Shown here: positions 1-64,000 of the stretch, in pieces
How positions within the stretch are numbered: the first letter of the stretch is position 1
How the letters are laid out: every line of letters begins with the position of its first letter
IMG/VR virus record: IMGVR_UViG_3300035701_000014
Length of the DNA stretch: 64,000 nucleotides
Reading direction: 5' to 3' (one strand)
Source of the DNA: a virus
Taxonomy: Duplodnaviria; Heunggongvirae; Uroviricota; Caudoviricetes
The notes under the pieces: generated by a model
Told to the model about the DNA's origin: nothing
Seen by the model: the letters and a program-made list of their open reading frames with translations, nothing else
Databases searched by the model: none
Program-made: the position numbers and the translations under genes

Positions 1-18780: not shown

Positions 18781-19716
18781 ATGTGGTATTTTATGCCAAC
18801 ACGGCTGGCAAAGAGAAAGAAAAGGCTCAAAGCCATAAACGGCAGCCAAGCCAAGTTAACACTATTTCAACGAACATTACCATTTGGGTTAAGTGGCACG
18901 GCAATTATGGTGCTTTTCTATTCATCGCAGGGTCTCAACCAAAAAGCGATTTCAGAGCAGTTGGGATGCTCTCCTGCTAACGTGTGCAAGATAATAAAGA
19001 AACTCAAAAACAGGGGATTGTTGATACAGCCAAAAAAGAGGGATAGGTTAACTCAGACCGCAAGGAGTCCTTTGGGCATGAATCTTGACGTTAGATTTCG
19101 CTCTTTGAAGTGGAAATTAACCAATCCAATTGAAATGCCTTCAGACGAGACGGTGGTTAATTGTGGTGTAACATTCAAAACTTGGTATATCAAGGACTCG
19201 ACGGTAAGGCTCAACATCGGGAAGAAGCAGTATTCGCTTGAAATCGAAGCTGGGTATACAGAAGGCAACTCAATGCAGGAATGCACCCGCAAGCATGACG
19301 AGCAGTGTTTATATACTTACGATTGGCTATGCCAGCACTTCCCAGAACTCGCCAAGGTATCGAACAGGCTCGGATATGAAGTCAACCGAAAAGGGGAAAT
19401 CACCATCCCTCAAATGAAGGAGCTCGCAGAGAAATGGCTCGAGACCCATCCCAGAATGGATGCAGGTATCTTCAAGATAGACGACTCGCTCAAGAACGGG
19501 GGCGAGTTCCAAATCAAGCTGGACAACATCATCACGAAAGATGATTTGAAGAGTCTGGAAGCAAAAATAGATGCATCAGTTGGTGTGATGTCAAAGCTCT
19601 CCGAATCCATAAGTGGTTTATATAACCTATTCAAAAAGTTTATAGATAGGCTGGAAGGAACTGAAGAACCGAAAGCTCCAGAGCCCACAGAGCCTTTGGG
19701 ACACGATTATGGTTAG
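18781..19716 (+). CDS. HTH DNA-binding protein (hypothetical)
   Basis: 311 aa; AISEQLGCSPANVCKIIKKLKNRGLL helix-turn-helix-like. Confidence 0.4.
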   Translation: MWYFMPTRLAKRKKRLKAINGSQAKLTLFQRTLPFGLSGTAIMVLFYSSQGLNQKAISEQLGCSPANVCKIIKKLKNRGLLIQPKKRDRLTQTARSPLGMNLDVRFRSLKWKLTNPIEMPSDETVVNCGVTFKTWYIKDSTVRLNIGKKQYSLEIEAGYTEGNSMQECTRKHDEQCLYTYDWLCQHFPELAKVSNRLGYEVNRKGEITIPQMKELAEKWLETHPRMDAGIFKIDDSLKNGGEFQIKLDNIITKDDLKSLEAKIDASVGVMSKLSESISGLYNLFKKFIDRLEGTEEPKAPEPTEPLGHDYG

Positions 19717-19856
19717 GGGTGTATATATATGCTATGCAAATATTGCGGGCATGAACTAATGAAGGATTGGAAAGGTGATGTGGTCAGACCCTACCGCCAT
19801 GCATTAGTTGATGGAGTTTATTGCGGTTGCACAAGACCAGAACCAGAAGAGGCGAG

Positions 19857-20003
19857 ATGATGTGGATATGCCCAAGATGCAAAAGGAGGAACAGAGGCGC
19901 AGTCTGCGATTGCGGATATTCCTACGACCAGTTCGACAAGGATAAAACATTCAAGGAACTTTTTGAAAGGAACAAAGAGCTTTTCAATAAATATGGTGGT
20001 TGA
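19857..20003 (+). CDS. small zinc-ribbon protein (track ORF 19821..20003)
   Basis: CPRCKRRNRGAVCDCG. Confidence 0.3.
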   Translation: MMWICPRCKRRNRGAVCDCGYSYDQFDKDKTFKELFERNKELFNKYGG

Positions 20004-20283
20004 GATGGATGCCGAAAAACCAATGTGCCCAAGATGCAATGAGGAGAAAGTAGTTTTGAAAGGGCTCTGCAGGAAGTGCTACGCCAAACAGGCATTCAAG
20101 AACTGGAGAAAGAGGAATCCAGAGAAATATGAGAAAGGCGTAAGAATCCACAGCCAGAGGCAATATTGCAAGGAGCGGGCTGCAGCAATGTTGAAGAAAG
20201 CCAACTGGCATCTCAAGATTGCGGAGATGTTGTCAAACAAGGCGAAGCTCATGCTGGAATATGCTGAAATGGAAATAAGATGA
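19963..20283 (+). CDS. zinc-ribbon protein
   Basis: 106 aa; CPRCNEE...CRKCY. Confidence 0.4.
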   Translation: MKGTKSFSINMVVEMDAEKPMCPRCNEEKVVLKGLCRKCYAKQAFKNWRKRNPEKYEKGVRIHSQRQYCKERAAAMLKKANWHLKIAEMLSNKAKLMLEYAEMEIR

Positions 20284-20376
20284 GTATATAAACAACAATA
20301 GGAAAAATGATAGCATGGTTGGAAACAAGGACTCCTAACCTTTTACCCTTCGGGGTAATCGGTTGGGGGTTATTGG

Positions 20377-20598
20377 ATGAGCAGAGCACTTGTAACTTAT
20401 ACAGACGGACAGAAGGCAGTTACGGCTCAGGAAGGATTTCTGAGCAGGGAAAAGCTCAGGGAAGAGTTCGGAAGTGGGGTGGTCATCACTCAGAAAATAA
20501 TGAAGGACAAGATAAAGGGGTTGTCTCCTATCAGAAAGAAAACTCTCAAGCCCCACAAATGGATTAAGATAAAGTCCCGAAAAATAAATCTGCATTGA
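20377..20598 (+). CDS. hypothetical small basic protein
   Basis: ORF track 73 aa; alternative frame 20307..20567 overlaps. Confidence 0.25.
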   Translation: MSRALVTYTDGQKAVTAQEGFLSREKLREEFGSGVVITQKIMKDKIKGLSPIRKKTLKPHKWIKIKSRKINLH

Positions 20599-20764
20599 TG
20601 TGTAGGAAGTATACCTTTTTTTATATACTTCATGAGGAAAGGCAGAGGGTTCGCAATGGCGGAAGGCAAATGCACAAGGTGCGATAAGCCGACTGGGAAC
20701 GAGAACCCCTATCCAATATGCAGGGTTTGTGCCCGAAAGATTGTGGATGAATTAGTAAAGAGAC

Positions 20765-21088
20765 ATGAGGGGAATTATGGATAAAAATTCGGTTGCCGTA
20801 TTAAGCTTTGGAGTTCTCATACTCCTCATAATCCTGATTTCTTGGTGGATTTACCAGCAAGTCCAAGATGAGACAAGAACCGCAGATACCTGCAAGGCAA
20901 TATACCAGAGCGTGGCTATCAATTGCTCGACAATGAATAGGAGCGACAAATGCTACTGGGTTTTCTGCTCGACTCCTGATGGGCTGAACTGGTATCCAAC
21001 AATCGTGCTAGTGATTCTCGCTGCGGTTGGGCTTTATCTGTTGCTGCATTTCATGCCCGCAGAAAAGCAGGTGATTGATAATGACTGA
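20765..21088 (+). CDS. membrane protein (two TM segments)
   Basis: ORF track 107 aa. Confidence 0.4.
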   Translation: MRGIMDKNSVAVLSFGVLILLIILISWWIYQQVQDETRTADTCKAIYQSVAINCSTMNRSDKCYWVFCSTPDGLNWYPTIVLVILAAVGLYLLLHFMPAEKQVIDND

Positions 21089-21255
21089 GAAAGTATGCAA
21101 GAATTGTGGGCATAGACTGTGGAGATGTTTCGGAGAATGGAGGCATTACATACGAAATTGTGAAGGGGGAGATGCTCAATGCTTAAATTATTCCGAACCT
21201 GATACTGGAGAATGTTTTTGCGGTTGTGTAAATCCACAGCCAAAGAAGTGAAACT

Positions 21256-21576
21256 ATGAAGAAGACAAAGATGCCGAAGAAGCCGTGTCTTGGTTGCGGG
21301 AAACCAACAGTTATAGGAGTGCCGTATTGCATCTGCAAAGAATGCAGCCAAGTGATAAGAAAATGGGAGGATGCAAAAGAAAGGACAACTCAGATGTATA
21401 GAAGCGTAGCAGGCATAAAGCAGGAGAAGTTCAGGGGGGATGATGACATCAGCGAGACCCTGAACTATATAGGGAGAAACATCGCCAACATTGAGGAGGA
21501 GCTCATGTGGATGAAGAACTGCCTGCAGAATATTCAGATACAGAAGGAATACGAGTTTGAAAAGAAAAAGAAATGA
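21256..21576 (+). CDS. zinc-ribbon protein
   Basis: 106 aa; CLGCG...CICKEC. Confidence 0.4.
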   Translation: MKKTKMPKKPCLGCGKPTVIGVPYCICKECSQVIRKWEDAKERTTQMYRSVAGIKQEKFRGDDDISETLNYIGRNIANIEEELMWMKNCLQNIQIQKEYEFEKKKK

Positions 21577-21580
21577 TTGA

Positions 21581-21913
21581 ATGCAACCCAAAACAAAAAA
21601 GTTGATATACGATGTATTCGGAATTCCAAGACCAAGAAAACTATCACTAGAGGAAGAGATTAAATGCGCCAAAGAACAATCCGAAGTCATCGTGAAGCAG
21701 GTAAATGACCTGAGCAAGCTCATAGATAAAGTAGCAAAGCAGCAAAAAGAGAATGGAGAGCTCCTTCATCAAAATGGCATTGCTTTGTTCAAATTATATG
21801 ACAAGGCAATCAAGAACGGTCTGATAAAGAAAGAATGCGTGGATTCAGCTCTGGCTACAAGAAAGCGAATCAAGGACAGGATTGATGAATACGAAAAGAG
21901 GAAGGTGGAATAA
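21581..21913 (+). CDS. hypothetical protein
   Basis: ORF track 110 aa. Confidence 0.4.
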   Translation: MQPKTKKLIYDVFGIPRPRKLSLEEEIKCAKEQSEVIVKQVNDLSKLIDKVAKQQKENGELLHQNGIALFKLYDKAIKNGLIKKECVDSALATRKRIKDRIDEYEKRKVE

Positions 21914-22209
21914 TGAAAACCATAATGATAGAATTAAAATATACAGACAATCCCATGTGGTTAGGGACGATAAGCATTTTTGAGAAAACAGGAGAAAAGG
22001 AATATACTGCACTGCATGTTGGGATTATAAACCACGAATGTTATGATAAGCTAAAAGACTTGCTTGGCGGAACTAGAAACGAATTGAATGTAAACGGCAT
22101 AGCGATGTATTGTATACTCTGCGGTAAGTTCGTAGGTCACAGCAGCGATAAAAACATTGGGGCGATATGCAGAGATTGTCAGTCAAAAAAAGAGAAGGTG
22201 TCCCAATGA
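21913..22209 (+). CDS. hypothetical protein with C-terminal Cys pairs
   Basis: ORF track 98 aa. Confidence 0.4.
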   Translation: MKTIMIELKYTDNPMWLGTISIFEKTGEKEYTALHVGIINHECYDKLKDLLGGTRNELNVNGIAMYCILCGKFVGHSSDKNIGAICRDCQSKKEKVSQ

Positions 22210-22838
22210 AAGCAAGGAAGAAAGTCATTGGATTGGATGGCAAATCAAGGTGGGTTACTTATTACAGGAGAGCCCCACAAAAAAGAAAAACTGAGAATAA
22301 GAAGATGTCAAAGAAAGCATCCAAAGCATTTAACAAAGTTCTGAAAACCGTTGCTGATGTAGTGGACAATCCAGACAAATATCCTGATAAGTTTGAGATA
22401 GGCATAGACGGCAAAATCAGAAAAGTAAAGTTCTGCCCCAAGTGCAAAACCCAGTTGACAGCTTTCGGTTGGGGCGAAAAAGGAAAAAGAATTCACTCAT
22501 GGGAATGCCCGAATAAGAAATGCGGTTATTGGGAACTTACAAAGCTTGGGGAGAAAAGTTTAGAGCCTGCACTCAAAGACATCAAGGAAGGGAGAACTTA
22601 CATAATGTCCTGTAGCACCAAAACCAAAAGAAGCAATAGATGCAAGAAATCGGGAGAGAGATTATGGGTTTGCCCTTCCTGCCATTTCAAAGATTGTGAC
22701 AAGTGGTATAGGCTCGGGAAGAAGGATGCAAGACACGAAGCCCACAAGGAAGTTCTGGAATGGTTAAAGAGAAGAAGGGGTGCTTGGAACTATGACGACA
22801 TGGTAAAGGGTTTTGTTAAAAAATTTGGAGTGAAGTAG
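22206..22838 (+). CDS. zinc-ribbon-containing protein (track ORF 22167..22838; start at Met14)
   Basis: CPKCKTQ...CPNKKCG...CPSCHFKDC. Confidence 0.4.
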   Translation: MKARKKVIGLDGKSRWVTYYRRAPQKRKTENKKMSKKASKAFNKVLKTVADVVDNPDKYPDKFEIGIDGKIRKVKFCPKCKTQLTAFGWGEKGKRIHSWECPNKKCGYWELTKLGEKSLEPALKDIKEGRTYIMSCSTKTKRSNRCKKSGERLWVCPSCHFKDCDKWYRLGKKDARHEAHKEVLEWLKRRRGAWNYDDMVKGFVKKFGVK

Positions 22839-22932
22839 ATGACAGAAGGTTGGAACAGCAATAATATAATCGAAGCCGAAGCAACCACTTGGGCTGAAAT
22901 AATAAAACACAAGTTAAAAAAGAAGTTCGGGA

Positions 22933-23148
22933 TTGAAAAGAAGCAGGAGGACTGAAAAAATGAAACTGAAAGATGAAGATACTATATTAATAGAAGTGCT
23001 AGTAGAAATTGAACCTACCATAGCCAAGGGCGACACAAAATATTTGAATATGCTCATAGACGGGAAAGTTGAAAGAAGCTATAGCCTGCCAGAAATGAAA
23101 AAAGCAATAAAATTAGCAATAACAAAAACAAAAGAAGGAAGGATTTGA
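22933..23148 (+). CDS. hypothetical small protein
   Basis: ORF track 71 aa. Confidence 0.35.
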   Translation: MKRSRRTEKMKLKDEDTILIEVLVEIEPTIAKGDTKYLNMLIDGKVERSYSLPEMKKAIKLAITKTKEGRI

Positions 23149-23154
23149 AGTCAT

Positions 23155-23922
23155 GTGATATTTATGCCAACTGGAATCTATATCCGAACAGAAGAATACA
23201 AGAGAAACTTTGTTCCTTGGAACAAAGGTCTCACGAAAGAAATAAATAGTAATGTGAAACAAATCAGTGAAAAGTTAACAGGACGTCTTGTATCAAAGCA
23301 ACACAAGATAAACATGAGATTAGCTCATTTGGGTAAGCCTACTTGGAACAAAGGATTGACTAAGGAAACGGATGAAAGAGTTAGATTAAACTCTGAAGCT
23401 ATTAAGGGACATACCTCTTGGAGTAAAGGTAAAACAAAAGACACAGATGAACGACTTAAACAAACAGAAGAGCGTAGAAAACATACCAGCTTAGCGTCCA
23501 AAGAGAATTGGAAGAACCCAGAAATCAGAGATAAAAGAATAAGAGCAATATTTTCTGCTAATCACAAATCACCCAATAAGAAAGAGTTATTTCTTGACGT
23601 TATTATCCAAGAAACCATTCCCAATTCATATTGTTATACTGGCGATGGCAAAAAATTAGTAGTTATAAACGGCAGAGTTCCAGACTGGACAAATACCAAT
23701 GGGCAAAAGAAAGTTATCAACTTCAATGGCTTATATTGGCATTTGTGGAAAAAACAAAAGACTGATAGCAATCTGACAAAAGAGCAAGTCGAGAATGCAG
23801 AGAAGCTTCCTTATAATACGTTTGGCTATGGTGTTTTATTTATCTGGGAAGATGAATTAAATGATTTAAACAATTTGAAAAATAAACTTATAGACTTTGA
23901 CAAGAAGGAGTTGAGAATATGA
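23155..23922 (+). CDS. hypothetical protein with three NUMOD-like WNKGLTKE repeats (homing-endonuclease-associated type)
   Basis: 255 aa; PWNKGLTKEINS.., PTWNKGLTKETDERVR.., TSWSKGKTKDTDERLK.. Confidence 0.35.
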   Translation: MIFMPTGIYIRTEEYKRNFVPWNKGLTKEINSNVKQISEKLTGRLVSKQHKINMRLAHLGKPTWNKGLTKETDERVRLNSEAIKGHTSWSKGKTKDTDERLKQTEERRKHTSLASKENWKNPEIRDKRIRAIFSANHKSPNKKELFLDVIIQETIPNSYCYTGDGKKLVVINGRVPDWTNTNGQKKVINFNGLYWHLWKKQKTDSNLTKEQVENAEKLPYNTFGYGVLFIWEDELNDLNNLKNKLIDFDKKELRI

Positions 23923-24230
23923 CGGAAGAAGTCATGGTAGTGGGAAGCCTGCATAGGACAGATGCCAAGGGGGAATATGAAAGGAACTGCAGCAAGTGCG
24001 GAGTTCCTGTCTATCTTTCAGATGAATGGAACAAAGAAGACAAGTTGTATATCTGCCCGAACTGCTTCATCAAAATGAAGCATAGTGGCAAGTCCTTAAA
24101 GCTAAAGATAGATGACAGGACAGTTAAAAGAGTCAATAAGGCAACCAGAAAGAGAAGGACAAAGGAAGAACTCATAGAAGTTTTTAAGAAGGAAGTCGGG
24201 AAGGAAAAACTTCATGGAATCGGGATGTAA
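23919..24230 (+). CDS. zinc-ribbon protein
   Basis: 103 aa; CSKCGV...CPNCF. Confidence 0.4.
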   Translation: MTEEVMVVGSLHRTDAKGEYERNCSKCGVPVYLSDEWNKEDKLYICPNCFIKMKHSGKSLKLKIDDRTVKRVNKATRKRRTKEELIEVFKKEVGKEKLHGIGM

Positions 24231-24383
24231 TATGGGAAAAGAGATTGATTTTGAAAAGAAGCAGAAATGCACGAAATGTGGGAAGATGGTTGTCCCTTCC
24301 TGCTTCTACTGCTTCGGCGGGGACATATACGCATTCTGCACTCCGAATTGCCTGAATGCTTGGCGAAGAAGTCTGGTGAAAAA

Positions 24384-24770
24384 ATGACTCCACGAACAAC
24401 CAAAGATTATAAATACGATGGCATTGATGACCCTAATTTCAAAGATGATTCTCCTGACTATGATGACCTACAAGAACTCGCAAAAAATAAAGCATTATGC
24501 AATTACCTGATGGTAATCCCAAAATGCGAGCAGTGCGGAATATACATGGAATCTCTTCTAGTCAGTGATGAGAAAAAAAGAGGGAGAGGCAGGACATTCT
24601 TCCATGTCTGGTTCTGCCCAAAATGCCATGATTGCTCCGCAACATTCTCGATGACAGCAAATAGGAAATTCATGGAGATGCATTGGGGCAAAGAGAACTG
24701 GAAGAAGATAATGGAAGATGCAAAAAAAGATAAGGAGAAATACCGCAGAGAGCGGTTGAGGGACAGATGA
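24384..24770 (+). CDS. zinc-ribbon protein (track ORF 24267..24770; start at Met40)
   Basis: CEQCG...CPKCHDC; preceded by a 51-aa Cys-rich micro-ORF at 24232..24387 (ATGA overlap). Confidence 0.4.
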   Translation: MTPRTTKDYKYDGIDDPNFKDDSPDYDDLQELAKNKALCNYLMVIPKCEQCGIYMESLLVSDEKKRGRGRTFFHVWFCPKCHDCSATFSMTANRKFMEMHWGKENWKKIMEDAKKDKEKYRRERLRDR

Positions 24771-24864
24771 AACGAGGAAACGATGACAGATGTTGTGAAG
24801 AAGACGAAACGGAGTCTGTGCCTTTCGAGCTGGATGTTCCCAAATCCGCCTGCACAGTGAGAAG

Positions 24865-25452
24865 ATGGAGATAGAAGAAAGGTTGGAGAAGTGCGAGCAA
24901 TGTTCAAATGAGCTCAAAGCGAGAGTGGAACAGAAATCCCTGCCGAGAAGGATTTATGACAGGATTCGCAAAATCATGGACAACAGGTCGAACACTTATT
25001 TCCTCTGGCTCTGGAGCATCATGTTCTATACCTCCCTGCTCATCACATTGATATTCGACCTCAGTGGGGTGTATGCTTATACAATCATTGGAATCATACT
25101 GGTCTTTACTGATGTCTCGCTGACTTACAGAACCTACAGGCTCGTCTGTGAGAAGCATCCGAATGCAGACCCGAAGAGATTCCAAAGTATAGAAGTGAAT
25201 CCGCTTGCAAGATTCATGGTGGGCAGATTCGGGATAATAGCTGGAGGGCTGGCATATCTTGCATTCACTACAGCCCTCGTCATCTACCTGCTCAACGTAT
25301 ACAATGAAATGACGGTAGGTGCTGCCATCGGAATCTACATGATAGTAATCTTCATCCACATCTCGAACATCATCCACTTCGGAAAATTGAAGATACAGCC
25401 AGAGCCACATATTGCAAACTGCTGCAAGATGGCGCAGGGACTGGAGGATTGA
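24865..25452 (+). CDS. polytopic membrane protein
   Basis: ORF track 195 aa, several hydrophobic helices. Confidence 0.45.
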   Translation: MEIEERLEKCEQCSNELKARVEQKSLPRRIYDRIRKIMDNRSNTYFLWLWSIMFYTSLLITLIFDLSGVYAYTIIGIILVFTDVSLTYRTYRLVCEKHPNADPKRFQSIEVNPLARFMVGRFGIIAGGLAYLAFTTALVIYLLNVYNEMTVGAAIGIYMIVIFIHISNIIHFGKLKIQPEPHIANCCKMAQGLED

Positions 25453-25456
25453 AAAG

Positions 25457-25681
25457 ATGACATGGTTTGATGAGACATGCATCCTGCTGATGATTCTCGC
25501 AAATCTTCTACTAGGAGTTATAGTCATAGTAAAAACTCAGGAATATATGGCATCCTTCTATTGCCCGCCTTGGCTGACCTGCAAATGGATACCCATTCTG
25601 ATAGGGCTGCTTGTCATGTCACTTCCCCCAATAATCACATTCCTATATTTTTATGCACCGACTGGAGGACTGAGAAAATGA
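25457..25681 (+). CDS. small membrane protein (track ORF 25412..25681)
   Basis: hydrophobic; in-frame internal Met. Confidence 0.3.
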   Translation: MTWFDETCILLMILANLLLGVIVIVKTQEYMASFYCPPWLTCKWIPILIGLLVMSLPPIITFLYFYAPTGGLRK

Positions 25682-26160
25682 GCAATGAAAAAATCAAGGA
25701 TGATAACTGGAATATAATCGAAAAGTGAAATCATGAGAACTGCGAAGAACAAATGCCCACTTTGCGGGGATACTGTCCCACCAGAGATGGCGAGGCAGCA
25801 CATGGCTGAGAAGCACAAGAACCAGCCACGCATAACAGCTTGGAGGTGAATGTATGCCCAAAAAAATGAAATGTAAACATTGTAAACACGGGTTGTCGGA
25901 TGATGGTAAAACCCATATATTCATTCGTTCCCGATACAAACAACCAGATACAATCATGTTTGAAATAATATGCCCATGTGGATGTAAAAATCCAGAACCA
26001 ACCAAAAGGGGGTGAAGTAGATGAAAGGGTGTGATGTTAGCTGCAAGGAATGTGCATACTGGTCGGAAAGAACCAAATGCTCGAAAGGGATAACCTATTT
26101 CATAAGGTGGGTGGCGGATGAATGCCCAGATTTCGAAGGGAGACACAAAAGCATTTATGA

Positions 26161-26409
26161 TTGGAGTTGAAAGAAATGAATGAACGGAAATGGACTCCAG
26201 AGGATGAGAAGAGCCAATGGTTAATCCGAATCTTGATGGTAATTGTAATCGCAATCATGATACGTTTCATAATCGAACCTATCACCATCGAAGAATTTTT
26301 GACACCTCGCATTATGCTGCTACTAACTGCATTGGTGCTGATATTTCTTGCAATCATCGTATGGATAGAACTGTCATATTATAAATGGAAGAAAAGGGTG
26401 GGAGTATGA
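26161..26409 (+). CDS. small membrane protein
   Basis: ORF track 82 aa. Confidence 0.35.
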   Translation: MELKEMNERKWTPEDEKSQWLIRILMVIVIAIMIRFIIEPITIEEFLTPRIMLLLTALVLIFLAIIVWIELSYYKWKKRVGV

Positions 26410-26633
26410 ATAGATGGTGGAAAAAAATTGTGCGTTGTAGGAATCCTTACCAGTCTTTCAATGACTGGTGGAATGGTCGTTGGGTATGTCCAATTTGCGG
26501 TTCGACATACCAGAGTTATTACGGATGGAGTGATTGCACGCTTGCGACTGTCTCAGAATGTTCTCTTGAATCAAAGAGAATCGAATGCCCCGAATGTGAA
26601 TTCCATTTGACGGTATATAAACGTGGAGAATAA
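26406..26633 (+). CDS. zinc-ribbon protein (track ORF 26385..26633)
   Basis: CPICGS...CPECEF. Confidence 0.35.
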   Translation: MNRWWKKIVRCRNPYQSFNDWWNGRWVCPICGSTYQSYYGWSDCTLATVSECSLESKRIECPECEFHLTVYKRGE

Positions 26634-26851
26634 TATGGAGGAAAACACCAATGAGTAAAAGGGAGCTCTTTGAGGAAGGTGTTAAAGGTTATGAGTCACA
26701 GAGCGAGTCGGCTATGCCGTCTCTATTCAGCAGCTTGCCTTCGGCTGTTCGAGACTCCGATAATCATCTCTTGCCTCCTTAAAAAGCAAGAGACCCTGCT
26801 CCCAACTCGGTGACCTTTTCCTCCGTCGGTAAAAAATAGGCTGCAGGAAAT

Positions 26852-26960
26852 CCTGTCGTCGGAGAAATCCGTCTTTTCTCCGACAGGTTTATATACCCCA
26901 CAAGAAAATTTCAAAATCCTCCGTCGAAGAATTCCTATTTTTACGACGGTAGCTTTATAT
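26852..26960 (+). promoter_or_regulatory. two palindromic CCGTCG/CGACGG hairpin elements, each immediately upstream of a TTTATATA-type TATA box
   Basis: 26852-26887 CCTGTCG(TC)GGAGAAA-TCCGTC-TTTTCTCCGACAGG then TTTATATAC; 26913-26949 CCGTCG-N-CGACGG then CTTTATATG; sits in the longest intergenic gap of the + block. Confidence 0.45.
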
Positions 26961-27000
26961 GTAAAGCCTGAGTAATACTACTATAAGTATATATACCGAG

Positions 27001-27282
27001 GTGGTATGGATGGAGGATGGATTACGAATTAAAATCATCCCAAGGGAAGAGTATGAGAAGACTCGGGAGCATAGAGTCAAGAACGCAGAGCAGCTCCTGA
27101 AAGAAGAGGAGCTCAGGCTGCAGAGAATCAAGAGGCAACATAGGCTTGAGCTCAAGGAACAAAGAGGTCTTATCGCAAAAGCCCAGCATGCCTTGGATGA
27201 AGCCAAGACCGAGACATACGAGATGGCAATCCAGAAGCTCGAGAGTTATGCAAAGGAAAGGGATGCCATACTTGTGAATTGA
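27001..27282 (+). CDS. coiled-coil protein (hypothetical)
   Basis: ORF track 93 aa, E/K/R-rich. Confidence 0.4.
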   Translation: MVWMEDGLRIKIIPREEYEKTREHRVKNAEQLLKEEELRLQRIKRQHRLELKEQRGLIAKAQHALDEAKTETYEMAIQKLESYAKERDAILVN

Positions 27283-27292
27283 GGTGGTGTAA

Positions 27293-27889
27293 ATGCAAAA
27301 CATGAATAGCTACAGCCATCAGAATGAGTATTCCTTCGAGAACCATATCTTCAATGAGCTGCTCAGGAAGGAGACCAGCGAGGAGCACGCAAGGAAGATT
27401 ATCGCCAAGGTGGCACGGCATTTCAAACTTGGGAAGATTCAGGTTGTGTTCTTTGGTGAGAGCGGGGGTCTAGCCCATCTAGGATGGAATCAACGGATTC
27501 GCCTGCCACACCATTCGAACCATGAGCTGGTCGCACATGAGCTCGCCCACTTTCTTGCCTACAAGAAATACAGGAGGAAGGTCAGGCACGGAAGCAGGAA
27601 ATGGATTCGCAGCGTTGAGCGGGTCATCCGATATTGCGAGAGCAAGGGCTGGTGGGAGAATGAGCTCACTAGACTGCAGGAACAGAAGCAGCAGACCCAG
27701 CAGAAGAATGCCGAGGCAGAGAAGGTCAGGGACACCCCCACATTCAAGCTCCAGCAAATCAGGGATTCAATCAAGAGATGGGAGACCAAACAGAAGCGTG
27801 CAGCCACCGCATTGAAGAAGTTGCACAGGAGAGAAGGAATCTGGATGGGGAAGGTGGGCTCTCATGAAATCGATACTATTAAAAGATAG
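27293..27889 (+). CDS. putative HExxH zinc metallopeptidase-like protein (SprT/WLM-like)
   Basis: 198 aa; HELVAHELAHFLAY. Confidence 0.4.
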   Translation: MQNMNSYSHQNEYSFENHIFNELLRKETSEEHARKIIAKVARHFKLGKIQVVFFGESGGLAHLGWNQRIRLPHHSNHELVAHELAHFLAYKKYRRKVRHGSRKWIRSVERVIRYCESKGWWENELTRLQEQKQQTQQKNAEAEKVRDTPTFKLQQIRDSIKRWETKQKRAATALKKLHRREGIWMGKVGSHEIDTIKR

Positions 27890-28061
27890 TATGCATAAAA
27901 CAGATAACATGCCGAATCCAGATAAAGTGAAAGTCGAATTGGACAGGGATGTAGTGAATAGATTGATTAGGATGAAGCAGGTCGGAGATTCCTATTCAAC
28001 CATAATCAAGAGACTGTTGGACGATAAGGACAAAACAAAAGAGCGAGGGAAAAGGAAGTGA
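27864..28061 (+). CDS. hypothetical small protein
   Basis: ORF track 65 aa. Confidence 0.3.
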   Translation: MKSILLKDSMHKTDNMPNPDKVKVELDRDVVNRLIRMKQVGDSYSTIIKRLLDDKDKTKERGKRK

Positions 28062-28062
28062 G

Positions 28063-28440
28063 TGGAACGGGATACTTCAGCGAACCAAATTCGTTACAAA
28101 GCTCCCTCCACATATTTCTCCCTTCACGCTCTTGAAGACAGGAAAAGGTAGCAAGTGGTAAGGGATACTTCAACAACTGAACATTGCTAAAAGCTCCCTC
28201 CACATTTTCCTCCTGAAACCTTCGGAACGGAACAAGATAGTGATGGGAGAGATACTTCACTCAACATGAAACTTTGCCTTCGGGCAAATTACTCTCTCCC
28301 AATTGTTCTTCTGAAATTTCGAAGGTGATGATATATTTGCGCCATCGTTTGTAATCAGACGATGGTTTTGGACAGGAAAAGGCAGTGAGGAAAGGGTTAC
28401 TTCTGGCGAAGAATCCCCCTTTCCATTGTCCTCCTGAATT
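28063..28440 (+). ncRNA. four tandem diverged stem-loop RNA units (candidate Y-RNA-like RNAs) upstream of the Ro60-like gene
   Basis: stems GTGGAACGGGA/TCCCTCCAC (28063-28111), GTGGTAAGGGA/TCCCTCCAC (28156-28203), GGGAGAGA/TCTCTCCC (28245-28300), GGAAAGGG/CCCTTTCC (28389-28423); compensatory changes with conserved ATACTTCA and TCCTCCTGAA motifs; no credible ORF. Confidence 0.5.
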
Positions 28441-28465
28441 CCCCATGAGAATGGAGGTGTAATGT

Positions 28466-29878
28466 ATGAAATTCAATAAGAGAAATGAATCAGAAAAGAT
28501 TCCGAACTATGAAGGAGTGGATGCGTATGTCGAGACTCCAGAGCTCGAGCTCGTGTCCGTGTTGATGACATCCTTCGTGAAAGACCAGTTCTATAGGAGC
28601 GAAAGCGAGGTTCTGACCAAACTGAAGGAGCTCGTCTCAAAGGTCAAGAACAAGAAATTCATAGCTCAGGCAGCAATCTATGCAAGGACAGAATTCGGCA
28701 TGAGGTCAGTCACCCACGTGGTTGCTGGAGAGCTTGCACATGAAGTCAAGGGAGAGGCATGGATGAAGAACTTCTTCAACAAGGTAGTGCACAGACCAGA
28801 TGACATCATGGAGATTCTTACCTATTACATGCATGCATACGGCAAGCCAATTCCAAACTCAATGAAGAAAGGTCTTGCGATGTCATTCAGCAAGTTCAAT
28901 GAATACCAGCTTGCAAAATACAGGGGCGAGCAGGGAGAGCTCAAGCTGCTCGATGCAGTCAACTTGCTGCACCCAAAGCCAACAAAGGACAACAAGAAAG
29001 CATTGGAGAAACTCATGAGCGGGAAGCTGAAGGGAAAGGACACTTGGGAAGTCAAGCTCACAAAGGCAGGTCAGGAAGCGGAGACCGAAGAAGAGAAGGC
29101 AGAGTTGAAAGGCAAGGCATGGAAAGACTTGATTAAAGAGAAAAAGATTGGCTACTTCGCACTATTGAGAAACCTGAGAAACATCCTTGAGCAAGCACCA
29201 GAAGTGAAGAAAGAGGCTCTGGACTTGCTGACTGACAAGGAGCTAATCGGAAAATCCCTAGTGCTGCCGTTCAGGTTCTCAACTGCGGTAAAGCAGATTA
29301 GCGACACAGCCACAGTCAAAGCCATCAACAAGGCTGCAGACATCAGCTTGAGCAACGTGCCGAAGTTCAAGGGGAAGACGGTAATCATGCAGGACGTGTC
29401 AAGCTCAATGGAAGGAAGAACGATGGAAATCGCAGCCCTCTTCGCAGCAGTCCTGTTCAAAGCAAATGAGGCTGATGTCATCCAGTTCGAGTCTCAGGCA
29501 GAGTATAAGAAAGGCTTGAACCCAGATGATTCAGTCCTGTCACTCGCAGAGAAGCTCGAGCTGTCAACTGGTGGAACTAACCTGAATGACGCATACAGGA
29601 TACTGAACAAGCCATACGACAGGATAATCATCCTTTCAGACATGCAGAACTGGGTGGAAGGCGAGACCCCAGACGAAGAGTTCAGGGACTACAAGAAAAA
29701 GTTCAAGGCAGACCCATACATCTATTCATTCGACCTTGCAGGCTACGGGACATTGCAGTTCCCAGAGAGGAAAGTCTATGCACTCGCAGGATTCTCGGAG
29801 AAGGTCTTCGACGTAATGAGATTCCTCGAGGAAGACAAGAATGCGATGATTAACGTCATCAAGGCAGTGGAGCTCTAA
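28466..29878 (+). CDS. Ro60-like TROVE + vWA domain protein
   Basis: 470 aa; C-terminal vWA with MIDAS DVSSSM (DxSxS); about 300-aa N-terminal domain of the length expected for TROVE; architecture matches Ro60/Rsr (from memory). Confidence 0.5.
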   Translation: MKFNKRNESEKIPNYEGVDAYVETPELELVSVLMTSFVKDQFYRSESEVLTKLKELVSKVKNKKFIAQAAIYARTEFGMRSVTHVVAGELAHEVKGEAWMKNFFNKVVHRPDDIMEILTYYMHAYGKPIPNSMKKGLAMSFSKFNEYQLAKYRGEQGELKLLDAVNLLHPKPTKDNKKALEKLMSGKLKGKDTWEVKLTKAGQEAETEEEKAELKGKAWKDLIKEKKIGYFALLRNLRNILEQAPEVKKEALDLLTDKELIGKSLVLPFRFSTAVKQISDTATVKAINKAADISLSNVPKFKGKTVIMQDVSSSMEGRTMEIAALFAAVLFKANEADVIQFESQAEYKKGLNPDDSVLSLAEKLELSTGGTNLNDAYRILNKPYDRIIILSDMQNWVEGETPDEEFRDYKKKFKADPYIYSFDLAGYGTLQFPERKVYALAGFSEKVFDVMRFLEEDKNAMINVIKAVEL

Positions 29879-29905
29879 GCTCCTTTTCCTTTTCTTTTTT
29901 GTTTA
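29861..29905 (+). terminator. hairpin plus T-rich tract after the Ro60-like gene
   Basis: GGAGCTCTAAGCTCC followed by TTTTCCTTTTCTTTTTTGTTT. Confidence 0.4.
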
Positions 29906-29969
29906 AAAAAATCGAGAAGAAGCGATAGTATTAAAAACCACCATAGTTATAGATATTACCAGTGATGAA

Positions 29970-30302
29970 TTGAAAAAGGACACCCCCGACGTTAGGAAGC
30001 ATGAGCATATCTTCTTACATGTCAGATGGAGCAGCATTGCTGCCACCATCTCCATCGGATATGTCATTACTTCATTGGTCGCTATCTGCGGGATGTTCAT
30101 GGCGATTTTGGAACACTGGTTCATACCCGTATTATTGAGTCTCACGAATCTTGAGGGCAAACCTTTCTTTTCTTCTGGTTCTGGTTTCGAAATAATAGCC
30201 CTTATCTGGTTGGGCATCATTTCTATTCTTTGGATTTTCGGGGGCATAATTCTATTCGGATGGCTTAAAGCAACTTACAAAATAGAAGAGGAGGCGAGGT
30301 GA
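29970..30302 (+). CDS. membrane protein
   Basis: ORF track 110 aa, 3-4 hydrophobic helices. Confidence 0.4.
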   Translation: MKKDTPDVRKHEHIFLHVRWSSIAATISIGYVITSLVAICGMFMAILEHWFIPVLLSLTNLEGKPFFSSGSGFEIIALIWLGIISILWIFGGIILFGWLKATYKIEEEAR

Positions 30303-30306
30303 TATT

Positions 30307-30462
30307 TTGCCAGAAGAGAAAGATTCAGATTATGAAACAATCTCAATCAAGCGTGATTTGAAGAGAAGGATTGAAAAGCTCGGCAATAAAGGTGAGAAAT
30401 GGTCTCCATTATTGGAGCGTCTGATATTCAAAGAAAAAAATCATAAGGAGGCGGTGAGATGA
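30307..30462 (+). CDS. ribbon-helix-helix (CopG/Arc-like) small DNA-binding protein, TTG start (not in ORF track)
   Basis: my translation: LPEEKDSDYETISIKRDLKRRIEKLGNKGEKWSPLLERLIFKEKNHKEAVR; beta-strand then two helices, typical of RHH; stop overlaps the next start. Confidence 0.35.
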   Translation: MPEEKDSDYETISIKRDLKRRIEKLGNKGEKWSPLLERLIFKEKNHKEAVR

Positions 30463-30653
30463 GTGAGAGATATTGGATAACAGGTGCTCAGTTAGGATTG
30501 CTCCAAGTTGCAGCAACCGAAGAATCAAGGAAGTTTGTGATAGATAACATTATAGACAAACAGTTCATCTGCAATTGTTTTACTGAAGAGGCAAAGAAGA
30601 AGTTTGAAGAAGAAGTCGAAAAACTTGCTAAAGGAGTTGGGGAGGGTGCATGA
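30459..30653 (+). CDS. hypothetical small protein
   Basis: ORF track 64 aa. Confidence 0.35.
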   Translation: MSERYWITGAQLGLLQVAATEESRKFVIDNIIDKQFICNCFTEEAKKKFEEEVEKLAKGVGEGA

Positions 30654-31464
30654 AATGCCAGAAGGTGAATTAAAAAACATTCCGATTTCGGACATACTTG
30701 TTTTGGAGAACATACGCTCTAGACTCGACTTGGATGACCTGACATCGCTCATGATGAGCCTAAAGCAAAATGGATTGCTGCAGCCTGTGGGTGTCTATAA
30801 AAAGCGTGATAGTAATAAATACATCTTGAATTGGGGTCACAGGAGATTTGAAGCAGCCAATAAGCTGGGCTGGAAGACCATACCAGCGATGGTATCGAAC
30901 ATAGAGCTTTCTGAGGACGAATTTCTTATTTTAAATGCAATCGAGAATCTCCAGAGGAAGGACAATTCGCCAGTGGAGTTCGGCAGGATTTGTGCAAGGC
31001 TGAAAGAGGATTTCAACTTGTCTGTCAGCGAGATTGCTGCACGGTTGTCAGTCCCGAAGGGCAAGGTCACAAGGGCTATAGAAATCTATTCAAAAGTCCC
31101 GAAAGAACTGCAGCACATAATCGGCTACAGGATTGGCGGGGCAATACCGACTGGAAAGGTATCAGCCACTACCGCAAATGAAATACTGCGTCTGCATCTA
31201 ACTCAGGAAGTTACCACGAACCTTTTCAATGAGGCAAGGAGAAACGAGCTCGGGGTCAAGGACATAAGGCTGATTGGAATAATGATTCAGTCTGGCTCTA
31301 GCCTGCAGGATGCATTGGAAGAGCACCAGAAATACAAGCTGAAGACTGCGTTCCTAGCAGTAAACAAAAAGAAGTGGAAGAGCATCGAAGATTCGCAAGA
31401 TATAACATTCACCGATTTCCTGAGAAAGCTTGTGAAGGGTTACGACAGGGGATTGGTAAAGTAA
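30604..31464 (+). CDS. ParB-like (ParB/Srx N-terminal domain) protein, copy 1
   Basis: 286 aa (TTG start in track; ATG at 30655); NWGHRRFEAANKLGW. Confidence 0.6.
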   Translation: MKKKSKNLLKELGRVHEMPEGELKNIPISDILVLENIRSRLDLDDLTSLMMSLKQNGLLQPVGVYKKRDSNKYILNWGHRRFEAANKLGWKTIPAMVSNIELSEDEFLILNAIENLQRKDNSPVEFGRICARLKEDFNLSVSEIAARLSVPKGKVTRAIEIYSKVPKELQHIIGYRIGGAIPTGKVSATTANEILRLHLTQEVTTNLFNEARRNELGVKDIRLIGIMIQSGSSLQDALEEHQKYKLKTAFLAVNKKKWKSIEDSQDITFTDFLRKLVKGYDRGLVK

Positions 31465-31486
31465 AAATAATAAAGGAGGGATATAG

Positions 31487-32284
31487 ATGAAATATGAATT
31501 GAAAGATGTCCCAATATCCAGCGTCAAGGTATTGGAAAACATAAGGTCGAGAACAGAACCTGCAGACCTCGCCCCGTTGATGGAATCGATTAAGCAGCAT
31601 GGTCTGCTCGCACCAATTGGGGTCTATCCCGAGAAGGGCGAATATATAGTGAGTTGGGGGCACAGGAGACTCGAAGCATGCAGGAAATTGGGTTGGACAA
31701 TAATTCCCGCAGTAGTTCTTGATGAAAAGCTTTCCTATACGGATTTCCTGCTCAAAAATGCGATAGAGAATTTGCACAGGCAGGACAATAGCCCTACAGA
31801 GCTCGGCAGGGTTATAGAGAGGCTGAAGACTGAATGCGAAATGTCAAATGGGGAAATTGCAGTCAGGCTCTCAATGCCAAAAGGCACTGTAGAAAAGTTC
31901 CTGAGAATATACCGTGAGCTCCCAGAAAGCGTGCATAAGGACATAGGCACAAGAGGGAGAGGGCAGAGAACTGTGGTCGGCAAATCATCGGCGACTCTCG
32001 CAAATAGAATCGCCCAGATGAGAATGTCAAGACCCGACAAAGCGAAGTTCATAGAATTCGCAAGGAGTGAAGAGCTCTCGGTAAACGAGCTGCATATCAT
32101 CGAGACGCTGGTTAGAGGGGGCATGACAATCGAACAGGCAGTTAAAGAGAGGGAGAACTGGATTCCGAAGACCGCACATATTGCAGTGAAGAAAAAGAGA
32201 TGGGAGAAACTTTCACAGGAAATGAACTGGGAAGAGTTTGTATGCAAGGCAATCAAGGCATACGACAGGGCACTTCTAGTTTGA
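31487..32284 (+). CDS. ParB-like (ParB/Srx N-terminal domain) protein, copy 2 (tandem paralog)
   Basis: 265 aa; VSWGHRRLEACRKLGW; collinear with copy 1. Confidence 0.6.
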   Translation: MKYELKDVPISSVKVLENIRSRTEPADLAPLMESIKQHGLLAPIGVYPEKGEYIVSWGHRRLEACRKLGWTIIPAVVLDEKLSYTDFLLKNAIENLHRQDNSPTELGRVIERLKTECEMSNGEIAVRLSMPKGTVEKFLRIYRELPESVHKDIGTRGRGQRTVVGKSSATLANRIAQMRMSRPDKAKFIEFARSEELSVNELHIIETLVRGGMTIEQAVKERENWIPKTAHIAVKKKRWEKLSQEMNWEEFVCKAIKAYDRALLV

Positions 32285-32293
32285 GGTGAGACA

Positions 32294-32626
32294 ATGGAAG
32301 TGTATGTTAAGTTCAACAACGGGAAGGTAGGCTGGATTCCATTAGAATCAATTCTGCCTGCTGGAACGAAACCACCGATGCCAAAGAAGAAACATATCCC
32401 AGAACAGATACTTGAAGCTTTGGAGCTTGCCGAGAAGGCTAACACGCCATTGACAAAGATGCAACTAGCAAATGATACGGGGATAAAAGAAGGAACGCTG
32501 AATGTCTCCCTTCTCGACTTATATAGAAAAGGAATAGTGAAAAGGATACCAGCAACTCAGAATGGGCATCTGGTATTCCAGTATGCTATGGATAGGAGTA
32601 TCGATAAGAGCAAGGTGGAACAATGA
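32294..32626 (+). CDS. winged-helix DNA-binding protein
   Basis: 110 aa; TKMQLANDTGIKEGTLNVSLLDLYRKGIVKRI. Confidence 0.4.
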   Translation: MEVYVKFNNGKVGWIPLESILPAGTKPPMPKKKHIPEQILEALELAEKANTPLTKMQLANDTGIKEGTLNVSLLDLYRKGIVKRIPATQNGHLVFQYAMDRSIDKSKVEQ

Positions 32627-33801
32627 CCGAAGCGTTTTATTACATTGTAGCCCTCTTCATTTTTGGAGGAATCATAGTAACGAAACCAGACCTCCTTTCA
32701 GAAGCCTTGAGTTTCCTAGGGGTCTTGGGCGGGTATTTTTCTGATATTTTTTCGAATCTGAATTCGGCAAATAAAGCTGCAAATAGAAATGTTGTTAAGC
32801 TAAAAAAAAGAGGTGAGATTGTGCCAGAGGAATCAGGTAATGTATTAAAAATAGTCTTTGCGGTTGTAGCAGGAATCTTCCTGTTATGGTTTGCATCGCA
32901 ATGTATAGAGAGGATAGACACGGGTTACAAAGGAGTGATATACAATGCGTGGTCTGGACTTGATGAACAAACAACATGGGACAGTGGATGGCATCTGAAA
33001 GTTCCGATACTGCAGAGCATCACCAATGTGCCAATATCGAGGCAAACCGTGAATATGTATGGGGTCAACTTTGACAAGGATTGCAAGCCATACCCTGATT
33101 GCGATGACATGGCAATCCAAGTGCCAAGCAAGGAAGGGTTGATAATAACCGTAGATGTTACGGTATTCTTCAGAGTCAACCCTGCCAAAACACCGCAGGT
33201 TGTGAAGCAATTGACAATGAACTATAAGGAAGGGACAGTCATGCCACTCATGAGAAGTGTCGTGAGGGATGTGGCTGGTCAGATGACAATAACAGAACTC
33301 TACGGGTCAGGCAGGGAAAAGCTGGAATCGGAAATGACTACAAGACTAACGGAATATATGAACAAGGACAACCTGATACTAGAGGGAGTCTTGATAAGGG
33401 ATGTCGAGATGCCTGCACAGATAAAGCAATCAATCCAAGACAAGATGACTGCGGAGCAGACAAGTCTTCAGAAGGACTACGAAATCCAGATTGCCCAGAA
33501 GGAGGCAAACAGAACTGTTACAGAGGCAAAAGGAAGAGCCGATGCTGCTGCATTGCAGAAGACCATTGATGCACAGGCACAGGCAACTGCCACAGTCTTG
33601 ACAGCTCAGGCAAATGCAAACAAGACCATTCTGGAAGGATTGGCTCAGGCACAAGCTATAGAGGCAATCAACAAGCAACTCGCACAGAGTCCACAATATG
33701 TGCAACTGAGGTATGCAGAGCAGTGGGACGGTAAGCTTCCGTTGTATATGCTAGGAGGCGCACTCCCATTGATTAACATACCGACGAATGCAACAAGATG
33801 A
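32623..33801 (+). CDS. SPFH/band-7 (stomatin/prohibitin-like) membrane protein
   Basis: 392 aa; N-terminal TM, SPFH-like core (YNAWSGLDEQ..GWHLKVPILQSI..), Ala/Gln-rich coiled-coil C-terminus. Confidence 0.5.
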   Translation: MTEAFYYIVALFIFGGIIVTKPDLLSEALSFLGVLGGYFSDIFSNLNSANKAANRNVVKLKKRGEIVPEESGNVLKIVFAVVAGIFLLWFASQCIERIDTGYKGVIYNAWSGLDEQTTWDSGWHLKVPILQSITNVPISRQTVNMYGVNFDKDCKPYPDCDDMAIQVPSKEGLIITVDVTVFFRVNPAKTPQVVKQLTMNYKEGTVMPLMRSVVRDVAGQMTITELYGSGREKLESEMTTRLTEYMNKDNLILEGVLIRDVEMPAQIKQSIQDKMTAEQTSLQKDYEIQIAQKEANRTVTEAKGRADAAALQKTIDAQAQATATVLTAQANANKTILEGLAQAQAIEAINKQLAQSPQYVQLRYAEQWDGKLPLYMLGGALPLINIPTNATR

Positions 33802-33832
33802 AATAACGAAATAAAAGATTGCAGTATGCGAG

Positions 33833-34285
33833 GTGATTCGCATGAAAGCCGAAATCCTCCAAGCAATGGGGGTAGAGATAAAGCAGCGTGACGGTAGGCA
33901 TACATGGGGTGATGTGAAACTGCATGAGCGGGCATGGACAATCATCTCCATAGTGGTTGTCCTCGCAGCAGTTGCCTTTATATACCACATCAGCGAGCTC
34001 CTCATCCCAGCCATTCTGATAGCAATCATTGGCTATAAACTTGTATCAGATAGGCTCGTGGAGCTTGACAAGGAAGCGGGGCTTCAGAAACAACTGGGTG
34101 ACACACTCGAGTCCAAAAGGAAATGGGCTGAGGAACAAGAAAAGGAGCAGGAAAGGCGGAGAAGCAATTATGCCCCAAACCATTCATGCGATGAATGTGC
34201 ATATTGGGTCGAAAAAACTGGATGTGAAAAGGGAATAACTGTCTTCGTAAGACCTTACGGATGCAAGGAATTCAAGAAGAGATGA
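33833..34285 (+). CDS. membrane protein with C-terminal Cys cluster
   Basis: ORF track 150 aa. Confidence 0.4.
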   Translation: MIRMKAEILQAMGVEIKQRDGRHTWGDVKLHERAWTIISIVVVLAAVAFIYHISELLIPAILIAIIGYKLVSDRLVELDKEAGLQKQLGDTLESKRKWAEEQEKEQERRRSNYAPNHSCDECAYWVEKTGCEKGITVFVRPYGCKEFKKR

Positions 34286-34764
34286 GACGAATGATTATAT
34301 CAAGAATTGTGAAATGGATGAACGAAGCCGATTTCGCAATATGGAGACTTTATATTTTCTGTTTTCTTTTTGCAGGGCTTATAGTAGGGATAATCTATGG
34401 TGTTCTCTCCCCGCTTTGGGTTTCCATACCTGTAATCCTAGTCATGTCCGAAGTCATATTCTACCTAGACAAGGGCAGACCTAACGAAGATGAAGATGCC
34501 TTTACTTTCACACTCTGGAGGAAGTTGGAGGCGATAATTGATTCCCTCATAATTGTAGTCTATGCGATGGGTATCGTAATCCTATCAGAAAAGATTGACT
34601 TCTACGCAATTCTTGAAAGTAACTTCCCCGCAATAATGCAGGCAATCTACTGGATAGGCTCAGTTGTGCTCGTAGTCCTCGGCATAGCAGTCTGGGTATG
34701 GCTGAATTCGTTGAGATACAGAAAGAAAGATTCGAAGAAACCGAAGTTGTCACATAAGAGGTGA
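34261..34764 (+). CDS. polytopic membrane protein
   Basis: ORF track 167 aa. Confidence 0.4.
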   Translation: MQGIQEEMRRMIISRIVKWMNEADFAIWRLYIFCFLFAGLIVGIIYGVLSPLWVSIPVILVMSEVIFYLDKGRPNEDEDAFTFTLWRKLEAIIDSLIIVVYAMGIVILSEKIDFYAILESNFPAIMQAIYWIGSVVLVVLGIAVWVWLNSLRYRKKDSKKPKLSHKR

Positions 34765-34770
34765 GCTGAC

Positions 34771-34986
34771 ATGGAAAAAGAAAAGATTGTCATAACAAAG
34801 GTTGATTGGATTGGGCTAATCCTATCGCTGGGAATATTTTTCTGGGGGAGTTTTGCAATTGGTATACTCCATGCACATATACTCGCCTATATATTTGGAC
34901 TTTTTGTCGGGGGCACTACGATGTTCATGTTGGGATGGCTCAATGTTTTCAAAGAATACGAAGTGGAAGCTAACGAGGTGAAATGA
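34771..34986 (+). CDS. small membrane protein
   Basis: ORF track 71 aa. Confidence 0.35.
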   Translation: MEKEKIVITKVDWIGLILSLGIFFWGSFAIGILHAHILAYIFGLFVGGTTMFMLGWLNVFKEYEVEANEVK

Positions 34987-35354
34987 TGAACAAGCTATGG
35001 ATTCTTATATTGCTGGTCGGGCTGATGACTTTTGGGTGCGTGCATATTCTTACGCCATCGCAGGGAACACATACTGGTTATATAACCGAAGCGGGCTATG
35101 AGGGTCTAGTTTGGAGGACGCATTATATCAAGCTAGTAGATGCCCATTTCGCAACTTATTCCCAGAGCAGCAGCTCAGACCAAGGCTGGTGGTATTATGG
35201 AATTGATGAAGGCAATCTGGCAATTTTCAACAAGGCATCTGCATTCCAAAAGAACAACACCCTTGTCACAATCACCTACAGATGCGATTTCTGGACGTGG
35301 TATTGGGAGAGGTCGGAAGGCTGTATAGCCACAGATGTAAGTGCATCAACATAG
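34983..35354 (+). CDS. secreted or lipoprotein-like protein
   Basis: 123 aa; N-terminal MMNKLWILILLVGLMTFGC signal/lipobox-like. Confidence 0.4.
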   Translation: MMNKLWILILLVGLMTFGCVHILTPSQGTHTGYITEAGYEGLVWRTHYIKLVDAHFATYSQSSSSDQGWWYYGIDEGNLAIFNKASAFQKNNTLVTITYRCDFWTWYWERSEGCIATDVSAST

Positions 35355-35357
35355 GAG

Positions 35358-35558
35358 ATGATTGGAATGAAAGAAGAATTATTCGCAACCATAGAAGTAA
35401 ATCCAAAATGGCGTATTGAACATAATGAAACTTTGCTCCATAGAATTTACGACATTATCAATGACAAAGCGAAGGAAATGCATCCATTAACAGAAGCAGA
35501 AATGCTGATACAGGCTATAATCGAATTTGAATTTTACCGATATGATGATAAGAGGTGA
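35358..35558 (+). CDS. hypothetical small protein
   Basis: ORF track 66 aa. Confidence 0.35.
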   Translation: MIGMKEELFATIEVNPKWRIEHNETLLHRIYDIINDKAKEMHPLTEAEMLIQAIIEFEFYRYDDKR

Positions 35559-35563
35559 TTTGA

Positions 35564-35818
35564 ATGGAAGATTGGGAAGCATTTATGGTCTTTATCCTTA
35601 TTGCAGGACTACTGATTTCCCTAGGATTTATAATAGGGCAAGGGACTATGCCAAAGCCAAATCCACGAATGATAGCGATGTATTTCAATATGAGTGATTG
35701 CAAAGTTACCGATGGTTTTCTGCTCTATTATTGCAAAACAAAGCCATCAAGCAACTACCAATGTTTCTTCTATGACCGCAGTTCTGACATACTTGCAGAG
35801 TCCAGTAAATGTTCATGA
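35564..35818 (+). CDS. small membrane protein
   Basis: ORF track 84 aa. Confidence 0.35.
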   Translation: MEDWEAFMVFILIAGLLISLGFIIGQGTMPKPNPRMIAMYFNMSDCKVTDGFLLYYCKTKPSSNYQCFFYDRSSDILAESSKCS

Positions 35819-35841
35819 TTGATAAAACGGAGGTAGATTGA

Positions 35842-36216
35842 ATGGAAAACGAAAAAATATTGGAACTGAGGGACAAGATTGTAGAGCGTGGGATGCAATC
35901 AATGAAGGATGAAATGAGAAAGCCCATCAGGGAAGGCGGGATAGTAGGATTCGAAATCAGCAAGACTCTCAAGACCAGAGAAGAATATGAGGAAAAAATC
36001 AAGGAGCTACGTGAGAAGACCTTCAAGCTATTCATGGCGACACCATTCCCGACGCAGAAGCAGACAGACGAATACTGGTATTACAAGAGTATCCTTCTGC
36101 AGGTCGAGTTCGTATATGAGAGGCTCAGCGTTCTTTGGGGTAATGTCCCTAGTCTTTCAGCTCATGCAGTGATTGATATAAACGAACTGATGAAGGAAGA
36201 GGAGGCATCAGCGTGA
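35842..36216 (+). CDS. hypothetical protein
   Basis: ORF track 124 aa. Confidence 0.4.
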   Translation: MENEKILELRDKIVERGMQSMKDEMRKPIREGGIVGFEISKTLKTREEYEEKIKELREKTFKLFMATPFPTQKQTDEYWYYKSILLQVEFVYERLSVLWGNVPSLSAHAVIDINELMKEEEASA

Positions 36217-36398
36217 AAGACGAGAAAGAAAGATTCTTCAGAGTCTATCCAAACGTGCCATTGCAGGAGAGGAACTTGACTTGCGTTGTGATAGATGACG
36301 AACCAATCAGTTGGCATCTTGCAAGATTGTATATAGAGGGAAATACGGAACTGGGAGATAGGATATTGACAAAGTTGTCGGAGTTGGATATAATATGA
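36213..36398 (+). CDS. hypothetical small protein
   Basis: ORF track 61 aa. Confidence 0.3.
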   Translation: MKDEKERFFRVYPNVPLQERNLTCVVIDDEPISWHLARLYIEGNTELGDRILTKLSELDII

Positions 36399-36796
36399 AA
36401 TTCTCAGACAATCATAACAACAAACTTTCTTGTATTATCTTCACTACCTATAGGAAATGGGATAAAGATAAGGAAAAATATTACAGGAGTAAGATTGGTC
36501 AATGCGAAACAGTCTATCTCAAAGGGAGTTCTCTTCATGCAAGGCATGTCATCAAATCAGTCAGGAAGACAAGGTTAAAGGATGAGCCCATAGAGCTCCT
36601 GCAGGTGGATACTGGAGCAGATGACCCGCTCAAATTCTTCGAAGACCATTTCAAGATAAAGCCTACTGACCCAGTTCTGATAATGACTGTAAAGAAAGAA
36701 GAGAAAATAAAAGAAGAAAAAGAGTCTGATAAAAAAGAGGAAGACCCCATAATAACGATTGAGGAGATGGAAGGTAGGGAGGAATTCCCATTGTAG
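36395..36796 (+). CDS. hypothetical protein with acidic K/E-rich tail
   Basis: ORF track 133 aa. Confidence 0.4.
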   Translation: MKFSDNHNNKLSCIIFTTYRKWDKDKEKYYRSKIGQCETVYLKGSSLHARHVIKSVRKTRLKDEPIELLQVDTGADDPLKFFEDHFKIKPTDPVLIMTVKKEEKIKEEKESDKKEEDPIITIEEMEGREEFPL

Positions 36797-37216
36797 GTGA
36801 CTGATATGCATGCAATAATAGCAGGTTTGAAGAGAAAGTTCGCAGGCTCTCCGCAAAAAGAGAAGCCAAAGGAAATAGAAAAGCCGAAGTTTGACGAGGG
36901 AGATGCAATCGAAGCAAGTATGATGTATGACCTATCCGCCAGAGAACGCCAGATAGCGAAATTGGAAGGTCAGCATATAGCCTATGGTTGGGAGACATAT
37001 TACAGAGGAGTGCGTATCGGGAAGAAACTGCTTGCAGAAGCTCTGAGGTCAGAAGTGCTAAACTGTAAAGCTATAGCTTCTTGGGCAGGAACAGAACCAT
37101 TCTATTACCCAAGAGCTTCAAAAGGCTTCAAGCTCGATGACCTCGAGAAGGAAGTCGAGATGATACGGGCTGCAGTGCAGAAGAAGATGCAGAAGCAGAA
37201 GAAGGTGAGAAAATGA
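36797..37216 (+). CDS. hypothetical protein
   Basis: ORF track 139 aa. Confidence 0.4.
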   Translation: MTDMHAIIAGLKRKFAGSPQKEKPKEIEKPKFDEGDAIEASMMYDLSARERQIAKLEGQHIAYGWETYYRGVRIGKKLLAEALRSEVLNCKAIASWAGTEPFYYPRASKGFKLDDLEKEVEMIRAAVQKKMQKQKKVRK

Positions 37217-37497
37217 GTTATCTAGCTGGATTAGGAATGATAATTTTTATAGCTCTAGTCCTGTTCGGTGCTGAAATATATTACGTAGAAAGTTCAAATG
37301 ACATCACTGGGATAGTCGCAAGCAAAGACCCGAACATGATACGCTTCGTAGGAGGGAGGAGTGTAACGGTATGGTCTGGGGACAAGGATAAAATCAAGGT
37401 CGGGCAGGAATGCACTATAAAGACAAGCAATTTCCATCTGGATTATGTTTCATGCGTTCCAATCAACATTTCAATTAGAGAGGTTGATGGGTCATGA
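37213..37497 (+). CDS. small membrane-anchored protein
   Basis: ORF track 94 aa. Confidence 0.35.
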   Translation: MSYLAGLGMIIFIALVLFGAEIYYVESSNDITGIVASKDPNMIRFVGGRSVTVWSGDKDKIKVGQECTIKTSNFHLDYVSCVPINISIREVDGS

Positions 37498-37602
37498 ATC
37501 ATAGAATCAGGCAATTCAAAAGATGGTATGGACGGAATGAAGATTTGATACTGTTGATAATCCTGACAGTATTGCCAAAAATATGAACTATGAGGTGAGA
37601 CA

Positions 37603-37965
37603 ATGGAAATAAAAGATGTGAGTTGGAATCTGCTATTGTGGGCGAATGAATGGGCAGTGACCACAGCACAGATTGTTTTTGTAGCGATTTCGCTGATTGT
37701 GCTCATACTAGGTCATTGGGGATTCCTATTCGGATTGCCACAGGCAACATCGAATACCTACATATCAAGAGGAGTATCAGGTCTTGGCTGGGCAGCAGCA
37801 GGCTTTGTTGCAGCTCTGGCAATATCCGTATTGAGGATATACCTGACAGAGGAATGCAACGGGAAGACAAAGAAGAGAAATGGCAGACCCGCAGGTGCGA
37901 AAGACCTGAAGCCCCGCAGGAAACGGGGAAGACCTAGAAAGGATGAGACTCAGACAAAATCCTAG
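37603..37965 (+). CDS. membrane protein with C-terminal AT-hook-like basic tail
   Basis: 120 aa; KRNGRPAGAKDLKPRRKRGRPRKDE (GRP motifs). Confidence 0.4.
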   Translation: MEIKDVSWNLLLWANEWAVTTAQIVFVAISLIVLILGHWGFLFGLPQATSNTYISRGVSGLGWAAAGFVAALAISVLRIYLTEECNGKTKKRNGRPAGAKDLKPRRKRGRPRKDETQTKS

Positions 37966-37981
37966 AAACCGAGGATAAAGG

Positions 37982-38851
37982 ATGAAAAAGCTCATCAGAG
38001 ATTTGCATAGGAATCGGTATATACTGGACGAGATAGTATTCATAGTAGTAGTCTTGGCAATATTCGCAGTAGGTCTAGCCTTATTGTCTATACTACGAAA
38101 TTCACCAGTATCGGTCTATGGGAATGGCTCAACACCAGAAGCAGCAGTGCATTTGGAAGAACAGCATACTTGTCCTGCGAGCTACCATTGGGGAGGGGAA
38201 ACAGGATGGCTTGGGGAGAAAGCCTTCATCGCAAATTGTCTTCCAGACAACGTAGCCTTAATCCCAGATACTTTAAAATGCCATTTCTTTTTCTGTGATG
38301 GCAAATATGGCGATTATACTTACTGCCTTGACTGCCCAAATATAAATGAGACATTCGATGGATGTTATCGCTATCAGGACTTCAATACACTCCCAGTTGA
38401 ATGCAAACTCGTGAACAAGACGATAATAGAAGACAGACAAGAGTTAGGTGTAATCGATGAAAATAGCAGGGTGGCTCTCGGATATGAAGTAGAGACTTGT
38501 ATCAACGGGACGTGGCATAGAAATATCTATGATAAATATTGCTGCAACATGACCATCATCAACGGAAATTACACTATGCAATGCCAGCGACCTCTAGATA
38601 CTAACATCACGACAATAAATATCAACGCAACCAACGCCAATACAACTCCTCAGATTCCAAACAATTCAACTCCAGATTTTTCAAAATGCAAAGAAGTTCC
38701 ATGTGATTGCTGGAAGGAAGGATGCCTAGTGTTATGTATGGAATGCCCTGATTTACCAGATTCGAACTTCACTACAGAGAATATCAACATAACATGGGTC
38801 AATACGAATGTAACTGGGAATTTAACAGAAATCAAAAGAGTGATTAGATGA
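37982..38851 (+). CDS. secreted/membrane-anchored Cys-rich protein with many N-x-S/T sequons
   Basis: 289 aa; N-terminal TM; about 20 Cys; NxT/S dense. Confidence 0.45.
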   Translation: MKKLIRDLHRNRYILDEIVFIVVVLAIFAVGLALLSILRNSPVSVYGNGSTPEAAVHLEEQHTCPASYHWGGETGWLGEKAFIANCLPDNVALIPDTLKCHFFFCDGKYGDYTYCLDCPNINETFDGCYRYQDFNTLPVECKLVNKTIIEDRQELGVIDENSRVALGYEVETCINGTWHRNIYDKYCCNMTIINGNYTMQCQRPLDTNITTININATNANTTPQIPNNSTPDFSKCKEVPCDCWKEGCLVLCMECPDLPDSNFTTENINITWVNTNVTGNLTEIKRVIR

Positions 38852-39141
38852 ATGAAAAAGAGTTCATAGAAAAGATGAGGAAACGGGTAAGTGAACAGAA
38901 TGAGATACGCATAACCTCAACTACTGGTCAATGGTCAGGAATGAGCTACGCAGCAATTAAAATCGCTACTCTGGCAGATGAAGTATTCAGTGGGGTAAAG
39001 AAAGAGACAGGCTACGTGGTTATAGAGAATGGGCATAAGGTCACTTGCACAATCTGCGGTTTCAAGAAAGAATATGAGAATCCAGATGATGCATTCCTGA
39101 TAGCCCATGCCCACAAGCACGGGCAGCATCAGCTTTCATGA
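38848..39141 (+). CDS. hypothetical protein
   Basis: ORF track 97 aa. Confidence 0.35.
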   Translation: MNEKEFIEKMRKRVSEQNEIRITSTTGQWSGMSYAAIKIATLADEVFSGVKKETGYVVIENGHKVTCTICGFKKEYENPDDAFLIAHAHKHGQHQLS

Positions 39142-39150
39142 GATGAAAAT

Positions 39151-39501
39151 ATGAAATGTAGTGTATGCGAGGAAGAGATAACGGAATGCAACGCTTATGA
39201 CGGGGATTTTCATAGAGGAAACAAGATATTGCATGTAGAGGTAAAAGAAGATACCACTGGATTTTTGCTTATTCCATTTGTAGCTTTGATATGGTCGGTT
39301 ATTGCCAATGCCATAATCCTAGGGATTGTCCTATTCATACTTCTCTTTTTTGTTCTATTCAATTCTCCGACAACCGCTATACATCATTACCATAATCTTG
39401 AATGCGTAGAAGAACAATATCCTAATAGACCAGAAGGTATAGTAATCAAAAAAGCAAGAGTGATTGGAAATTGGGATATACAAAATCAGAAAGAGGAATA
39501 A
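39151..39501 (+). CDS. small membrane protein with N-terminal CxxC
   Basis: ORF track 116 aa. Confidence 0.35.
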   Translation: MKCSVCEEEITECNAYDGDFHRGNKILHVEVKEDTTGFLLIPFVALIWSVIANAIILGIVLFILLFFVLFNSPTTAIHHYHNLECVEEQYPNRPEGIVIKKARVIGNWDIQNQKEE

Positions 39502-39504
39502 ACC

Positions 39505-39789
39505 ATGAAAAAACTCATAATCGGAATATTGCTGTTGGGAATATTGATACTCGGATGCACTACATACCAATTCAGCCATACTGAAGTAGTGAAGCATAAC
39601 AATTCATTGACCGAGGCATTAGCAACTTGTAACTCCAACTGCGAAATAGCGTATGATACTTGGTTCAATAAAACTAAAGCGGAAACAGGTGGAAGCGAAG
39701 TTCATTCAGGGATTACCTTAACTCCAACAATATCTGAATGCACGAATACTGAATGCTTCTGTAATTGTATTGGAGGACAACCAACATAA
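39505..39789 (+). CDS. small secreted/lipoprotein-like Cys-rich peptide (candidate radical-SAM substrate)
   Basis: 94 aa; MKKLIIGILLLGILILGC signal/lipobox-like; 8 Cys including CFCNC; directly upstream of the rSAM gene. Confidence 0.4.
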   Translation: MKKLIIGILLLGILILGCTTYQFSHTEVVKHNNSLTEALATCNSNCEIAYDTWFNKTKAETGGSEVHSGITLTPTISECTNTECFCNCIGGQPT

Positions 39790-39800
39790 GAGTTGATTAA

Positions 39801-41081
39801 GTGGCATTGAAACACGTCACATTGGATGGAGTCAGGCTACATCTGAAGACCGATGAGATGAAACTCTGGGTCAATGGATACTACATCTTATTCCTGAACA
39901 AGACCGCATCCGCAATCTTCGAGGCATTCATAGACAGTTGTTACGAAGTCCCAAGGGAAAAAATAGTGGAAACCACTATCAACAAAATCACAAAGAAGTT
40001 CAAGGTCAACAAGGAGACTGCAGAGAAAGACCTGCACCAGCTCATCGGGATAGTCAATAGCCTCGCAAGGAATGAGATACCCACTCACCTTATTGGAGTG
40101 AAGAATATCGAATGCGGGAGCAAGACTGCCCCAAACAGGATGGACTTGTCATTATCCTATAACTGCAACAACCGATGCTCATTCTGCTACCTGCCGAAGA
40201 ACGAGAATGAAAATGGGACTCTTGCGACATGGCAATGGAAGCAAGTCATACATAGACTGTGGAAGATTGGCATTCCACAGATTGTCTTCACTGGAGGGGA
40301 ATGCACTCTCAGGGATGATTTGCTGGAGCTCGTGAGATTCAGTAAGGAGTTCGTCACTGGGATAATCTCAAACGGGACAAACATAACCCCCGAGCTTGCG
40401 AAAGATTTGAAAAAGGCGGATTTGGACTGGATTCAGATTACTCTCGAGACCCCGAATCCAACAGTCCATGATGAGATGCAGGGAAGGAAAGGTGCATGGA
40501 AGGAAACAGTCAGGGGAATAAGGAATTGTGTCGATGCTGGTCTGCAGGTGAGTATCAATGCGACTCTGACAAAGGAAAACTTTGTGGACTTGCCTGCCCT
40601 GATAAGGTTCGCAAAGAAGCTGGGAGTCGGCTCTGTGTCAACCAATGCGATAATCCGAGCTGGCAGGGGCATCAAGGCAAAGGATTCTCTTGGTTTGAGC
40701 GAGGAGGTTTTGAAGAAGACTTTGATTGAAGCAAAAGAAGTGGCAAAGAAGGAAGGGATAGGCTTCAACTGGTTCTTGCCTACCTGCTACAAGAAGCTCA
40801 ACCCAGTGGAGCTCGGATTCGGTCAGAGAGCTTGCTCCGCCTGCTCGATAAATATGATGGTAGAGCCGAATGGGGATGTGATTCCATGCCAAAGCTGGAC
40901 AGGACTAAAACTCGGCAACATTCTGAATGACAAATGGGAATCAATATGGAATAAGAAGGAAGCACAGGAGATAAGGGCATCAAGATATGCAGACCCGAAG
41001 TGCCAAGGCTGCAAATACTTCAGTATGTGCAAAGGTGCGTGCCCGTTGGATAAGCTGAATGGATGTTACAGAGGTGTATGA
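39801..41081 (+). CDS. radical SAM enzyme with C-terminal SPASM domain and about 110-aa N-terminal extension
   Basis: 426 aa; CNNRCSFC (CX3CX2C); C-terminal CSACS...CQ...CQGCKYFSMCKGACP; N-terminal extension could be an RRE-like domain. Confidence 0.65.
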   Translation: MALKHVTLDGVRLHLKTDEMKLWVNGYYILFLNKTASAIFEAFIDSCYEVPREKIVETTINKITKKFKVNKETAEKDLHQLIGIVNSLARNEIPTHLIGVKNIECGSKTAPNRMDLSLSYNCNNRCSFCYLPKNENENGTLATWQWKQVIHRLWKIGIPQIVFTGGECTLRDDLLELVRFSKEFVTGIISNGTNITPELAKDLKKADLDWIQITLETPNPTVHDEMQGRKGAWKETVRGIRNCVDAGLQVSINATLTKENFVDLPALIRFAKKLGVGSVSTNAIIRAGRGIKAKDSLGLSEEVLKKTLIEAKEVAKKEGIGFNWFLPTCYKKLNPVELGFGQRACSACSINMMVEPNGDVIPCQSWTGLKLGNILNDKWESIWNKKEAQEIRASRYADPKCQGCKYFSMCKGACPLDKLNGCYRGV

Positions 41082-41400
41082 GATGAAAACAAGACCTGCG
41101 ACGTTTAGGGAATTCTGCGAAGCAATTATAGAGATGTTCAAAATGGCGTTTCCGATAGCGATATACCTAATGATTGCCCTTACTGTAGTAGCTCTGATAC
41201 TATGGGTCATCATGACAGTTTTTATGCACATTCCTGCAGATACAATCGGGCAATGGTCTGCTGAAAGAAATGATATGGTAGTTGGGTTAGCCCCCACCGT
41301 TATAATCCTATTCTTACTTGTAACCGCAATGATGTATTTCGAAGGTAGGATACAAGTTCGTGAAACAAAGAAAGGGAAGAAATTTTACTATAATGACTAA
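41059..41400 (+). CDS. small membrane protein
   Basis: ORF track 113 aa. Confidence 0.4.
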   Translation: MDVTEVYEMKTRPATFREFCEAIIEMFKMAFPIAIYLMIALTVVALILWVIMTVFMHIPADTIGQWSAERNDMVVGLAPTVIILFLLVTAMMYFEGRIQVRETKKGKKFYYND

Positions 41401-41407
41401 AATATAG

Positions 41408-41605
41408 GTGATAAAAATGGGATTGACAAATACACAGAAAGGCGGATACGTCATAATACTGCTAGCTTTGATATTGTTCTTCATGTCTTTTAGTGAACTG
41501 TCTTCCATATTCGGGAAACCATTTGTGTTGCTAGCCGAATTTCTGTGCTCATTGATAGGCTTACAGATGGGGTTGAGAATTGCATTGGAGGTCGATGAGA
41601 AATGA
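41408..41605 (+). CDS. small membrane protein
   Basis: ORF track 65 aa. Confidence 0.35.
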   Translation: MIKMGLTNTQKGGYVIILLALILFFMSFSELSSIFGKPFVLLAEFLCSLIGLQMGLRIALEVDEK

Positions 41606-41748
41606 AAACGATGTATGATGAATTAGAAGAAGATATTGAAAAAATAATCCGCAAAAATTGGAGTTATGAAACGCAAGCACTAGCGGTCATCGCAAAGATA
41701 CTGCTCGTAGCCAACAAATCGAAACTGAAGAAGATAAAGGTGAAATAG

Positions 41749-43278
41749 ATGAAAAGACAGGACATGCTCTTCTGGGCGGTCTTCATAGCAATCGAACTGC
41801 TGCTCGTCGGAGTAGTCCACGCAGACACAGGAACATATACAATCGAAAAGCAGTTTACCAACCTGACAGTCCACACCAGTGGGGATGTCGACATAGCATA
41901 CTACGTCAAATTCAGGGTCGATAGCGGTAACATCCCTTGGGTCAGGATAGGGTTGCCCAATGCAGATTTCAGTATCAATAATTACGGAGGTGCAGCTTCT
42001 GCCATCCGCCCAGAGAATGATGCTGGCTGGTCGGGAGTATATATAACATTGGACAAGACCTACTACGCTGGAAACAGTTTCGACTTCTATTTCTCTGCAA
42101 CCCAACATGGCTTTATATATAAATACAACAACAACGCAACCATCGAGTTCACTCCAGTCTATTGGGACTACGCAAATACCGAGCAGCTCGCAATTACGGT
42201 GATTCTGCCTCCAACGATAAAGAATGTGACTACCTCCAGCGAGCCTACGCAATGGGGTGCAGGAAACAGCACAATATTATGGCAATGGAGTAGCCTTGGT
42301 CATGGAGAAAGGAAGACAATCGGGGTCATCATGCCTCTCGGTGCATTTAACAATACTTCGCTTCCTGATAAGCAATCGACTCATGCTGGTTATCAGTCAT
42401 CCAGCAGTCCGAACACTCCAACTACAGATTTAACTGGTCTCATTACCACGATGATTCCCGTCATGATTCTGCTTGCATTTGTCATAGTTTTATTGGGCGG
42501 TTTATCAGGAATATCCAGAGGAGGGGAGAATTATGAATCACCTTCAGTTTCGGTTGGTGGGGATAAGGAGATAACAAGACACTTGAACATGGTTTGCCCG
42601 AATGACAAAAGCCCACTGGACAAGAGGACTGTGAGTGACACGACCATCGATTATTGCGATACCTGCGGTGGATGCTGGTTTGACAAAGGGGAAATCGAGA
42701 GTCTCATCACAGATGGGATTGACGAGAAAGCCCTGAATACAAATGGCAAGGACTATTCATTCCAACAGATAAAGAAACATAAGACTGTATGCCCAAGATG
42801 CGAAGGGAAAATGCACAAGAAGTCAAGGGCAGGGGCTTCGATATTCGTCTGTGAGAACTGCGAGGGAATCTGGCTTGACAGAGGGACTTACCAGAAAATC
42901 AAGGACAAGAGAGCAGAGCAAGAAAGCCTCCAGAAAGATAAAGTCGAAAAAGCCAAACAATTAGTTTCTGGAAAGAAAACAGATGAAGACCGAGAAGTGC
43001 ATGTGCATTACTATCCTTCCTATTGGTGGTGGTTCTATCCATACATAGGGCATACTGGGACTTATTGCAAACAGGCAATCTGTGCGGACAACAAGAGCAG
43101 TGGAGGAAGTGAAAGTAGTAGCAGTTCCTATGAATCATCATCCTCAAGTTGTGCCTGCGTGAGCTGTGCCTGCGTTGCAGCATGTGCGTGTGCCTGCGCC
43201 TGCGCTGGGGGGTCGGCAGCAGGATGCAGTCCGAAGAATAAATTCAACCAGATAAGTTTGTGGGATGACAAAAAATGA
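41749..43278 (+). CDS. large secreted/membrane protein with twin zinc-ribbon modules and Ser/Cys/Ala low-complexity tail
   Basis: 509 aa; signal-like N-terminus; CPNDKSPL..CDTCGGCWFDKGE and CPRCEGK..CENCEGIWLD; tail SSSSSYESSSSSCACVSCACVAACACACACAGG. Confidence 0.45.
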   Translation: MKRQDMLFWAVFIAIELLLVGVVHADTGTYTIEKQFTNLTVHTSGDVDIAYYVKFRVDSGNIPWVRIGLPNADFSINNYGGAASAIRPENDAGWSGVYITLDKTYYAGNSFDFYFSATQHGFIYKYNNNATIEFTPVYWDYANTEQLAITVILPPTIKNVTTSSEPTQWGAGNSTILWQWSSLGHGERKTIGVIMPLGAFNNTSLPDKQSTHAGYQSSSSPNTPTTDLTGLITTMIPVMILLAFVIVLLGGLSGISRGGENYESPSVSVGGDKEITRHLNMVCPNDKSPLDKRTVSDTTIDYCDTCGGCWFDKGEIESLITDGIDEKALNTNGKDYSFQQIKKHKTVCPRCEGKMHKKSRAGASIFVCENCEGIWLDRGTYQKIKDKRAEQESLQKDKVEKAKQLVSGKKTDEDREVHVHYYPSYWWWFYPYIGHTGTYCKQAICADNKSSGGSESSSSSYESSSSSCACVSCACVAACACACACAGGSAAGCSPKNKFNQISLWDDKK

Positions 43279-43676
43279 AAAAACTAATAATCAGTCTCGA
43301 AAGAAATCCAGAAGTAATCGCAATCATACTGGTTGTGTTAGCTCTTATTGGTTCTATTTTTGCTTATGTATGGTATTGCAATCAACCAACGGTCAAGGCA
43401 ATCAAGATAGATAAAGCAGTCAGGCTTTTCAGGGCAGATGAATGCCGAATAAACGGAGGATGCATACAACCTTTTGAATGCTGGCAAGAGCACAATACTT
43501 ACTATAGAGGATATGCTACCCCCTCAACCCCAAGATGTTATAACTATACTCCTCGGCAAGTCTTGTGTTCAGACAATTATTACTACGATATTGAATCCCA
43601 GCATTACATCTATATAAGTTTGAACGATGAGTTGAACGGTTATCACAATGTCAATGAGACCTTGGATTGCAGGTAG
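43275..43676 (+). CDS. membrane-anchored Cys-containing protein
   Basis: ORF track 133 aa. Confidence 0.4.
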   Translation: MKKLIISLERNPEVIAIILVVLALIGSIFAYVWYCNQPTVKAIKIDKAVRLFRADECRINGGCIQPFECWQEHNTYYRGYATPSTPRCYNYTPRQVLCSDNYYYDIESQHYIYISLNDELNGYHNVNETLDCR

Positions 43677-43981
43677 ACAAAGATGAGAAAATGAACATAC
43701 TCGAGATACTTCATTGGGCTCTCATTATCCTAATCCTTCCGCCGTATGTCCTCTATAAGATTTACCTCGAGTTCGTCAGTCTCCTCTCGAAGATAGCTTT
43801 CTATCTACTGGTGCTCACGGTAATAGCGTATTATTGCGTTGCATTCACACATGCATTCGCTGGTCAGATGCCACCCGAACCAATAGAAGTCTTCAACCAG
43901 ACGGTCATTCCAATAGTCAATCATACTGCAAATGTTACGGTGGAAGTTATAACGGAGGTGTTAGGATGCAAGAGAACATGA
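43667..43981 (+). CDS. small membrane protein
   Basis: ORF track 104 aa. Confidence 0.35.
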   Translation: MQVDKDEKMNILEILHWALIILILPPYVLYKIYLEFVSLLSKIAFYLLVLTVIAYYCVAFTHAFAGQMPPEPIEVFNQTVIPIVNHTANVTVEVITEVLGCKRT

Positions 43982-44295
43982 TTTCCTCGACCAACAATCT
44001 TCACGGGAAGCAAATCAAAGAGAGCCTCGGCATGGTCTTCGGAACTACAATCAGGACAAGAGGAATCTTTGGCAATATCCTTGTGTGGCTAGAGAGCATA
44101 AAAGGCGGGAAGGTAAAATCATACCTATCCGAGCTGGAGAAGGCGAGGATAGAGGCAACAAAGGATATGGTCAGGAATGCAGAGAAGCTCAGGGCTGATG
44201 GGATAGTCGGAGTTGACTTCGATATGTCTGAAGTCCTCAACAACAAGATGATGGTCAGCGTCAACGGGACTGCGGTAAAGTTTGTGGAGGAATAA
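43966..44295 (+). CDS. YbjQ/UPF0145-family protein (track ORF 43834..44295; start at Met45)
   Basis: ...GKQIKESLGMVFGTTIRTRGIFGNI...ADGIVGVDFDMSEVLNNKMMVSVNGTAVKF resembles the YbjQ family. Confidence 0.5.
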   Translation: MQENMISSTNNLHGKQIKESLGMVFGTTIRTRGIFGNILVWLESIKGGKVKSYLSELEKARIEATKDMVRNAEKLRADGIVGVDFDMSEVLNNKMMVSVNGTAVKFVEE

Positions 44296-44367
44296 AATGA
44301 CAGAACAAAATGAAATGACCTATCTCATTTACCTGCTAATTTGCATCTTTATTGAGGGGGTGAAGCC

Positions 44368-44619
44368 ATGATGAAACAAAAATGGATTGTTGGATACCAT
44401 TTGGAGACGATATTTATAGTTGCATTCATAAATGTATTATTCCTATTTATGGGAACGATTATCACGATTAAAGAAGGTTGGCTGACGGGATTAGTTTTTA
44501 TCCCAATGACATTATTGATGTGTTACCTCTGGACAAGAACCTACTGGTATAGGCTGTATTCGCTATATCACACCAAAGAGGAATATGAAGTTGAGAAACG
44601 AATGGGATTAGTTGATTGA
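44368..44619 (+). CDS. small membrane protein
   Basis: ORF track 83 aa. Confidence 0.35.
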   Translation: MMKQKWIVGYHLETIFIVAFINVLFLFMGTIITIKEGWLTGLVFIPMTLLMCYLWTRTYWYRLYSLYHTKEEYEVEKRMGLVD

Positions 44620-44792
44620 ATGACAAACTGCAAATGCGGGCATGAGATAAGGGAATTTCAGGGAGAGTGGTATCACTTCAAATTTCCGTCTGGAATACCC
44701 TATAGCAAGAATTGTTTTGAAAAGGTGACAGATAAGGAAACTGGTAAAAAATATACTTGCCCGTGTTTCCATCCAGAACCAGAGGCGAAGTC

Positions 44793-45038
44793 ATGAAAAT
44801 CATAGATGGAAAGTTAAACCTTGGAAAGATAGAACTATTACTCTTCATGAACCTGATTTTTTGTATAGCAGTTTCAATAATGCCAATTCTCGGAAGGATA
44901 CCGCAAGAACAATATTGGTCTCAATGGTATATCTGGGTTATTGTGATTGTCCAATTCATCATTTTTAACATAGTTACTGTTGGAAATTTATTCGGAGATG
45001 AAAAAGTAAAAAAGTTAGATAAAGAGGCAATCTCATGA
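44793..45038 (+). CDS. small membrane protein (track ORF 44757..45038)
   Basis: hydrophobic; ATGA overlap with the upstream 59-aa Cys-rich micro-ORF at 44619..44796. Confidence 0.3.
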   Translation: MKIIDGKLNLGKIELLLFMNLIFCIAVSIMPILGRIPQEQYWSQWYIWVIVIVQFIIFNIVTVGNLFGDEKVKKLDKEAIS

Positions 45039-45191
45039 CGAAATATGCTTGCGGTCACGAAAGCGAAATAATAGTGATGGAAGGCAGTCCGACTACTATC
45101 ACAGCTTGGATAGAGTGGAAGAATAGCGTAGGCTTCGCAGGAGATAAAAGTATGTGCTGGGATTGCTGGTGCAAACAACGGAAGTGAGAAA

Positions 45192-45398
45192 ATGAGTGAA
45201 AAAAATATGAAAAAGAATTACTATATATCAAAGATAAGGAGGCAGGGGAGCGGTCTGCATGTGTATCTGCCGAAGGAATACATCACTCTTCCCAACTTCC
45301 CGTTGAAAGAAGATGATGCGGTTGTGATAACCCTTGTCCCGAAAAAGAAGATGATTGTGATAACCAAAGTTGAGTGGAAGAACTTGGTGAGTAGATGA
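45192..45398 (+). CDS. AbrB/MazE-like swapped-hairpin small DNA-binding protein (putative)
   Basis: 68 aa; ISKIRRQGSGLHVYLPKE.. resembles SpoVT/AbrB. Confidence 0.35.
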   Translation: MSEKNMKKNYYISKIRRQGSGLHVYLPKEYITLPNFPLKEDDAVVITLVPKKKMIVITKVEWKNLVSR

Positions 45399-45709
45399 AA
45401 ACACAAGAACCCGAGAAGAAAGGGCTTCCCCGTTGGGAAGTTCTCGGGATAATAGCAATCCTGATATTCGTGGTGCTATTCTACCTCATCTCGTATGTCT
45501 TCACTGCACAACCTACACCAGAGCAAAGGAGAATCGTATCGTCAGAACCGCAGCAGCAAGCAACACCAGTATCAAATAACAATTCAACATCATCATATCC
45601 AATGAATGAACTAGCAACGCAAGTAATGGGCTTGCTTCCGACGATGGCAATAGTTATGGTTATATCCATTTTCATCTTCCCATTGTTAAGAAGATGGGAA
45701 CGCTACTAG
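45395..45709 (+). CDS. small membrane protein
   Basis: ORF track 104 aa. Confidence 0.35.
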   Translation: MKTQEPEKKGLPRWEVLGIIAILIFVVLFYLISYVFTAQPTPEQRRIVSSEPQQQATPVSNNNSTSSYPMNELATQVMGLLPTMAIVMVISIFIFPLLRRWERY

Positions 45710-45722
45710 CCATCCCACTAAT

Positions 45723-46074
45723 GCAATCCGAAAAGGTGGTGCGAGCCAAGGAAAAAATGAAATCCATTGACATTTTGCGAGCCAGATTGATTTTGGAATC
45801 CACAAACGCCATGCGAGCCAACAACAGAATGTAATCCACCAAACATTTGCGAGCCAGTTTGTCGCTGTAATCCATGACGAATGTGCGAAGCCAGAGGGGA
45901 ACTGTAACCCAGTCTGTTATGTGCGAGCCACTATGCGTCTGTAGCCCACTGTGCACATGCAAGCCATTGTATGGATGTAACCCATCTGTATTTTGCGAGC
46001 CATAGCGGAAGTAAAATCCAACAGAAAGCTGCGAGCCATCCCATTTTTGAAACCCATCTGAGTCATGCGAACTA
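45723..46074 (+). repeat. bipartite 36-bp periodic array, copy 3 (about 10 units)
   Basis: box-1 TGCGAGCCA/variants at 45740,45776,45812,45848,45884(TGCGAAGCCA),45922,45958,45994,46030,(46066); box-2 GAAATCCA/GTAATCCA between; same orientation as copies 1 and 2. Confidence 0.8.
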
Positions 46075-46280
46075 CCCAACCTAACGGGCAAAAGGAGCTG
46101 CTTTTCTACCCTTCATAAAGGGTAAAAGCAATAAGCTTTAAATACCACAATCCTCAAACAATAAGGTTAGTGGACTGCTGCTCTGCCGTGCTAAGCTACG
46201 GAGGAAAATGATGCATTAGACCAAACCAACAACTTGATTATTGCCTATGTGCTGACTCTGCATATAGGGCAGTTGGAGGT

Positions 46281-46652
46281 TTGGTAGAATGCGGAGAATG
46301 TGGGTATTCCCATGCTATAATTGCTGGCATGGAAAAGGTTTGCATCCTATTTGCCGAATGGCTATGCAATTCCCAGAGCACTGTGTGGAGTTCGATATTG
46401 ATGAAGTGCCCATTATGCGAAAGAGACGTTTCAAAATTATTCGGGCATCATCTAAAGCCAAAAAAGTCCGATGAGCTCCTATATCTCTGCAAGGATTGTG
46501 CGACACAGATGCATGCTTTCTTCACAAGGCTCGAGATGAGACAGAAATATAATAGCCTCGAGAAGTTGAAAGCGAGTCCGAAGGTTCAGGAATACCTGAA
46601 TTGGGTAAGGGACAAACCAATCATGAATCTCCACCCAACGATGAAAGATTAA
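46281..46652 (+). CDS. zinc-finger protein
   Basis: 123 aa; CGECGYSH...CPLCERD...CKDC. Confidence 0.4.
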   Translation: MVECGECGYSHAIIAGMEKVCILFAEWLCNSQSTVWSSILMKCPLCERDVSKLFGHHLKPKKSDELLYLCKDCATQMHAFFTRLEMRQKYNSLEKLKASPKVQEYLNWVRDKPIMNLHPTMKD

Positions 46653-46765
46653 ATAGCTAGTTAACTTTTAGTTAAATTTGGGCACTTATTTAACTATATT
46701 TGTAACATGCAGTCAAATTTAAGTGAACTACTTATACCCCCCAGAAGTTACTTCCACCCCCCCTA

Positions 46766-46837
46766 AGCCGATGGAGAGACTCGAACTCCCAGCTTCGTCC
46801 TTACAGGGGACGCACTCTACCATTGAGTTACATCGGC
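46766..46837 (-). tRNA. tRNA-Thr(TGT), anticodon loop CCTGTAA with C at position 33
   Basis: manual fold: GCCGATG/CATCGGC acceptor, D ACTC-AATGGTA-GAGT, AC stem CGTCC/GGACG, T arm GGGAG-TTCGAGT-CTCTC; no encoded CCA. Confidence 0.55.
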
Positions 46838-47478
46838 AACTTGTTTAACCTTGATTTTTTATCCTCGCTTATCTTCTTCAGGTTTTCCTCCTTTGGTAAC
46901 CACCTATGATTCTCAGGTGCGAATGCGAGCTTCACCTGTTCTAGGTCTGTCAGGTCGAATGAACACAATGCTTTGATGTGGTCAACTACATACTCCCCTT
47001 CAGGTTTCTTGCCTAGGTGCTGAATAATTGCGTTATAATCAATTCCATACTCATCTACATGAAGCTTTTTTCCCTCACCATACTGTTTGAGAGCCACATT
47101 CAATCGTTTACGCAATCGGTTACAAATAACAAAACTTTCATCAGTCTTACTCTTTATAAAGCGATATGCTCTCTTCTGTGCTTTGACCTCGGGTAGTCGA
47201 CGATATTCTACTATCCATTCCTTATATTCTGGTGTCTGCTGATATATCTTTTTTCTTACCTTCACTTCAAGTCTCTGTCCATACCCCACCATATACTCTC
47301 CTTTTTGCATTTTAACTTCGGATAATTGGTCATAAGCGTTTTTCTTTGCTTTTACTTTAGGGCGTTGGCGATATTCCTTCAGATATTTTTTTCTCTTAGG
47401 TAACTGGGTATAATGTCTACTGCATACACCTTTTGCAAGAATCTCTCTTCCACATCCTTCAACTGAGCAAATTTCCAT
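46828..47478 (-). CDS. HNH homing endonuclease (paralog) inserted in the tRNA array
   Basis: 216 aa; CSVEGCGREILAKGVCSRHY; HVDHIKALCSFDLTDLEQVKLAFAPENHRWLPKEENLKK. Confidence 0.65.
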   Translation of the reverse strand: MEICSVEGCGREILAKGVCSRHYTQLPKRKKYLKEYRQRPKVKAKKNAYDQLSEVKMQKGEYMVGYGQRLEVKVRKKIYQQTPEYKEWIVEYRRLPEVKAQKRAYRFIKSKTDESFVICNRLRKRLNVALKQYGEGKKLHVDEYGIDYNAIIQHLGKKPEGEYVVDHIKALCSFDLTDLEQVKLAFAPENHRWLPKEENLKKISEDKKSRLNKLPM

Positions 47479-47491
47479 ATTCTCACTTTAA

Positions 47492-47564
47492 GGCTGAGAG
47501 TCGGGACTTGCACCCAAACCAAAGGTGTCACAGACCTCTATGCTACTATTACACCACTCCAGCC
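47492..47564 (-). tRNA. tRNA-His(GTG) with genomically encoded G-1
   Basis: AC arm GAGGT-CTGTGAC-ACCTT; G-1 opposite discriminator C; T loop TGCAAGT. Confidence 0.6.
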
Positions 47565-47567
47565 ATA

Positions 47568-47640
47568 CGCCCCGAGTCAGAATCGAACTGACAACCAACG
47601 GGTTAACAGCCCGCTACTCTATCCGTTGAGCTATCGGGGC
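47568..47640 (-). tRNA. tRNA-Asn(GTT)
   Basis: GCCCCGA/TCGGGGC acceptor; AC loop CTGTTAA; T arm GTCAG-TTCGATT-CTGAC. Confidence 0.7.
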
Positions 47641-47717
47641 ATTCTATTTTTCAAATCCTAGGATTCCGCATTTCAATTCCTAGGGCAATGTTCACTATTT
47701 AGTGAACACCACTTTCA

Positions 47718-47788
47718 TGCTCCGAGAGAGAATCGAACTCCCATGTTCGGGTCTTCAGCCCGACGTTCTCCCATTGAACTATCAGAGC
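47718..47788 (-). tRNA. tRNA-Phe(GAA)
   Basis: AC arm TCGGG-CTGAAGA-CCCGA; T arm GGGAG-TTCGATT-CTCTC. Confidence 0.7.
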
Positions 47789-47791
47789 AAA

Positions 47792-47875
47792 CGCCGAGGG
47801 CAGGATTCGAACCCACATTGCCCTCATCGGACTTCAGTTTTCAGGACTGACACCCTACCATTAGGTGACCTCGGC
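47792..47875 (-). tRNA. tRNA-Ser(TGA)-like type-II tRNA (long variable arm), loop CCTGAAA (C33)
   Basis: GCCGAGG/CCTCGGC acceptor; AC arm TCAGT-CCTGAAA-ACTGA; variable-arm hairpin GTCC-GATGA-GGGC; T loop TTCGAAT. Confidence 0.5.
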
Positions 47876-47876
47876 A

Positions 47877-47948
47877 TGCTCCCAATCGGGTTCGAACCGA
47901 TGACCTTCAGCTTATCAGACTGTTGCTCTACCACTGAGCTATGGGAGC
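47877..47948 (-). tRNA. tRNA-Ile(GAT)
   Basis: GCTCCCA/TGGGAGC acceptor; AC loop CTGATAA; T arm ATCGG-TTCGAAC-CCGAT. Confidence 0.6.
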
Positions 47949-48137
47949 TCACAAATCCTTGACCATGTTTTTCATATATCCCTTACCATGCGTATATCCC
48001 TCATCATATCCTTTCTTCCAAGCGAGTGCCTTTTCGCAAGGGCATATCTTCCCATTCCATTTCCACATGCAGCCCTCGCACTGTGCCAGAGGAAAGAAAA
48101 ATTTACCCCGATTCTCTTCTTCCATCTCAATCACCAT
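47949..48137 (-). CDS. small Cys-rich protein between tRNAs (hypothetical)
   Basis: ORF track 62 aa; CEGC...C.C. Confidence 0.3.
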   Translation of the reverse strand: MVIEMEEENRGKFFFPLAQCEGCMWKWNGKICPCEKALAWKKGYDEGYTHGKGYMKNMVKDL

Positions 48138-48142
48138 TTAAG

Positions 48143-48265
48143 TGGAGGAGAGGGGATTCGAACCCCCGAGCCACTTAGGCAACTGGTTTCTCAATCAAGT
48201 AATTTGATTGCTTTAGGCTACTTAACGTCTAAGCCAGCCACATTACCTGATTCTGTCACTCCTCC
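48143..48265 (-). tRNA. tRNA-like element, unresolved (canonical T arm + 7-bp GGAGGAG/CTCCTCC acceptor but about 120 nt; intron-containing, aberrant or pseudo)
   Basis: GGGGG-TTCGAAT-CCCCT T arm and a perfect 7-bp acceptor pair; I could not fold the D/anticodon region by hand. Confidence 0.3.
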
Positions 48266-48269
48266 ATAA

Positions 48270-48342
48270 TGGGGTCGGAGAGATTCGGACTCTCATAGCC
48301 AACTCCCAAGGCTGACCGCCTCCCAGACTAGCTCACGACCCC
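48270..48342 (-). tRNA. tRNA-Pro(TGG)
   Basis: GGGGTCG/CGACCCC acceptor; AC arm TCAGC-CTTGGGA-GTTGG (G37); T arm GAGAG-TCCGAAT-CTCTC. Confidence 0.6.
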
Positions 48343-48347
48343 ATCAA

Positions 48348-48421
48348 CGGGGACGGAGGGATTTGAACCCTCACTCGCAAGTCCGTAGCTTGCTTTCCTA
48401 TCCAGTTAGATTTACGCCCCC
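48348..48421 (-). tRNA. tRNA-Arg(ACG)
   Basis: AC arm GCAAG-CTACGGA-CTTGC; T arm GAGGG-TTCAAAT-CCCTC. Confidence 0.65.
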
Positions 48422-48591
48422 TTCACTCTTTTCTGAAAGACAATATTCCCATTATCCTCAAGCACTCCGTCATAGCCGAGGTCATCAAATGCCTTCCTTA
48501 TCTTCTCCAGCTCGGTCAAGGGAAACTCTCCCTCAAACACTGTCAGCTTCACGTTCCCCTGCATTATCTTTTTTTCTTCTTCACTTGCCAT
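48412..48591 (-). CDS. small hypothetical protein between tRNAs (track ORF 48412..48687 trimmed to the internal Met to avoid tRNA-Asp)
   Basis: MASEEEKKIMQGNVKLTVFEGEF...; overlaps the tRNA-Arg 5' end by about 10 nt. Confidence 0.25.
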   Translation of the reverse strand: MASEEEKKIMQGNVKLTVFEGEFPLTELEKIRKAFDDLGYDGVLEDNGNIVFQKRVKGA

Positions 48592-48603
48592 ATTATCCCT
48601 CAA

Positions 48604-48676
48604 CGCCTCAGCCGAGATTTGAACTCGGAACTCCAGCTTGACAAGCTGGGATGTTTGCCAATTACAACACCGAGGC
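48604..48676 (-). tRNA. tRNA-Asp(GTC)
   Basis: AC arm CCAGC-TTGTCAA-GCTGG; T arm CCGAG-TTCAAAT-CTCGG. Confidence 0.7.
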
Positions 48677-48679
48677 AAT

Positions 48680-48752
48680 TGCTCCAACAGAGACTTGCAC
48701 TCTGGTCACGAGGCTGAGAACCTCGCATCCTTGGCTACTAGACGATTGGAGC
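48680..48752 (-). tRNA. tRNA-Glu(CTC)
   Basis: GCTCCAA/TTGGAGC; D arm GTCTAGTAGCCAAGGAT; AC arm CGAGG-TTCTCAG-CCTCG; T loop TGCAAGT. Confidence 0.65.
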
Positions 48753-48784
48753 AGTTCTTTGTTAAACATGTTAAACCCGTTAAA

Positions 48785-48859
48785 TGTTCCCGACGAGATT
48801 TGAACTCGTGCCTTCAGGGTGAAAGCCTGACATCCTTAGCCGTGCTAGACGACGGGAAC
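48785..48859 (-). tRNA. tRNA-Glu(TTC)
   Basis: GTTCCCG/CGGGAAC; AC arm TCAGG-CTTTCAC-CCTGA; T arm ACGAG-TTCAAAT-CTCGT. Confidence 0.7.
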
Positions 48860-49056
48860 TTCTCTTTGATTTTCGGAGGTGGGAAGTGAAGTATATCTGC
48901 ATCTATCCGCACATGACCTCGTTCTTCCTTCAGGTCATTCCAAATGCAGAGGTGCAGATGCGGATACTTCTTCTGTATCTCCTCAATCTCTGCTATGAAT
49001 TTATCCAGTTCCGAATAATCAAATTTCTTTTCTTCCATACTATCACCTACAACCAC
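48814..49056 (-). CDS. small hypothetical protein
   Basis: ORF track 80 aa; overlaps tRNA-Glu(TTC), so doubtful. Confidence 0.2.
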   Translation of the reverse strand: MVVGDSMEEKKFDYSELDKFIAEIEEIQKKYPHLHLCIWNDLKEERGHVRIDADILHFPPPKIKEKFPSSSTAKDVRLSP

Positions 49057-49292
49057 TTCTCAATCGATTCAGGAGTCACAAGCTCCACGTCGGTTATCAG
49101 TATGCAACTGCGATTCAGCTCAGGTCGGTATCCTATCTCCTTGGTGACCATGAGCAGCTCGTCGTGTGCCTTGTTTATTTTATCCTTTAGCTCGTCACTA
49201 CAACGGACATCAGGATTCATTCTAAGCAACTCCTGCACATCCTCAGACATATCGATGTCAATAATTTTTTTCACGTTTCCCATGTTCCTCAC
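49047..49292 (-). CDS. small hypothetical protein
   Basis: ORF track 81 aa, acidic. Confidence 0.3.
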   Translation of the reverse strand: MRNMGNVKKIIDIDMSEDVQELLRMNPDVRCSDELKDKINKAHDELLMVTKEIGYRPELNRSCILITDVELVTPESIEKWL

Positions 49293-49296
49293 CTCA

Positions 49297-49370
49297 TGAG
49301 CCTGATGGGATTTTAACCCATGACCTTCTGGTTAAAAGCCAGTCGCTCTGACAAACTGAGCTACAGGCTC
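49297..49370 (-). tRNA. tRNA-Lys(TTT)
   Basis: GAGCCTG/CAGGCTC; AC loop CTTTTAA; T loop TTAAAAT. Confidence 0.65.
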
Positions 49371-49374
49371 ACCA

Positions 49375-49448
49375 CGAACCCGACGGGATTCCAACCCATG
49401 ACCTGTCGGTTAAGAGCCGACTGCTCTAGCAAACTGAGCTACGGGTTC
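49375..49448 (-). tRNA. tRNA-Lys(CTT)
   Basis: GAACCCG/CGGGTTC; AC arm GTCGG-CTCTTAA-CCGAC. Confidence 0.7.
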
Positions 49449-49451
49449 ACA

Positions 49452-49522
49452 TACGGCTAGAGGGATTTGCACCCTCGTCGAGAACTTGGAGGGCTCTCAT
49501 CCTGCTACTAGACGATAGCCGT
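49452..49522 (-). tRNA. tRNA-Gly(TCC), loop CCTCCAA (C33)
   Basis: ACGGCTA/TAGCCGT; AC arm AGAGC-CCTCCAA-GTTCT; T arm GAGGG-TGCAAAT-CCCTC. Confidence 0.55.
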
Positions 49523-49525
49523 GCA

Positions 49526-49597
49526 TGGGGGCGAGGAGATTTGAACTCCCACAAGCAGCTCTGGGGGCTGCCTTCCTGCCAGTTAGATAACGTCCCC
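49526..49597 (-). tRNA. tRNA-Trp(CCA), loop CCCCAGA (C33)
   Basis: AC arm GCAGC-CCCCAGA-GCTGC; T arm GGGAG-TTCAAAT-CTCCT; one A.C mismatch in the acceptor. Confidence 0.5.
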
Positions 49598-49598
49598 A

Positions 49599-49670
49599 TA
49601 GCCACAGCAGGAATCGAACCTGCACCGTTGCTTTGTAAGAGCAACATCCTACCGTTAGAATCATGTGGCT
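49599..49670 (-). tRNA. tRNA-Val(TAC)
   Basis: AGCCACA/TGTGGCT; AC arm TTGCT-CTTACAA-AGCAA; T arm GCAGG-TTCGATT-CCTGC. Confidence 0.7.
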
Positions 49671-49676
49671 GCAGTA

Positions 49677-49777
49677 TAGCCCTAGGAGGACTTGCACCTC
49701 CGTCTCTGGATTTCCCCAGCCAAGTTCAGAATCTGGTCTTCAAAGTCCAGCATCCTTGGCTACTAGACCATAGAGCT
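49677..49777 (-). tRNA. tRNA-Gln(TTG) with about 28-nt intron at canonical 37/38 (archaeal-type)
   Basis: AGCTCTA/TAGGGCT acceptor (one G-U); AC 5' stem CTGGA + CTTTGA, intron at about 49711-49738, then A-TCCAG; T arm GGAGG-TGCAAGT-CCTCC. Confidence 0.55.
49711..49738 (-). other. putative tRNA-Gln intron (bulge-helix-bulge-type, 37/38 position)
   Basis: AGACCAGATTCTGAACTTGGCTGGGGAA interrupts the anticodon loop; the 3' anticodon stem TCCAG follows. Confidence 0.45.
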
Positions 49778-49781
49778 ACCT

Positions 49782-49855
49782 TAGCCAGAACCAGATTTGA
49801 ACTGGTGTTCTCGGGTTATGAGCCCGATGCCCTGACCATGCTAGACCATCTGGCT
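49782..49855 (-). tRNA. tRNA-Met(CAT) (elongator or initiator undetermined)
   Basis: AGCCAGA/TCTGGCT; AC arm TCGGG-CTCATAA-CCCGA; T arm ACCAG-TTCAAAT-CTGGT. Confidence 0.65.
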
Positions 49856-49856
49856 A

Positions 49857-49927
49857 TACGGTTGCTGGGAGTCGAACCCAGCCCGCAAGCATGGCAAGCT
49901 CGCATCATACCGCTAGACTACAACCGT
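49857..49927 (-). tRNA. tRNA-Gly(GCC)
   Basis: ACGGTTG/CAACCGT; AC arm CGAGC-TTGCCAT-GCTTG; T arm CTGGG-TTCGACT-CCCAG. Confidence 0.65.
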
Positions 49928-49933
49928 ATTGCA

Positions 49934-50034
49934 TGGAGCTGCAGGGACTCGAACCCCGAGCCTCCTGCTTTTTTGGTCGTTGAGTATCTCAACAATCTGC
50001 AAAGCAGACGTTCTACCAATTGAACTACAGCCCC
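49934..50034 (-). tRNA. tRNA-Ala(TGC) with about 28-nt intron at 37/38; G3:U70 identity pair present
   Basis: GGGGCTG/CAGCTCC acceptor with G3-U70; AC TCTGC-TTTGCA-[intron about 49970-49997]-A-GCAGG; T arm CGGGG-TTCGAGT-CCCTG. Confidence 0.6.
49970..49997 (-). other. putative tRNA-Ala intron containing hairpin GTTGAG-ATA-CTCAAC
   Basis: GATTGTTGAGATACTCAACGACCAAAAA between anticodon-loop positions 37 and 38. Confidence 0.45.
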
Positions 50035-50044
50035 TTCCAATGAA

Positions 50045-50115
50045 TCTGGGCTGGAGGAGTTGAACCACCACTTACGGGTTTACAGCCCGTCGTGATACCA
50101 TTTCACCAAGCCCAG
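50045..50115 (-). tRNA. tRNA-Tyr(GTA), type I (short variable arm, archaeal/eukaryal style)
   Basis: CTGGGCT/AGCCCAG; D GTGA-AATGGTA-TCAC; AC arm ACGGG-CTGTAAA-CCCGT. Confidence 0.65.
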
Positions 50116-50399
50116 AACAAAGATGATAGCAGAAAAGAGATTTCTTAACAACCTTGTTCTTTCGACAACATGCTTGGATAATTATCTCCCGTGATAAAAC
50201 TAGCTCTCGGCTGCCACGCCTTTACTGTGACTAAATGCGGGAGTTTCATATACCTTACCTTGCTGCTTTCATTATATATAAACCTTTCGTTTCTCCGAGT
50301 CTAGAGAGCACAAGCAATCCAATCCCACGTGCACTTAGAGATTGTTTTTATATAACGGGATGTTAATCCCATTACTCTCTCCAGATTGCTTATGCTTTT

Positions 50400-50459
50400 C
50401 TCCGAAGGCAATAATTTCGTTACATACCTTTATATACGACCTTCTATATAACCTTTCGC
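50400..50459 (+). promoter_or_regulatory. archaeal-type promoter (TATA boxes TTTATATAC / TCTATATAA) about 20-25 nt upstream of the recombinase ATG; likely leaderless transcript
   Basis: cctttatatacgaccttctatataacctttcgcATG. Confidence 0.45.
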
Positions 50460-51101
50460 ATGAAGGTCGCCTTGTATGCACGTGTCTCAACTACCGACAA
50501 GGGACAGAACCCAGAAATCCAACTGCAGCCCATGCGGGAGCGTGCAAAGAGTGAAAACTGGGAAATCTACAAGGAATATATAGACCGTGAGACAGGAACT
50601 GATTTTGAAAGAAAATATTGGGAGCAGCTCATGGAGGATGCAAAACACCATAAGTTCGATGCCGTCTATTTCTGGAGTCTCGACAGGTTCAGCAGGGTCG
50701 GAGTGTTCGAGTCAATCGAAATCCTCAACAGGATTCGCTCCTATGGAATCCGTTACATCTCCCATCAGGAATGGTTTCTCAATACAATGGGAAGCTTCGG
50801 GGATGTGCTCGTAGCTCTCTTCCTCTGGATGGCTCAGCAGGAAAGCAAGCGTCATGGGGAGAGAGTCTTGGCTGGCATGAACCCAATACTCGAAAGCCAC
50901 AAGCGTCTTGGAGTTTGGAAAACCAAATCAGGCAAACCAATTGGAAGACCGCAACTGAAACTAGATGCAGTTATCCTTGCCAAGATAAAGAAGCTCCACT
51001 TGGAAGGTGCGAGCCTGCGTGAAATCAGATACAGGCTGCTGAAAGAAGATGGAGTCAAGGTTTCTCACTCCAAGCTGGGAAAGATTTTCAAAAGCCATTA
51101 A
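50460..51101 (+). CDS. serine recombinase (resolvase/invertase family)
   Basis: 213 aa; MKVALYARVSTTDKGQNPEIQ catalytic-Ser motif; ..RFSR..; C-terminal HTH. Confidence 0.75.
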   Translation: MKVALYARVSTTDKGQNPEIQLQPMRERAKSENWEIYKEYIDRETGTDFERKYWEQLMEDAKHHKFDAVYFWSLDRFSRVGVFESIEILNRIRSYGIRYISHQEWFLNTMGSFGDVLVALFLWMAQQESKRHGERVLAGMNPILESHKRLGVWKTKSGKPIGRPQLKLDAVILAKIKKLHLEGASLREIRYRLLKEDGVKVSHSKLGKIFKSH

Positions 51102-51260
51102 GGGTATATTAAATTTTTAGTCGCCAAAACACCCCTCGGGAGCTCCGTCGGAAGAAAATGCCAAAAATGGCTGTCCATCAAAGAAGTCCTTGATTTACAT
51201 GAATTACCGACGTGAAGTGGAAACCCACCCCAAGCGAAGGCACTCGGGGAGCTTTGACCC

Positions 51261-51803
51261 TCATCGAGGGAGGACATCTGTGCTGTTGCAGAAGCAGGCA
51301 CAATTGTGGAAAGTCTGGTTTAACGTCGTAGTGTTGGTAACATTAATCACGACGGCATACATCATCCGCATCGTCCTGTTGTAGAGAGACTCATTCATCA
51401 GCTCCTTGAACCAGTCTGGGGTATACGACGGCGTAGCCATTTCCATTGCTTTCTTCATTTCTTCGTCGTAATTGAAGCAGACAGTTCTGGTATGCGTCGA
51501 GGTGATGAATCTAGTCCCATTCTGGGGTTGCTGTTGGCATAAGTCATCTACGGCGAGGAAATACGAGCTCCTCCAGAACGCAGCGTCGTTATACCACCTG
51601 ACAAGATACAGCCCCGTAGCCATCATCACGAAGAGGAGGATGGCGAATAGACCCCTCCAGTAATCCATGAACTTGTTTATCCTTCCTGCGACGGGTATGC
51701 GGTCTATTCCCTTGCTGACAGCCTGTGCGGTCATCATTTCTTCACGCAAAGTATGCCTCTCAAGCCACTTACCCATGTCATTTATACGGTCTAGCAGGGA
51801 CAT
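51261..51803 (-). CDS. membrane protein (hypothetical)
   Basis: ORF track 180 aa; TM segment; N-x-T sequons. Confidence 0.4.
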   Translation of the reverse strand: MSLLDRINDMGKWLERHTLREEMMTAQAVSKGIDRIPVAGRINKFMDYWRGLFAILLFVMMATGLYLVRWYNDAAFWRSSYFLAVDDLCQQQPQNGTRFITSTHTRTVCFNYDEEMKKAMEMATPSYTPDWFKELMNESLYNRTMRMMYAVVINVTNTTTLNQTFHNCACFCNSTDVLPR

Positions 51804-51880
51804 CTTGCCACCTAATATACTATTTTAGTTACATCTATCACAAAGTAAGTAAGTAAACACACTGGTGATATATATATTTT

Positions 51881-52777
51881 TTATTTATTTTGCTGGGTGT
51901 TTTCCTCTTTTAGTTTCAGATATTTTCTCATTGCAACATTTCTGACTAACATCGCTGTAGGGTATCCACATCCGAACTCTGCCATGATGTCTGGTATCTT
52001 CAATCGCAGCTTACCATCCACTTCCTTGATGATATTCTTGGCTATCACTGCATCCACTAGCTGATTCACTGCAACCTGCTTGTCCTGCTGTGCTGCGTTC
52101 ATCTCCGCTATATCCGTCCTCACCTCTTCCTTCAGCCTTCTTGAGAAGCTCTTTTTTATCTGTTCATACTCCTCGCAGAACCTTGGAGGCGGTTTGGGAA
52201 TCCTGAGTTCTTTCACTTTTATATTTTGCCCCCTGTAATTCACATTCGGGAATTTGAAATAAGTCTTGCTGAACCTCGGGGAATATTCCACATTCATCGG
52301 CTTGACCACAACATACTCCTCGGAATACATTATCCTGACAGTTTCAAAGTAATGATGGAAAAGCCTGCGGGTCTGCGAGTCTATGAAGTCGAATGACGGC
52401 GTTGTGAATATCACGCAGATGTTGTAGTTCCTGAATGTCTGCAGCAGGAAGTTGATTGCCTTGTTACTCACCGTCCACCATAGCCTCGAGGGAATCCCGA
52501 CCCCCGCCTCGTCCCAGACAACGACGCTTCCCTTCGGAGGTTTTCCTGCATCTATGTCTATCATCTCGATGAAGTCTTCGGCTCTGAAGACGACTCGCTC
52601 CTTGACAGTAAAATCAGAATCAATCCTTCTGGCGAGCTCCAAGGCAGAATAAGACTTTCCAGAATTGTGCGTTATAATCCCATTCTTCAAGATAAAATTA
52701 TGGAAGTCTGGAACTATCAAATCTGCCGTTTCTTCTTCCTTTTGTGGCTCTATGCTGATAACTCTCTCGAAATGCAT
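51881..52777 (-). CDS. split-intein C-fragment (IntC, about 38 aa) fused to the C-extein of a P-loop NTPase (putative genome-packaging ATPase)
   Basis: 298 aa; N-terminal ..DLIVPDFHNFILKNGIITHN|SGKSY.. resembles DnaE-type IntC ending HN + Ser(+1); Walker B VVVWDEAG. Confidence 0.65.
   Translation of the reverse strand: MHFERVISIEPQKEEETADLIVPDFHNFILKNGIITHNSGKSYSALELARRIDSDFTVKERVVFRAEDFIEMIDIDAGKPPKGSVVVWDEAGVGIPSRLWWTVSNKAINFLLQTFRNYNICVIFTTPSFDFIDSQTRRLFHHYFETVRIMYSEEYVVVKPMNVEYSPRFSKTYFKFPNVNYRGQNIKVKELRIPKPPPRFCEEYEQIKKSFSRRLKEEVRTDIAEMNAAQQDKQVAVNQLVDAVIAKNIIKEVDGKLRLKIPDIMAEFGCGYPTAMLVRNVAMRKYLKLKEENTQQNK
52664..52777 (-). other. IntC split-intein segment
   Basis: 38 codons before the +1 Ser; block-G-like HN. 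Confidence 0.6.
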
Positions 52778-53670
52778 TCTTTCAACCTCTCATCATTTTT
52801 GATTATGTCTTCAGTCAAATGAATAATCTGAATTCCAAGTCCAACAAACTGCCTATCTCTTTCTGCTTCCATCTTCACGTCGGAATGCCATTTTTTTCCA
52901 TCTGCTTCAAAAATAGTTTTTAGAAGTGGAAAATAGAAATCTGGAAATTTGAAACCACCATTTGTAGCTAGATAATAGTTATATACAAAATCATAATCAT
53001 CAAAGCAATCTTCTATAGAATCCTTTTCAGAACATCCAAAAGTAAACAAAGCCCCTTTTACCTTGTTCTCCAACTTCGTAATATGATTTCTACGAAGGAT
53101 AAAATTTGGATGTTTTTCAGGATGTTCCAAGAATAGCTTCTTCATATCATCGCTTTTTTTATTTCTTACCTCTAGCCTCTTTGATGGATTATCTATCCTA
53201 TTCCTCATACTCACATATTCCAATCGTTTGCCATAATTCGGACTCTTATGGGTCTCGAAATACTCCAATTGAGATTTTTGCATTTTTTCTTTGGTTTTTT
53301 GATTCTTCATAGGATTGTCAATCAAATTCCTATATATGCGGGCACAGCTCTTTGAACAGAATCTTCTTTCTTGATTGTGCGTTTCAAACACATTCTTACA
53401 CTGTTGGCAAGTTATTTTTATTAATCCTTCCCCTTTGTTATACGGGGTAAGTTTCCCTTCTCTATATAACCTCCTACGGGCTTCGGAAATATTTTGTTTG
53501 CGTTCTATAGTGAATTTTTTGCCCAATTGAGATTTACCTATCTTTCTTCTCGTTTTTTCAGAATGATGTCGCCCATACATAATTTTGTTGAACCCCTGAT
53601 TATAAGTCTGGCATCTATGCGAACAATACTTCAAATTTGAAGTTTCATTTCCGCACTCTATACAATACAT
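52750..53670 (-). CDS. free-standing homing-endonuclease-like protein between the split-intein halves (zinc ribbon + basic repeats + nuclease-like C-terminus)
   Basis: 306 aa; MYCIECGNE..CSHRC; repeated K/R-rich modules; role inferred from its position within the fractured gene. Confidence 0.4.
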   Translation of the reverse strand: MYCIECGNETSNLKYCSHRCQTYNQGFNKIMYGRHHSEKTRRKIGKSQLGKKFTIERKQNISEARRRLYREGKLTPYNKGEGLIKITCQQCKNVFETHNQERRFCSKSCARIYRNLIDNPMKNQKTKEKMQKSQLEYFETHKSPNYGKRLEYVSMRNRIDNPSKRLEVRNKKSDDMKKLFLEHPEKHPNFILRRNHITKLENKVKGALFTFGCSEKDSIEDCFDDYDFVYNYYLATNGGFKFPDFYFPLLKTIFEADGKKWHSDVKMEAERDRQFVGLGIQIIHLTEDIIKNDERLKECISRELSA

Positions 53671-54104
53671 ATTTCATCGCCTATTTTTATATCTCGTAAT
53701 GGTCTCTCTACAATCCTACCTCTAGTCTTGACAAAAAATTTATGGTCTCCAGTAGCCTTCACAGATTTTCCAGATGATGTTTTCAATAGGAATACTTTTT
53801 TGATACCAGATGGCTTCACTATTGCATAAGAGAATTTTGTTTTCTTTTTCAAAAAATCAAACACTTTGACATCTACACTAGCTTCTATCACAGACTTTCC
53901 AATGAGGTCATCCAACGTTTTGATACCCCTAGAAGTGCAAATTCGAGTATCCAGAGACAAGCACCCCGTAGCCCCGCATACGATTGCAAGCTCGTTTCCA
54001 TTCCTCGAAAGCATCTTTTGCCTTGCGTTGTAGCAAATCTGGTTTAACGCATACTCGTAGAGCGGGTCGTCCAATTTTGTCAAAAGCTCACCCAAATCAC
54101 CCAA
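53658..54104 (-). CDS. N-extein (47 aa, ends ..AIVCGATG) of the P-loop NTPase fused to split-intein N-fragment (IntN, about 101 aa)
   Basis: 148 aa, TTG start; CLSLDTRI... and ..ATGDHKFFVKTRGRIVERPLRDIKIGDEI resemble DnaE IntN (..ATKDHKFMTVDGQMLPIDEI..). Confidence 0.65.
   Translation of the reverse strand: MGDLGELLTKLDDPLYEYALNQICYNARQKMLSRNGNELAIVCGATGCLSLDTRICTSRGIKTLDDLIGKSVIEASVDVKVFDFLKKKTKFSYAIVKPSGIKKVFLLKTSSGKSVKATGDHKFFVKTRGRIVERPLRDIKIGDEICIV
53661..53963 (-). other. IntN split-intein segment
   Basis: starts at Cys48 (CLSLDT), ends at the stop after GDEICIV. Confidence 0.6.
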
Positions 54105-54519
54105 GTGTCTGGCGAGGAAGGAAATTTTTCTTGGTCATAAAAACTAATAAGGCTTTATGCTTCGTGTTCATGAATTCCTTCTCGCAGGTTTCTCCCCACC
54201 TCCTTTGGTCTCTCTTGTAATCCAGCCTTTTCGGGGGTGTCCCCAGCCTCACTTTGTATGATTTAAGAGTATCAGTAATTTTTTTCCTATACTCATTTGC
54301 AGGGACAGAATTCTCATTTATATACCCAAATAGTAATTTCTCGAGTTGCTCGACTGAATTTGAGTATCCATCCCAATCTCCCTCATTGTCAAATTTCCTG
54401 ATGTCGTTGAGCTGGAAGATAAGGATTGAGCCGAAGTCTATCTCTTCCGCCTTGAGCGAGTCAAATGTCCCTGCTTCATCAGGGCTTCCAAGTGCATTAT
54501 TGAATTTTTTCTTCGCCAT
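54097..54519 (-). CDS. hypothetical protein upstream of the fractured ATPase gene
   Basis: ORF track 140 aa. Confidence 0.4.
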   Translation of the reverse strand: MAKKKFNNALGSPDEAGTFDSLKAEEIDFGSILIFQLNDIRKFDNEGDWDGYSNSVEQLEKLLFGYINENSVPANEYRKKITDTLKSYKVRLGTPPKRLDYKRDQRRWGETCEKEFMNTKHKALLVFMTKKNFLPRQTLG

Positions 54520-54520
54520 A

Positions 54521-55015
54521 TCAAAACACTCTGGGTCTGACGGTTTTTACATATCCATGCTTTGGCTCATATAATTCCCCAGTCTTCCTCAGCATCTCCT
54601 CAATTATCCTAATTGTAGGAGTTGTCTCCAGCCCGTATTTCTTCGCTTCTTCGACAACTTTCTCAACTTCGACCAAATCATATTCACTCTCAAAATTTTT
54701 CACTATCTCAAGTATTTTCTTTATTGCGTCTGCTTTCGGGATAGATGTTGATTCTTCTACTTTTAACTTCTTCATCTCTATTATCGTGCTCTTCAGTATC
54801 ACCATATCCTCCCTACATCTATACTCCCTTTCCAAGTCGGTTGATTCGCTGTAGTCCTCGAGCATGAAAGCCACTCTGATGCACAAATCAGTCTCAGACA
54901 GCAGGAATCCCACACCTTCGACCCTTATCGGAAGCGGGCATCCAATCTTCTCTATGGGGGTGGAATCCCCATGCGTATTGAGATGGTCATAAAAGCGTAT
55001 ATAAATCATTTCCAT
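54521..55015 (-). CDS. hypothetical protein
   Basis: ORF track 164 aa. Confidence 0.4.
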   Translation of the reverse strand: MEMIYIRFYDHLNTHGDSTPIEKIGCPLPIRVEGVGFLLSETDLCIRVAFMLEDYSESTDLEREYRCREDMVILKSTIIEMKKLKVEESTSIPKADAIKKILEIVKNFESEYDLVEVEKVVEEAKKYGLETTPTIRIIEEMLRKTGELYEPKHGYVKTVRPRVF

Positions 55016-55021
55016 GTTCCA

Positions 55022-55852
55022 TCACTTCGCTGCACTTATCGTCTGGTTCATGGCTGCCAAGATTGCGCCCTTCATTTCACCCTGTCCCTGCATGACTACA
55101 ACCACCAGCCCAATCACTATGAGAAGCCCGATTCCCAAGGCGACAAGCCCCCATTTCATCCATTCCATCTCCCTGAGTTTTTTCATCAGCATGTCCTCTG
55201 CTGCTATCCTTGCCTTCTTTATCATGAGGGTGAACATGTTATCCAAGCTCTCAGGACTTCCACCAGTTTCCATGCCTACTTTGTTTGGATTCACTGGGAG
55301 GATGACATTCTTCTTCACGAGAGGTGCACTGCACTTGCTGCACCGAGCAGATGTTTCCTTCTCTGTCAAAGCCCCCTCGCAATATGGGCATTCACCATCC
55401 TTGTTCAGGTCTTTCACGAACTTCTTGCAGTTCTCGCAATAATTTTTCCCCTTGCTGAGTATAGGGTCTTTTACCTCATCCTCGCAAGTTTCACACCACC
55501 AAACCTCCTCACTGTCAGATGCTGGCAATAGGGGATTCACTTTGTTCTCGTTGTATATCAACCAAGGGACTCCCGACATATAGAAGAACAAAAGATTACC
55601 AAGCTCATCCTTATTCTTCAGCCTGAAAAGCTTGTTGTTCGTAAGCAGGAGCTCCTCCCTAGTCAAATCGACAACTTTCCTATAAAGGAACGCTCCTTTC
55701 CCGATGATGCCCGCAATCCCGTAATTCTTCTTCTCGAGCATTCTTTTTATTTTCACTCGGTTGTTGAGCTCTATAGCCCAGCCTACTATTGCTGCTCCGC
55801 ACCCAAACAGCACTACGAACATCTCCAAAAACGGCGACCCAAGTTCCATCAT
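55022..55852 (-). CDS. membrane-anchored protein with multiple zinc ribbons
   Basis: 276 aa; CETCEDE..CENCKKF..CPYCEG..CSKCS; C-terminal TM. Confidence 0.45.
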   Translation of the reverse strand: MMELGSPFLEMFVVLFGCGAAIVGWAIELNNRVKIKRMLEKKNYGIAGIIGKGAFLYRKVVDLTREELLLTNNKLFRLKNKDELGNLLFFYMSGVPWLIYNENKVNPLLPASDSEEVWWCETCEDEVKDPILSKGKNYCENCKKFVKDLNKDGECPYCEGALTEKETSARCSKCSAPLVKKNVILPVNPNKVGMETGGSPESLDNMFTLMIKKARIAAEDMLMKKLREMEWMKWGLVALGIGLLIVIGLVVVVMQGQGEMKGAILAAMNQTISAAK

Positions 55853-56178
55853 ATCACCTCTAAAACCACAAATTTTCCTTTCGGAAGATTCAACTCTGTG
55901 ATACGTTCAATTTGTTTATATCTACCTCTGACCAAATCCTCTATCAACATCTTGATTGTTTTTTTACCGAATGTCGTTAAAGGCATTTTTATTCTATAAG
56001 CTCTACCCATCTATCCCACCCCTTCCTCATCAACTTTTTTCTCCACTATCCTGCATTCGTATCTTTTATTTTTTAAAATCTTCTTTATGACGAATTCACA
56101 CAATTTATCTAAAGAAGAGAATATCCTAGTTATTTCATGCTCATTTTCCCCAGTTGGGATGCATAAGTATACTTCCAT

Positions 56179-56532
56179 TCAATCCGCTCCCTTTACTACA
56201 TCGGAATAGAGCTTCTCCAAATCATCTACTCTTCTGGTCATTTTTATCTCATTGGCGATATACGCAATGCCACCAAAAACAGCAGTAACTGCAGCTATAA
56301 CACCAAAGAAAAGGAGCATTATAATGGACTGAATTGCTGTGAAAAACTCCTCCGCATTGTTCGCAGGTTTTAACTGATGGGTGACTTGATATACCCCCAA
56401 TCCGCCATAAACTATACTAATCAAGAAGAGAAATCCAATGAGAATAGTATAAAACATCTTATTAGATTTCAATACTTCTTTTCTTGTTTCAACCAAATCC
56501 TCATAAAGTTTTTTCTTTAGTTCATTTTCCAT
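56179..56532 (-). CDS. small membrane protein
   Basis: ORF track 117 aa. Confidence 0.4.
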   Translation of the reverse strand: MENELKKKLYEDLVETRKEVLKSNKMFYTILIGFLFLISIVYGGLGVYQVTHQLKPANNAEEFFTAIQSIIMLLFFGVIAAVTAVFGGIAYIANEIKMTRRVDDLEKLYSDVVKGAD

Positions 56533-56541
56533 TATATCACC

Positions 56542-57009
56542 TCAAAATCCTTTTTTCGGTTTTACAGGTCTCTCCTCAGCTCTCCTCTCCATGATTGCTC
56601 TCTGTGTGCGGGCTAATTCCCTCGCCCAACCTTTATCTGAGCAGTGTAACAAAAGGAAACCCATGAATTCAGCCCAGCAGGTCTTCACATACTTTCTTTC
56701 TACTGGAAAGTCCATCATGGCACAAAGCAAAATATCAAAAAGAATTTGAGCCATTTCCTTGTCCTTATCGGTATCGAGCTTGGACATAGCCATCTCTTTC
56801 ACAAGACCAATCGATTTCTGGGCAGTAATAAATGTAGTCGGCTCGAAGAACCATTCCTGCTGCTCGAAATCAGTCCTTATCCCCCCTCCCTGTCTCTGAA
56901 AGGAATAATCCACCATTGCAGCATCGTCTGCTGCTGCGTCATATTCCTCCTGCGAATCCTCTTCTGGAGGAGGCTGTTGCTTCTTGGGTTTTCCTATACC
57001 AAGTGCCAT
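56542..57009 (-). CDS. hypothetical protein
   Basis: ORF track 155 aa. Confidence 0.4.
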   Translation of the reverse strand: MALGIGKPKKQQPPPEEDSQEEYDAAADDAAMVDYSFQRQGGGIRTDFEQQEWFFEPTTFITAQKSIGLVKEMAMSKLDTDKDKEMAQILFDILLCAMMDFPVERKYVKTCWAEFMGFLLLHCSDKGWARELARTQRAIMERRAEERPVKPKKGF

Positions 57010-57078
57010 ATCACCGCCCCGAATGTAAAGACGATTACCAGCATTTGTCCAAATATCGTGTTGACCATACTATCCCCC

Positions 57079-57372
57079 CTATACATCCTCTAAGCTTTCC
57101 TTGGACAGAAAGTTCTCGCCTTTCTTTGTTATACTATAATACACAACATTCTTTACTGCAGTTCTCTTGACAAATCCGAGTTTCTGCAAGCCCCGCATCA
57201 GTTTCCTGACATATTCCTTTCCGCCTTTGAATTGTGAGGCAGTAAGCAATTCATCGGTGTTTTTCTCCCCAGTTTTCAGGCATTCCAATACTGTTCTCCT
57301 TCTATTGGGACAGAGCTTGCCCTCCTTCATCCCTCCATCTCTCGCAAACAATGACGCACTCGACACTAACAT
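57079..57372 (-). CDS. winged-helix transcription regulator (ArsR/PadR-like)
   Basis: 97 aa; LECLKTGEKNTDELL...LQKLGFVKRTAVKNVVYYSITKKGE. Confidence 0.45.
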   Translation of the reverse strand: MLVSSASLFARDGGMKEGKLCPNRRRTVLECLKTGEKNTDELLTASQFKGGKEYVRKLMRGLQKLGFVKRTAVKNVVYYSITKKGENFLSKESLEDV

Positions 57373-57406
57373 ATCTTCACCCCCTTTCTGTCTTGGGTGT
57401 CCAACC

Positions 57407-57664
57407 TCATATCTTCCCCATCCTTTTCAGGTCTTCTGCAGCCTTCTTCTGTATCTGCTGTATCTGTGCATAACACTTGCTACAAAAATTAAAAGAATTT
57501 GTTACCTCCCCGTTGCAGTTCGGAGTATTGCATTTTGTCAATCTCTTGTAGCAATCATCACAGAAATTCATGGTATGCGTTGCTTCCTTGCTGCATTCCT
57601 CATTGTCGCATTTTGTCATCCTATCGCCTCGAGTATTTCGACTTCCTGTTGGGGTTATACACAA
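57407..57664 (-). CDS. zinc-ribbon protein
   Basis: 85 aa; CDNEEC..CDDCY..CNTPNC..CSKCY. Confidence 0.4.
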   Translation of the reverse strand: MCITPTGSRNTRGDRMTKCDNEECSKEATHTMNFCDDCYKRLTKCNTPNCNGEVTNSFNFCSKCYAQIQQIQKKAAEDLKRMGKI

Positions 57665-57815
57665 TGACTTGGCATCTCGGGCAGGTTATCTTCAATCCCT
57701 GCTTTTTCATATCCTCCCACGTCTTGTTCTGGAGATAGAAAACTGTCTTGCAGCTCCCGCAACTGAATGTCTCAATAATCAAGTCATCCAATGGATTATG
57801 CATGCTGGTCTTCAT
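57621..57815 (-). CDS. zinc-ribbon protein
   Basis: 64 aa; CGSC...CPRC. Confidence 0.35.
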   Translation of the reverse strand: MKTSMHNPLDDLIIETFSCGSCKTVFYLQNKTWEDMKKQGLKITCPRCQVIVYNPNRKSKYSRR

Positions 57816-57820
57816 CTATC

Positions 57821-58030
57821 TCACTTTTTCTTCGTTGGCTTCGGCTCTGGCTCTTCTGGCTCTGCAGTAGGTGCTTCGACTTCCACATGCACATAATACT
57901 GGACACTCACCAACCCTCTCTCGGAGGAATTGAATATCTCTTTGTCAATCCCTATCGTCCTTCCTCCTTGTGGCATATCAAAGCATCCATTCTTATCCAA
58001 ATCTATTCTTACAACTTTCTTCGTCACCAT
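57821..58030 (-). CDS. hypothetical small protein
   Basis: ORF track 69 aa. Confidence 0.35.
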   Translation of the reverse strand: MVTKKVVRIDLDKNGCFDMPQGGRTIGIDKEIFNSSERGLVSVQYYVHVEVEAPTAEPEEPEPKPTKKK

Positions 58031-58035
58031 CTATA

Positions 58036-58260
58036 TCACCTCGTTTCTTTCTCATCCATCACAAATCTGTCAAGGTCACGCAAGTGACTGATGAGCCTGA
58101 AATGATACGTATGAAATTCTGCGACCTGCATTTTGCTGCATTCCCCATTACGCAGGCAATTGTCTATGAGAGCCTGCAGATTATTCAACTCATCTTTTAT
58201 GTTCCCCAGAATCTCCGCCTTTTGCTTCTGCATTCTTCTCAACCCCCTTTTCAGTTTCAA
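58036..58260 (-). CDS. hypothetical small protein
   Basis: ORF track 74 aa. Confidence 0.35.
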   Translation of the reverse strand: MKLKRGLRRMQKQKAEILGNIKDELNNLQALIDNCLRNGECSKMQVAEFHTYHFRLISHLRDLDRFVMDEKETR

Positions 58261-58400
58261 TTTTCTGGACTTTATTCCATTCCCCCTTTACGTCATCCTT
58301 GATGCTGCCTCCTTGCCCTATCGTCATGCCCTTTACTATCCCAGAGGCAAGGTTGACCCAGAGCTCATCAAATTTCTTTTTGATGTCAGACCATTTCATA

Positions 58401-59108
58401 TCAACACCTATATTTATCGGCAGCAGAGAATGTCGCCCAGCAATCGCAGGCATCCTGCTGCCATCCAACATTTCTATTGCAATCCGCCCTCAAGCATGTA
58501 TAATGTCCTAAATCATATTGATTCATTAGGCTAATCATACAGGGATAATCATACTGGAACTGCAGTGCACTTGGAACGTCATGTGTATAATTTGTAGTAG
58601 TCGTATGGTTAATGGTGGTAGGAGCAGAAGTCGTATTGAGATGCAAATTGGTGATTGCAGTGTTGAGCTGATTAATCGATGTCTTCAAATCATTATAGTT
58701 TTTCTGCAATGTTTGGATGTCACTCCGCATGGAGCTCAGATTCCCAGCATTCGCATTCAATTTCGCCAAACTGTCGCTTAATGCATCCAATCGATTATTG
58801 AAAGTATTAGTCCAATTCGAAAGTCTTGTCTGGGTGGTCTCAATGCCCATAAGGTCTCTCTTGTCAGCCTTCATCCCAATTGCCTTGGTCATGTTGTCAT
58901 TGATTGAATTTACACACGCCTTCAATGAAGTGTCATCATATTGCTTATCAAGGAACAAATGGTATCCATAGAGCATGACTCCAAAAATCACTATCATCAT
59001 TACGATACTCAGCCAATTTATTCCGTTACTCGGCATCTGCAAGCTCGGGATTCCCACTTTCCCAATTGAAATCATCGGCTTCTTTGGTTCATCGAGTTTT
59101 ATTACCAT
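58401..59108 (-). CDS. membrane-anchored coiled-coil protein with C-terminal Cys cluster (track ORF 58401..59174; start at Met23)
   Basis: TM then N/T/L-rich heptads; CLRADCNR..CDC. Confidence 0.4.
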   Translation of the reverse strand: MVIKLDEPKKPMISIGKVGIPSLQMPSNGINWLSIVMMIVIFGVMLYGYHLFLDKQYDDTSLKACVNSINDNMTKAIGMKADKRDLMGIETTQTRLSNWTNTFNNRLDALSDSLAKLNANAGNLSSMRSDIQTLQKNYNDLKTSINQLNTAITNLHLNTTSAPTTINHTTTTNYTHDVPSALQFQYDYPCMISLMNQYDLGHYTCLRADCNRNVGWQQDACDCWATFSAADKYRC

Positions 59109-59356
59109 CCTATCGCCCCCACTGCAATCCCAATCAGAAACGCTACATTGAAAATAATAAGTTCCCAGATGCAAGCCAATAGGAATGCTTTCTGGTCGTC
59201 ATCCCCCTCACTCAAAATTTTATTGTATTTCTTGCTGTCGATTATGATAAATCTCGGAATCACAAAGAAAGCAAACAATTCCGCAAATGCCACTAGGGCT
59301 ATGAAGATTGGATTCATCAGACCACTTTCTTTCTTGAATGTTTCATTTTTATCCAT
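59102..59356 (-). CDS. small membrane protein
   Basis: ORF track 84 aa. Confidence 0.35.
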   Translation of the reverse strand: MDKNETFKKESGLMNPIFIALVAFAELFAFFVIPRFIIIDSKKYNKILSEGDDDQKAFLLACIWELIIFNVAFLIGIAVGAIGW

Positions 59357-59694
59357 CTGATTCTCGGGATTCCTTCAAGGGCATCATCAAGAGAATGCGA
59401 ACTGGTCGACACATAATTAACACTTGGAATGTCCCTCATCGCATTCTCGAATTTCATCTTATTTTCCATAGATTGGTATTGCCCTATGACAGTGTATACC
59501 AAAAGAAGGGATGTCACTGAAGAAAATATCAAAGTCGGCATGTCCCTGTTCAGTGCTCCTACAATAAATAACAAAACCGAAAATCCCGCCACAACCCACA
59601 TGAGCCTCAGCCCAATCTTGAACTCAGGGGGCTCTGCCTGCACACCGTTTATAGTCACACCAACACCTCCACTAGCTACATGCGTATCCATCAT
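59317..59694 (-). CDS. membrane protein
   Basis: ORF track 125 aa. Confidence 0.4.
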   Translation of the reverse strand: MMDTHVASGGVGVTINGVQAEPPEFKIGLRLMWVVAGFSVLLFIVGALNRDMPTLIFSSVTSLLLVYTVIGQYQSMENKMKFENAMRDIPSVNYVSTSSHSLDDALEGIPRIRWIKMKHSRKKVV

Positions 59695-59980
59695 CTATAT
59701 CATCTCCAATTTTACACGTCTCTCCGCACCTGTTGCATCTCCAAATCTCATTCCTTTCCTTTACCTCACCGTTTTCAACAACCATTGCAGTTGTCGTCCT
59801 AATAAGATTTGGAGTATGACAGTGAGGGCAAATATCAGTCCTATGTTCCCATAGCTCGTGGAATAGGCGAACCAGTTCTTCCTTCTGCATTTTATCAAGT
59901 TCCCTCTGTTCCATTCTCGCACCTATTGGGTTGTTCATCCGTAAATCTTCAAAAAATTTTTCATTTTGTCGCATATTCAC
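59672..59980 (-). CDS. zinc-ribbon protein
   Basis: 102 aa; CPHCHTPN...CNRCGETC. Confidence 0.4.
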   Translation of the reverse strand: MNMRQNEKFFEDLRMNNPIGARMEQRELDKMQKEELVRLFHELWEHRTDICPHCHTPNLIRTTTAMVVENGEVKERNEIWRCNRCGETCKIGDDIDDGYACS

Positions 59981-60113
59981 CCACGAATCTCACATAGAAG
60001 GAGGTTATATATAAATCTATCGTAAATGGGTAATTTCTAGGTAAAAAATAGGTAACATAACTTTCTTCTTTATATATGCCCCTACGCCAAGAAATTCCAA
60101 GAGGTGTTTAAAT
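59981..60113. promoter_or_regulatory. divergent promoter region with TATA boxes and AGGTAA direct repeats
   Basis: ttatatataaat / tttatatatgcc; gggtaatttctaggtaaaaaataggtaacat. Confidence 0.35.
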
Positions 60114-60344
60114 ATGAAACTTGGAATGTCTGCAGGTATCTACCTGATTGGAGTTGGTATAGGTGTCTTCCTTGGAGTGATTACCTACCAGCTCGTAGCT
60201 AACTTCACAGCATCACTGTCGCCAGCACCTACGGGAACTGACTTACTGATAATCAGGACAATCCCGACTTTCTTGGCAATAGCAATCATGATGCTGCCAG
60301 TGGGCTCAATCTACTTTATGTCAGCAGGAACAGGAGCTACGTAG
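60114..60344 (+). CDS. small membrane protein, tandem paralog A
   Basis: MKLGMSAGIYLIGVGIGVFLGVITYQLV... Confidence 0.5.
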   Translation: MKLGMSAGIYLIGVGIGVFLGVITYQLVANFTASLSPAPTGTDLLIIRTIPTFLAIAIMMLPVGSIYFMSAGTGAT

Positions 60345-60416
60345 AAGTAGACAGGTAGTCGAAAAAAAGAATTGGATGCCCATTTCTTTTATTTTTTTAA
60401 GTAGAATATAAACGAG

Positions 60417-60656
60417 GTGGAAACAATGAAACTTGGAATGTCTGCAGGTATCTACCTGATTGGAGTTGGTATAGGTGTCTTCCTTGGAGTGATTACCTAC
60501 CAGCTTGTGAGCAACTTCACGCATTCGCTAACGCCAGCACCGACGGGAACTGACGCACTGATAATTCAGACAATCCCGACTTTCTTGGCAATAGCAATCA
60601 TGATGCTGCCAGTGGGCTCAATCTACTTTATGTCAGCAGGAACAGGAGCTACGTAG
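60417..60656 (+). CDS. small membrane protein, tandem paralog B
   Basis: METMKLGMSAGIYLIGVGIGVFLGVITYQLV... Confidence 0.5.
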   Translation: METMKLGMSAGIYLIGVGIGVFLGVITYQLVSNFTHSLTPAPTGTDALIIQTIPTFLAIAIMMLPVGSIYFMSAGTGAT

Positions 60657-60685
60657 AAGTAGACAGGTAGCAAAAGGTTGGAAGT

Positions 60686-61063
60686 ATGGACACCCTTATC
60701 TTACTTTTGTTATTTTTCTTCTCAATGATTCTCCTAGTTTTCGGGCACTTTGTCAGAGAGCAGAAACAGCTTTTCTATATTGTTGCAGGTCTTCTAATTC
60801 TTATCATGGGAATCCTTATTTTCGTCCAAGGGTTATCATTTGACAATATCATTGGGAGGAATTTCCAGCAGAATTTTGAATACTCATCAAATGCCACGCA
60901 GAGCCCGTCAAATGCGACTACGAGCCAGACGTATGTATTCTATGCGAGAAACGATGATTTTACAAAGATTATATCGATTTTCTTTATGTTCGGTGGTGTG
61001 TATATTGTAGTCAAAGGAAATGAAACAGTGGAAGAACACGAAGAGGAAGAACATGAAACCTAA
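60686..61063 (+). CDS. membrane protein with acidic tail
   Basis: ORF track 125 aa. Confidence 0.4.
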   Translation: MDTLILLLLFFFSMILLVFGHFVREQKQLFYIVAGLLILIMGILIFVQGLSFDNIIGRNFQQNFEYSSNATQSPSNATTSQTYVFYARNDDFTKIISIFFMFGGVYIVVKGNETVEEHEEEEHET

Positions 61064-63761
61064 TTGGAAATCCATTGGTCTGGTTCTGCTCTTTTTAATC
61101 TGCATCTTGGCTCAGGTTTCACAGGCATCTACAATAATATACAACTTTACAGATAACGTGTCTAACACGGCATACTGGGCTTCGCCAGCAAACCCAATTA
61201 CCGTTCCTTCTGGTGGGACACAAGCGACTGCAGCCCAATACACGAACATGACTACTGATAACTCAGCGTATGCACTCGCTTGCAGTGATTATACAAATGA
61301 CGACCCATACTGGAACTTCAACTTCACGATAAACGAAACAATAGCAGACATAAAATGGATTAATACTAGCGTCAATGGGAAATATGTCCTTACTAGCGGG
61401 AATGAAGTAGCTACCTGTTATGTATACAATTATACTTCGTCAGCTTGGATTACCATCGCAGCTCTGACTACCTCGGACACCACAATCTCAAAGAACTTTA
61501 CAAACAGATTTAGCGACATCATAGACGGCAGTAAGCACTTGGTTGTCTATTGCACGGGTCTAGCTTTTGATTCTGGTGAATGCATATATGATGATTTTGT
61601 AAGTGTTACTGTGAATAACGATACAACACCAATATCACCAGTCATGGACATTGGTGACCCGTTATACTGTTCGATTCCATCCATAACTGGGGATACGAAC
61701 ACGGAAATACTCTGTATGCCAAAATCAAATGTGACAGGGCAACCGCTTACAGGGTTAAGTGTGGTCTGCCAAGCAAATGCCCCGCCGTTATACACTGGGA
61801 CTATCCAACCTGCTTCTGCCTGTGGTGAGAGGTCTTATGGAGTTTATAATTGGACTCTACTGGCTTCCAATATAGCACCTGCAACTTCTTACACCATAAA
61901 CTGCTCAACTTTGATAAGCACAGTTGCCAATGGTTTTGCTGCGAGTATTTACATTATGCCGAATTTTGCTCAGCCATCCGACATAATAAACTCCACTACG
62001 GTCATCCTTGGCAACATGAGTGCCAACTTCACTTACATCAACGGGCAGATTGCATTGGTAATCGGCAACCAGACTTTCATGCTCGGCAATGAAACGGACA
62101 TAAAGAACTTGATTGCATATCTCAACGACAATATGTCTGCCAACTTTACATATACCAACAATCTTATCACCTATCTAAATGGAAACATATCATCCAATTT
62201 CACCTATACAAATGGTCTTATCAATGAAGTGCTTGGCAATCAAACTCTCATTCTTGGGAATCAAATCCTCATTCTTGGCAACGAGAGCACCATCATAACA
62301 AACATAGAAGCTCTCAATAACAATATGAATGCCAATTTTACTTATACCAATGGACAGATAGCCTTAGTGCTCGGCAATCAAACACTCATCCTAGGAAATG
62401 AAACTGTAATCCTAACCAACCTTGCGAATGTCAACGCCACACAGAATGCAAACTACGCTCTCCTGCAAGGGAATCTCAGCTTGATGAATACGACATTGAA
62501 CAACCTTCAAACAGAACTTCTCGATGTCAACTCAACTCAGAATGCGAATGCTGCCGAGATTCTCGGAAACCTCTCAATCCTGAATGCAACTGCCAATGAC
62601 ATCCTCGCCAATCTGGGGAATGTGAACTCGACCCAGAATACAAATTACGCAGCCTTGCAGACTCTCATAAATTCTCTTTCGAATCTCACAGCCCAACAGG
62701 TTTGGGAATATCCTTTAAGAGATGCAAATTGCTCCAATTGCACTGGAGGAGCAACAGCTCAGGAAGTCTGGGAATACGTATCAAGAACCCTCACGGATTA
62801 TAACCTAACTGAAGTCATTGCCAATTTAGAGAATATCAATACTACCCAGAATAACAATGCAAATCTCATCCTCGGGAATCAAGCATTGATTCTCGGAAAC
62901 CAAAGCATCATCATAACAAACATAGCAGACTTGAACAGCAATATGTCTAGCAACTTCGCATATATCGGAGGGCAGATAAATCTCGTATTGGGAAACCAGA
63001 CTTTCATGCTCGACAATGAGACATTGATTCTGACAAACATTGCATATCTCAACGACAATATGTCAGCCAACTTCACAAACACCAACAGTTTGATAGGCTC
63101 TTACACGCTGAATATCACCGTCAATGATACCACTAATAGTTACTCAACAACTAATAACAACAATTACTATACAAACTATACCTATAACAATACTCTGAAC
63201 AACACCGTAGTTTACAATACAACCTGCGATGCTTCTTCGGTTTGGAACTTCCCAGTTAGAGAGTTAACATATTATAATTGCACTGTTATTGGAGGAAGTC
63301 CACCCCCATCATCCCCCAGTTCAGACCCCGATACCTACTATATTCTTAACCAGACTATAATAGCAAACAACGAAGTCAATGGGCTGCAGAATTGGCTATC
63401 ATTCCAAGTTATACTCTTTATCATAGCAATATGCTTCTTAGGATTCGGAGTCTGGAAACATGACACCCTAACCATCACAATTGGAGGTCTCGTCTTCATA
63501 ATCCTCGGTTTCATTATATATTCAGAAGGCATTGCTTCAACAGTCGGGGGAACAACTCAACTCCAGAATTATACATACAACGAATATGCCCAGCTCACAA
63601 ACCTAACCGTGAATGAGACTATAGCATACAATACTTGGAAGGACAATTTCACAAATGTAATCGCATTCTTCCTGATGTTCTTCGGGGCATTCGCAATTTT
63701 ATATTCGGTCTGGGCAGCATTGCAAAACAGAACGCAAAAGGAGGAAGAGGAAAAAGAGTAA
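61053..63761 (+). CDS. large secreted, C-terminally anchored, sequon-rich repeat protein (candidate surface glycoprotein)
   Basis: track ORF 61020..63761; signal peptide at the internal Met (MKPNWKSIGLVLLFLICILAQVSQAS); dozens of N-x-S/T sequons; internal repeats NFTYTNGQIALVLGNQTLILGNET..; C-terminal TM helices. Confidence 0.55.
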   Translation: MKPNWKSIGLVLLFLICILAQVSQASTIIYNFTDNVSNTAYWASPANPITVPSGGTQATAAQYTNMTTDNSAYALACSDYTNDDPYWNFNFTINETIADIKWINTSVNGKYVLTSGNEVATCYVYNYTSSAWITIAALTTSDTTISKNFTNRFSDIIDGSKHLVVYCTGLAFDSGECIYDDFVSVTVNNDTTPISPVMDIGDPLYCSIPSITGDTNTEILCMPKSNVTGQPLTGLSVVCQANAPPLYTGTIQPASACGERSYGVYNWTLLASNIAPATSYTINCSTLISTVANGFAASIYIMPNFAQPSDIINSTTVILGNMSANFTYINGQIALVIGNQTFMLGNETDIKNLIAYLNDNMSANFTYTNNLITYLNGNISSNFTYTNGLINEVLGNQTLILGNQILILGNESTIITNIEALNNNMNANFTYTNGQIALVLGNQTLILGNETVILTNLANVNATQNANYALLQGNLSLMNTTLNNLQTELLDVNSTQNANAAEILGNLSILNATANDILANLGNVNSTQNTNYAALQTLINSLSNLTAQQVWEYPLRDANCSNCTGGATAQEVWEYVSRTLTDYNLTEVIANLENINTTQNNNANLILGNQALILGNQSIIITNIADLNSNMSSNFAYIGGQINLVLGNQTFMLDNETLILTNIAYLNDNMSANFTNTNSLIGSYTLNITVNDTTNSYSTTNNNNYYTNYTYNNTLNNTVVYNTTCDASSVWNFPVRELTYYNCTVIGGSPPPSSPSSDPDTYYILNQTIIANNEVNGLQNWLSFQVILFIIAICFLGFGVWKHDTLTITIGGLVFIILGFIIYSEGIASTVGGTTQLQNYTYNEYAQLTNLTVNETIAYNTWKDNFTNVIAFFLMFFGAFAILYSVWAALQNRTQKEEEEKE

Positions 63762-63841
63762 AATGCGATAGGGTGGGACTGGACTAACAAATGTGGGGTG
63801 TCCCCAGCCTTGCTCTCTTGCATGCTCAAATCTCCCTCTTC

Positions 63842-64000
63842 CTACACCAACTTATTATTCTTCTTCCAATTCTCTTCCGCAGTCAGCCACTGCAGGTTCT
63901 CTGGGCTGAATGCCTGCCTTACCTGTTCTGGGTCAGTCAAGTCATATCTAGATACTGCTATGATGTGGTCGACGTGATACTTCTTCTCCCTGATGTCTGC
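63842..64000 (-). CDS. HNH homing endonuclease, C-terminal part (gene continues beyond the window end)
   Basis: reverse strand translates ..ADIREKKYHVDHIIAVSRYDLTDPEQVRQAFSPENLQWLTAEENWKKNNKLV*; about 110 nt identical to 2040-2150. Confidence 0.6.
   Translation of the reverse strand, partial: ADIREKKYHVDHIIAVSRYDLTDPEQVRQAFSPENLQWLTAEENWKKNNKLV

What the first reader, a model, noticed from the sequence alone, without database searches (positions are those of the whole stretch)
28063..29878. Ro60-like TROVE+vWA protein preceded by four tandem covarying stem-loops (candidate Y-RNA-like RNAs)
The 400-bp gap at 28063-28440 has no plausible ORF but carries four diverged copies of an 85-90-bp unit. 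Each unit has a terminal stem whose two strands change in a compensatory way: GGGA/TCCC, GGGA/TCCC, GGGAGAGA/TCTCTCCC, GGAAAGGG/CCCTTTCC. Loop motifs ATACTTCA and TCCTCCTGAA are conserved. Directly downstream is a 470-aa protein with a C-terminal vWA MIDAS (DVSSSM) and an N-terminal domain of TROVE length, i.e. the Ro60/Rsr architecture. In bacteria and some phages, rsr is adjacent to the Y RNAs it binds. A Ro60-Y RNA module in an archaeal mobile element, and in four tandem copies, would be new.
Basis: partly seen in the sequence, partly recalled or inferred. Interest (0 to 1): 0.75.

Follow-up and report, generated by a model that had tools for sequence, protein, structure and literature searches.

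The report
Ro60-like protein with four Y-RNA-like genes
A gene for a ring-shaped RNA-binding protein of the Ro60 family is preceded by four small structured RNAs that belong to a large, conserved and previously uncatalogued sub-type of the "Y RNAs" that partner Ro60 in bacteria and phages, here in what looks like an archaeal virus or plasmid.

Summary
ORF 28466-29878 is a true Ro60/Rsr-type protein: Pfam TROVE E=3e-25, an invariant MIDAS motif, and an AlphaFold model whose top 13 PDB matches are all Ro60/Rsr. The 404-nt gap upstream holds four diverged units (52-76% identical). Each folds as outer stem S1, a conserved bulged helix (5' AGUGAG / 3' AUUUUCUCC), inner stem S2 and an apical UACUUC loop.

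A covariance model built only from other loci ranks these four units as its top four hits in the 64-kb window (23-38 bits; next best 15.5). The same model finds 320 units in 154 related TROVE loci. All lie on the TROVE strand, mostly in tight arrays just upstream, and they show strong compensatory base changes. Half of the 300 units examined carry a tRNA-like module, as in bacterial YrlA. The window's four are the short form.

The module is a known kind of system and tandem arrays are normal for it. New here are the probable archaeal host (short tRNA introns, archaeal-type PCNA), an array with no tRNA-like unit, a variant Ro-binding motif, and an RNA family that matches nothing in Rfam 15.

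The parts
27864..28061 (+). Upstream neighbour: a 65-aa ORF with weak ribbon-helix-helix / antitoxin-like similarity. Its last ~14 nt overlap the 5' flank of unit 1. It is probably co-transcribed and is not shown to be part of the module.
   Evidence: ORF; DUF7557 E=2.6e-4 and VAPB_antitox E=1e-3, both below Pfam cut-offs
28048..28127 (+). Y-RNA-like unit 1 (80 nt). 5' motif AGUGAG at 28057-28062; inner stem GUGGAACGGGA/UCCCUCCAC; apical UACUUC at 28073; 3' motif AUAUUUCUCC.
   Evidence: R1 model 31.3 bits, E=2.2e-5; fold z=-3.8; repeat families D1-D4
28141..28214 (+). Y-RNA-like unit 2 (74 nt). Variant 5' motif AGCAAG; apical UACUUC at 28166; 3' AUUUUCCUCC. This is the weakest copy.
   Evidence: R1 22.9 bits, E=2.6e-3; fold z=-1.0; 76% identical to unit 1
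28230..28312 (+). Y-RNA-like unit 3 (83 nt). 5' AGUGAU at 28239; inner stem UGGGAGAGA/UCUCUCCCA; apical UACUUC at 28253 plus an extra GC hairpin; 3' AAUUGUUCUUC.
   Evidence: R1 37.6 bits, E=6.5e-7, the best hit in the window; fold z=-4.2
28342..28369 (+). Extra hairpin (CCAUCGU / ACGAUGG) followed by UUUU, between units 3 and 4. Possibly an internal terminator or processing signal; role unknown.
   Evidence: the repeat finder I4; MFE fold. The terminator scan did not call it.
28375..28435 (+). Y-RNA-like unit 4 (61 nt). 5' AGUGAG at 28384; inner stem GGAAAGGG/CCCUUUCC; apical UACUUC at 28398; 3' AUUGUCCUCC. It ends 30 nt before the TROVE start codon.
   Evidence: R1 32.3 bits, E=1.3e-5; fold z=-2.5
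28453..28459 (+). Shine-Dalgarno-like GGAGGUG, 6 nt before the ATG
   Evidence: read from the sequence
28466..29878 (+). Ro60/Rsr-type protein, 470 aa: TROVE HEAT-repeat ring plus a C-terminal vWA domain with MIDAS (D310-x-S312-x-S314, T371, D392)
   Evidence: Pfam TROVE E=3e-25; PHROG 850 E=8e-41; PDB phage phiLo Ro60 E=1.3e-23 over residues 13-463; AF2 pLDDT 81.9; Foldseek top 13 all Ro60/Rsr, TMq 0.56-0.76; invariant columns
29869..29900 (+). Terminator-like hairpin GGAGCUCUAAGCUCC overlapping the stop codon, followed by a long T-rich run
   Evidence: sequence

Best explanation
The locus is a Ro60-Y RNA module.

What is shown computationally: four small non-coding RNA genes (about 60-85 nt each) lie head-to-tail on the same strand directly upstream of a Ro60/Rsr-type gene. 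Each folds into a long hairpin with four parts:
- an outer stem, S1;
- a conserved bulged helix (5' N-AGUGAG, 3' AUUUUCU);
- an inner stem, S2;
- an apical loop that starts with UACUUC and holds a small CUUC/GAAG stem.

What is inferred, by analogy with Xenopus, Deinococcus, Salmonella, Mycobacterium and Thermus phage phiLo:
- The array is transcribed with, or just ahead of, the TROVE mRNA and is processed into individual RNAs.
- The TROVE ring binds the conserved bulged helix on its outer surface.
- The bound RNA then does two things. It gates access of other RNAs to the ring's central cavity, and it tethers the ring to a partner enzyme.

How this locus differs: all four units are the short form without a tRNA-like module, resembling YrlB or Yrn2 rather than YrlA. 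The element also encodes a Thg1-like enzyme, RlaP, an RNA ligase and about 21 tRNAs. My proposal, which is inference, is that the RNP serves RNA quality control or repair during infection or maintenance in an archaeal host. In that host the partner nuclease would be the exosome or another 3'-5' exonuclease, not PNPase.
For: Protein is Ro60.

RNA family, tested independently of the window: a seed alignment of 18 units from other loci has 14/14 pairs with compensatory changes, and 92.8% of cells pair versus 45-51% when the partner is slid. RNAalifold finds the same helices plus the conserved bulged helix. Model R1, built without any window sequence, ranks the four units 1-4 over 64 kb on both strands.

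Census: 161 + 159 hits in 154 TROVE loci, all on the TROVE strand and none on the other strand. On 147 distinct sequences, 17 of 19 pairs show double changes. G.U outnumbers A.C by 214 to 42.

Unbiased S1 test: 135 of 219 units close all five pairs, versus 11.7 with swapped flanks.

Reverse association: of 16 informative loci found from RNA alone, 15 have TROVE directly downstream on the same strand.

Link to YrlA: 116 of the 150 long units examined carry a T-loop motif. L003 unit 2 embeds a 55-bit tRNA-like element. The actinophage YrlA-type units share UUACUUC, 3' UUUCU and S1/S2 closure.

Literature: Y RNAs lie next to Ro60 on the same strand, often several per locus, and are processed from one precursor (PMC4201824). 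Phage phiLo Ro60 binds two upstream Yrl RNAs and PNPase (PMC12135203). Regions upstream of a phage Rsr-like gene are highly transcribed (PMC12282133).

RNA-repair neighbours.
Against: - There are no expression, processing or binding data for this element.
- No Rfam family matches.
- The published bacterial Rsr-binding motif GNCGAAN0-1G is not present in the four units (AGUGAG, AGCAAG, AGUGAU, AGUGAG).
- None of the four has the tRNA-like module that Chen et al. report for at least one Y RNA per species.
- Unit 2 is weak (22.9 bits, z = -1.0).
- No promoter or defined ends were found. Unit 4 runs almost into the ribosome-binding site, so some units may act only within the mRNA leader.
- Alignments A4 and A5 are model-fitted and lean towards the structure.
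- The archaeal partner enzyme is pure inference.
Confidence: 0.85

Rival explanations
1. The units are cis-acting leader elements of the TROVE mRNA, for example Ro60 binding its own 5' UTR to autoregulate translation or stability, rather than stable free-standing small RNAs.
For: Unit 4 ends 30 nt before the start codon with no terminator in between. In many relatives the last unit abuts the CDS. The 3' motif CCUCC is complementary to the GGAGG ribosome-binding site 17 nt downstream.
Against: In some relatives the units also sit downstream of TROVE (L001, L071, L074, L081), and one orphan exists (L210). Half of the units examined carry tRNA-like modules typical of trans-acting YrlA. In M. smegmatis and D. 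radiodurans, Y RNAs upstream of rsr are processed from a precursor into stable RNAs (PMC4201824). The two roles are not mutually exclusive.
Confidence: 0.1
2. The four units are decaying remnants of once tRNA-like YrlA genes. They would be duplicated and eroding sequence with no present function.
For: None of the four has a T or D arm. Unit 2 has a variant 5' motif and low scores. Units 1, 2 and 4 share the same S1 5' strand GGAAAAGG, which suggests recent duplication.
Against: At 52-76% identity the inner stems have changed on both strands while keeping pairing, and the unpaired motifs (AGUGA, UACUUC, UUNUC) are kept. That pattern indicates selection on structure. Short units make up half of the 300 examined, and 53 of 131 loci have no unit with a T-loop motif.
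Confidence: 0.04
3. The repeats act at the DNA level (iterons or regulator binding sites) or are plain transcription terminators or attenuators.
For: They are direct repeats in an intergenic region next to a small putative DNA-binding protein gene. Both strands fold well.
Against: All 320 hits lie on one strand relative to TROVE. Pairing is kept through compensatory changes and G.U wobbles, which would be A.C on the other strand. No U-tract follows any unit, and no + strand terminator is called inside the array.
Confidence: 0.01

Closest known systems
Bacterial/phage YrlA-YrlB Y RNAs with Rsr (Salmonella, M. smegmatis, mycobacteriophages; Chen et al. 2014, PMC4201824)
   Same: The RNAs are encoded next to a Ro60 orthologue on the same strand, often several per locus from one precursor. 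The 5' and 3' ends pair into a long stem that holds a conserved protein-binding motif on the 5' strand. Relatives of the window's RNAs carry the T/D-arm tRNA-like module. Short 'long hairpin, small loop' forms (YrlB, Yrn2) also exist. The actinophage YrlA-type units read here share the apical UUACUUC and the 3' UUUCU.
   Different: The 5' motif here is N-AGUGAG (with variants AGCGA, AGUAA, AGCAA, GGYRA) rather than GNCGAAN0-1G. None of the window's four units has a tRNA-like module. The R1 model does not score the actinophage units, so this is a distinct sub-type. The host is probably archaeal, where PNPase, the known partner, is generally absent (my background knowledge).
Thermus phage phiLo Ro60 with Yrl1/Yrl2 (PDB 9KOP, 9L5Y; PMC12135203)
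   Same: It is the closest solved protein by sequence (E=1.3e-23, residues 13-463) and by fold. Two Y-like RNAs lie directly upstream of the phage gene and bind the protein in vitro.
   Different: The proteins are only 22-23% identical. The phiLo RNAs were picked by a CGAA motif. The host is bacterial, and a ternary complex with host PNPase was shown.
Metazoan Ro60 / Y RNA (Xenopus 1YVP, human)
   Same: The predicted fold superposes full-length (TMq 0.74-0.76). The RNA is a 5'/3' stem with a conserved bulged helix.
   Different: The proteins are 17% identical. Rfam Y_RNA does not match. Metazoan Y RNA genes are dispersed Pol III genes.
TROVE genes noted in archaeal elements: halovirus HGTV-1 gp129, Asgard 'Nidhogg' viruses, Borgs
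   Same: A TROVE+vWA protein in an archaeal virus or extrachromosomal element, next to RNA-repair-type genes and tRNAs. HGTV-1 has TROVE-HNH-nucleotidyltransferase. Borgs have TROVE in their core set (PMC11208441).
   Different: The passages I retrieved from those papers (term searches for Ro60, Y RNA and TROVE) identify no Y RNA. Here the RNAs are identified, and HGTV-1 shows one weak unit (18.6 bits, E=0.016) with the same layout in the gap upstream of gp129.

Membership tests
Ro60 / Rsr protein family | TROVE (HEAT-repeat ring) domain | tested here: met
   Pfam PF05731 E=3e-25, 89.8 bits against a cut-off of 23; PHROG 850 'RNA-binding protein' E=8e-41
Ro60 / Rsr protein family | C-terminal vWA domain with MIDAS (DxSxS...T...D) | tested here: met
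   D310, S312, S314, T371 and D392 are invariant in 38 homologues. The Pfam VWA_2 and vWA_Ro60 hits fall below their cut-offs. The fold is confirmed.
Ro60 / Rsr protein family | Full-length fold like solved Ro60 structures | tested here: met
   AF2 pLDDT 81.9, pTM 0.75. The Foldseek top 13 are all Ro60/Rsr (9KOP, 9L5Y, 1YVP, 2I91, 9NEP, 2NVO), E 1e-11 to 1e-16, TMq 0.56-0.76. The next hits are vWA-only at TM about 0.24.
Ro60 / Rsr protein family | Binds Y RNA and misfolded RNA | not testable with these tools
   Needs EMSA or RIP
Bacterial/phage Y RNA (Yrl type) | Encoded within a few kb of the Ro60 orthologue on the same strand | tested here: met
   The units lie 30-418 nt upstream on the + strand. 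Across the family, 320 of 320 hits are on the TROVE strand. The reverse test gives 15 of 16.
Bacterial/phage Y RNA (Yrl type) | 5' and 3' ends pair into a long stem that contains a conserved bulged or internal-loop helix | tested here: met
   S1, the conserved helix and S2 are all supported by covariation. The window units fit the model end to end.
Bacterial/phage Y RNA (Yrl type) | GNCGAAN0-1G motif near the 5' end (PMC4201824) | tested here: not met
   The window units have AGUGAG, AGCAAG, AGUGAU and AGUGAG. The family census gives AGUGA 158, AGCGA 52, AGUAA 24, AGCAA 16 and GGYRA 30 out of 300. The motif sits in the same position with a similar purine-rich content, so it is a variant and not the published motif.
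YrlA subfamily | tRNA-like module (T-arm, acceptor-like stem, D-arm) in the apical region | tested here: not met
   There is no T-loop motif in 28048-28435 and no tRNA hit there. The feature is met in relatives: 116 of 150 long units, and L003 3699-3764 scores 55 bits against the tRNA model.
YrlB / Yrn2-like short Y RNAs | Long hairpin with a small loop and no tRNA-like domain, encoded beside a Ro60 gene | tested here: met
   Folds of units 1-4. No sequence homology to Salmonella YrlB could be tested, because its sequence is not held.
Bacterial/phage Y RNA (Yrl type) | Stable accumulation that depends on Ro60, and co-purification with it | not testable with these tools
   Needs RNA-seq, Northern blots or RIP
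Metazoan Y_RNA (Rfam RF00019) and every other Rfam 15 family | Match to the covariance model | tested here: not met
   No relevant hit even at E<=10 over 27850-28550. For L001-L003, only tRNA-type hits appear at E<=0.1.
Intrinsic terminator / attenuator | GC-rich hairpin directly followed by a U-tract | tested here: not met
   No + strand terminator-like site inside 28048-28435. The 3' flanks are CACGCU, GAAACC, GAAAUU and GAAUUC.

The most novel reading that the evidence does not exclude
This is the first identified Ro60-Y RNA ribonucleoprotein system of an archaeal virus or extrachromosomal element. It would use only short Y RNAs without a tRNA-like module, and a variant Ro-binding helix (AGUGAG / AUUUUCUCC). 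Together with the element's own Thg1-like enzyme, RlaP, RNA ligase and tRNA set, it would form an RNA quality-control or repair kit that couples to an archaeal nuclease such as the exosome instead of PNPase. The same RNA family has at least 320 members in phages, Verrucomicrobiota and Bacteroidota. It would define a second major Y RNA class that is absent from Rfam, and it explains some 'tRNA' annotations next to Ro-like genes in crAss-like phages.
Probability: 0.35. Interest if true: 0.65.

Novelty: new variant of a known kind. Interest (0 to 1): 0.48.

Why it matters
Ro60-Y RNA particles are a conserved RNA-surveillance machine, and in humans they are a major autoantigen. In prokaryotes they have been studied in only a few bacteria and one phage.

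This locus and the family defined around it provide four things:
1. A covariation-backed consensus for the part of the RNA that most likely docks on the ring. The consensus is shared by short and tRNA-like forms across hundreds of phage and bacterial loci.
2. A probable archaeal example, which raises the question of which nuclease replaces PNPase as the partner.
3. A cultured test system, halovirus HGTV-1, which shows the same layout upstream of its TROVE gene.
4. An annotation fix, because some tRNA calls next to Ro-like genes are probably Y RNA modules.

The finding does not overturn anything. It extends a known system.

Tried and rejected
- **Rfam at gathering and at E<=10**. Nothing relevant. 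The weak MIR408, PyrD-leader and snoRNA hits are noise.
- **Tandem Repeats Finder**. No array, because the copies are too diverged.
- **IMG/VR scan with the single protein**. Nothing. The alignment-based scan worked.
- **Thermodynamic strand choice**. Both strands fold about equally well, so this is not usable.
- **First heuristic unit finder**. It mis-closed many long units, so only the clean short ones were used as seeds.
- **RNA-only regex scan of IMG/VR**. 74 of 92 matches had no TROVE. My estimate is about 50 or more chance matches for that loose pattern, assuming a collection size of roughly 1e11 bases. The model confirmed units in only 20 of the 89 loci scored.
- **ARAGORN intron mode on relatives**. 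It gives mostly long false 'introns' that join tRNA-like halves of neighbouring Y units. It is therefore not evidence for archaeal hosts there.
- **Bulge-helix-bulge motif for the window's two tRNA introns**. It could not be shown cleanly by MFE folding.
- **Second assembly of the element** (L164). It is identical, so it gives no population-level covariation.
- **Cluster look-up for taxonomy**. No organism names were returned.
- **Supplementary tables of Chen et al. and the 2020 Annual Review**. Neither is held. I therefore could not check whether any long units of this family are among their 355 YrlAs.
- **Minus-strand ORFs over the array**. No family hits, so they were rejected as genes.
Full report
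**1. The observation**

The + strand between the stop of a 65-aa ORF (28061) and the ATG at 28466 has no ORF of 40 aa or more. Two minus-strand ORFs cross the gap but match no protein family.

The repeat finder recovers four copies of two motif families in this gap. Tandem Repeats Finder sees nothing because the copies are too diverged. Pairwise identity is 52-76%.

Each copy folds into a long hairpin. The whole spacer folds far better than shuffles (z = -5.5). The opposite strand does almost as well (z = -5.1), so thermodynamics alone neither proves function nor picks the strand.

They form the inner stem of each unit. 'ATACTTCA' is a real conserved apical motif. 'TCCTCCTGAA' is not a loop: it is the 3' strand of a conserved helix plus the outer stem.

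**2. The protein**

ORF 28466-29878 (470 aa) is a Ro60/Rsr-family protein:
- Pfam TROVE at E = 3e-25 and PHROG 850 at E = 8e-41.
- Full-length alignment to the Ro60 of Thermus phage phiLo (PDB 9KOP/9L5Y, E = 1.3e-23).
- The MIDAS residues D310, S312, S314, T371 and D392 are invariant in 38 homologues.
- An AlphaFold2 model (pLDDT 81.9, pTM 0.75) has as its 13 best PDB matches only Ro60/Rsr structures from phage, frog, human and Deinococcus (TMq 0.56-0.76). The next matches are isolated vWA domains at TM about 0.24.

More than 4000 homologues exist in the protein database, and the nearest are 55-62% identical.

**3. The RNA family**

Three neighbourhoods of close homologues all have a 300-470-nt gap upstream of TROVE. 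Each gap holds three or four units of the same design. One of those units encloses a 55-bit tRNA-like element.

I fetched 160 more loci: 80 from IMG/VR and 80 from GTDB genomes. I aligned 18 clean short units, none from the window.

On that alignment, 14 of 14 pairs of the two variable stems show compensatory changes. 92.8% of cells pair, versus 45-51% when the partner is slid by 1-3 columns, and 0 of 500 shuffles reach this. RNAalifold independently returns the same stems. It adds a nearly invariant helix between them: A-U, G-C, a U/U mismatch, G.U and A-U, with a bulged N on the 5' side and three unpaired bases on the 3' side.

My seed picker had required closure of the outer stem. I therefore re-tested that stem by anchoring only on unpaired motifs. 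135 of 219 units close all five pairs with their own flank, versus a mean of 11.7 (maximum 21) with flanks swapped between units.

**4. Independent test on the window**

The covariance model R1 contains no window sequence. Run with filters off over all 64 kb and both strands, its four best hits are the four units:
- 28230-28312: 37.6 bits
- 28375-28435: 32.3 bits
- 28048-28127: 31.3 bits
- 28141-28214: 22.9 bits

E-values run from 6.5e-7 to 2.6e-3. The fifth hit scores 15.5 bits (E = 0.18).

**5. Census and association**

R1 finds 161 units in 74 viral loci and 159 units in 80 genome loci. All 320 are on the TROVE strand and nearly all lie within 800 nt upstream. A few lie just downstream.

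Arrays hold 1-6 units with a median gap of 13 nt. On 147 distinct sequences, 17 of 19 pairs have double changes, and the middle helix shows A-U to G-C swaps. G.U pairs outnumber A.C by 214 to 42, as expected for an RNA read from this strand. These two alignments are model-fitted and lean towards the structure.

Among the 300 best-scoring units, half are short (under 100 nt) and lack a T-loop motif. The other half are 100-170 nt, and 116 of those 150 have a T-loop motif, often followed by a D-arm.

For the reverse test I scanned IMG/VR with an RNA-only pattern. Most matches were chance, as I estimated from the pattern's information content. R1 confirmed units in 20 loci. Of these, 15 have TROVE directly downstream on the same strand (28-58% identical to the window protein), four are truncated and one is an orphan.

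**6. Relation to known Y RNAs**

Chen et al. (PMC4201824) describe the following:
- YrlA RNAs lie next to Ro60 on the same strand in 254 bacteria and 22 phages.
- They carry a 5' GNCGAAN0-1G motif and a tRNA-like module.
- Several Y RNAs per locus can be processed from one precursor.
- Short 'long hairpin' Y RNAs (YrlB, Yrn2) also exist.

The family found here has the same layout and, in its long members, the same tRNA-like module. Its 5' motif differs: AGUGA 53%, AGCGA 17%, AGUAA 8%, AGCAA 5%.

R1 does not score the units of Streptomyces phage GiJojo. By eye those units share UUACUUC, 3' UUUCU and closure by S1 and S2, with GAUGCG as the 5' motif. I read this as two sub-types of one superfamily.

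R1 also finds units in other distant loci:
- A 634-kb uncultured phage, at 34.9 bits.
- A crAss-like phage, where two units enclose the annotated tRNA-Tyr and tRNA-Lys.
- Caulobacter phage CcrColossus, weakly.
- The haloarchaeal virus HGTV-1, weakly (18.6 bits, E = 0.016), in the 133-nt gap upstream of gp129, where the same parts can be read by eye.

No Rfam 15 family matches any of this.

**7. What kind of genome this is**

Evidence pointing to an archaeal host:
- The window has 19-21 tRNA genes. Two of them carry inserts of about 26-28 nt directly 3' of the anticodon. That is far too short for a bacterial group I intron and is typical of protein-spliced archaeal or eukaryal introns. I could not show a clean bulge-helix-bulge motif.
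- A 306-aa protein aligns over its length to archaeal PCNAs (best E = 7.5e-14).
- One protein has two TFIIB-type zinc ribbons.

Most relatives of the TROVE gene sit in bacterial or phage contexts. I therefore rate an archaeal virus or extrachromosomal element as likely (about 0.75), not proven.

The element also carries these genes:
- a Thg1-like enzyme (PDB 4KGK at E = 5e-45)
- RlaP (E = 9e-51)
- an RNA ligase
- two ParB-like genes
- a resolvase
- an SPFH protein and a radical SAM/SPASM protein

TROVE genes have been noted in HGTV-1, Asgard viruses, Borgs and jumbo phages, where they are linked to RNA repair. The passages I retrieved from those papers identify no Y RNA for any archaeal element.

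**8. Mechanism**

- Shown: a Ro60-fold protein, and four adjacent same-strand RNAs of a covarying, TROVE-linked family whose relatives include YrlA-like tRNA mimics.
- Inferred from the studied systems: co-transcription and processing; binding of the conserved helix to the ring's outer face; and the RNA acting as gate and tether.
- Speculative: in an archaeal host the tethered enzyme would be the exosome or another exonuclease, and the RNP would work with the element's repair enzymes and tRNAs against host RNA-targeting defences.
- Expression precedent: phage CKA15 has three highly transcribed regions upstream of its Rsr-like gene (PMC12282133).
- Binding precedent: phiLo Ro60 binds its two upstream RNAs (PMC12135203).

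**9. Verdict**

The claim that four tandem copies would be new is wrong, because arrays are the norm. What is new is modest but real:
- a probable archaeal setting;
- an array made only of short units;
- a variant binding motif;
- a large, well-supported RNA family with no Rfam match.

I file it as a new variant of a known kind, interest 0.48.

Noticed in passing
window 46766-50116 (- strand): An array of 19-21 tRNA genes. Two of them (49934-50034, Cys GCA; 49677-49777, Gln UUG) have inserts of about 26-28 nt right after the anticodon. This is consistent with archaeal-type spliced introns. The Gln gene is called by Rfam only.
   Followed up: partly
window 3380-4081, 10478-11485, 15640-16518 (+): RNA/tRNA-repair genes on the same element: a Thg1-like 3'-5' polymerase, an RlaP nucleotidyltransferase and an RNA ligase. 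RlaP also sits directly upstream of the Y-RNA array in relative L002, and a nucleotidyltransferase follows TROVE-HNH in HGTV-1.
   Followed up: partly
L167 (phage csAssE-Sib OR575929.1) 1489-1910: The annotated tRNA-Tyr (1660-1732) and tRNA-Lys (1805-1878) upstream of the 'Ro sixty-related protein' lie inside R1-type Y-RNA units (28-34 bits). They are probably tRNA-like modules of Y RNAs, or tRNAs embedded in a Ro-binding stem, rather than ordinary tRNA genes.
   Followed up: partly
L166 (Halovirus HGTV-1 NC_021328.1) 1842-1935: One weak R1 hit (18.6 bits, E=0.016) lies in the 133-nt gap directly upstream of TROVE gp129. The parts readable by eye are S1 CGGU/ACCG, 5' GCGAG, S2 GGAGUCGG/CCGACUUCC, AUACUUCAAUAUUGAA and 3' AAUUUC. 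This is a cultured archaeal virus in which the idea can be tested.
   Followed up: partly
window 57232-57274 (+): The fifth-best R1 hit (15.5 bits, E=0.18) is a mini-hairpin carrying both halves of the conserved helix (GGCAGUAAGC ... GUGUUUUUCUCCCC) around a 9-nt loop. It lies in a region whose genes are on the other strand. It is probably chance, but it resembles a minimal binding site.
   Followed up: no
window 28342-28369 (+): A 7-bp hairpin followed by UUUU sits between units 3 and 4 and is not part of the repeat unit. It may split the array into two transcripts or mark a processing site.
   Followed up: no
L210 4721-4814 (-): A single strong unit (49.6 bits) with 4.7 kb of downstream sequence and no TROVE gene detectable by tblastn. 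It was the only orphan among the 16 informative loci.
   Followed up: partly
L003 3673-3807, compared with L012/L015/L043 long units: There are two styles of tRNA-like insert. In L003 the element is in normal tRNA order (Rfam tRNA 55 bits, model positions 4-67). In many others the T-arm comes before the D-arm, the permuted order described for YrlA.
   Followed up: no
L004, L013, L092, L106, L139 and others (Y-RNA arrays): ARAGORN in intron mode reports tRNAs with mostly long (about 100-2500 nt) 'introns', many of them inside the arrays. It is probably joining halves of neighbouring tRNA-like units. This is a likely source of false tRNA calls near Ro-like genes.
   Followed up: partly
window 1-64000: The coding strand shows a strong purine skew (GC skew about +0.2, AT skew about +0.2) that flips sign near 46-48 kb, where gene orientation also flips. 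This suggests a replication origin or terminus, or two divergent transcription modules. An archaeal-type PCNA (7264-8184), a protein with two TFIIB-type Zn-ribbons (41749-43278), an intein fragment fused to a Zot-like ATPase (51881-52777) and a serine resolvase (50460-51101) are also present.
   Followed up: partly

Follow-up and report, generated by a model that had tools for sequence, protein, structure and literature searches.

An intron-bearing tRNA array in an archaeal virus is rare, and its precedent is HGTV-1 (PMC13532342, PMC8651126). We checked the array of this cultured haloarchaeal myovirus (Halogranum tailed virus 1, Hagravirus capitaneum, NC_021328) directly. It consists of 34 to 36 tRNA genes on a single strand, with spacers of 1 to 8 nt, and between its clusters lie small ORFs and homing endonuclease genes (two HNH, one LAGLIDADG); ORFs there abut or overlap neighboring tRNAs. 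The single intron, 31 nt between positions 37 and 38 of tRNA-Ala(UGC), adopts the canonical hBHBh' fold; another gene, tRNA-Ala(AGC), has A34. The viral tRNAs average 55.2% GC. RNA ligase genes are located elsewhere on the genome, which also encodes RtcB, a CCA-adding enzyme, and LysRS (PMC8651126).

Two other systems are relevant. Cellular archaeal BHB introns are chromosomal and also lie at 37/38, with a 4-bp central helix formed with nucleotides 32 to 35, two 3-nt bulges, and an intron-internal h' helix. In euryarchaea they usually occur in tRNA-Trp and tRNA-Met rather than in tRNA-Ala, -Gln, or -Leu. The BHB form that euryarchaeal endonucleases (alpha4/alpha'2) accept is the strict canonical one (PMC4090602). 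Bacterial jumbo and T4-like phages carry clustered tRNAs with short spacers, nearby HNH genes, and tRNA-repair genes (Thg1-like, RNA ligase, Pnkp). When bacterial or phage tRNA genes contain introns, these belong to the self-splicing group I type and exceed 200 nt.

Here we describe a tRNA array on an uncultivated element of about 43% GC overall; the window is the whole stretch of 64,000 nt that was analyzed. Like HGTV-1, the element has a single-strand array interspersed with small ORFs and a homing endonuclease gene, ORFs that abut or overlap tRNAs, and an RNA ligase gene elsewhere. New relative to HGTV-1 are its three introns, its GC content, and a different set of RNA-repair genes. No homology to HGTV-1 was found in a DNA-level search or in searches with the PCNA and a 913-amino-acid protein.

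Layout and content of the tRNA array

ARAGORN, Rfam, and in silico splicing together identified 22 clustered minus-strand tRNA genes, as a sequence-only reading had proposed. ARAGORN called 19 intronless tRNAs between 46766 and 50116, and Rfam RF00005 gave 21 matches of 39.9 to 72.6 bits (gathering score, 29 bits), two of them 101 nt long and carrying an insert of about 30 nt 3' of the anticodon; automated folding thus accepted 19 and 21 of the 22 genes, respectively. All 21 isotypes and anticodons assigned in that reading agree with ours, and the one gene it had left without an isotype is indeed a tRNA gene, now assigned as tRNA-Leu(UAG) with a 40-nt intron. No additional tRNA turned up when the array spacers and flanks were scanned under permissive settings. 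The features are as follows.

46766..50115, minus: whole array of 22 tRNA genes, interrupted by one HNH gene and four small ORFs
50045..50115, minus: tRNA-Tyr(GUA), 71 nt, class I, short variable loop, C1-G72, A73
49934..50034, minus: pre-tRNA-Ala(UGC), 101 nt, G3:U70, A73
49857..49927, minus: tRNA-Gly(GCC), A73
49782..49855, minus: initiator-type tRNA-Met(CAU), A1-U72, anticodon stem closed by three G-C pairs
49677..49777, minus: pre-tRNA-Gln(UUG), 101 nt, A1-U72, A73
49599..49670, minus: tRNA-Val(UAC), ARAGORN and Rfam
49526..49597, minus: tRNA-Trp(CCA), G1-C72, A73, lowest Rfam score in the set (39.9 bits)
49452..49522, minus: tRNA-Gly(UCC), A73
49375..49448, minus: tRNA-Lys(CUU), ARAGORN and Rfam
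49297..49370, minus: tRNA-Lys(UUU), ARAGORN and Rfam
49047..49283, minus: small ORF, 78 aa, GAGGTGAGG Shine-Dalgarno, start 13 nt past tRNA-Lys(UUU)
48814..49038, minus: small ORF, 74 aa, frame extending 45 nt into tRNA-Glu(UUC)
48785..48859, minus: tRNA-Glu(UUC), ARAGORN and Rfam
48680..48752, minus: tRNA-Glu(CUC), ARAGORN and Rfam
48604..48676, minus: tRNA-Asp(GUC), ARAGORN and Rfam
48412..48591, minus: small ORF, 59 aa, TAA stop formed by nt 8-10 of tRNA-Arg
48348..48421, minus: tRNA-Arg(ACG), A34 (atypical for archaea), low score (42.5 bits)
48270..48342, minus: tRNA-Pro(UGG), ARAGORN and Rfam
48143..48265, minus: pre-tRNA-Leu(UAG), 123 nt, class II, long variable arm, A73
47949..48125, minus: small Cys-rich ORF, 58 aa, GGTGA Shine-Dalgarno, stop abutting nt 1 of tRNA-Ile
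47877..47948, minus: tRNA-Ile(GAU), best Rfam score (72.6 bits)
47792..47875, minus: tRNA-Ser(UGA), class II
47718..47788, minus: tRNA-Phe(GAA), ARAGORN and Rfam
47568..47640, minus: tRNA-Asn(GUU), ARAGORN and Rfam
47492..47564, minus: tRNA-His(GUG), encoded G-1 (47564) opposite C73 (47492)
46828..47478, minus: HNH endonuclease ORF, 216 aa, TAA stop formed by nt 8-10 of tRNA-Thr
46766..46837, minus: tRNA-Thr(UGU), U73, the array's last gene

The tRNA genes form four tight clusters on one strand, separated by the HNH gene and small Shine-Dalgarno-led ORFs. Within clusters the spacers measure 1 to 10 nt, several being 1, 3, or 4 nt. Two spacers are longer (32 and 77 nt) and four gaps contain ORFs, so the earlier description of genes packed 1 to 6 nt apart was nearly right but too narrow. 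Matches to PHROG HNH families and a DH...N...H/N motif bear out the HNH gene that was said to interrupt the array together with small ORFs. The type-I tRNA-Tyr and the lack of encoded CCA, which is found in none of the 22 genes, were also read correctly; a T directly follows the discriminator in 19 of the 22.

The array serves 19 amino acids plus the initiator, with Cys and elongator Met missing. The intron-bearing genes are its only ones for Ala, Gln, and Leu in a set that is otherwise one per amino acid. The anticodons do not follow the element's preferred codons: Arg is encoded by AGA/AGG in 77% of cases and Ile by AUA in 42%, neither of which the array serves, and the comparison with codon usage suggested in the sequence-only reading therefore reveals no tracking.

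Three introns at position 37/38

Two introns, in tRNA-Gln and tRNA-Ala, had been recognized previously; both are 28 nt and lie exactly between positions 37 and 38, but three genes rather than two carry an intron.

49970..49997, minus: Ala intron, 28 nt, 37/38, central (H) helix UUUG/CAAA, bulges CAG and AAA
49712..49739, minus: Gln intron, 28 nt, 37/38, H helix CUUU/GGGG, bulges GAA and AAA
48188..48227, minus: Leu intron, 40 nt, 37/38, H helix CUUA/UGAG, bulges GAC and AAA

Unspliced pre-tRNA-Leu(UAG) yielded no tRNA call, only a tRNA-like match to the tmRNA clan. After in silico removal of the 40-nt insert, ARAGORN reported a clean 84-nt class-II tRNA-Leu(tag), and splicing in silico at 37/38 produced canonical tRNAs for Leu, Gln, and Ala. 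With intron detection enabled, ARAGORN called the Ala gene Cys(gca) in a shifted register; we rejected this call because G3:U70 and A73 identify the gene as Ala.

All three inserts form a complete central helix (4 of 4 bp) and two 3-nt bulges in a register fixed by the cloverleaf. Their positions and geometry are those of canonical 37/38 BHB introns, and the same register is seen in a tRNA-Lys (L053) and a tRNA-Phe (L057) on contigs taken as archaeal and cellular. The h' helix has 7 of 8 bp in Ala, where it closes an AUA loop, and 9 bp in Leu, where the hBHBh' fold lies no more than 0.2 kcal/mol from the minimum free energy (MFE). The folds of Ala and Gln are each 5.8 kcal/mol above their own MFE, and the central helix of Gln, with one G-C and three G.U pairs, is the weakest of the three. 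HGTV-1 tRNA-Ala(UGC) has the same central helix, UUUG/CAAA, as its counterpart here; the two spliced tRNAs are identical at only 52 of 75 aligned positions and had unrelated introns. Unlike the cellular archaeal introns compared, which are chromosomal, those described here lie on a mobile element and have AAA as the 3' bulge in all three cases.

A loosely defined BHB motif is unspecific on its own, with 168 matches in the array versus 140 ± 16 in shuffles, and the case for BHB introns depends on the coincidence of register. Only 0.2 to 1% of shuffled introns per gene reach the exact hBHBh' register, which puts the joint chance for all three genes at about 1e-6 to 1e-7. The same test was positive on the controls (HGTV-1 Ala, L053 Lys, and L057 Phe). 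Searches of IMG/VR, GTDB genomes, and annotated phages turned up no relatives of the array or the element, and the intron helices are therefore without covariation support; the HGTV-1 array likewise lacks close sequence relatives in the annotated collection.

Gene context and host domain

The window contains the tRNA-repair gene set that the sequence-only reading had associated with the array.

3380..4081, plus: Thg1-like tRNA-His guanylyltransferase/3'-5' polymerase (phrog_4717, E = 8e-70)
10478..11485, plus: RlaP, RNA-repair-pathway Pol-beta-family nucleotidyltransferase (E = 9e-51)
13226..13768, plus: calcineurin-like metallophosphoesterase, candidate end-healing enzyme
15640..16518, plus: ATP-dependent RNA ligase (PF09414/PF09511)
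28466..29878, plus: TROVE/Ro60 and vWA protein

The Thg1-like protein, RlaP, Ro60/TROVE protein, and phosphoesterase stand in place of the HGTV-1 set, and RtcB was not detected in the window. The gene context is archaeal and virus-like. Genes lie in long single-strand blocks; the window encodes a PCNA-type clamp and ParB, and the region examined carries an intein. Most ORFs belong to no family and have no match even among 5.8 billion proteins. PHROG matches beyond the HNH families are to Thg1 and topoisomerase, and DUF5131 is a further phage-family match. Only the RNA ligase ties the element to other archaeal-virus-like contigs: homologues are carried by a Methanofastidiosa-assigned virus and by contigs with PriX, Topo VI-A, intein-bearing PolB, and RFC. 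Archaeal/eukaryal-type identity elements are present in the tRNAs for Tyr, initiator Met, Trp, Gly, and Thr, and the anticodon arm of the initiator equals that of the archaeal cellular initiator in contig L057. The proposal of archaeal-type tRNAs with BHB introns, and of an archaeal host with the endonuclease, is thus supported by these elements and by the hBHBh' register. The archaeal hallmarks do not extend to tRNA-Arg(ACG), whose A34 is bacterial-type. The GC content would fit a non-halophile host.

Together, these observations suggest (probability about 0.8) that a near-complete tRNA set resides on a mobile element of an archaeon, which most likely represents part of a large archaeal virus genome. 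Alternatively, the Ala, Gln, and Leu genes might go unspliced, as pseudogenes, anticodon-nuclease decoys, or regulatory RNAs, leaving 19 intronless genes to supply tRNAs. Odd or degenerate tRNAs are often found in viral arrays, in Ala and Gln the BHB fold differs from the MFE structure, and a blind BHB motif is frequent by chance. We nevertheless consider this unlikely: the exons are intact in all three genes, their acceptor, D, and T arms are complete, their identity elements are correct (Ala, G3:U70; Leu, A73 and a long variable arm), no other array genes serve these amino acids, and the exact register recurs three times out of three. Somewhat less likely still is a tRNA cluster of an archaeal chromosome or of an old integrated element rather than of an autonomous virus or plasmid. 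A serine recombinase gene adjoins the array, a transposase-like gene lies upstream, and no capsid, portal, or terminase gene was found in the 73.5 kb examined; for lack of a capsid or terminase gene there, the attribution to a big virus is not proven. Against a chromosomal origin stand the absence of housekeeping genes from the region examined, its orphan ORFs and single-strand blocks, the HNH genes, intein, and phage-family matches, and the lack of relatives of the tested proteins in any GTDB genome. In addition, a one-tRNA-per-amino-acid set beside RNA-repair genes resembles viral arrays such as that of HGTV-1.

Hosts outside the archaea are much less plausible. Giant viruses of eukaryotes (Nucleocytoviricota) have tRNA clusters, some of them intron-bearing (PMC9894930), in which 37/38 introns would be spliced by the Sen complex, and archaea and eukaryotes have in common such introns, the class-I tRNA-Tyr with C1-G72, the A1-U72 initiator, PCNA, Thg1, and Ro60. 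We regard this origin as very improbable, and in effect excluded, because Shine-Dalgarno cores precede 62 of 109 ORFs versus 22.5 ± 4.1 in controls, with the enrichment at -8 to -13, because 17 gene pairs have 4-nt (ATGA-type) overlaps, and because tRNA-His encodes G-1 opposite C73, whereas eukaryotes have A73 and add G-1 later. The HNH, ParB, RlaP, and DUF5131 genes and the archaeal-type contigs bearing the ligase homologues also speak against it. The least probable origin is a bacterial jumbo phage with inserts other than BHB introns. Bacterial phages frequently carry large tRNA arrays and genes for Thg1-like and HNH proteins; the Thg1-like protein encoded here and its homologues in these phages have about 41% identity, some array tRNAs are about 80% identical to bacterial-phage tRNAs, and tRNA-Arg(ACG) is bacterial-type. 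A bacterial host is excluded, however, by the class-I tRNA-Tyr with C1-G72 (bacterial-phage arrays L076, L029, and L012 have 87-nt class-II tRNA-Tyr with G1-C72), the A1-U72 initiator in place of a C1xA72 mismatch, and the other identity elements. The BHB endonuclease is absent from bacteria, the inserts of 28 to 40 nt fall far below group I intron size, and the clamp is PCNA-type, not a beta clamp.

Proposed maturation and purpose of the array

For the archaeal mobile element, we infer the following course of transcription, processing, and in vivo splicing, as well as the biological purpose of the array. With their single-strand, four-cluster layout, the genes would probably be transcribed into one or a few polycistronic precursors. 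Release of the individual tRNAs would fall to host RNase P and tRNase Z, and a CCA-adding enzyme would have to supply their 3' ends because none of the genes encodes CCA. The Ala(UGC), Gln(UUG), and Leu(UAG) precursors would also require splicing: pairing of the 28- to 40-nt intron with anticodon-loop nucleotides 32 to 35 would create a helix-bulge-helix-bulge-helix, the substrate of archaeal EndA. Neither EndA nor RtcB was detected in the window, and splicing therefore probably proceeds via host enzymes. The halves would be joined by host RtcB or possibly, after end healing, by the element's own ATP-dependent RNA ligase.

The array would share its presumed role with those of bacterial phages, in which translation is sustained against tRNA depletion or cleavage, and would differ from them in its archaeal identity set, BHB introns, and PCNA-type clamp. 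The co-resident Thg1-like, RlaP, phosphoesterase, RNA ligase, and Ro60 genes fit such a purpose. The array likely serves to sustain viral translation if the supply of host tRNAs is limiting or if these are depleted or cleaved.

tRNA genes and ORFs of the array

The minus-strand region at 46766-50115 had been read as an array of 22 tRNA genes, one of which was left without an identity. Between 46766 and 50116, ARAGORN recovered 19 tRNA genes, every one of them on the minus strand, and the Rfam tRNA model recovered 21, with scores of 39.9 to 72.6 bits (gathering score, 29). The two genes beyond the 19 found by ARAGORN are 101-nt Rfam matches at 49677-49777 and 49934-50034, in which the Rfam alignment places approximately 30 nt directly 3′ of the anticodons UUG and UGC. 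The 22nd gene is a 123-nt pre-tRNA-Leu(UAG) at 48143-48265 containing a 40-nt insert. Its acceptor stem is perfect over 7 bp, its T arm is canonical, its variable arm is long, and its anticodon is UAG; unspliced, the gene yields no tRNA call by the general covariance model and only a tRNA-like match within the tmRNA clan. When the inserts were cut out in silico between nucleotides (nt) 37 and 38, ARAGORN returned clean Leu(tag), Gln(ttg), and Ala(tgc) tRNAs. A permissive scan revealed no further tRNA-like genes. The count of 22 and the coordinates therefore stand, as does every isotype that the sequence-only reading had assigned. The two 28-nt introns that it placed at position 37/38 of tRNA-Ala and tRNA-Gln were borne out by the Rfam alignment and by splicing in silico, and the gene that it could not resolve is the intron-bearing Leu(UAG), so that the total is three. 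With intron detection switched on, ARAGORN labeled the Ala gene Cys(gca), a call that is off by one in register and that we rejected because G3:U70, A73, and the Rfam register identify the gene as Ala.

The 22 same-strand genes occupy 3.35 kb. Apart from one spacer of 32 nt, one of 77 nt, and four gaps that hold ORFs, spacers within clusters are 1 to 10 nt long, and several measure 1, 3, or 4 nt. CCA is encoded by none of the 22 genes, in agreement with what had been noted from the sequence. Because the ORFs of the array (46828-49283, minus strand) end in or against the next tRNA gene, cleavage by RNase P would remove or truncate their stop codons.

ORFs of the array and their contacts with tRNA genes
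46828-47478, minus strand: HNH ORF; its stop codon TAA is nt 8-10 of tRNA-Thr
47949-48125, minus strand: ORF touching nt 1 of tRNA-Ile
48412-48591, minus strand: ORF; its stop codon TAA is nt 8-10 of tRNA-Arg
48814-49038, minus strand: ORF extending 45 nt into tRNA-Glu(UUC)

ORFs likewise abut or overlap tRNA genes in Halogranum tailed virus 1 (HGTV-1; NC_021328), a cultured haloarchaeal myovirus that carries the closest known array. The 77-nt spacer between tRNA-Phe and tRNA-Asn (47641-47717, minus strand) contains two perfect hairpins, GTGTTCACT...AGTGAACA and CCTAGGA...TCCTAGG, which could be a processing or termination signal.

One gene does not fit an archaeal-type set. tRNA-Arg (48348-48421, minus strand) has the anticodon ACG and hence A34. 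Neither A34 tRNAs nor the A34-to-inosine deaminase is normally known from archaea, which use G34 instead. No tRNA A34 deaminase was detected in the window. HGTV-1 also encodes an A34 tRNA, Ala(AGC).

Structure of the three inserts

In a canonical archaeal intron at position 37/38, the 3′ bulge, consisting of the last two intron nucleotides and nt 38, adjoins the anticodon stem (helix h). Anticodon-loop nt 32-35 pair with intron positions n-5 to n-2 to form a 4-bp central helix (H), and the 5′ bulge, composed of nt 36 and 37 plus the first nucleotide of the intron, is followed by an intron-internal helix (h′). The inserts of the Ala, Gln, and Leu genes agree with canonical archaeal bulge-helix-bulge (BHB) introns in position, bulges, H, and h′. 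All four base pairs of H form in exactly the canonical register in each gene, three of those in Gln being G·U pairs, and the 5-bp anticodon stem is whole in all of them. In each case, two 3-nt bulges flank the 4-bp helix, with the splice sites two nucleotides into each bulge.

Elements of the hBHBh′ fold in the three insert-bearing genes
Ala: H, UUUG/CAAA; 5′ bulge, CAG; 3′ bulge, AAA; h′, 7 of 8 paired
Gln: H, CUUU/GGGG; 5′ bulge, GAA; 3′ bulge, AAA; h′, 6 of 8 paired
Leu: H, CUUA/UGAG; 5′ bulge, GAC; 3′ bulge, AAA; h′, 8 of 8 paired

When the introns were shuffled with the exons held fixed, only 0.2 to 1% of the shuffled sequences per gene formed all four H pairs and at least 3 of the first 4 h′ pairs. 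The same register test was passed by three positive controls, namely, tRNA-Ala of HGTV-1 and the tRNA-Lys and tRNA-Phe genes of two contigs recovered by chance in our scans (loci L053 and L057, respectively), which we take to be archaeal and cellular. The hBHBh′ fold of Leu is no more than 0.2 kcal/mol from the minimum free energy, and those of Ala and Gln are 5.8 kcal/mol above it. Nearest-neighbor energy models penalize bulges, and in Ala the run of A residues makes possible an alternative structure that contains a symmetric internal loop.

A blind SPLITS-like scan with a loose BHB motif gave 168 matches in the array and 140 ± 16 in shuffled sequences, and we dropped it as evidence. Because the motif by itself is nonspecific, the case for BHB introns lies in its coincidence with boundaries set independently by the cloverleaf. 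No homologous array in which covariation of the BHB helices could be followed was present in any collection searched, the recovered contigs all being 100% identical. A self-splicing group I intron of the bacterial or phage type would have more than approximately 200 nt and a P1-P9 ribozyme core, and the inserts are only 28, 28, and 40 nt long; no Rfam intron family matched. We also rejected the ideas that the three introns share an origin or were recently transposed, as their similarity to one another is not beyond chance.

Domain of life and carrier element

We take the archaeal or eukaryal meaning of tRNA identity elements from established knowledge of tRNA identity. The tRNA-Tyr of the array is a 71-nt class I tRNA with C1-G72 (CTGGGCT...AGCCCAG) and A73. 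Bacterial tRNA-Tyr is a class II tRNA with G1-C72, and the bacterial-phage arrays recovered by our pattern scan (e.g., L076 and L012) encode an 87-nt class II form with G1-C72. The CAU tRNA has A1-U72, with the acceptor AGCCAGA...TCTGGCT A and with CGGGCTCATAACCCG, and its anticodon stem is closed by three G-C pairs; A1-U72 and the three pairs identify it as an initiator. Initiators with A1-U72 also occur on archaeal cellular contigs from the pattern scan, and that of L057 has an anticodon arm identical to the one in the array. tRNA-Trp combines G1-C72 with A73, both tRNA-Gly genes have A73, and tRNA-Thr has U73. Since all of these identity elements are also eukaryotic, a tRNA cluster of a giant eukaryotic virus needed to be excluded. 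Shine-Dalgarno cores lie 5′ of 62 of 109 ORFs, versus 22.5 ± 4.1 in controls, and Shine-Dalgarno 5-mers number 36, versus 3.8 ± 1.8, with motif positions peaking at -8 to -13. Overlaps of 4 nt occur in 17 gene pairs, and tRNA-His encodes G-1 (47564) opposite C73 (47492), unlike the eukaryotic type. Shine-Dalgarno use, the 4-nt overlaps, and the G-1:C73 pair rule out the giant eukaryotic virus. Together, the identity elements and gene organization point to Archaea.

The GC content of the window is ~43%. Up to ~46.6 kb the genes are plus-strand genes, and between 46.7 and 60 kb they are minus-strand genes, with the array as the last element of the minus-strand block. Just downstream of the array, at ~46.0-46.7 kb, cumulative GC skew peaks at the point where the two blocks converge; this peak could mark a replication terminus or reflect mere transcription-strand bias. 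Most ORFs of the window belong to no family, and several are HNH genes.

Other features of the window
3380-4081, plus strand: Thg1-like tRNA-His guanylyltransferase (phrog_4717, E 8e-70)
7264-8184: PCNA-type clamp
10478-11485: RlaP
13226-13768: metallophosphoesterase
15640-16518, plus strand: ATP-dependent RNA ligase
28466-29878, plus strand: TROVE/Ro60 plus vWA protein
30604-32284: two ParB-like genes
32623-33801, plus strand: SPFH/Band-7 protein
39801-41081, plus strand: radical SAM/SPASM protein
~43.9-44.3 kb, plus strand: YbjQ-family protein
50460-51101, plus strand: serine recombinase (resolvase plus HTH)
51881-54104 (approximate), minus strand: intein-bearing P-loop ATPase (Zot/DnaA-like)

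The radical SAM/SPASM, SPFH/Band-7, and YbjQ genes are auxiliary genes of cellular type. The P-loop ATPase gene, called as three overlapping ORFs, is apparently split by an intein with a NUMOD3/DUF559-type endonuclease domain. Directly upstream of the array, the serine recombinase gene lies on the other strand and separates the array from the remaining minus-strand block; it is possibly a small inserted mobile element. An ORF of 202 amino acids at 14327-14935 (plus strand) has a weak match to the C-terminal domain of ribosomal protein eL19 (Pfam E of 7e-5, below the cutoff; PDB eL19 E of 0.04), which may be a basic low-complexity resemblance only.

The source contig is 81 kb long, and its counterparts in other assemblies are 100% identical and so offer no natural variation. 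The 9.5 kb upstream of the window contain a topoisomerase gene, another HNH gene, and a transposase-like gene, with no tRNA or virion genes, and no capsid, portal, or terminase gene was found in the window and these 9.5 kb of the 81-kb contig. The many same-strand, short-spaced tRNA genes lie on an element that consists mostly of orphan ORFs and that we take to be nonchromosomal. Where the sequence-only reading spoke of a big virus, an archaeal mobile element is upheld, and the virus label is unproven, as the window and the 9.5 kb upstream hold no virion genes; the carrier probably represents part of a large viral genome.

Relatives and possible roles of the array

No relative of RlaP or of a 25-mer from the Ala exon was found in IMG/VR, and the array-adjoining ORF and the PCNA homolog are orphans among 5.8 billion proteins. 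Neither the SPFH protein nor the RNA ligase alignment had a match in GTDB genomes, the ligase alignment also had none in IMG/VR, and the array DNA, the PCNA homolog, and a 913-amino-acid ORF had no relative among annotated phages. A scan of IMG/VR and JGI metagenomes with a tRNA-Lys pattern recovered 89 loci, none of which has proteins in common with the element. Where these loci hold dense arrays, the arrays are of the bacterial-phage type; most of the other loci are cellular looking, with only one or two tRNAs, and two of those have archaeal A1-U72 initiators.

The RNA ligase is the single link to other elements. It shares 42.5% identity with a gene from a tailed virus of mangrove sediment that has been assigned to Methanofastidiosa, and its large, uncharacterized family comprises 227 metagenomic proteins at an E value of <=1e-5, the listed members being 50 to 63% identical. 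Members turn up repeatedly on long archaeal-virus-like contigs (loci L100 to L105 and L010), and one member is present in 70 blocks of the contig collection. Some of these contigs carry genes for an RFC-type clamp loader and archaeosine precursor, and others carry intein-bearing PolB, PriX, and Topo VI-A, so that the settings of the ligase homologs are archaeal-virus-like; no tRNAs were found within 10 kb of the homologs on those contigs. Comparison of the RNA ligase and the phosphoesterase with PDB sequences gave nothing informative.

HGTV-1 reportedly has 34 to 36 tRNA genes, one with an intron, and encodes RtcB and a CCA-adding enzyme as well as RNA ligases (PMC13532342, PMC8651126). Examination of its genome revealed a very similar architecture, with tRNAs 1 to 8 nt apart on one strand and with small ORFs, two HNH genes, and one LAGLIDADG gene interspersed. 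Its tRNA-Ala(UGC) has a 31-nt intron at position 37/38 in the canonical hBHBh′ register, and the UUUG/CAAA central helix is common to this gene and the Ala gene of the element. Of 75 aligned positions, the spliced Ala tRNAs share only 52, and their introns are unrelated. The array with BHB introns described from the sequence is confirmed and has a published precedent; the overall interpretation is supported, with the third intron, this precedent, the unproven virus label, and the odd A34 tRNA-Arg as amendments. The array is already known in kind from HGTV-1, and what is new is the presence of three introns versus one, a distinct lineage, and a different RNA repair complement. The ~43% GC of the lineage would fit a nonhalophile host.

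The set approximates one tRNA per amino acid, with one initiator. Every four-codon box in the set (Ala, Pro, Thr, Val, Ser, Leu, and Gly) is read by a U34 tRNA and every pyrimidine-ending pair by a G34 tRNA, and Lys and Glu are each covered by both of their isoacceptors. No tRNA of the array serves Cys, elongator Met, Ile(AUA), Arg(AGR), Leu(UUR), or Ser(AGY). Approximately 72% of the element's codons are readable by the array. Because the array ignores the element's codon preferences (77% of Arg codons are AGA or AGG, which tRNA-Arg(ACG) cannot read, and 42% of Ile codons are AUA), a plain codon usage patch is not well supported from the element side. For bacterial phages, viral tRNAs are viewed as keeping translation going when host tRNAs are depleted or cleaved (PMC13532342), and a tRNA array beside RNA repair genes would fit such a role.

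Neither the archaeal splicing endonuclease EndA nor RtcB, the host ligase that joins tRNA halves, had a Pfam match among the ~98 ORFs of the window, and the predicted splicing would most likely proceed via host EndA and RtcB. Euryarchaeal α4 and α′2 enzymes accept strictly canonical BHB introns only (PMC4090602); as its introns are strictly canonical, the array's pre-tRNAs would suit any archaeal host. The ATP-dependent ligase and the phosphoesterase could in principle form a heal-and-seal route, a role proposed for the Rnl2 ligases of HGTV-1 (PMC8651126). A bolder proposal sees the introns as adaptations that serve the virus, not as inherited baggage. Pairing of nt 32-35 in the BHB helix would mask the anticodon loops of the three U34 tRNAs until late in maturation, which might shield them from host anticodon nucleases or couple maturation to splicing. 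The element's RNA ligase, phosphoesterase, and RlaP would then join the exon halves instead of host RtcB, and selection would lie behind the Ala(UGC) introns of two unrelated archaeal viruses, the element and HGTV-1. The occurrence of an Ala(UGC) intron in both is within chance (roughly 0.1, given that 3 of the 22 genes here bear introns), and we regard the adaptive proposal, including joining by the element's enzymes and selection for the recurrence, as quite improbable.

The Thg1-like protein is ~41% identical to bacterial-phage homologs; the tRNA-His of the array nonetheless encodes G-1, suggesting a role of this protein in 5′-end repair rather than in G-1 addition. The TROVE/Ro60 plus vWA protein is unusual in an archaeal element. 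No Y-RNA-like family was found in the gaps flanking its gene, and matches to YrlA-like RNAs were subthreshold only, all of them on array tRNAs.

Virus-encoded tRNAs have hardly been studied in archaea, HGTV-1 providing the one well-known large set. The element has the same design in an unrelated lineage, combining tRNAs with BHB introns and a dense array in which homing endonucleases and small ORFs are interspersed, and differs from HGTV-1 in its greater number of introns and in a repair set of Thg1-like protein, RlaP, Ro60/TROVE, and RNA ligase. This suggests that the array design is a recurring one among large archaeal mobile elements. It is a tidy example that extends a poorly sampled phenomenon rather than a new principle, and its intron-bearing genes offer three compact substrates for asking whether viral pre-tRNAs rely on host splicing and whether viral ligases can replace RtcB.

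Follow-up and report, generated by a model that had tools for sequence, protein, structure and literature searches.

A probable fractured gene in an archaeal virus-like element: a split intein and a separate homing endonuclease gene at the Walker A codons of a Zot-like ATPase

Three overlapping genes in three frames

The window, as the term is used here, is the whole stretch of 64,000 nt analysed from the IMG/VR record IMGVR_UViG_3300035701_000014. On its minus strand lie three open reading frames, A, B and C, each in a different frame and each overlapping the next, by 13 nt for ORFs A and B and by 28 nt for ORFs B and C. ORF A (53658..54104, minus strand) runs for 148 aa from a TTG at 54104 to a TAG stop at 53658-53660 and reads ..IVCGATG/CLSLDTRI..ATGDHKFFV..IGDEICIV before the stop (the slash here and below marks an extein–intein or extein–extein boundary). 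It consists of an N-extein of up to 47 aa (53964..54104), which ends ..NELAIVCGATG with GATG at 53964-53975, and an N-terminal intein half, IntN, of 101 aa (53661..53963). Its start is uncertain, since one of the other in-frame TTG codons shortly downstream, behind GGTGA-like motifs, may be used instead; the identical ORF A was called on the Logan contig L004.

ORF B (52750..53670, minus strand; 306 aa) is a free-standing homing endonuclease (HEN) gene that occupies a frame of its own; a stop in that frame lies one codon ahead of its ATG. ORF C (51881..52777, minus strand; 298 aa) begins with an ATG at 52777, preceded by a Shine-Dalgarno-like GAGGT 7 nt upstream and an in-frame stop 4 codons upstream, and reads MHFERV..DFHNFILKNGIITHN/SGKSY..VVVWDEAG. 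It opens with a C-terminal intein half, IntC, of 38 aa (52664..52777; MHFERVISIEPQKEEETADLIVPDFHNFILKNGIITHN), followed by a C-extein of 260 aa (51884..52663) that starts with SGKS, the Ser+1 motif, at 52652-52663. IntN, HEN and IntC together make up a mobile insert of 1,300 nt (52664..53963). The three-gene, three-frame layout, its coordinates and the lengths of the parts, including a spliced product of 307 or 308 aa, are as given in a preliminary description of this DNA. Scans of the locus for sigma-70 promoters and terminators were uninformative, the element being archaeal.

The two halves of a class-1 intein

The profile TIGR01445 (intein_Nterm) matches ORF A at 4.8e-11 (43.5 bits, cut-off 24.5) and TIGR01443 (intein_Cterm) matches ORF C at 1.1e-4 (22.3 bits, cut-off 15.6), so that both halves pass the curated cut-offs of the intein HMMs. 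The PF14890 profile is shared out between them, with positions 7-94 in ORF A (IntN) and 119-155 in ORF C (IntC), so that each half supplies one end of a single splicing domain. The residues of a class-1 intein are complete: C1 in block A (CLSLDT), TGDH in block B (T-x-x-H), and blocks F and G in IntC, which ends ..ITHN/S with its terminal HN and the nucleophile Ser+1. The net charges of the halves are +11 for IntN and -4 for IntC, a complementarity that would favour their association. When the two are fused, they align from end to end with engineered mini-inteins (6rpp, 1.9e-11; 4o1r, 9.8e-11), and the junction between ORF A and ORF C falls in the loop at which such constructs have had their HEN domain deleted.

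The preliminary description had called the intein DnaE-like, a label that comparison with solved structures does not specifically support. The closest inteins are the archaeal ones, Pyrococcus CDC21-1, DnaB and RadA (1.9e-11 to 6e-8), whereas the DnaE inteins come no higher than 12th (2.6e-3 to 0.5), after CDC21, DnaB, RadA, VMA and TFIIB. The Npu and Ssp DnaE inteins likewise belong to class 1 and are split in nature; their IntN measures about 100 aa and their IntC about 36 aa, they too have Cys1, and the motif wording is similar (CLS.., ..DHKF.., ..HNF.LKNG....N). The genes for the two DnaE halves, however, lie at loci far apart and enclose no HEN, the +1 residue is Cys rather than the Ser of the window, and the similarity is weak (7qil, 2.6e-3; 4kl5, 1.1e-2); nor is the interrupted protein in the window DnaE. 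Judged by these alignments, the DnaE resemblance is generic HINT similarity.

The interrupted gene is a Zot-like ATPase

Which protein is interrupted? The joined exteins have 409 homologues, uninterrupted and roughly 280 aa long, and align with 15 of them without a gap across the junction: IVCGATG/SGKSYSAL pairs with the family consensus IICGxTGSGKSYSAL, or more broadly NKNWLAIICGxTG/SGKS. Joining the exteins thus rebuilds the Walker A motif GATG/SGKS, as had been proposed, and the two pieces belong to one ATPase domain. The predicted spliced junction peptide is ..AIVCGATGSGKSYSALELAR, and the predicted intein-free allele at the insertion site is ..GGGGCTACGGGG/TCTGGAAAGTCT.., also written ..ATCGTATGCGGGGCTACGGGG/TCTGGAAAGTCTTATTCTGCC... 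The C-extein matches PF05707 (Zot) at 3e-5, above the gathering threshold (24.0 bits, cut-off 20.3), and phrog_5484 at 2.2e-9, and both Walker A and Walker B (VVVWDEAG) are present. Past Walker B, the AF2 model (pLDDT 85) has a beta-rich domain and then a helical C-terminal domain. Every family-invariant residue is kept in the extein, those of Walker A and B included.

The Zot-like ATPase family occurs mainly in archaeal metagenome-assembled genomes (MAGs) and small archaeal virus-like contigs, and in these small elements the ATPase gene is conserved and present in one copy; IMG/VR contains no more than two distant relatives. In the phage and archaeal virus genome collection, the sole relative is the ATPase of the lemon-shaped Haloferax virus LSV-48N (PP151251.1, WWZ16981.1; "DnaA-like"/Zot-like; PHROG 5484), to which the spliced extein is 33% identical over 74% of the query (3e-26). 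LSV-48N shares the order of ATPase, small ORF and recombinase of about 210 aa, but its ATPase gene is uninterrupted and its genome is 24.9 kb, against at least 64 kb for the window, which has 19 tRNAs and apparently comes from a contig of about 81 kb. These relatives support the archaeal setting suggested at the outset. A role as packaging ATPase, suggested at the same time, is not specifically supported; when 29 neighbouring ORFs were searched with Pfam and PHROG, no capsid, portal or terminase was detected.

A Vsr-like endonuclease between the halves

ORF B had been described as zinc-ribbon and nuclease-like, and profile and fold together now identify its product as a homing endonuclease of the Vsr-like/EDxHD type. 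It begins with a zinc ribbon (aa 3-22), followed by NUMOD3-like helices, a second zinc ribbon (aa 88-110) and a C-terminal nuclease domain of the Vsr-like/DUF559/EDxHD type (about aa 195-306; 52753..53088, minus strand); both ribbons are of the CxxC..CxxxC type. The invariant alignment columns of the nuclease are E201, D244-F245, E255, D257, G258, H262, R271 and D272, among which the putative equivalents of Vsr D51, H69 and D97 were assigned by reading rather than by structural superposition. On its own, ORF B does not reach the Pfam thresholds (DUF559, 16.4 bits, cut-off 20.6; NUMOD3, 16.6 bits, cut-off 20.4, 0.0076), and its assignment draws on the family profile together with the predicted fold. 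The HEN family profile matches 3hrl (DUF559) at 3.8e-9 and 3r3p (I-Bth0305I) at 7.8e-7 in the PDB, and in Foldseek the predicted nuclease domain matches 3r3p with a TM score of 0.75 and 1vsr with 0.53 (probability 1.0). All 27 of the HEN relatives match DUF559, 9 match Vsr and 11 match NUMOD3 (best 3.1e-10). These relatives were recovered by exhaustive search; word-index protein searches were insufficient, returning essentially self-matches only for ORFs A and B, and a single-sequence PDB search with ORF B gave no match even at E = 10.

Within the insert, the longest stretch free of stops spans 307 codons. Shuffling this 35% GC DNA 2,000 times gave a mean of 59 and a maximum of 127, so the frame is open beyond chance.

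Foreign composition and related cassettes

The insert is compositionally foreign to the gene in which it lies. The exteins have a GC content of 0.489 (N-extein; GC3 0.617) and 0.462 (C-extein; GC3 0.588), while the values are 0.350 for IntN (GC3 0.297), 0.368 for IntC and 0.346 for the insert as a whole. GC of 0.34-0.37 and GC3 of 0.30-0.45 are confined exactly to IntN-HEN-IntC, and the edges are the intein boundaries. So strong a difference suggests that the cassette may have arrived fairly recently. Among the 80 best related metagenome loci the P-loop is uninterrupted in 78, which makes the intein-free allele the norm, and none of the other related ATPase loci retrieved contains the insert. 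(The exceptions are L033, where the truncation is merely the contig end of a probably circular element of 16.2 kb, and L026, discussed below.) No close intein-free sister genome was found, the best homologue being only 52% identical.

Related inteins and HENs are present at four diverged loci (L090, L100, L101 and L104); their HENs share 37-45% identity with ORF B, and the IntN comparisons that were made gave 32-40%. The window IntN is 32-34% identical to those of L090 and L100 (E about 1e-15), and the window IntC is 50% identical to that of L090. The L090 junction is GMPG/SGKT, and here IntN and HEN are fused in one frame; at L100 it is GGQG/.., with IntC passing off the contig end; at L104 the break lies at GTQR/SGKT; and the L101 contig holds just the C-terminus of IntN and the HEN. 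The break between HEN and IntC is kept in L090, L100 and L104, the loci with an IntC gene on the contig. Extein junctions can be read at three loci, each in a different ATPase and each at the same xxxx/SGK[ST] position, which points to an intein/HEN lineage that would target the Walker A motif. In all, HEN relatives lie in or beside the same Walker A site at five other loci, an indirect sign that the HEN may cut the insertion-free allele. HENs of the same type are also found nested in frame within contiguous inteins (P0163 and P0206, which are Mu-F proteins, and others), and ORF B has the same zinc-ribbon N-terminus as its free-standing relative P0131. At L002 (P0122) and L102 (P0125) the HEN relatives have no recognisable flanking intein parts, and a DNA match to the HEN motif in L081, at the ATPase stop, is due to chance.

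Nested HENs of this kind, together with the single frame shared by IntN and HEN in L090, are what might lead one to suspect that sequencing or assembly frameshifts had split a contiguous intein with a nested endonuclease into three ORFs. Several observations make this very improbable. Over both junctions the window shows 100% identity to three further contigs, L001, L003 and L004, which come from JGI samples 3300035660 and 3300035688 and from the Logan assembly of SRR11719878. Counting the window, four contigs thus agree, drawn from three or more datasets and assembled by two pipelines. The frameshifts would need to lie in two short stretches, of about 16 nt and about 40 nt, neither of which contains a homopolymer. 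ORFs B and C each have a proper ATG with an in-frame stop just before it, the N-terminus of ORF B is that of a free-standing protein, and the diverged loci are also broken between HEN and IntC. The split is very probably not a sequence artefact. (All four copies of the locus are identical.)

Could the locus instead be a decaying relic, in which the insertion inactivated the ATPase and the non-splicing fragments have simply not yet accumulated stops? That gene disruption can occur is indicated by L026, where a full-length HEN relative lies directly upstream of an ATPase of the Zot-like family, with no intein, and where the ATPase has an apparent frame-breaking insert of 17 nt in its P-loop codons. 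In the window, however, none of the residues required for splicing or conserved in the nuclease is lost, the charges of the intein halves are complementary, the endonuclease frame far exceeds the shuffled maximum and the extein retains the invariant residues of an ATPase that is conserved and single-copy in its small elements. Decay is accordingly an improbable explanation, if slightly less so than frameshifts.

How the fractured gene may work

It is highly probable that the locus is a genuine fractured gene, in which the Walker A codons of a Zot-like P-loop ATPase in an archaeal virus-like element were invaded by a 1.3-kb split-intein/HEN cassette. The order of N-extein and IntN, free-standing HEN, and IntC and C-extein had been proposed in the preliminary description, and is upheld by the gap-free exteins, the Vsr-like HEN, the identical assemblies and the diverged loci. 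The function we infer from sequence runs as follows. The class-1 intein is physically split at its canonical endonuclease-insertion loop, with a separate HEN gene between the halves. The three overlapping ORFs would be translated from one transcript, the HEN separately. The basic IntN and the acidic IntC would then associate and fold into a HINT domain, and Cys1, TGDH, the terminal Asn and Ser+1 would bring about trans-splicing to a 307-aa ATPase with an intact P-loop. The HEN, for its part, would presumably cut intein-free alleles of co-infecting relatives at or near the P-loop-coding DNA, and recombinational repair would copy the cassette into the cut allele.

Would the HEN still be active in homing? 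Inteins in P-loops have been proposed as post-translational switches (PMC4760082; PMC4513877), and a close intein-free relative that might serve as homing target was not found. The locus could accordingly be a functional split intein with an inactive or domesticated HEN, a fixed feature that is possibly regulatory, for example in conditional assembly of the ATPase. We consider this unlikely, though the least so of the alternatives: the nuclease residues and the full putative DNA-binding architecture are conserved with the relatives, the foreign composition suggests a fairly recent arrival, and the presence of the cassette lineage in several different ATPases implies ongoing mobility.

A wider reading, which is tentative and to us somewhat less than an even prospect, is that the window is the first archaeal-virus member of an undescribed lineage of Walker-A-targeting cassettes, each a split class-1 intein with a zinc-ribbon/NUMOD/Vsr-like HEN, that hop between unrelated P-loop ATPases by way of the DNA coding for ../SGK[ST]. 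On the same tentative reading, the relatives would jointly display every stage of a gene-breaking or "collaborative homing" pathway: a HEN beside an intein-free target (L026), a separate HEN gene within a split intein (the window, L100 and L104), a HEN in frame with IntN (L090) and a HEN nested in a contiguous intein (P0163 and P0206).

Relationship to known systems

Fractured genes were described by Dassa, London, Stoddard, Schueler-Furman and Pietrokovski (2009, NAR 37:2560; PMC2677866), with gp41-1, gp41-8, IMPDH-1, NrdJ-1 and NrdA-2 as examples. The published cases have an IntN of 88-105 aa, an IntC of 33-54 aa and a free-standing HEN of the Vsr-like or GIY-YIG type, and Vsr-like/EDxHD enzymes were present in half of the original set (PMC2677866). 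The window locus has the same order of parts on one strand, intein halves within the published size ranges, a split at the HEN-insertion loop, a putative NUMOD3 on the N-terminal side of a Vsr-like nuclease domain, and an IntN of positive and an IntC of negative charge, a pattern also seen in gp41-1 and gp41-8; in both settings the catalytic motif of a conserved viral enzyme is interrupted. [quoted passage not shown] The spacing also differs: in most fractured genes the HEN is preceded by a non-coding spacer, 27-51 nt long and containing putative control elements, which is absent at the window locus, where ORFs A and B overlap instead. Such a spacer is a descriptive trait of the published cases, with no functional requirement behind it.

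The prototype of the EDxHD/Vsr-like homing endonucleases is I-Bth0305I (PDB 3R3P, PMC3239194). Like it, ORF B has a Vsr-fold nuclease at the C-terminus and would be bipartite, with a putative modular DNA-binding region at the N-terminus. The two are only about 16% identical, however, and I-Bth0305I belongs to a group I intron in a Bacillus phage recA gene and has NUMOD2/HTH repeats, while ORF B lies within a split intein and has zinc ribbons and NUMOD3-like helices. Class-1 inteins that reside in P-loops include MCM/CDC21-a, DnaB-b, RFC-a, RadA and VMA (Novikova et al. 2016, PMC4760082). These are the closest solved relatives of the window intein (besides 6rpp and 4o1r, 4e2u at 6e-8 and 4o1s at 1.6e-5), but they are contiguous, either mini-inteins or inteins with a nested LAGLIDADG domain, whereas the window intein is split and accompanied by an out-of-frame Vsr-like HEN gene.

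Significance

The layout itself is rare and known from phage metagenomes; what is new is the host protein, a Zot-like ATPase, and the archaeal setting. A search of the literature, incomplete in its coverage, turned up no description of a fractured gene from an archaeal virus. The range of the arrangement is thereby widened, both in the kind of element and in the protein that it interrupts.

Inteins that are split in nature are rare and are prized for protein ligation, and the ligation tools gp41-1, NrdJ-1 and IMPDH-1 were all derived from fractured genes. The window provides a new candidate pair of the Cys1/Ser+1 kind, whose charges are strongly complementary and which has several diverged relatives. 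Together with these related loci it forms a comparative series for the entry of HENs into inteins and the origin of split inteins, a series that also bears on the movement of cassettes among ATPases via their common Walker A sequence.

A fractured Zot-like ATPase gene

The locus comprises three minus-strand ORFs, each in a frame of its own: ORF A (53658..54104, 148 aa), encoding an N-extein and the N-terminal half of an intein (IntN); ORF B (52750..53670, 306 aa), a predicted free-standing homing endonuclease (HEN); and ORF C (51881..52777, 298 aa), encoding IntC and the C-extein. These positions, re-read from the window, are exactly those of the preliminary description. ORF A shares 13 nt with ORF B, which in turn shares 28 nt with ORF C. 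With a slash marking the junction between extein and intein, ORF A reads ..NELAIVCGATG/CLSLDTRI..ATGDHKFFV..IGDEICIV up to its stop, and ORF C reads MHFERVISIEPQKEEETADLIVPDFHNFILKNGIITHN/SGKSY..VVVWDEAG...

Which gene was broken? Joined together, the 47-aa N-extein and the 260-aa C-extein have 409 database homologues, the best of which are uninterrupted proteins of 236–330 aa with a Zot domain (PF05707). Since the junction IVCGATG/SGKSYSAL fits the family consensus IICGxTGSGKSYSAL without a gap in a 16-sequence alignment, and all 32 of the 32 family-invariant residues are kept, the predicted intein is placed within the Walker A motif. The earlier proposal that the exteins form one ATPase, with Walker A rebuilt as GATG/SGKS, is borne out by this alignment and by the homologues. 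Among the 80 best related metagenome loci, the P-loop is uninterrupted in 78, which makes the intein-free allele the norm. (Of the two exceptions, L033 is cut short by the end of its contig, and L026 carries an insert of 17 nt among its P-loop codons.)

The split intein

Curated profiles detect both halves of the intein above their cut-offs: ORF A matches TIGR01445 (N-terminal splicing region; 4.8e-11) and ORF C matches TIGR01443 (C-terminal region; 1.1e-4). The Pfam splicing domain PF14890 is shared out between them: positions 7-94 of the profile match ORF A, and positions 119-155 match ORF C. When concatenated, IntN and IntC align end to end with engineered mini-inteins (6rpp, 1.9e-11; 4o1r, 9.8e-11), and the ORF A/ORF C junction corresponds to the loop where mini-inteins have had their endonuclease domain removed. 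The splicing residues are all in place: Cys1, TGDH as the T-x-x-H motif of block B, the final His-Asn pair, and Ser+1 as nucleophile. Judged by its sequence, the predicted intein looks competent and split at the canonical site. The net charges of IntN (+11) and IntC (-4) have the same polarity as those reported for the gp41-1 and gp41-8 halves (Dassa et al. 2009, PMC2677866).

The label "DnaE-like", given in the preliminary description, is too specific. Among solved structures the top matches are Pyrococcus CDC21-1, a DnaB intein, PhoRadA and a VMA intein, whereas DnaE split inteins match at 2.6e-3 to 1e-2 and gp41-1 at 1.3e-2; the window intein is thus not of the DnaE type. Intein hot-spots have been documented at the P-loops of MCM/CDC21 (site a), DnaB (site b) and RFC-S (PMC4760082).

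The endonuclease

Searched alone, ORF B gives only sub-threshold matches (NUMOD3, 0.0076; DUF559, 0.0087; and PHROG "homing endonuclease" families). Its relatives number 443 in an exhaustive search, and an alignment of 27 of these has E201, D244, F245, E255, H262 and R271 invariant and D257, G258 and D272 almost invariant, giving the signature PDF..E-x-DG-x-x-W-H-x-D..RD. All 27 members match DUF559, 11 match NUMOD3 and nine match Vsr, and the family profile matches the structures 3hrl (DUF559; 3.8e-9) and 3r3p (the I-Bth0305I catalytic domain; 7.8e-7). The AF2 model (pLDDT 83, and >90 in the C-terminal domain) superposes on 3r3p with a TM of 0.75 and on Vsr with a probability of 1.0. From family profile and predicted fold, ORF B is assigned to the Vsr-like homing endonucleases, in keeping with its earlier reading as zinc-ribbon/nuclease-like; two CxxC..CxxxC zinc ribbons can be read from its sequence. 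The same HEN family, later renamed EDxHD (PMC3239194), occurs in 12 fractured genes of Dassa et al. (PMC2677866), relative to which the zinc ribbons are an extra feature of ORF B.

Integrity and origin of the cassette

The three-ORF break is no artefact. Three other contigs, L001 (JGI sample 3300035660), L003 (JGI sample 3300035688) and L004 (Logan assembly of SRR11719878), match the window at 100% identity and between them cover both junctions. Neither junction window (A/B, B/C) contains a homopolymer. Both results speak against frameshift errors. In-frame stops lie one codon ahead of the ORF B ATG and four codons ahead of the ORF C ATG (the latter also has a GAGGT Shine-Dalgarno-like motif upstream), and the N-terminus of ORF B is homologous to that of one free-standing relative. 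A stop-free run of 307 codons in 35% GC DNA is far beyond the shuffled expectation (n=2,000; mean 59, maximum 127).

The cassette (52664..53963, minus strand) is compositionally foreign: GC is 0.489 in the N-extein and 0.462 in the C-extein (GC3 0.617 and 0.588), against 0.350 in IntN, 0.342 in the HEN and 0.368 in IntC (GC3 0.297, 0.330 and 0.447). Because the composition breaks fall on the intein boundaries, these data support acquisition of IntN, HEN and IntC together, as a single 1,300-nt unit.

A probable archaeal virus or virus-like element

In a collection of phage and archaeal-virus genomes, the sole relative of the ATPase comes from LSV-48N, a lemon-shaped Haloferax virus. The neighbourhoods are alike: a serine recombinase (Resolvase, 1.6e-25; 50460..51101, plus strand) and a 180-aa ORF (51261..51803, minus strand) adjoin the window ATPase, echoing the arrangement in LSV-48N, in which the ATPase is followed by a small ORF and then by a 206-aa "integrase", a small recombinase (L005:14294-16685). 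Homologues are found in archaeal MAGs (Thermoplasmatota, Hydrothermarchaeum, Iainarchaeum, Methanococcoides), and a few on contigs binned to bacterial ones (Fermentibacteria, Saccharibacteria, WOR-3). The archaeal setting proposed earlier is supported by LSV-48N, by the mostly archaeal MAGs and by genes of the window. The window encodes PCNA-like (7264..8184) and double TFIIB-type zinc-ribbon (41749..43278) proteins, both plus-strand. Other plus-strand genes encode ParB-N (30604..31464), SPFH/Band 7 (32623..33801) and radical SAM/SPASM (39801..41081) proteins. Among the window ORFs tested, none was recognisable as a capsid, portal or terminase gene, and the element is best described as an archaeal virus or virus-like element.

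Further homologues come from contigs some 16 kb long, whose large ORFs resemble surface proteins. Ga0209721_1001624 (L016/L033/L089; 16,179 nt) is probably a circular genome, since the ATPase occurs at either end. This element and L088 (16,727 nt) are candidate small archaeal viruses, in which an intein-free ATPase is accompanied by ORFs 700-980 aa long, one of them bearing DUF2341.

The window also has 19 tRNA genes packed into one array (46766..50116, minus strand), unusual in an archaeal mobile element, which covers 17 amino acids (Glu, Lys and Gly with two genes each) and encloses an HNH-endonuclease-like ORF (46828..47478). Together with a set of plus-strand genes for RNA repair and tRNA maintenance, which encode a Thg1-like tRNA-His guanylyltransferase (3380..4081), an RlaP nucleotidyltransferase (10478..11485) and a Ro60/TROVE-vWA protein (28466..29878), it may be an answer to host tRNA-targeting defences. 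The cumulative GC skew has its peak near 46 kb, at the change from plus-strand to minus-strand genes; this may mark a replication origin or terminus, or mere transcription divergence.

Related cassettes and their possible target

All three structural features of fractured genes (PMC2677866) are found in the locus, as its three-gene, three-frame layout had suggested; it differs from those of Dassa et al. in having no spacer ahead of the HEN. Examining what surrounds the closest HEN relatives revealed four further fractured loci with split inteins and Vsr-like HENs. In L090 (1493-4490), N-extein (..GICGMPG), IntN (34% identical to that of the window, E 3e-15) and HEN share one frame, and an overlapping second ORF begins ..YHNFILKNGIISHN/SGKTTL, with IntC 50% identical. 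L100 (386-1953) has ..TFGGQG/CLSEETK..SSSDHTFFK.. and a stop, then P0123, the closest relative of ORF B, and an overlapping IntC cut by the contig end. L104 (1893-5442) has ..EWKGTQR/CLSEDT.., the HEN, then ..NNNFILSNGILSHN/SGKTTG... (Its C-extein bears a second intein, with a LAGLIDADG domain.) In L101 (2-1064), an IntN C-terminus adjoins the HEN, and the contig stops short of the HEN/IntC break that L090, L100 and L104 keep. Such recurrence is evolutionary evidence that the predicted split layout is real.

In L026 (Ga0255054_10025522, 512-1560), a full-length ORF B relative, P0131 (8e-37), lies directly upstream of an intein-free ATPase of the same Zot-like family. Its frame-breaking 17-nt insert (about 1422-1438), three codons off the window's insertion point, may reflect misassembly, a pseudogene or an insertion that disrupts the target site. 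A possible analogy is T4 gene 60 with mobA.

ORF B-type HENs (Zn-ribbon/NUMOD/Vsr-like, DUF559) are also nested in frame in contiguous inteins of phage Mu-F-like (PF04233) proteins (P0163, P0206, P0197, P0213, P0238, P0242, P0179). This form may be unreported, since a 2025 preprint (10.1101/2025.01.02.630785) gives just two known settings for Vsr-like HENs in inteins: the Dassa et al. split inteins and, antisense, actinophage inteins. In the literature searched, no fractured gene is described from an archaeal virus or for a Zot-like ATPase.

The exteins readable in L090, L100 and L104 differ and belong to different P-loop ATPases, and every readable junction lies directly 5' of Walker A SGK[ST]. 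This recurrence suggests that the HEN lineage would recognise Walker A-coding DNA, and the wider cassette lineage may merit a study of its own, as may the inteins with a Vsr-like HEN nested in frame.
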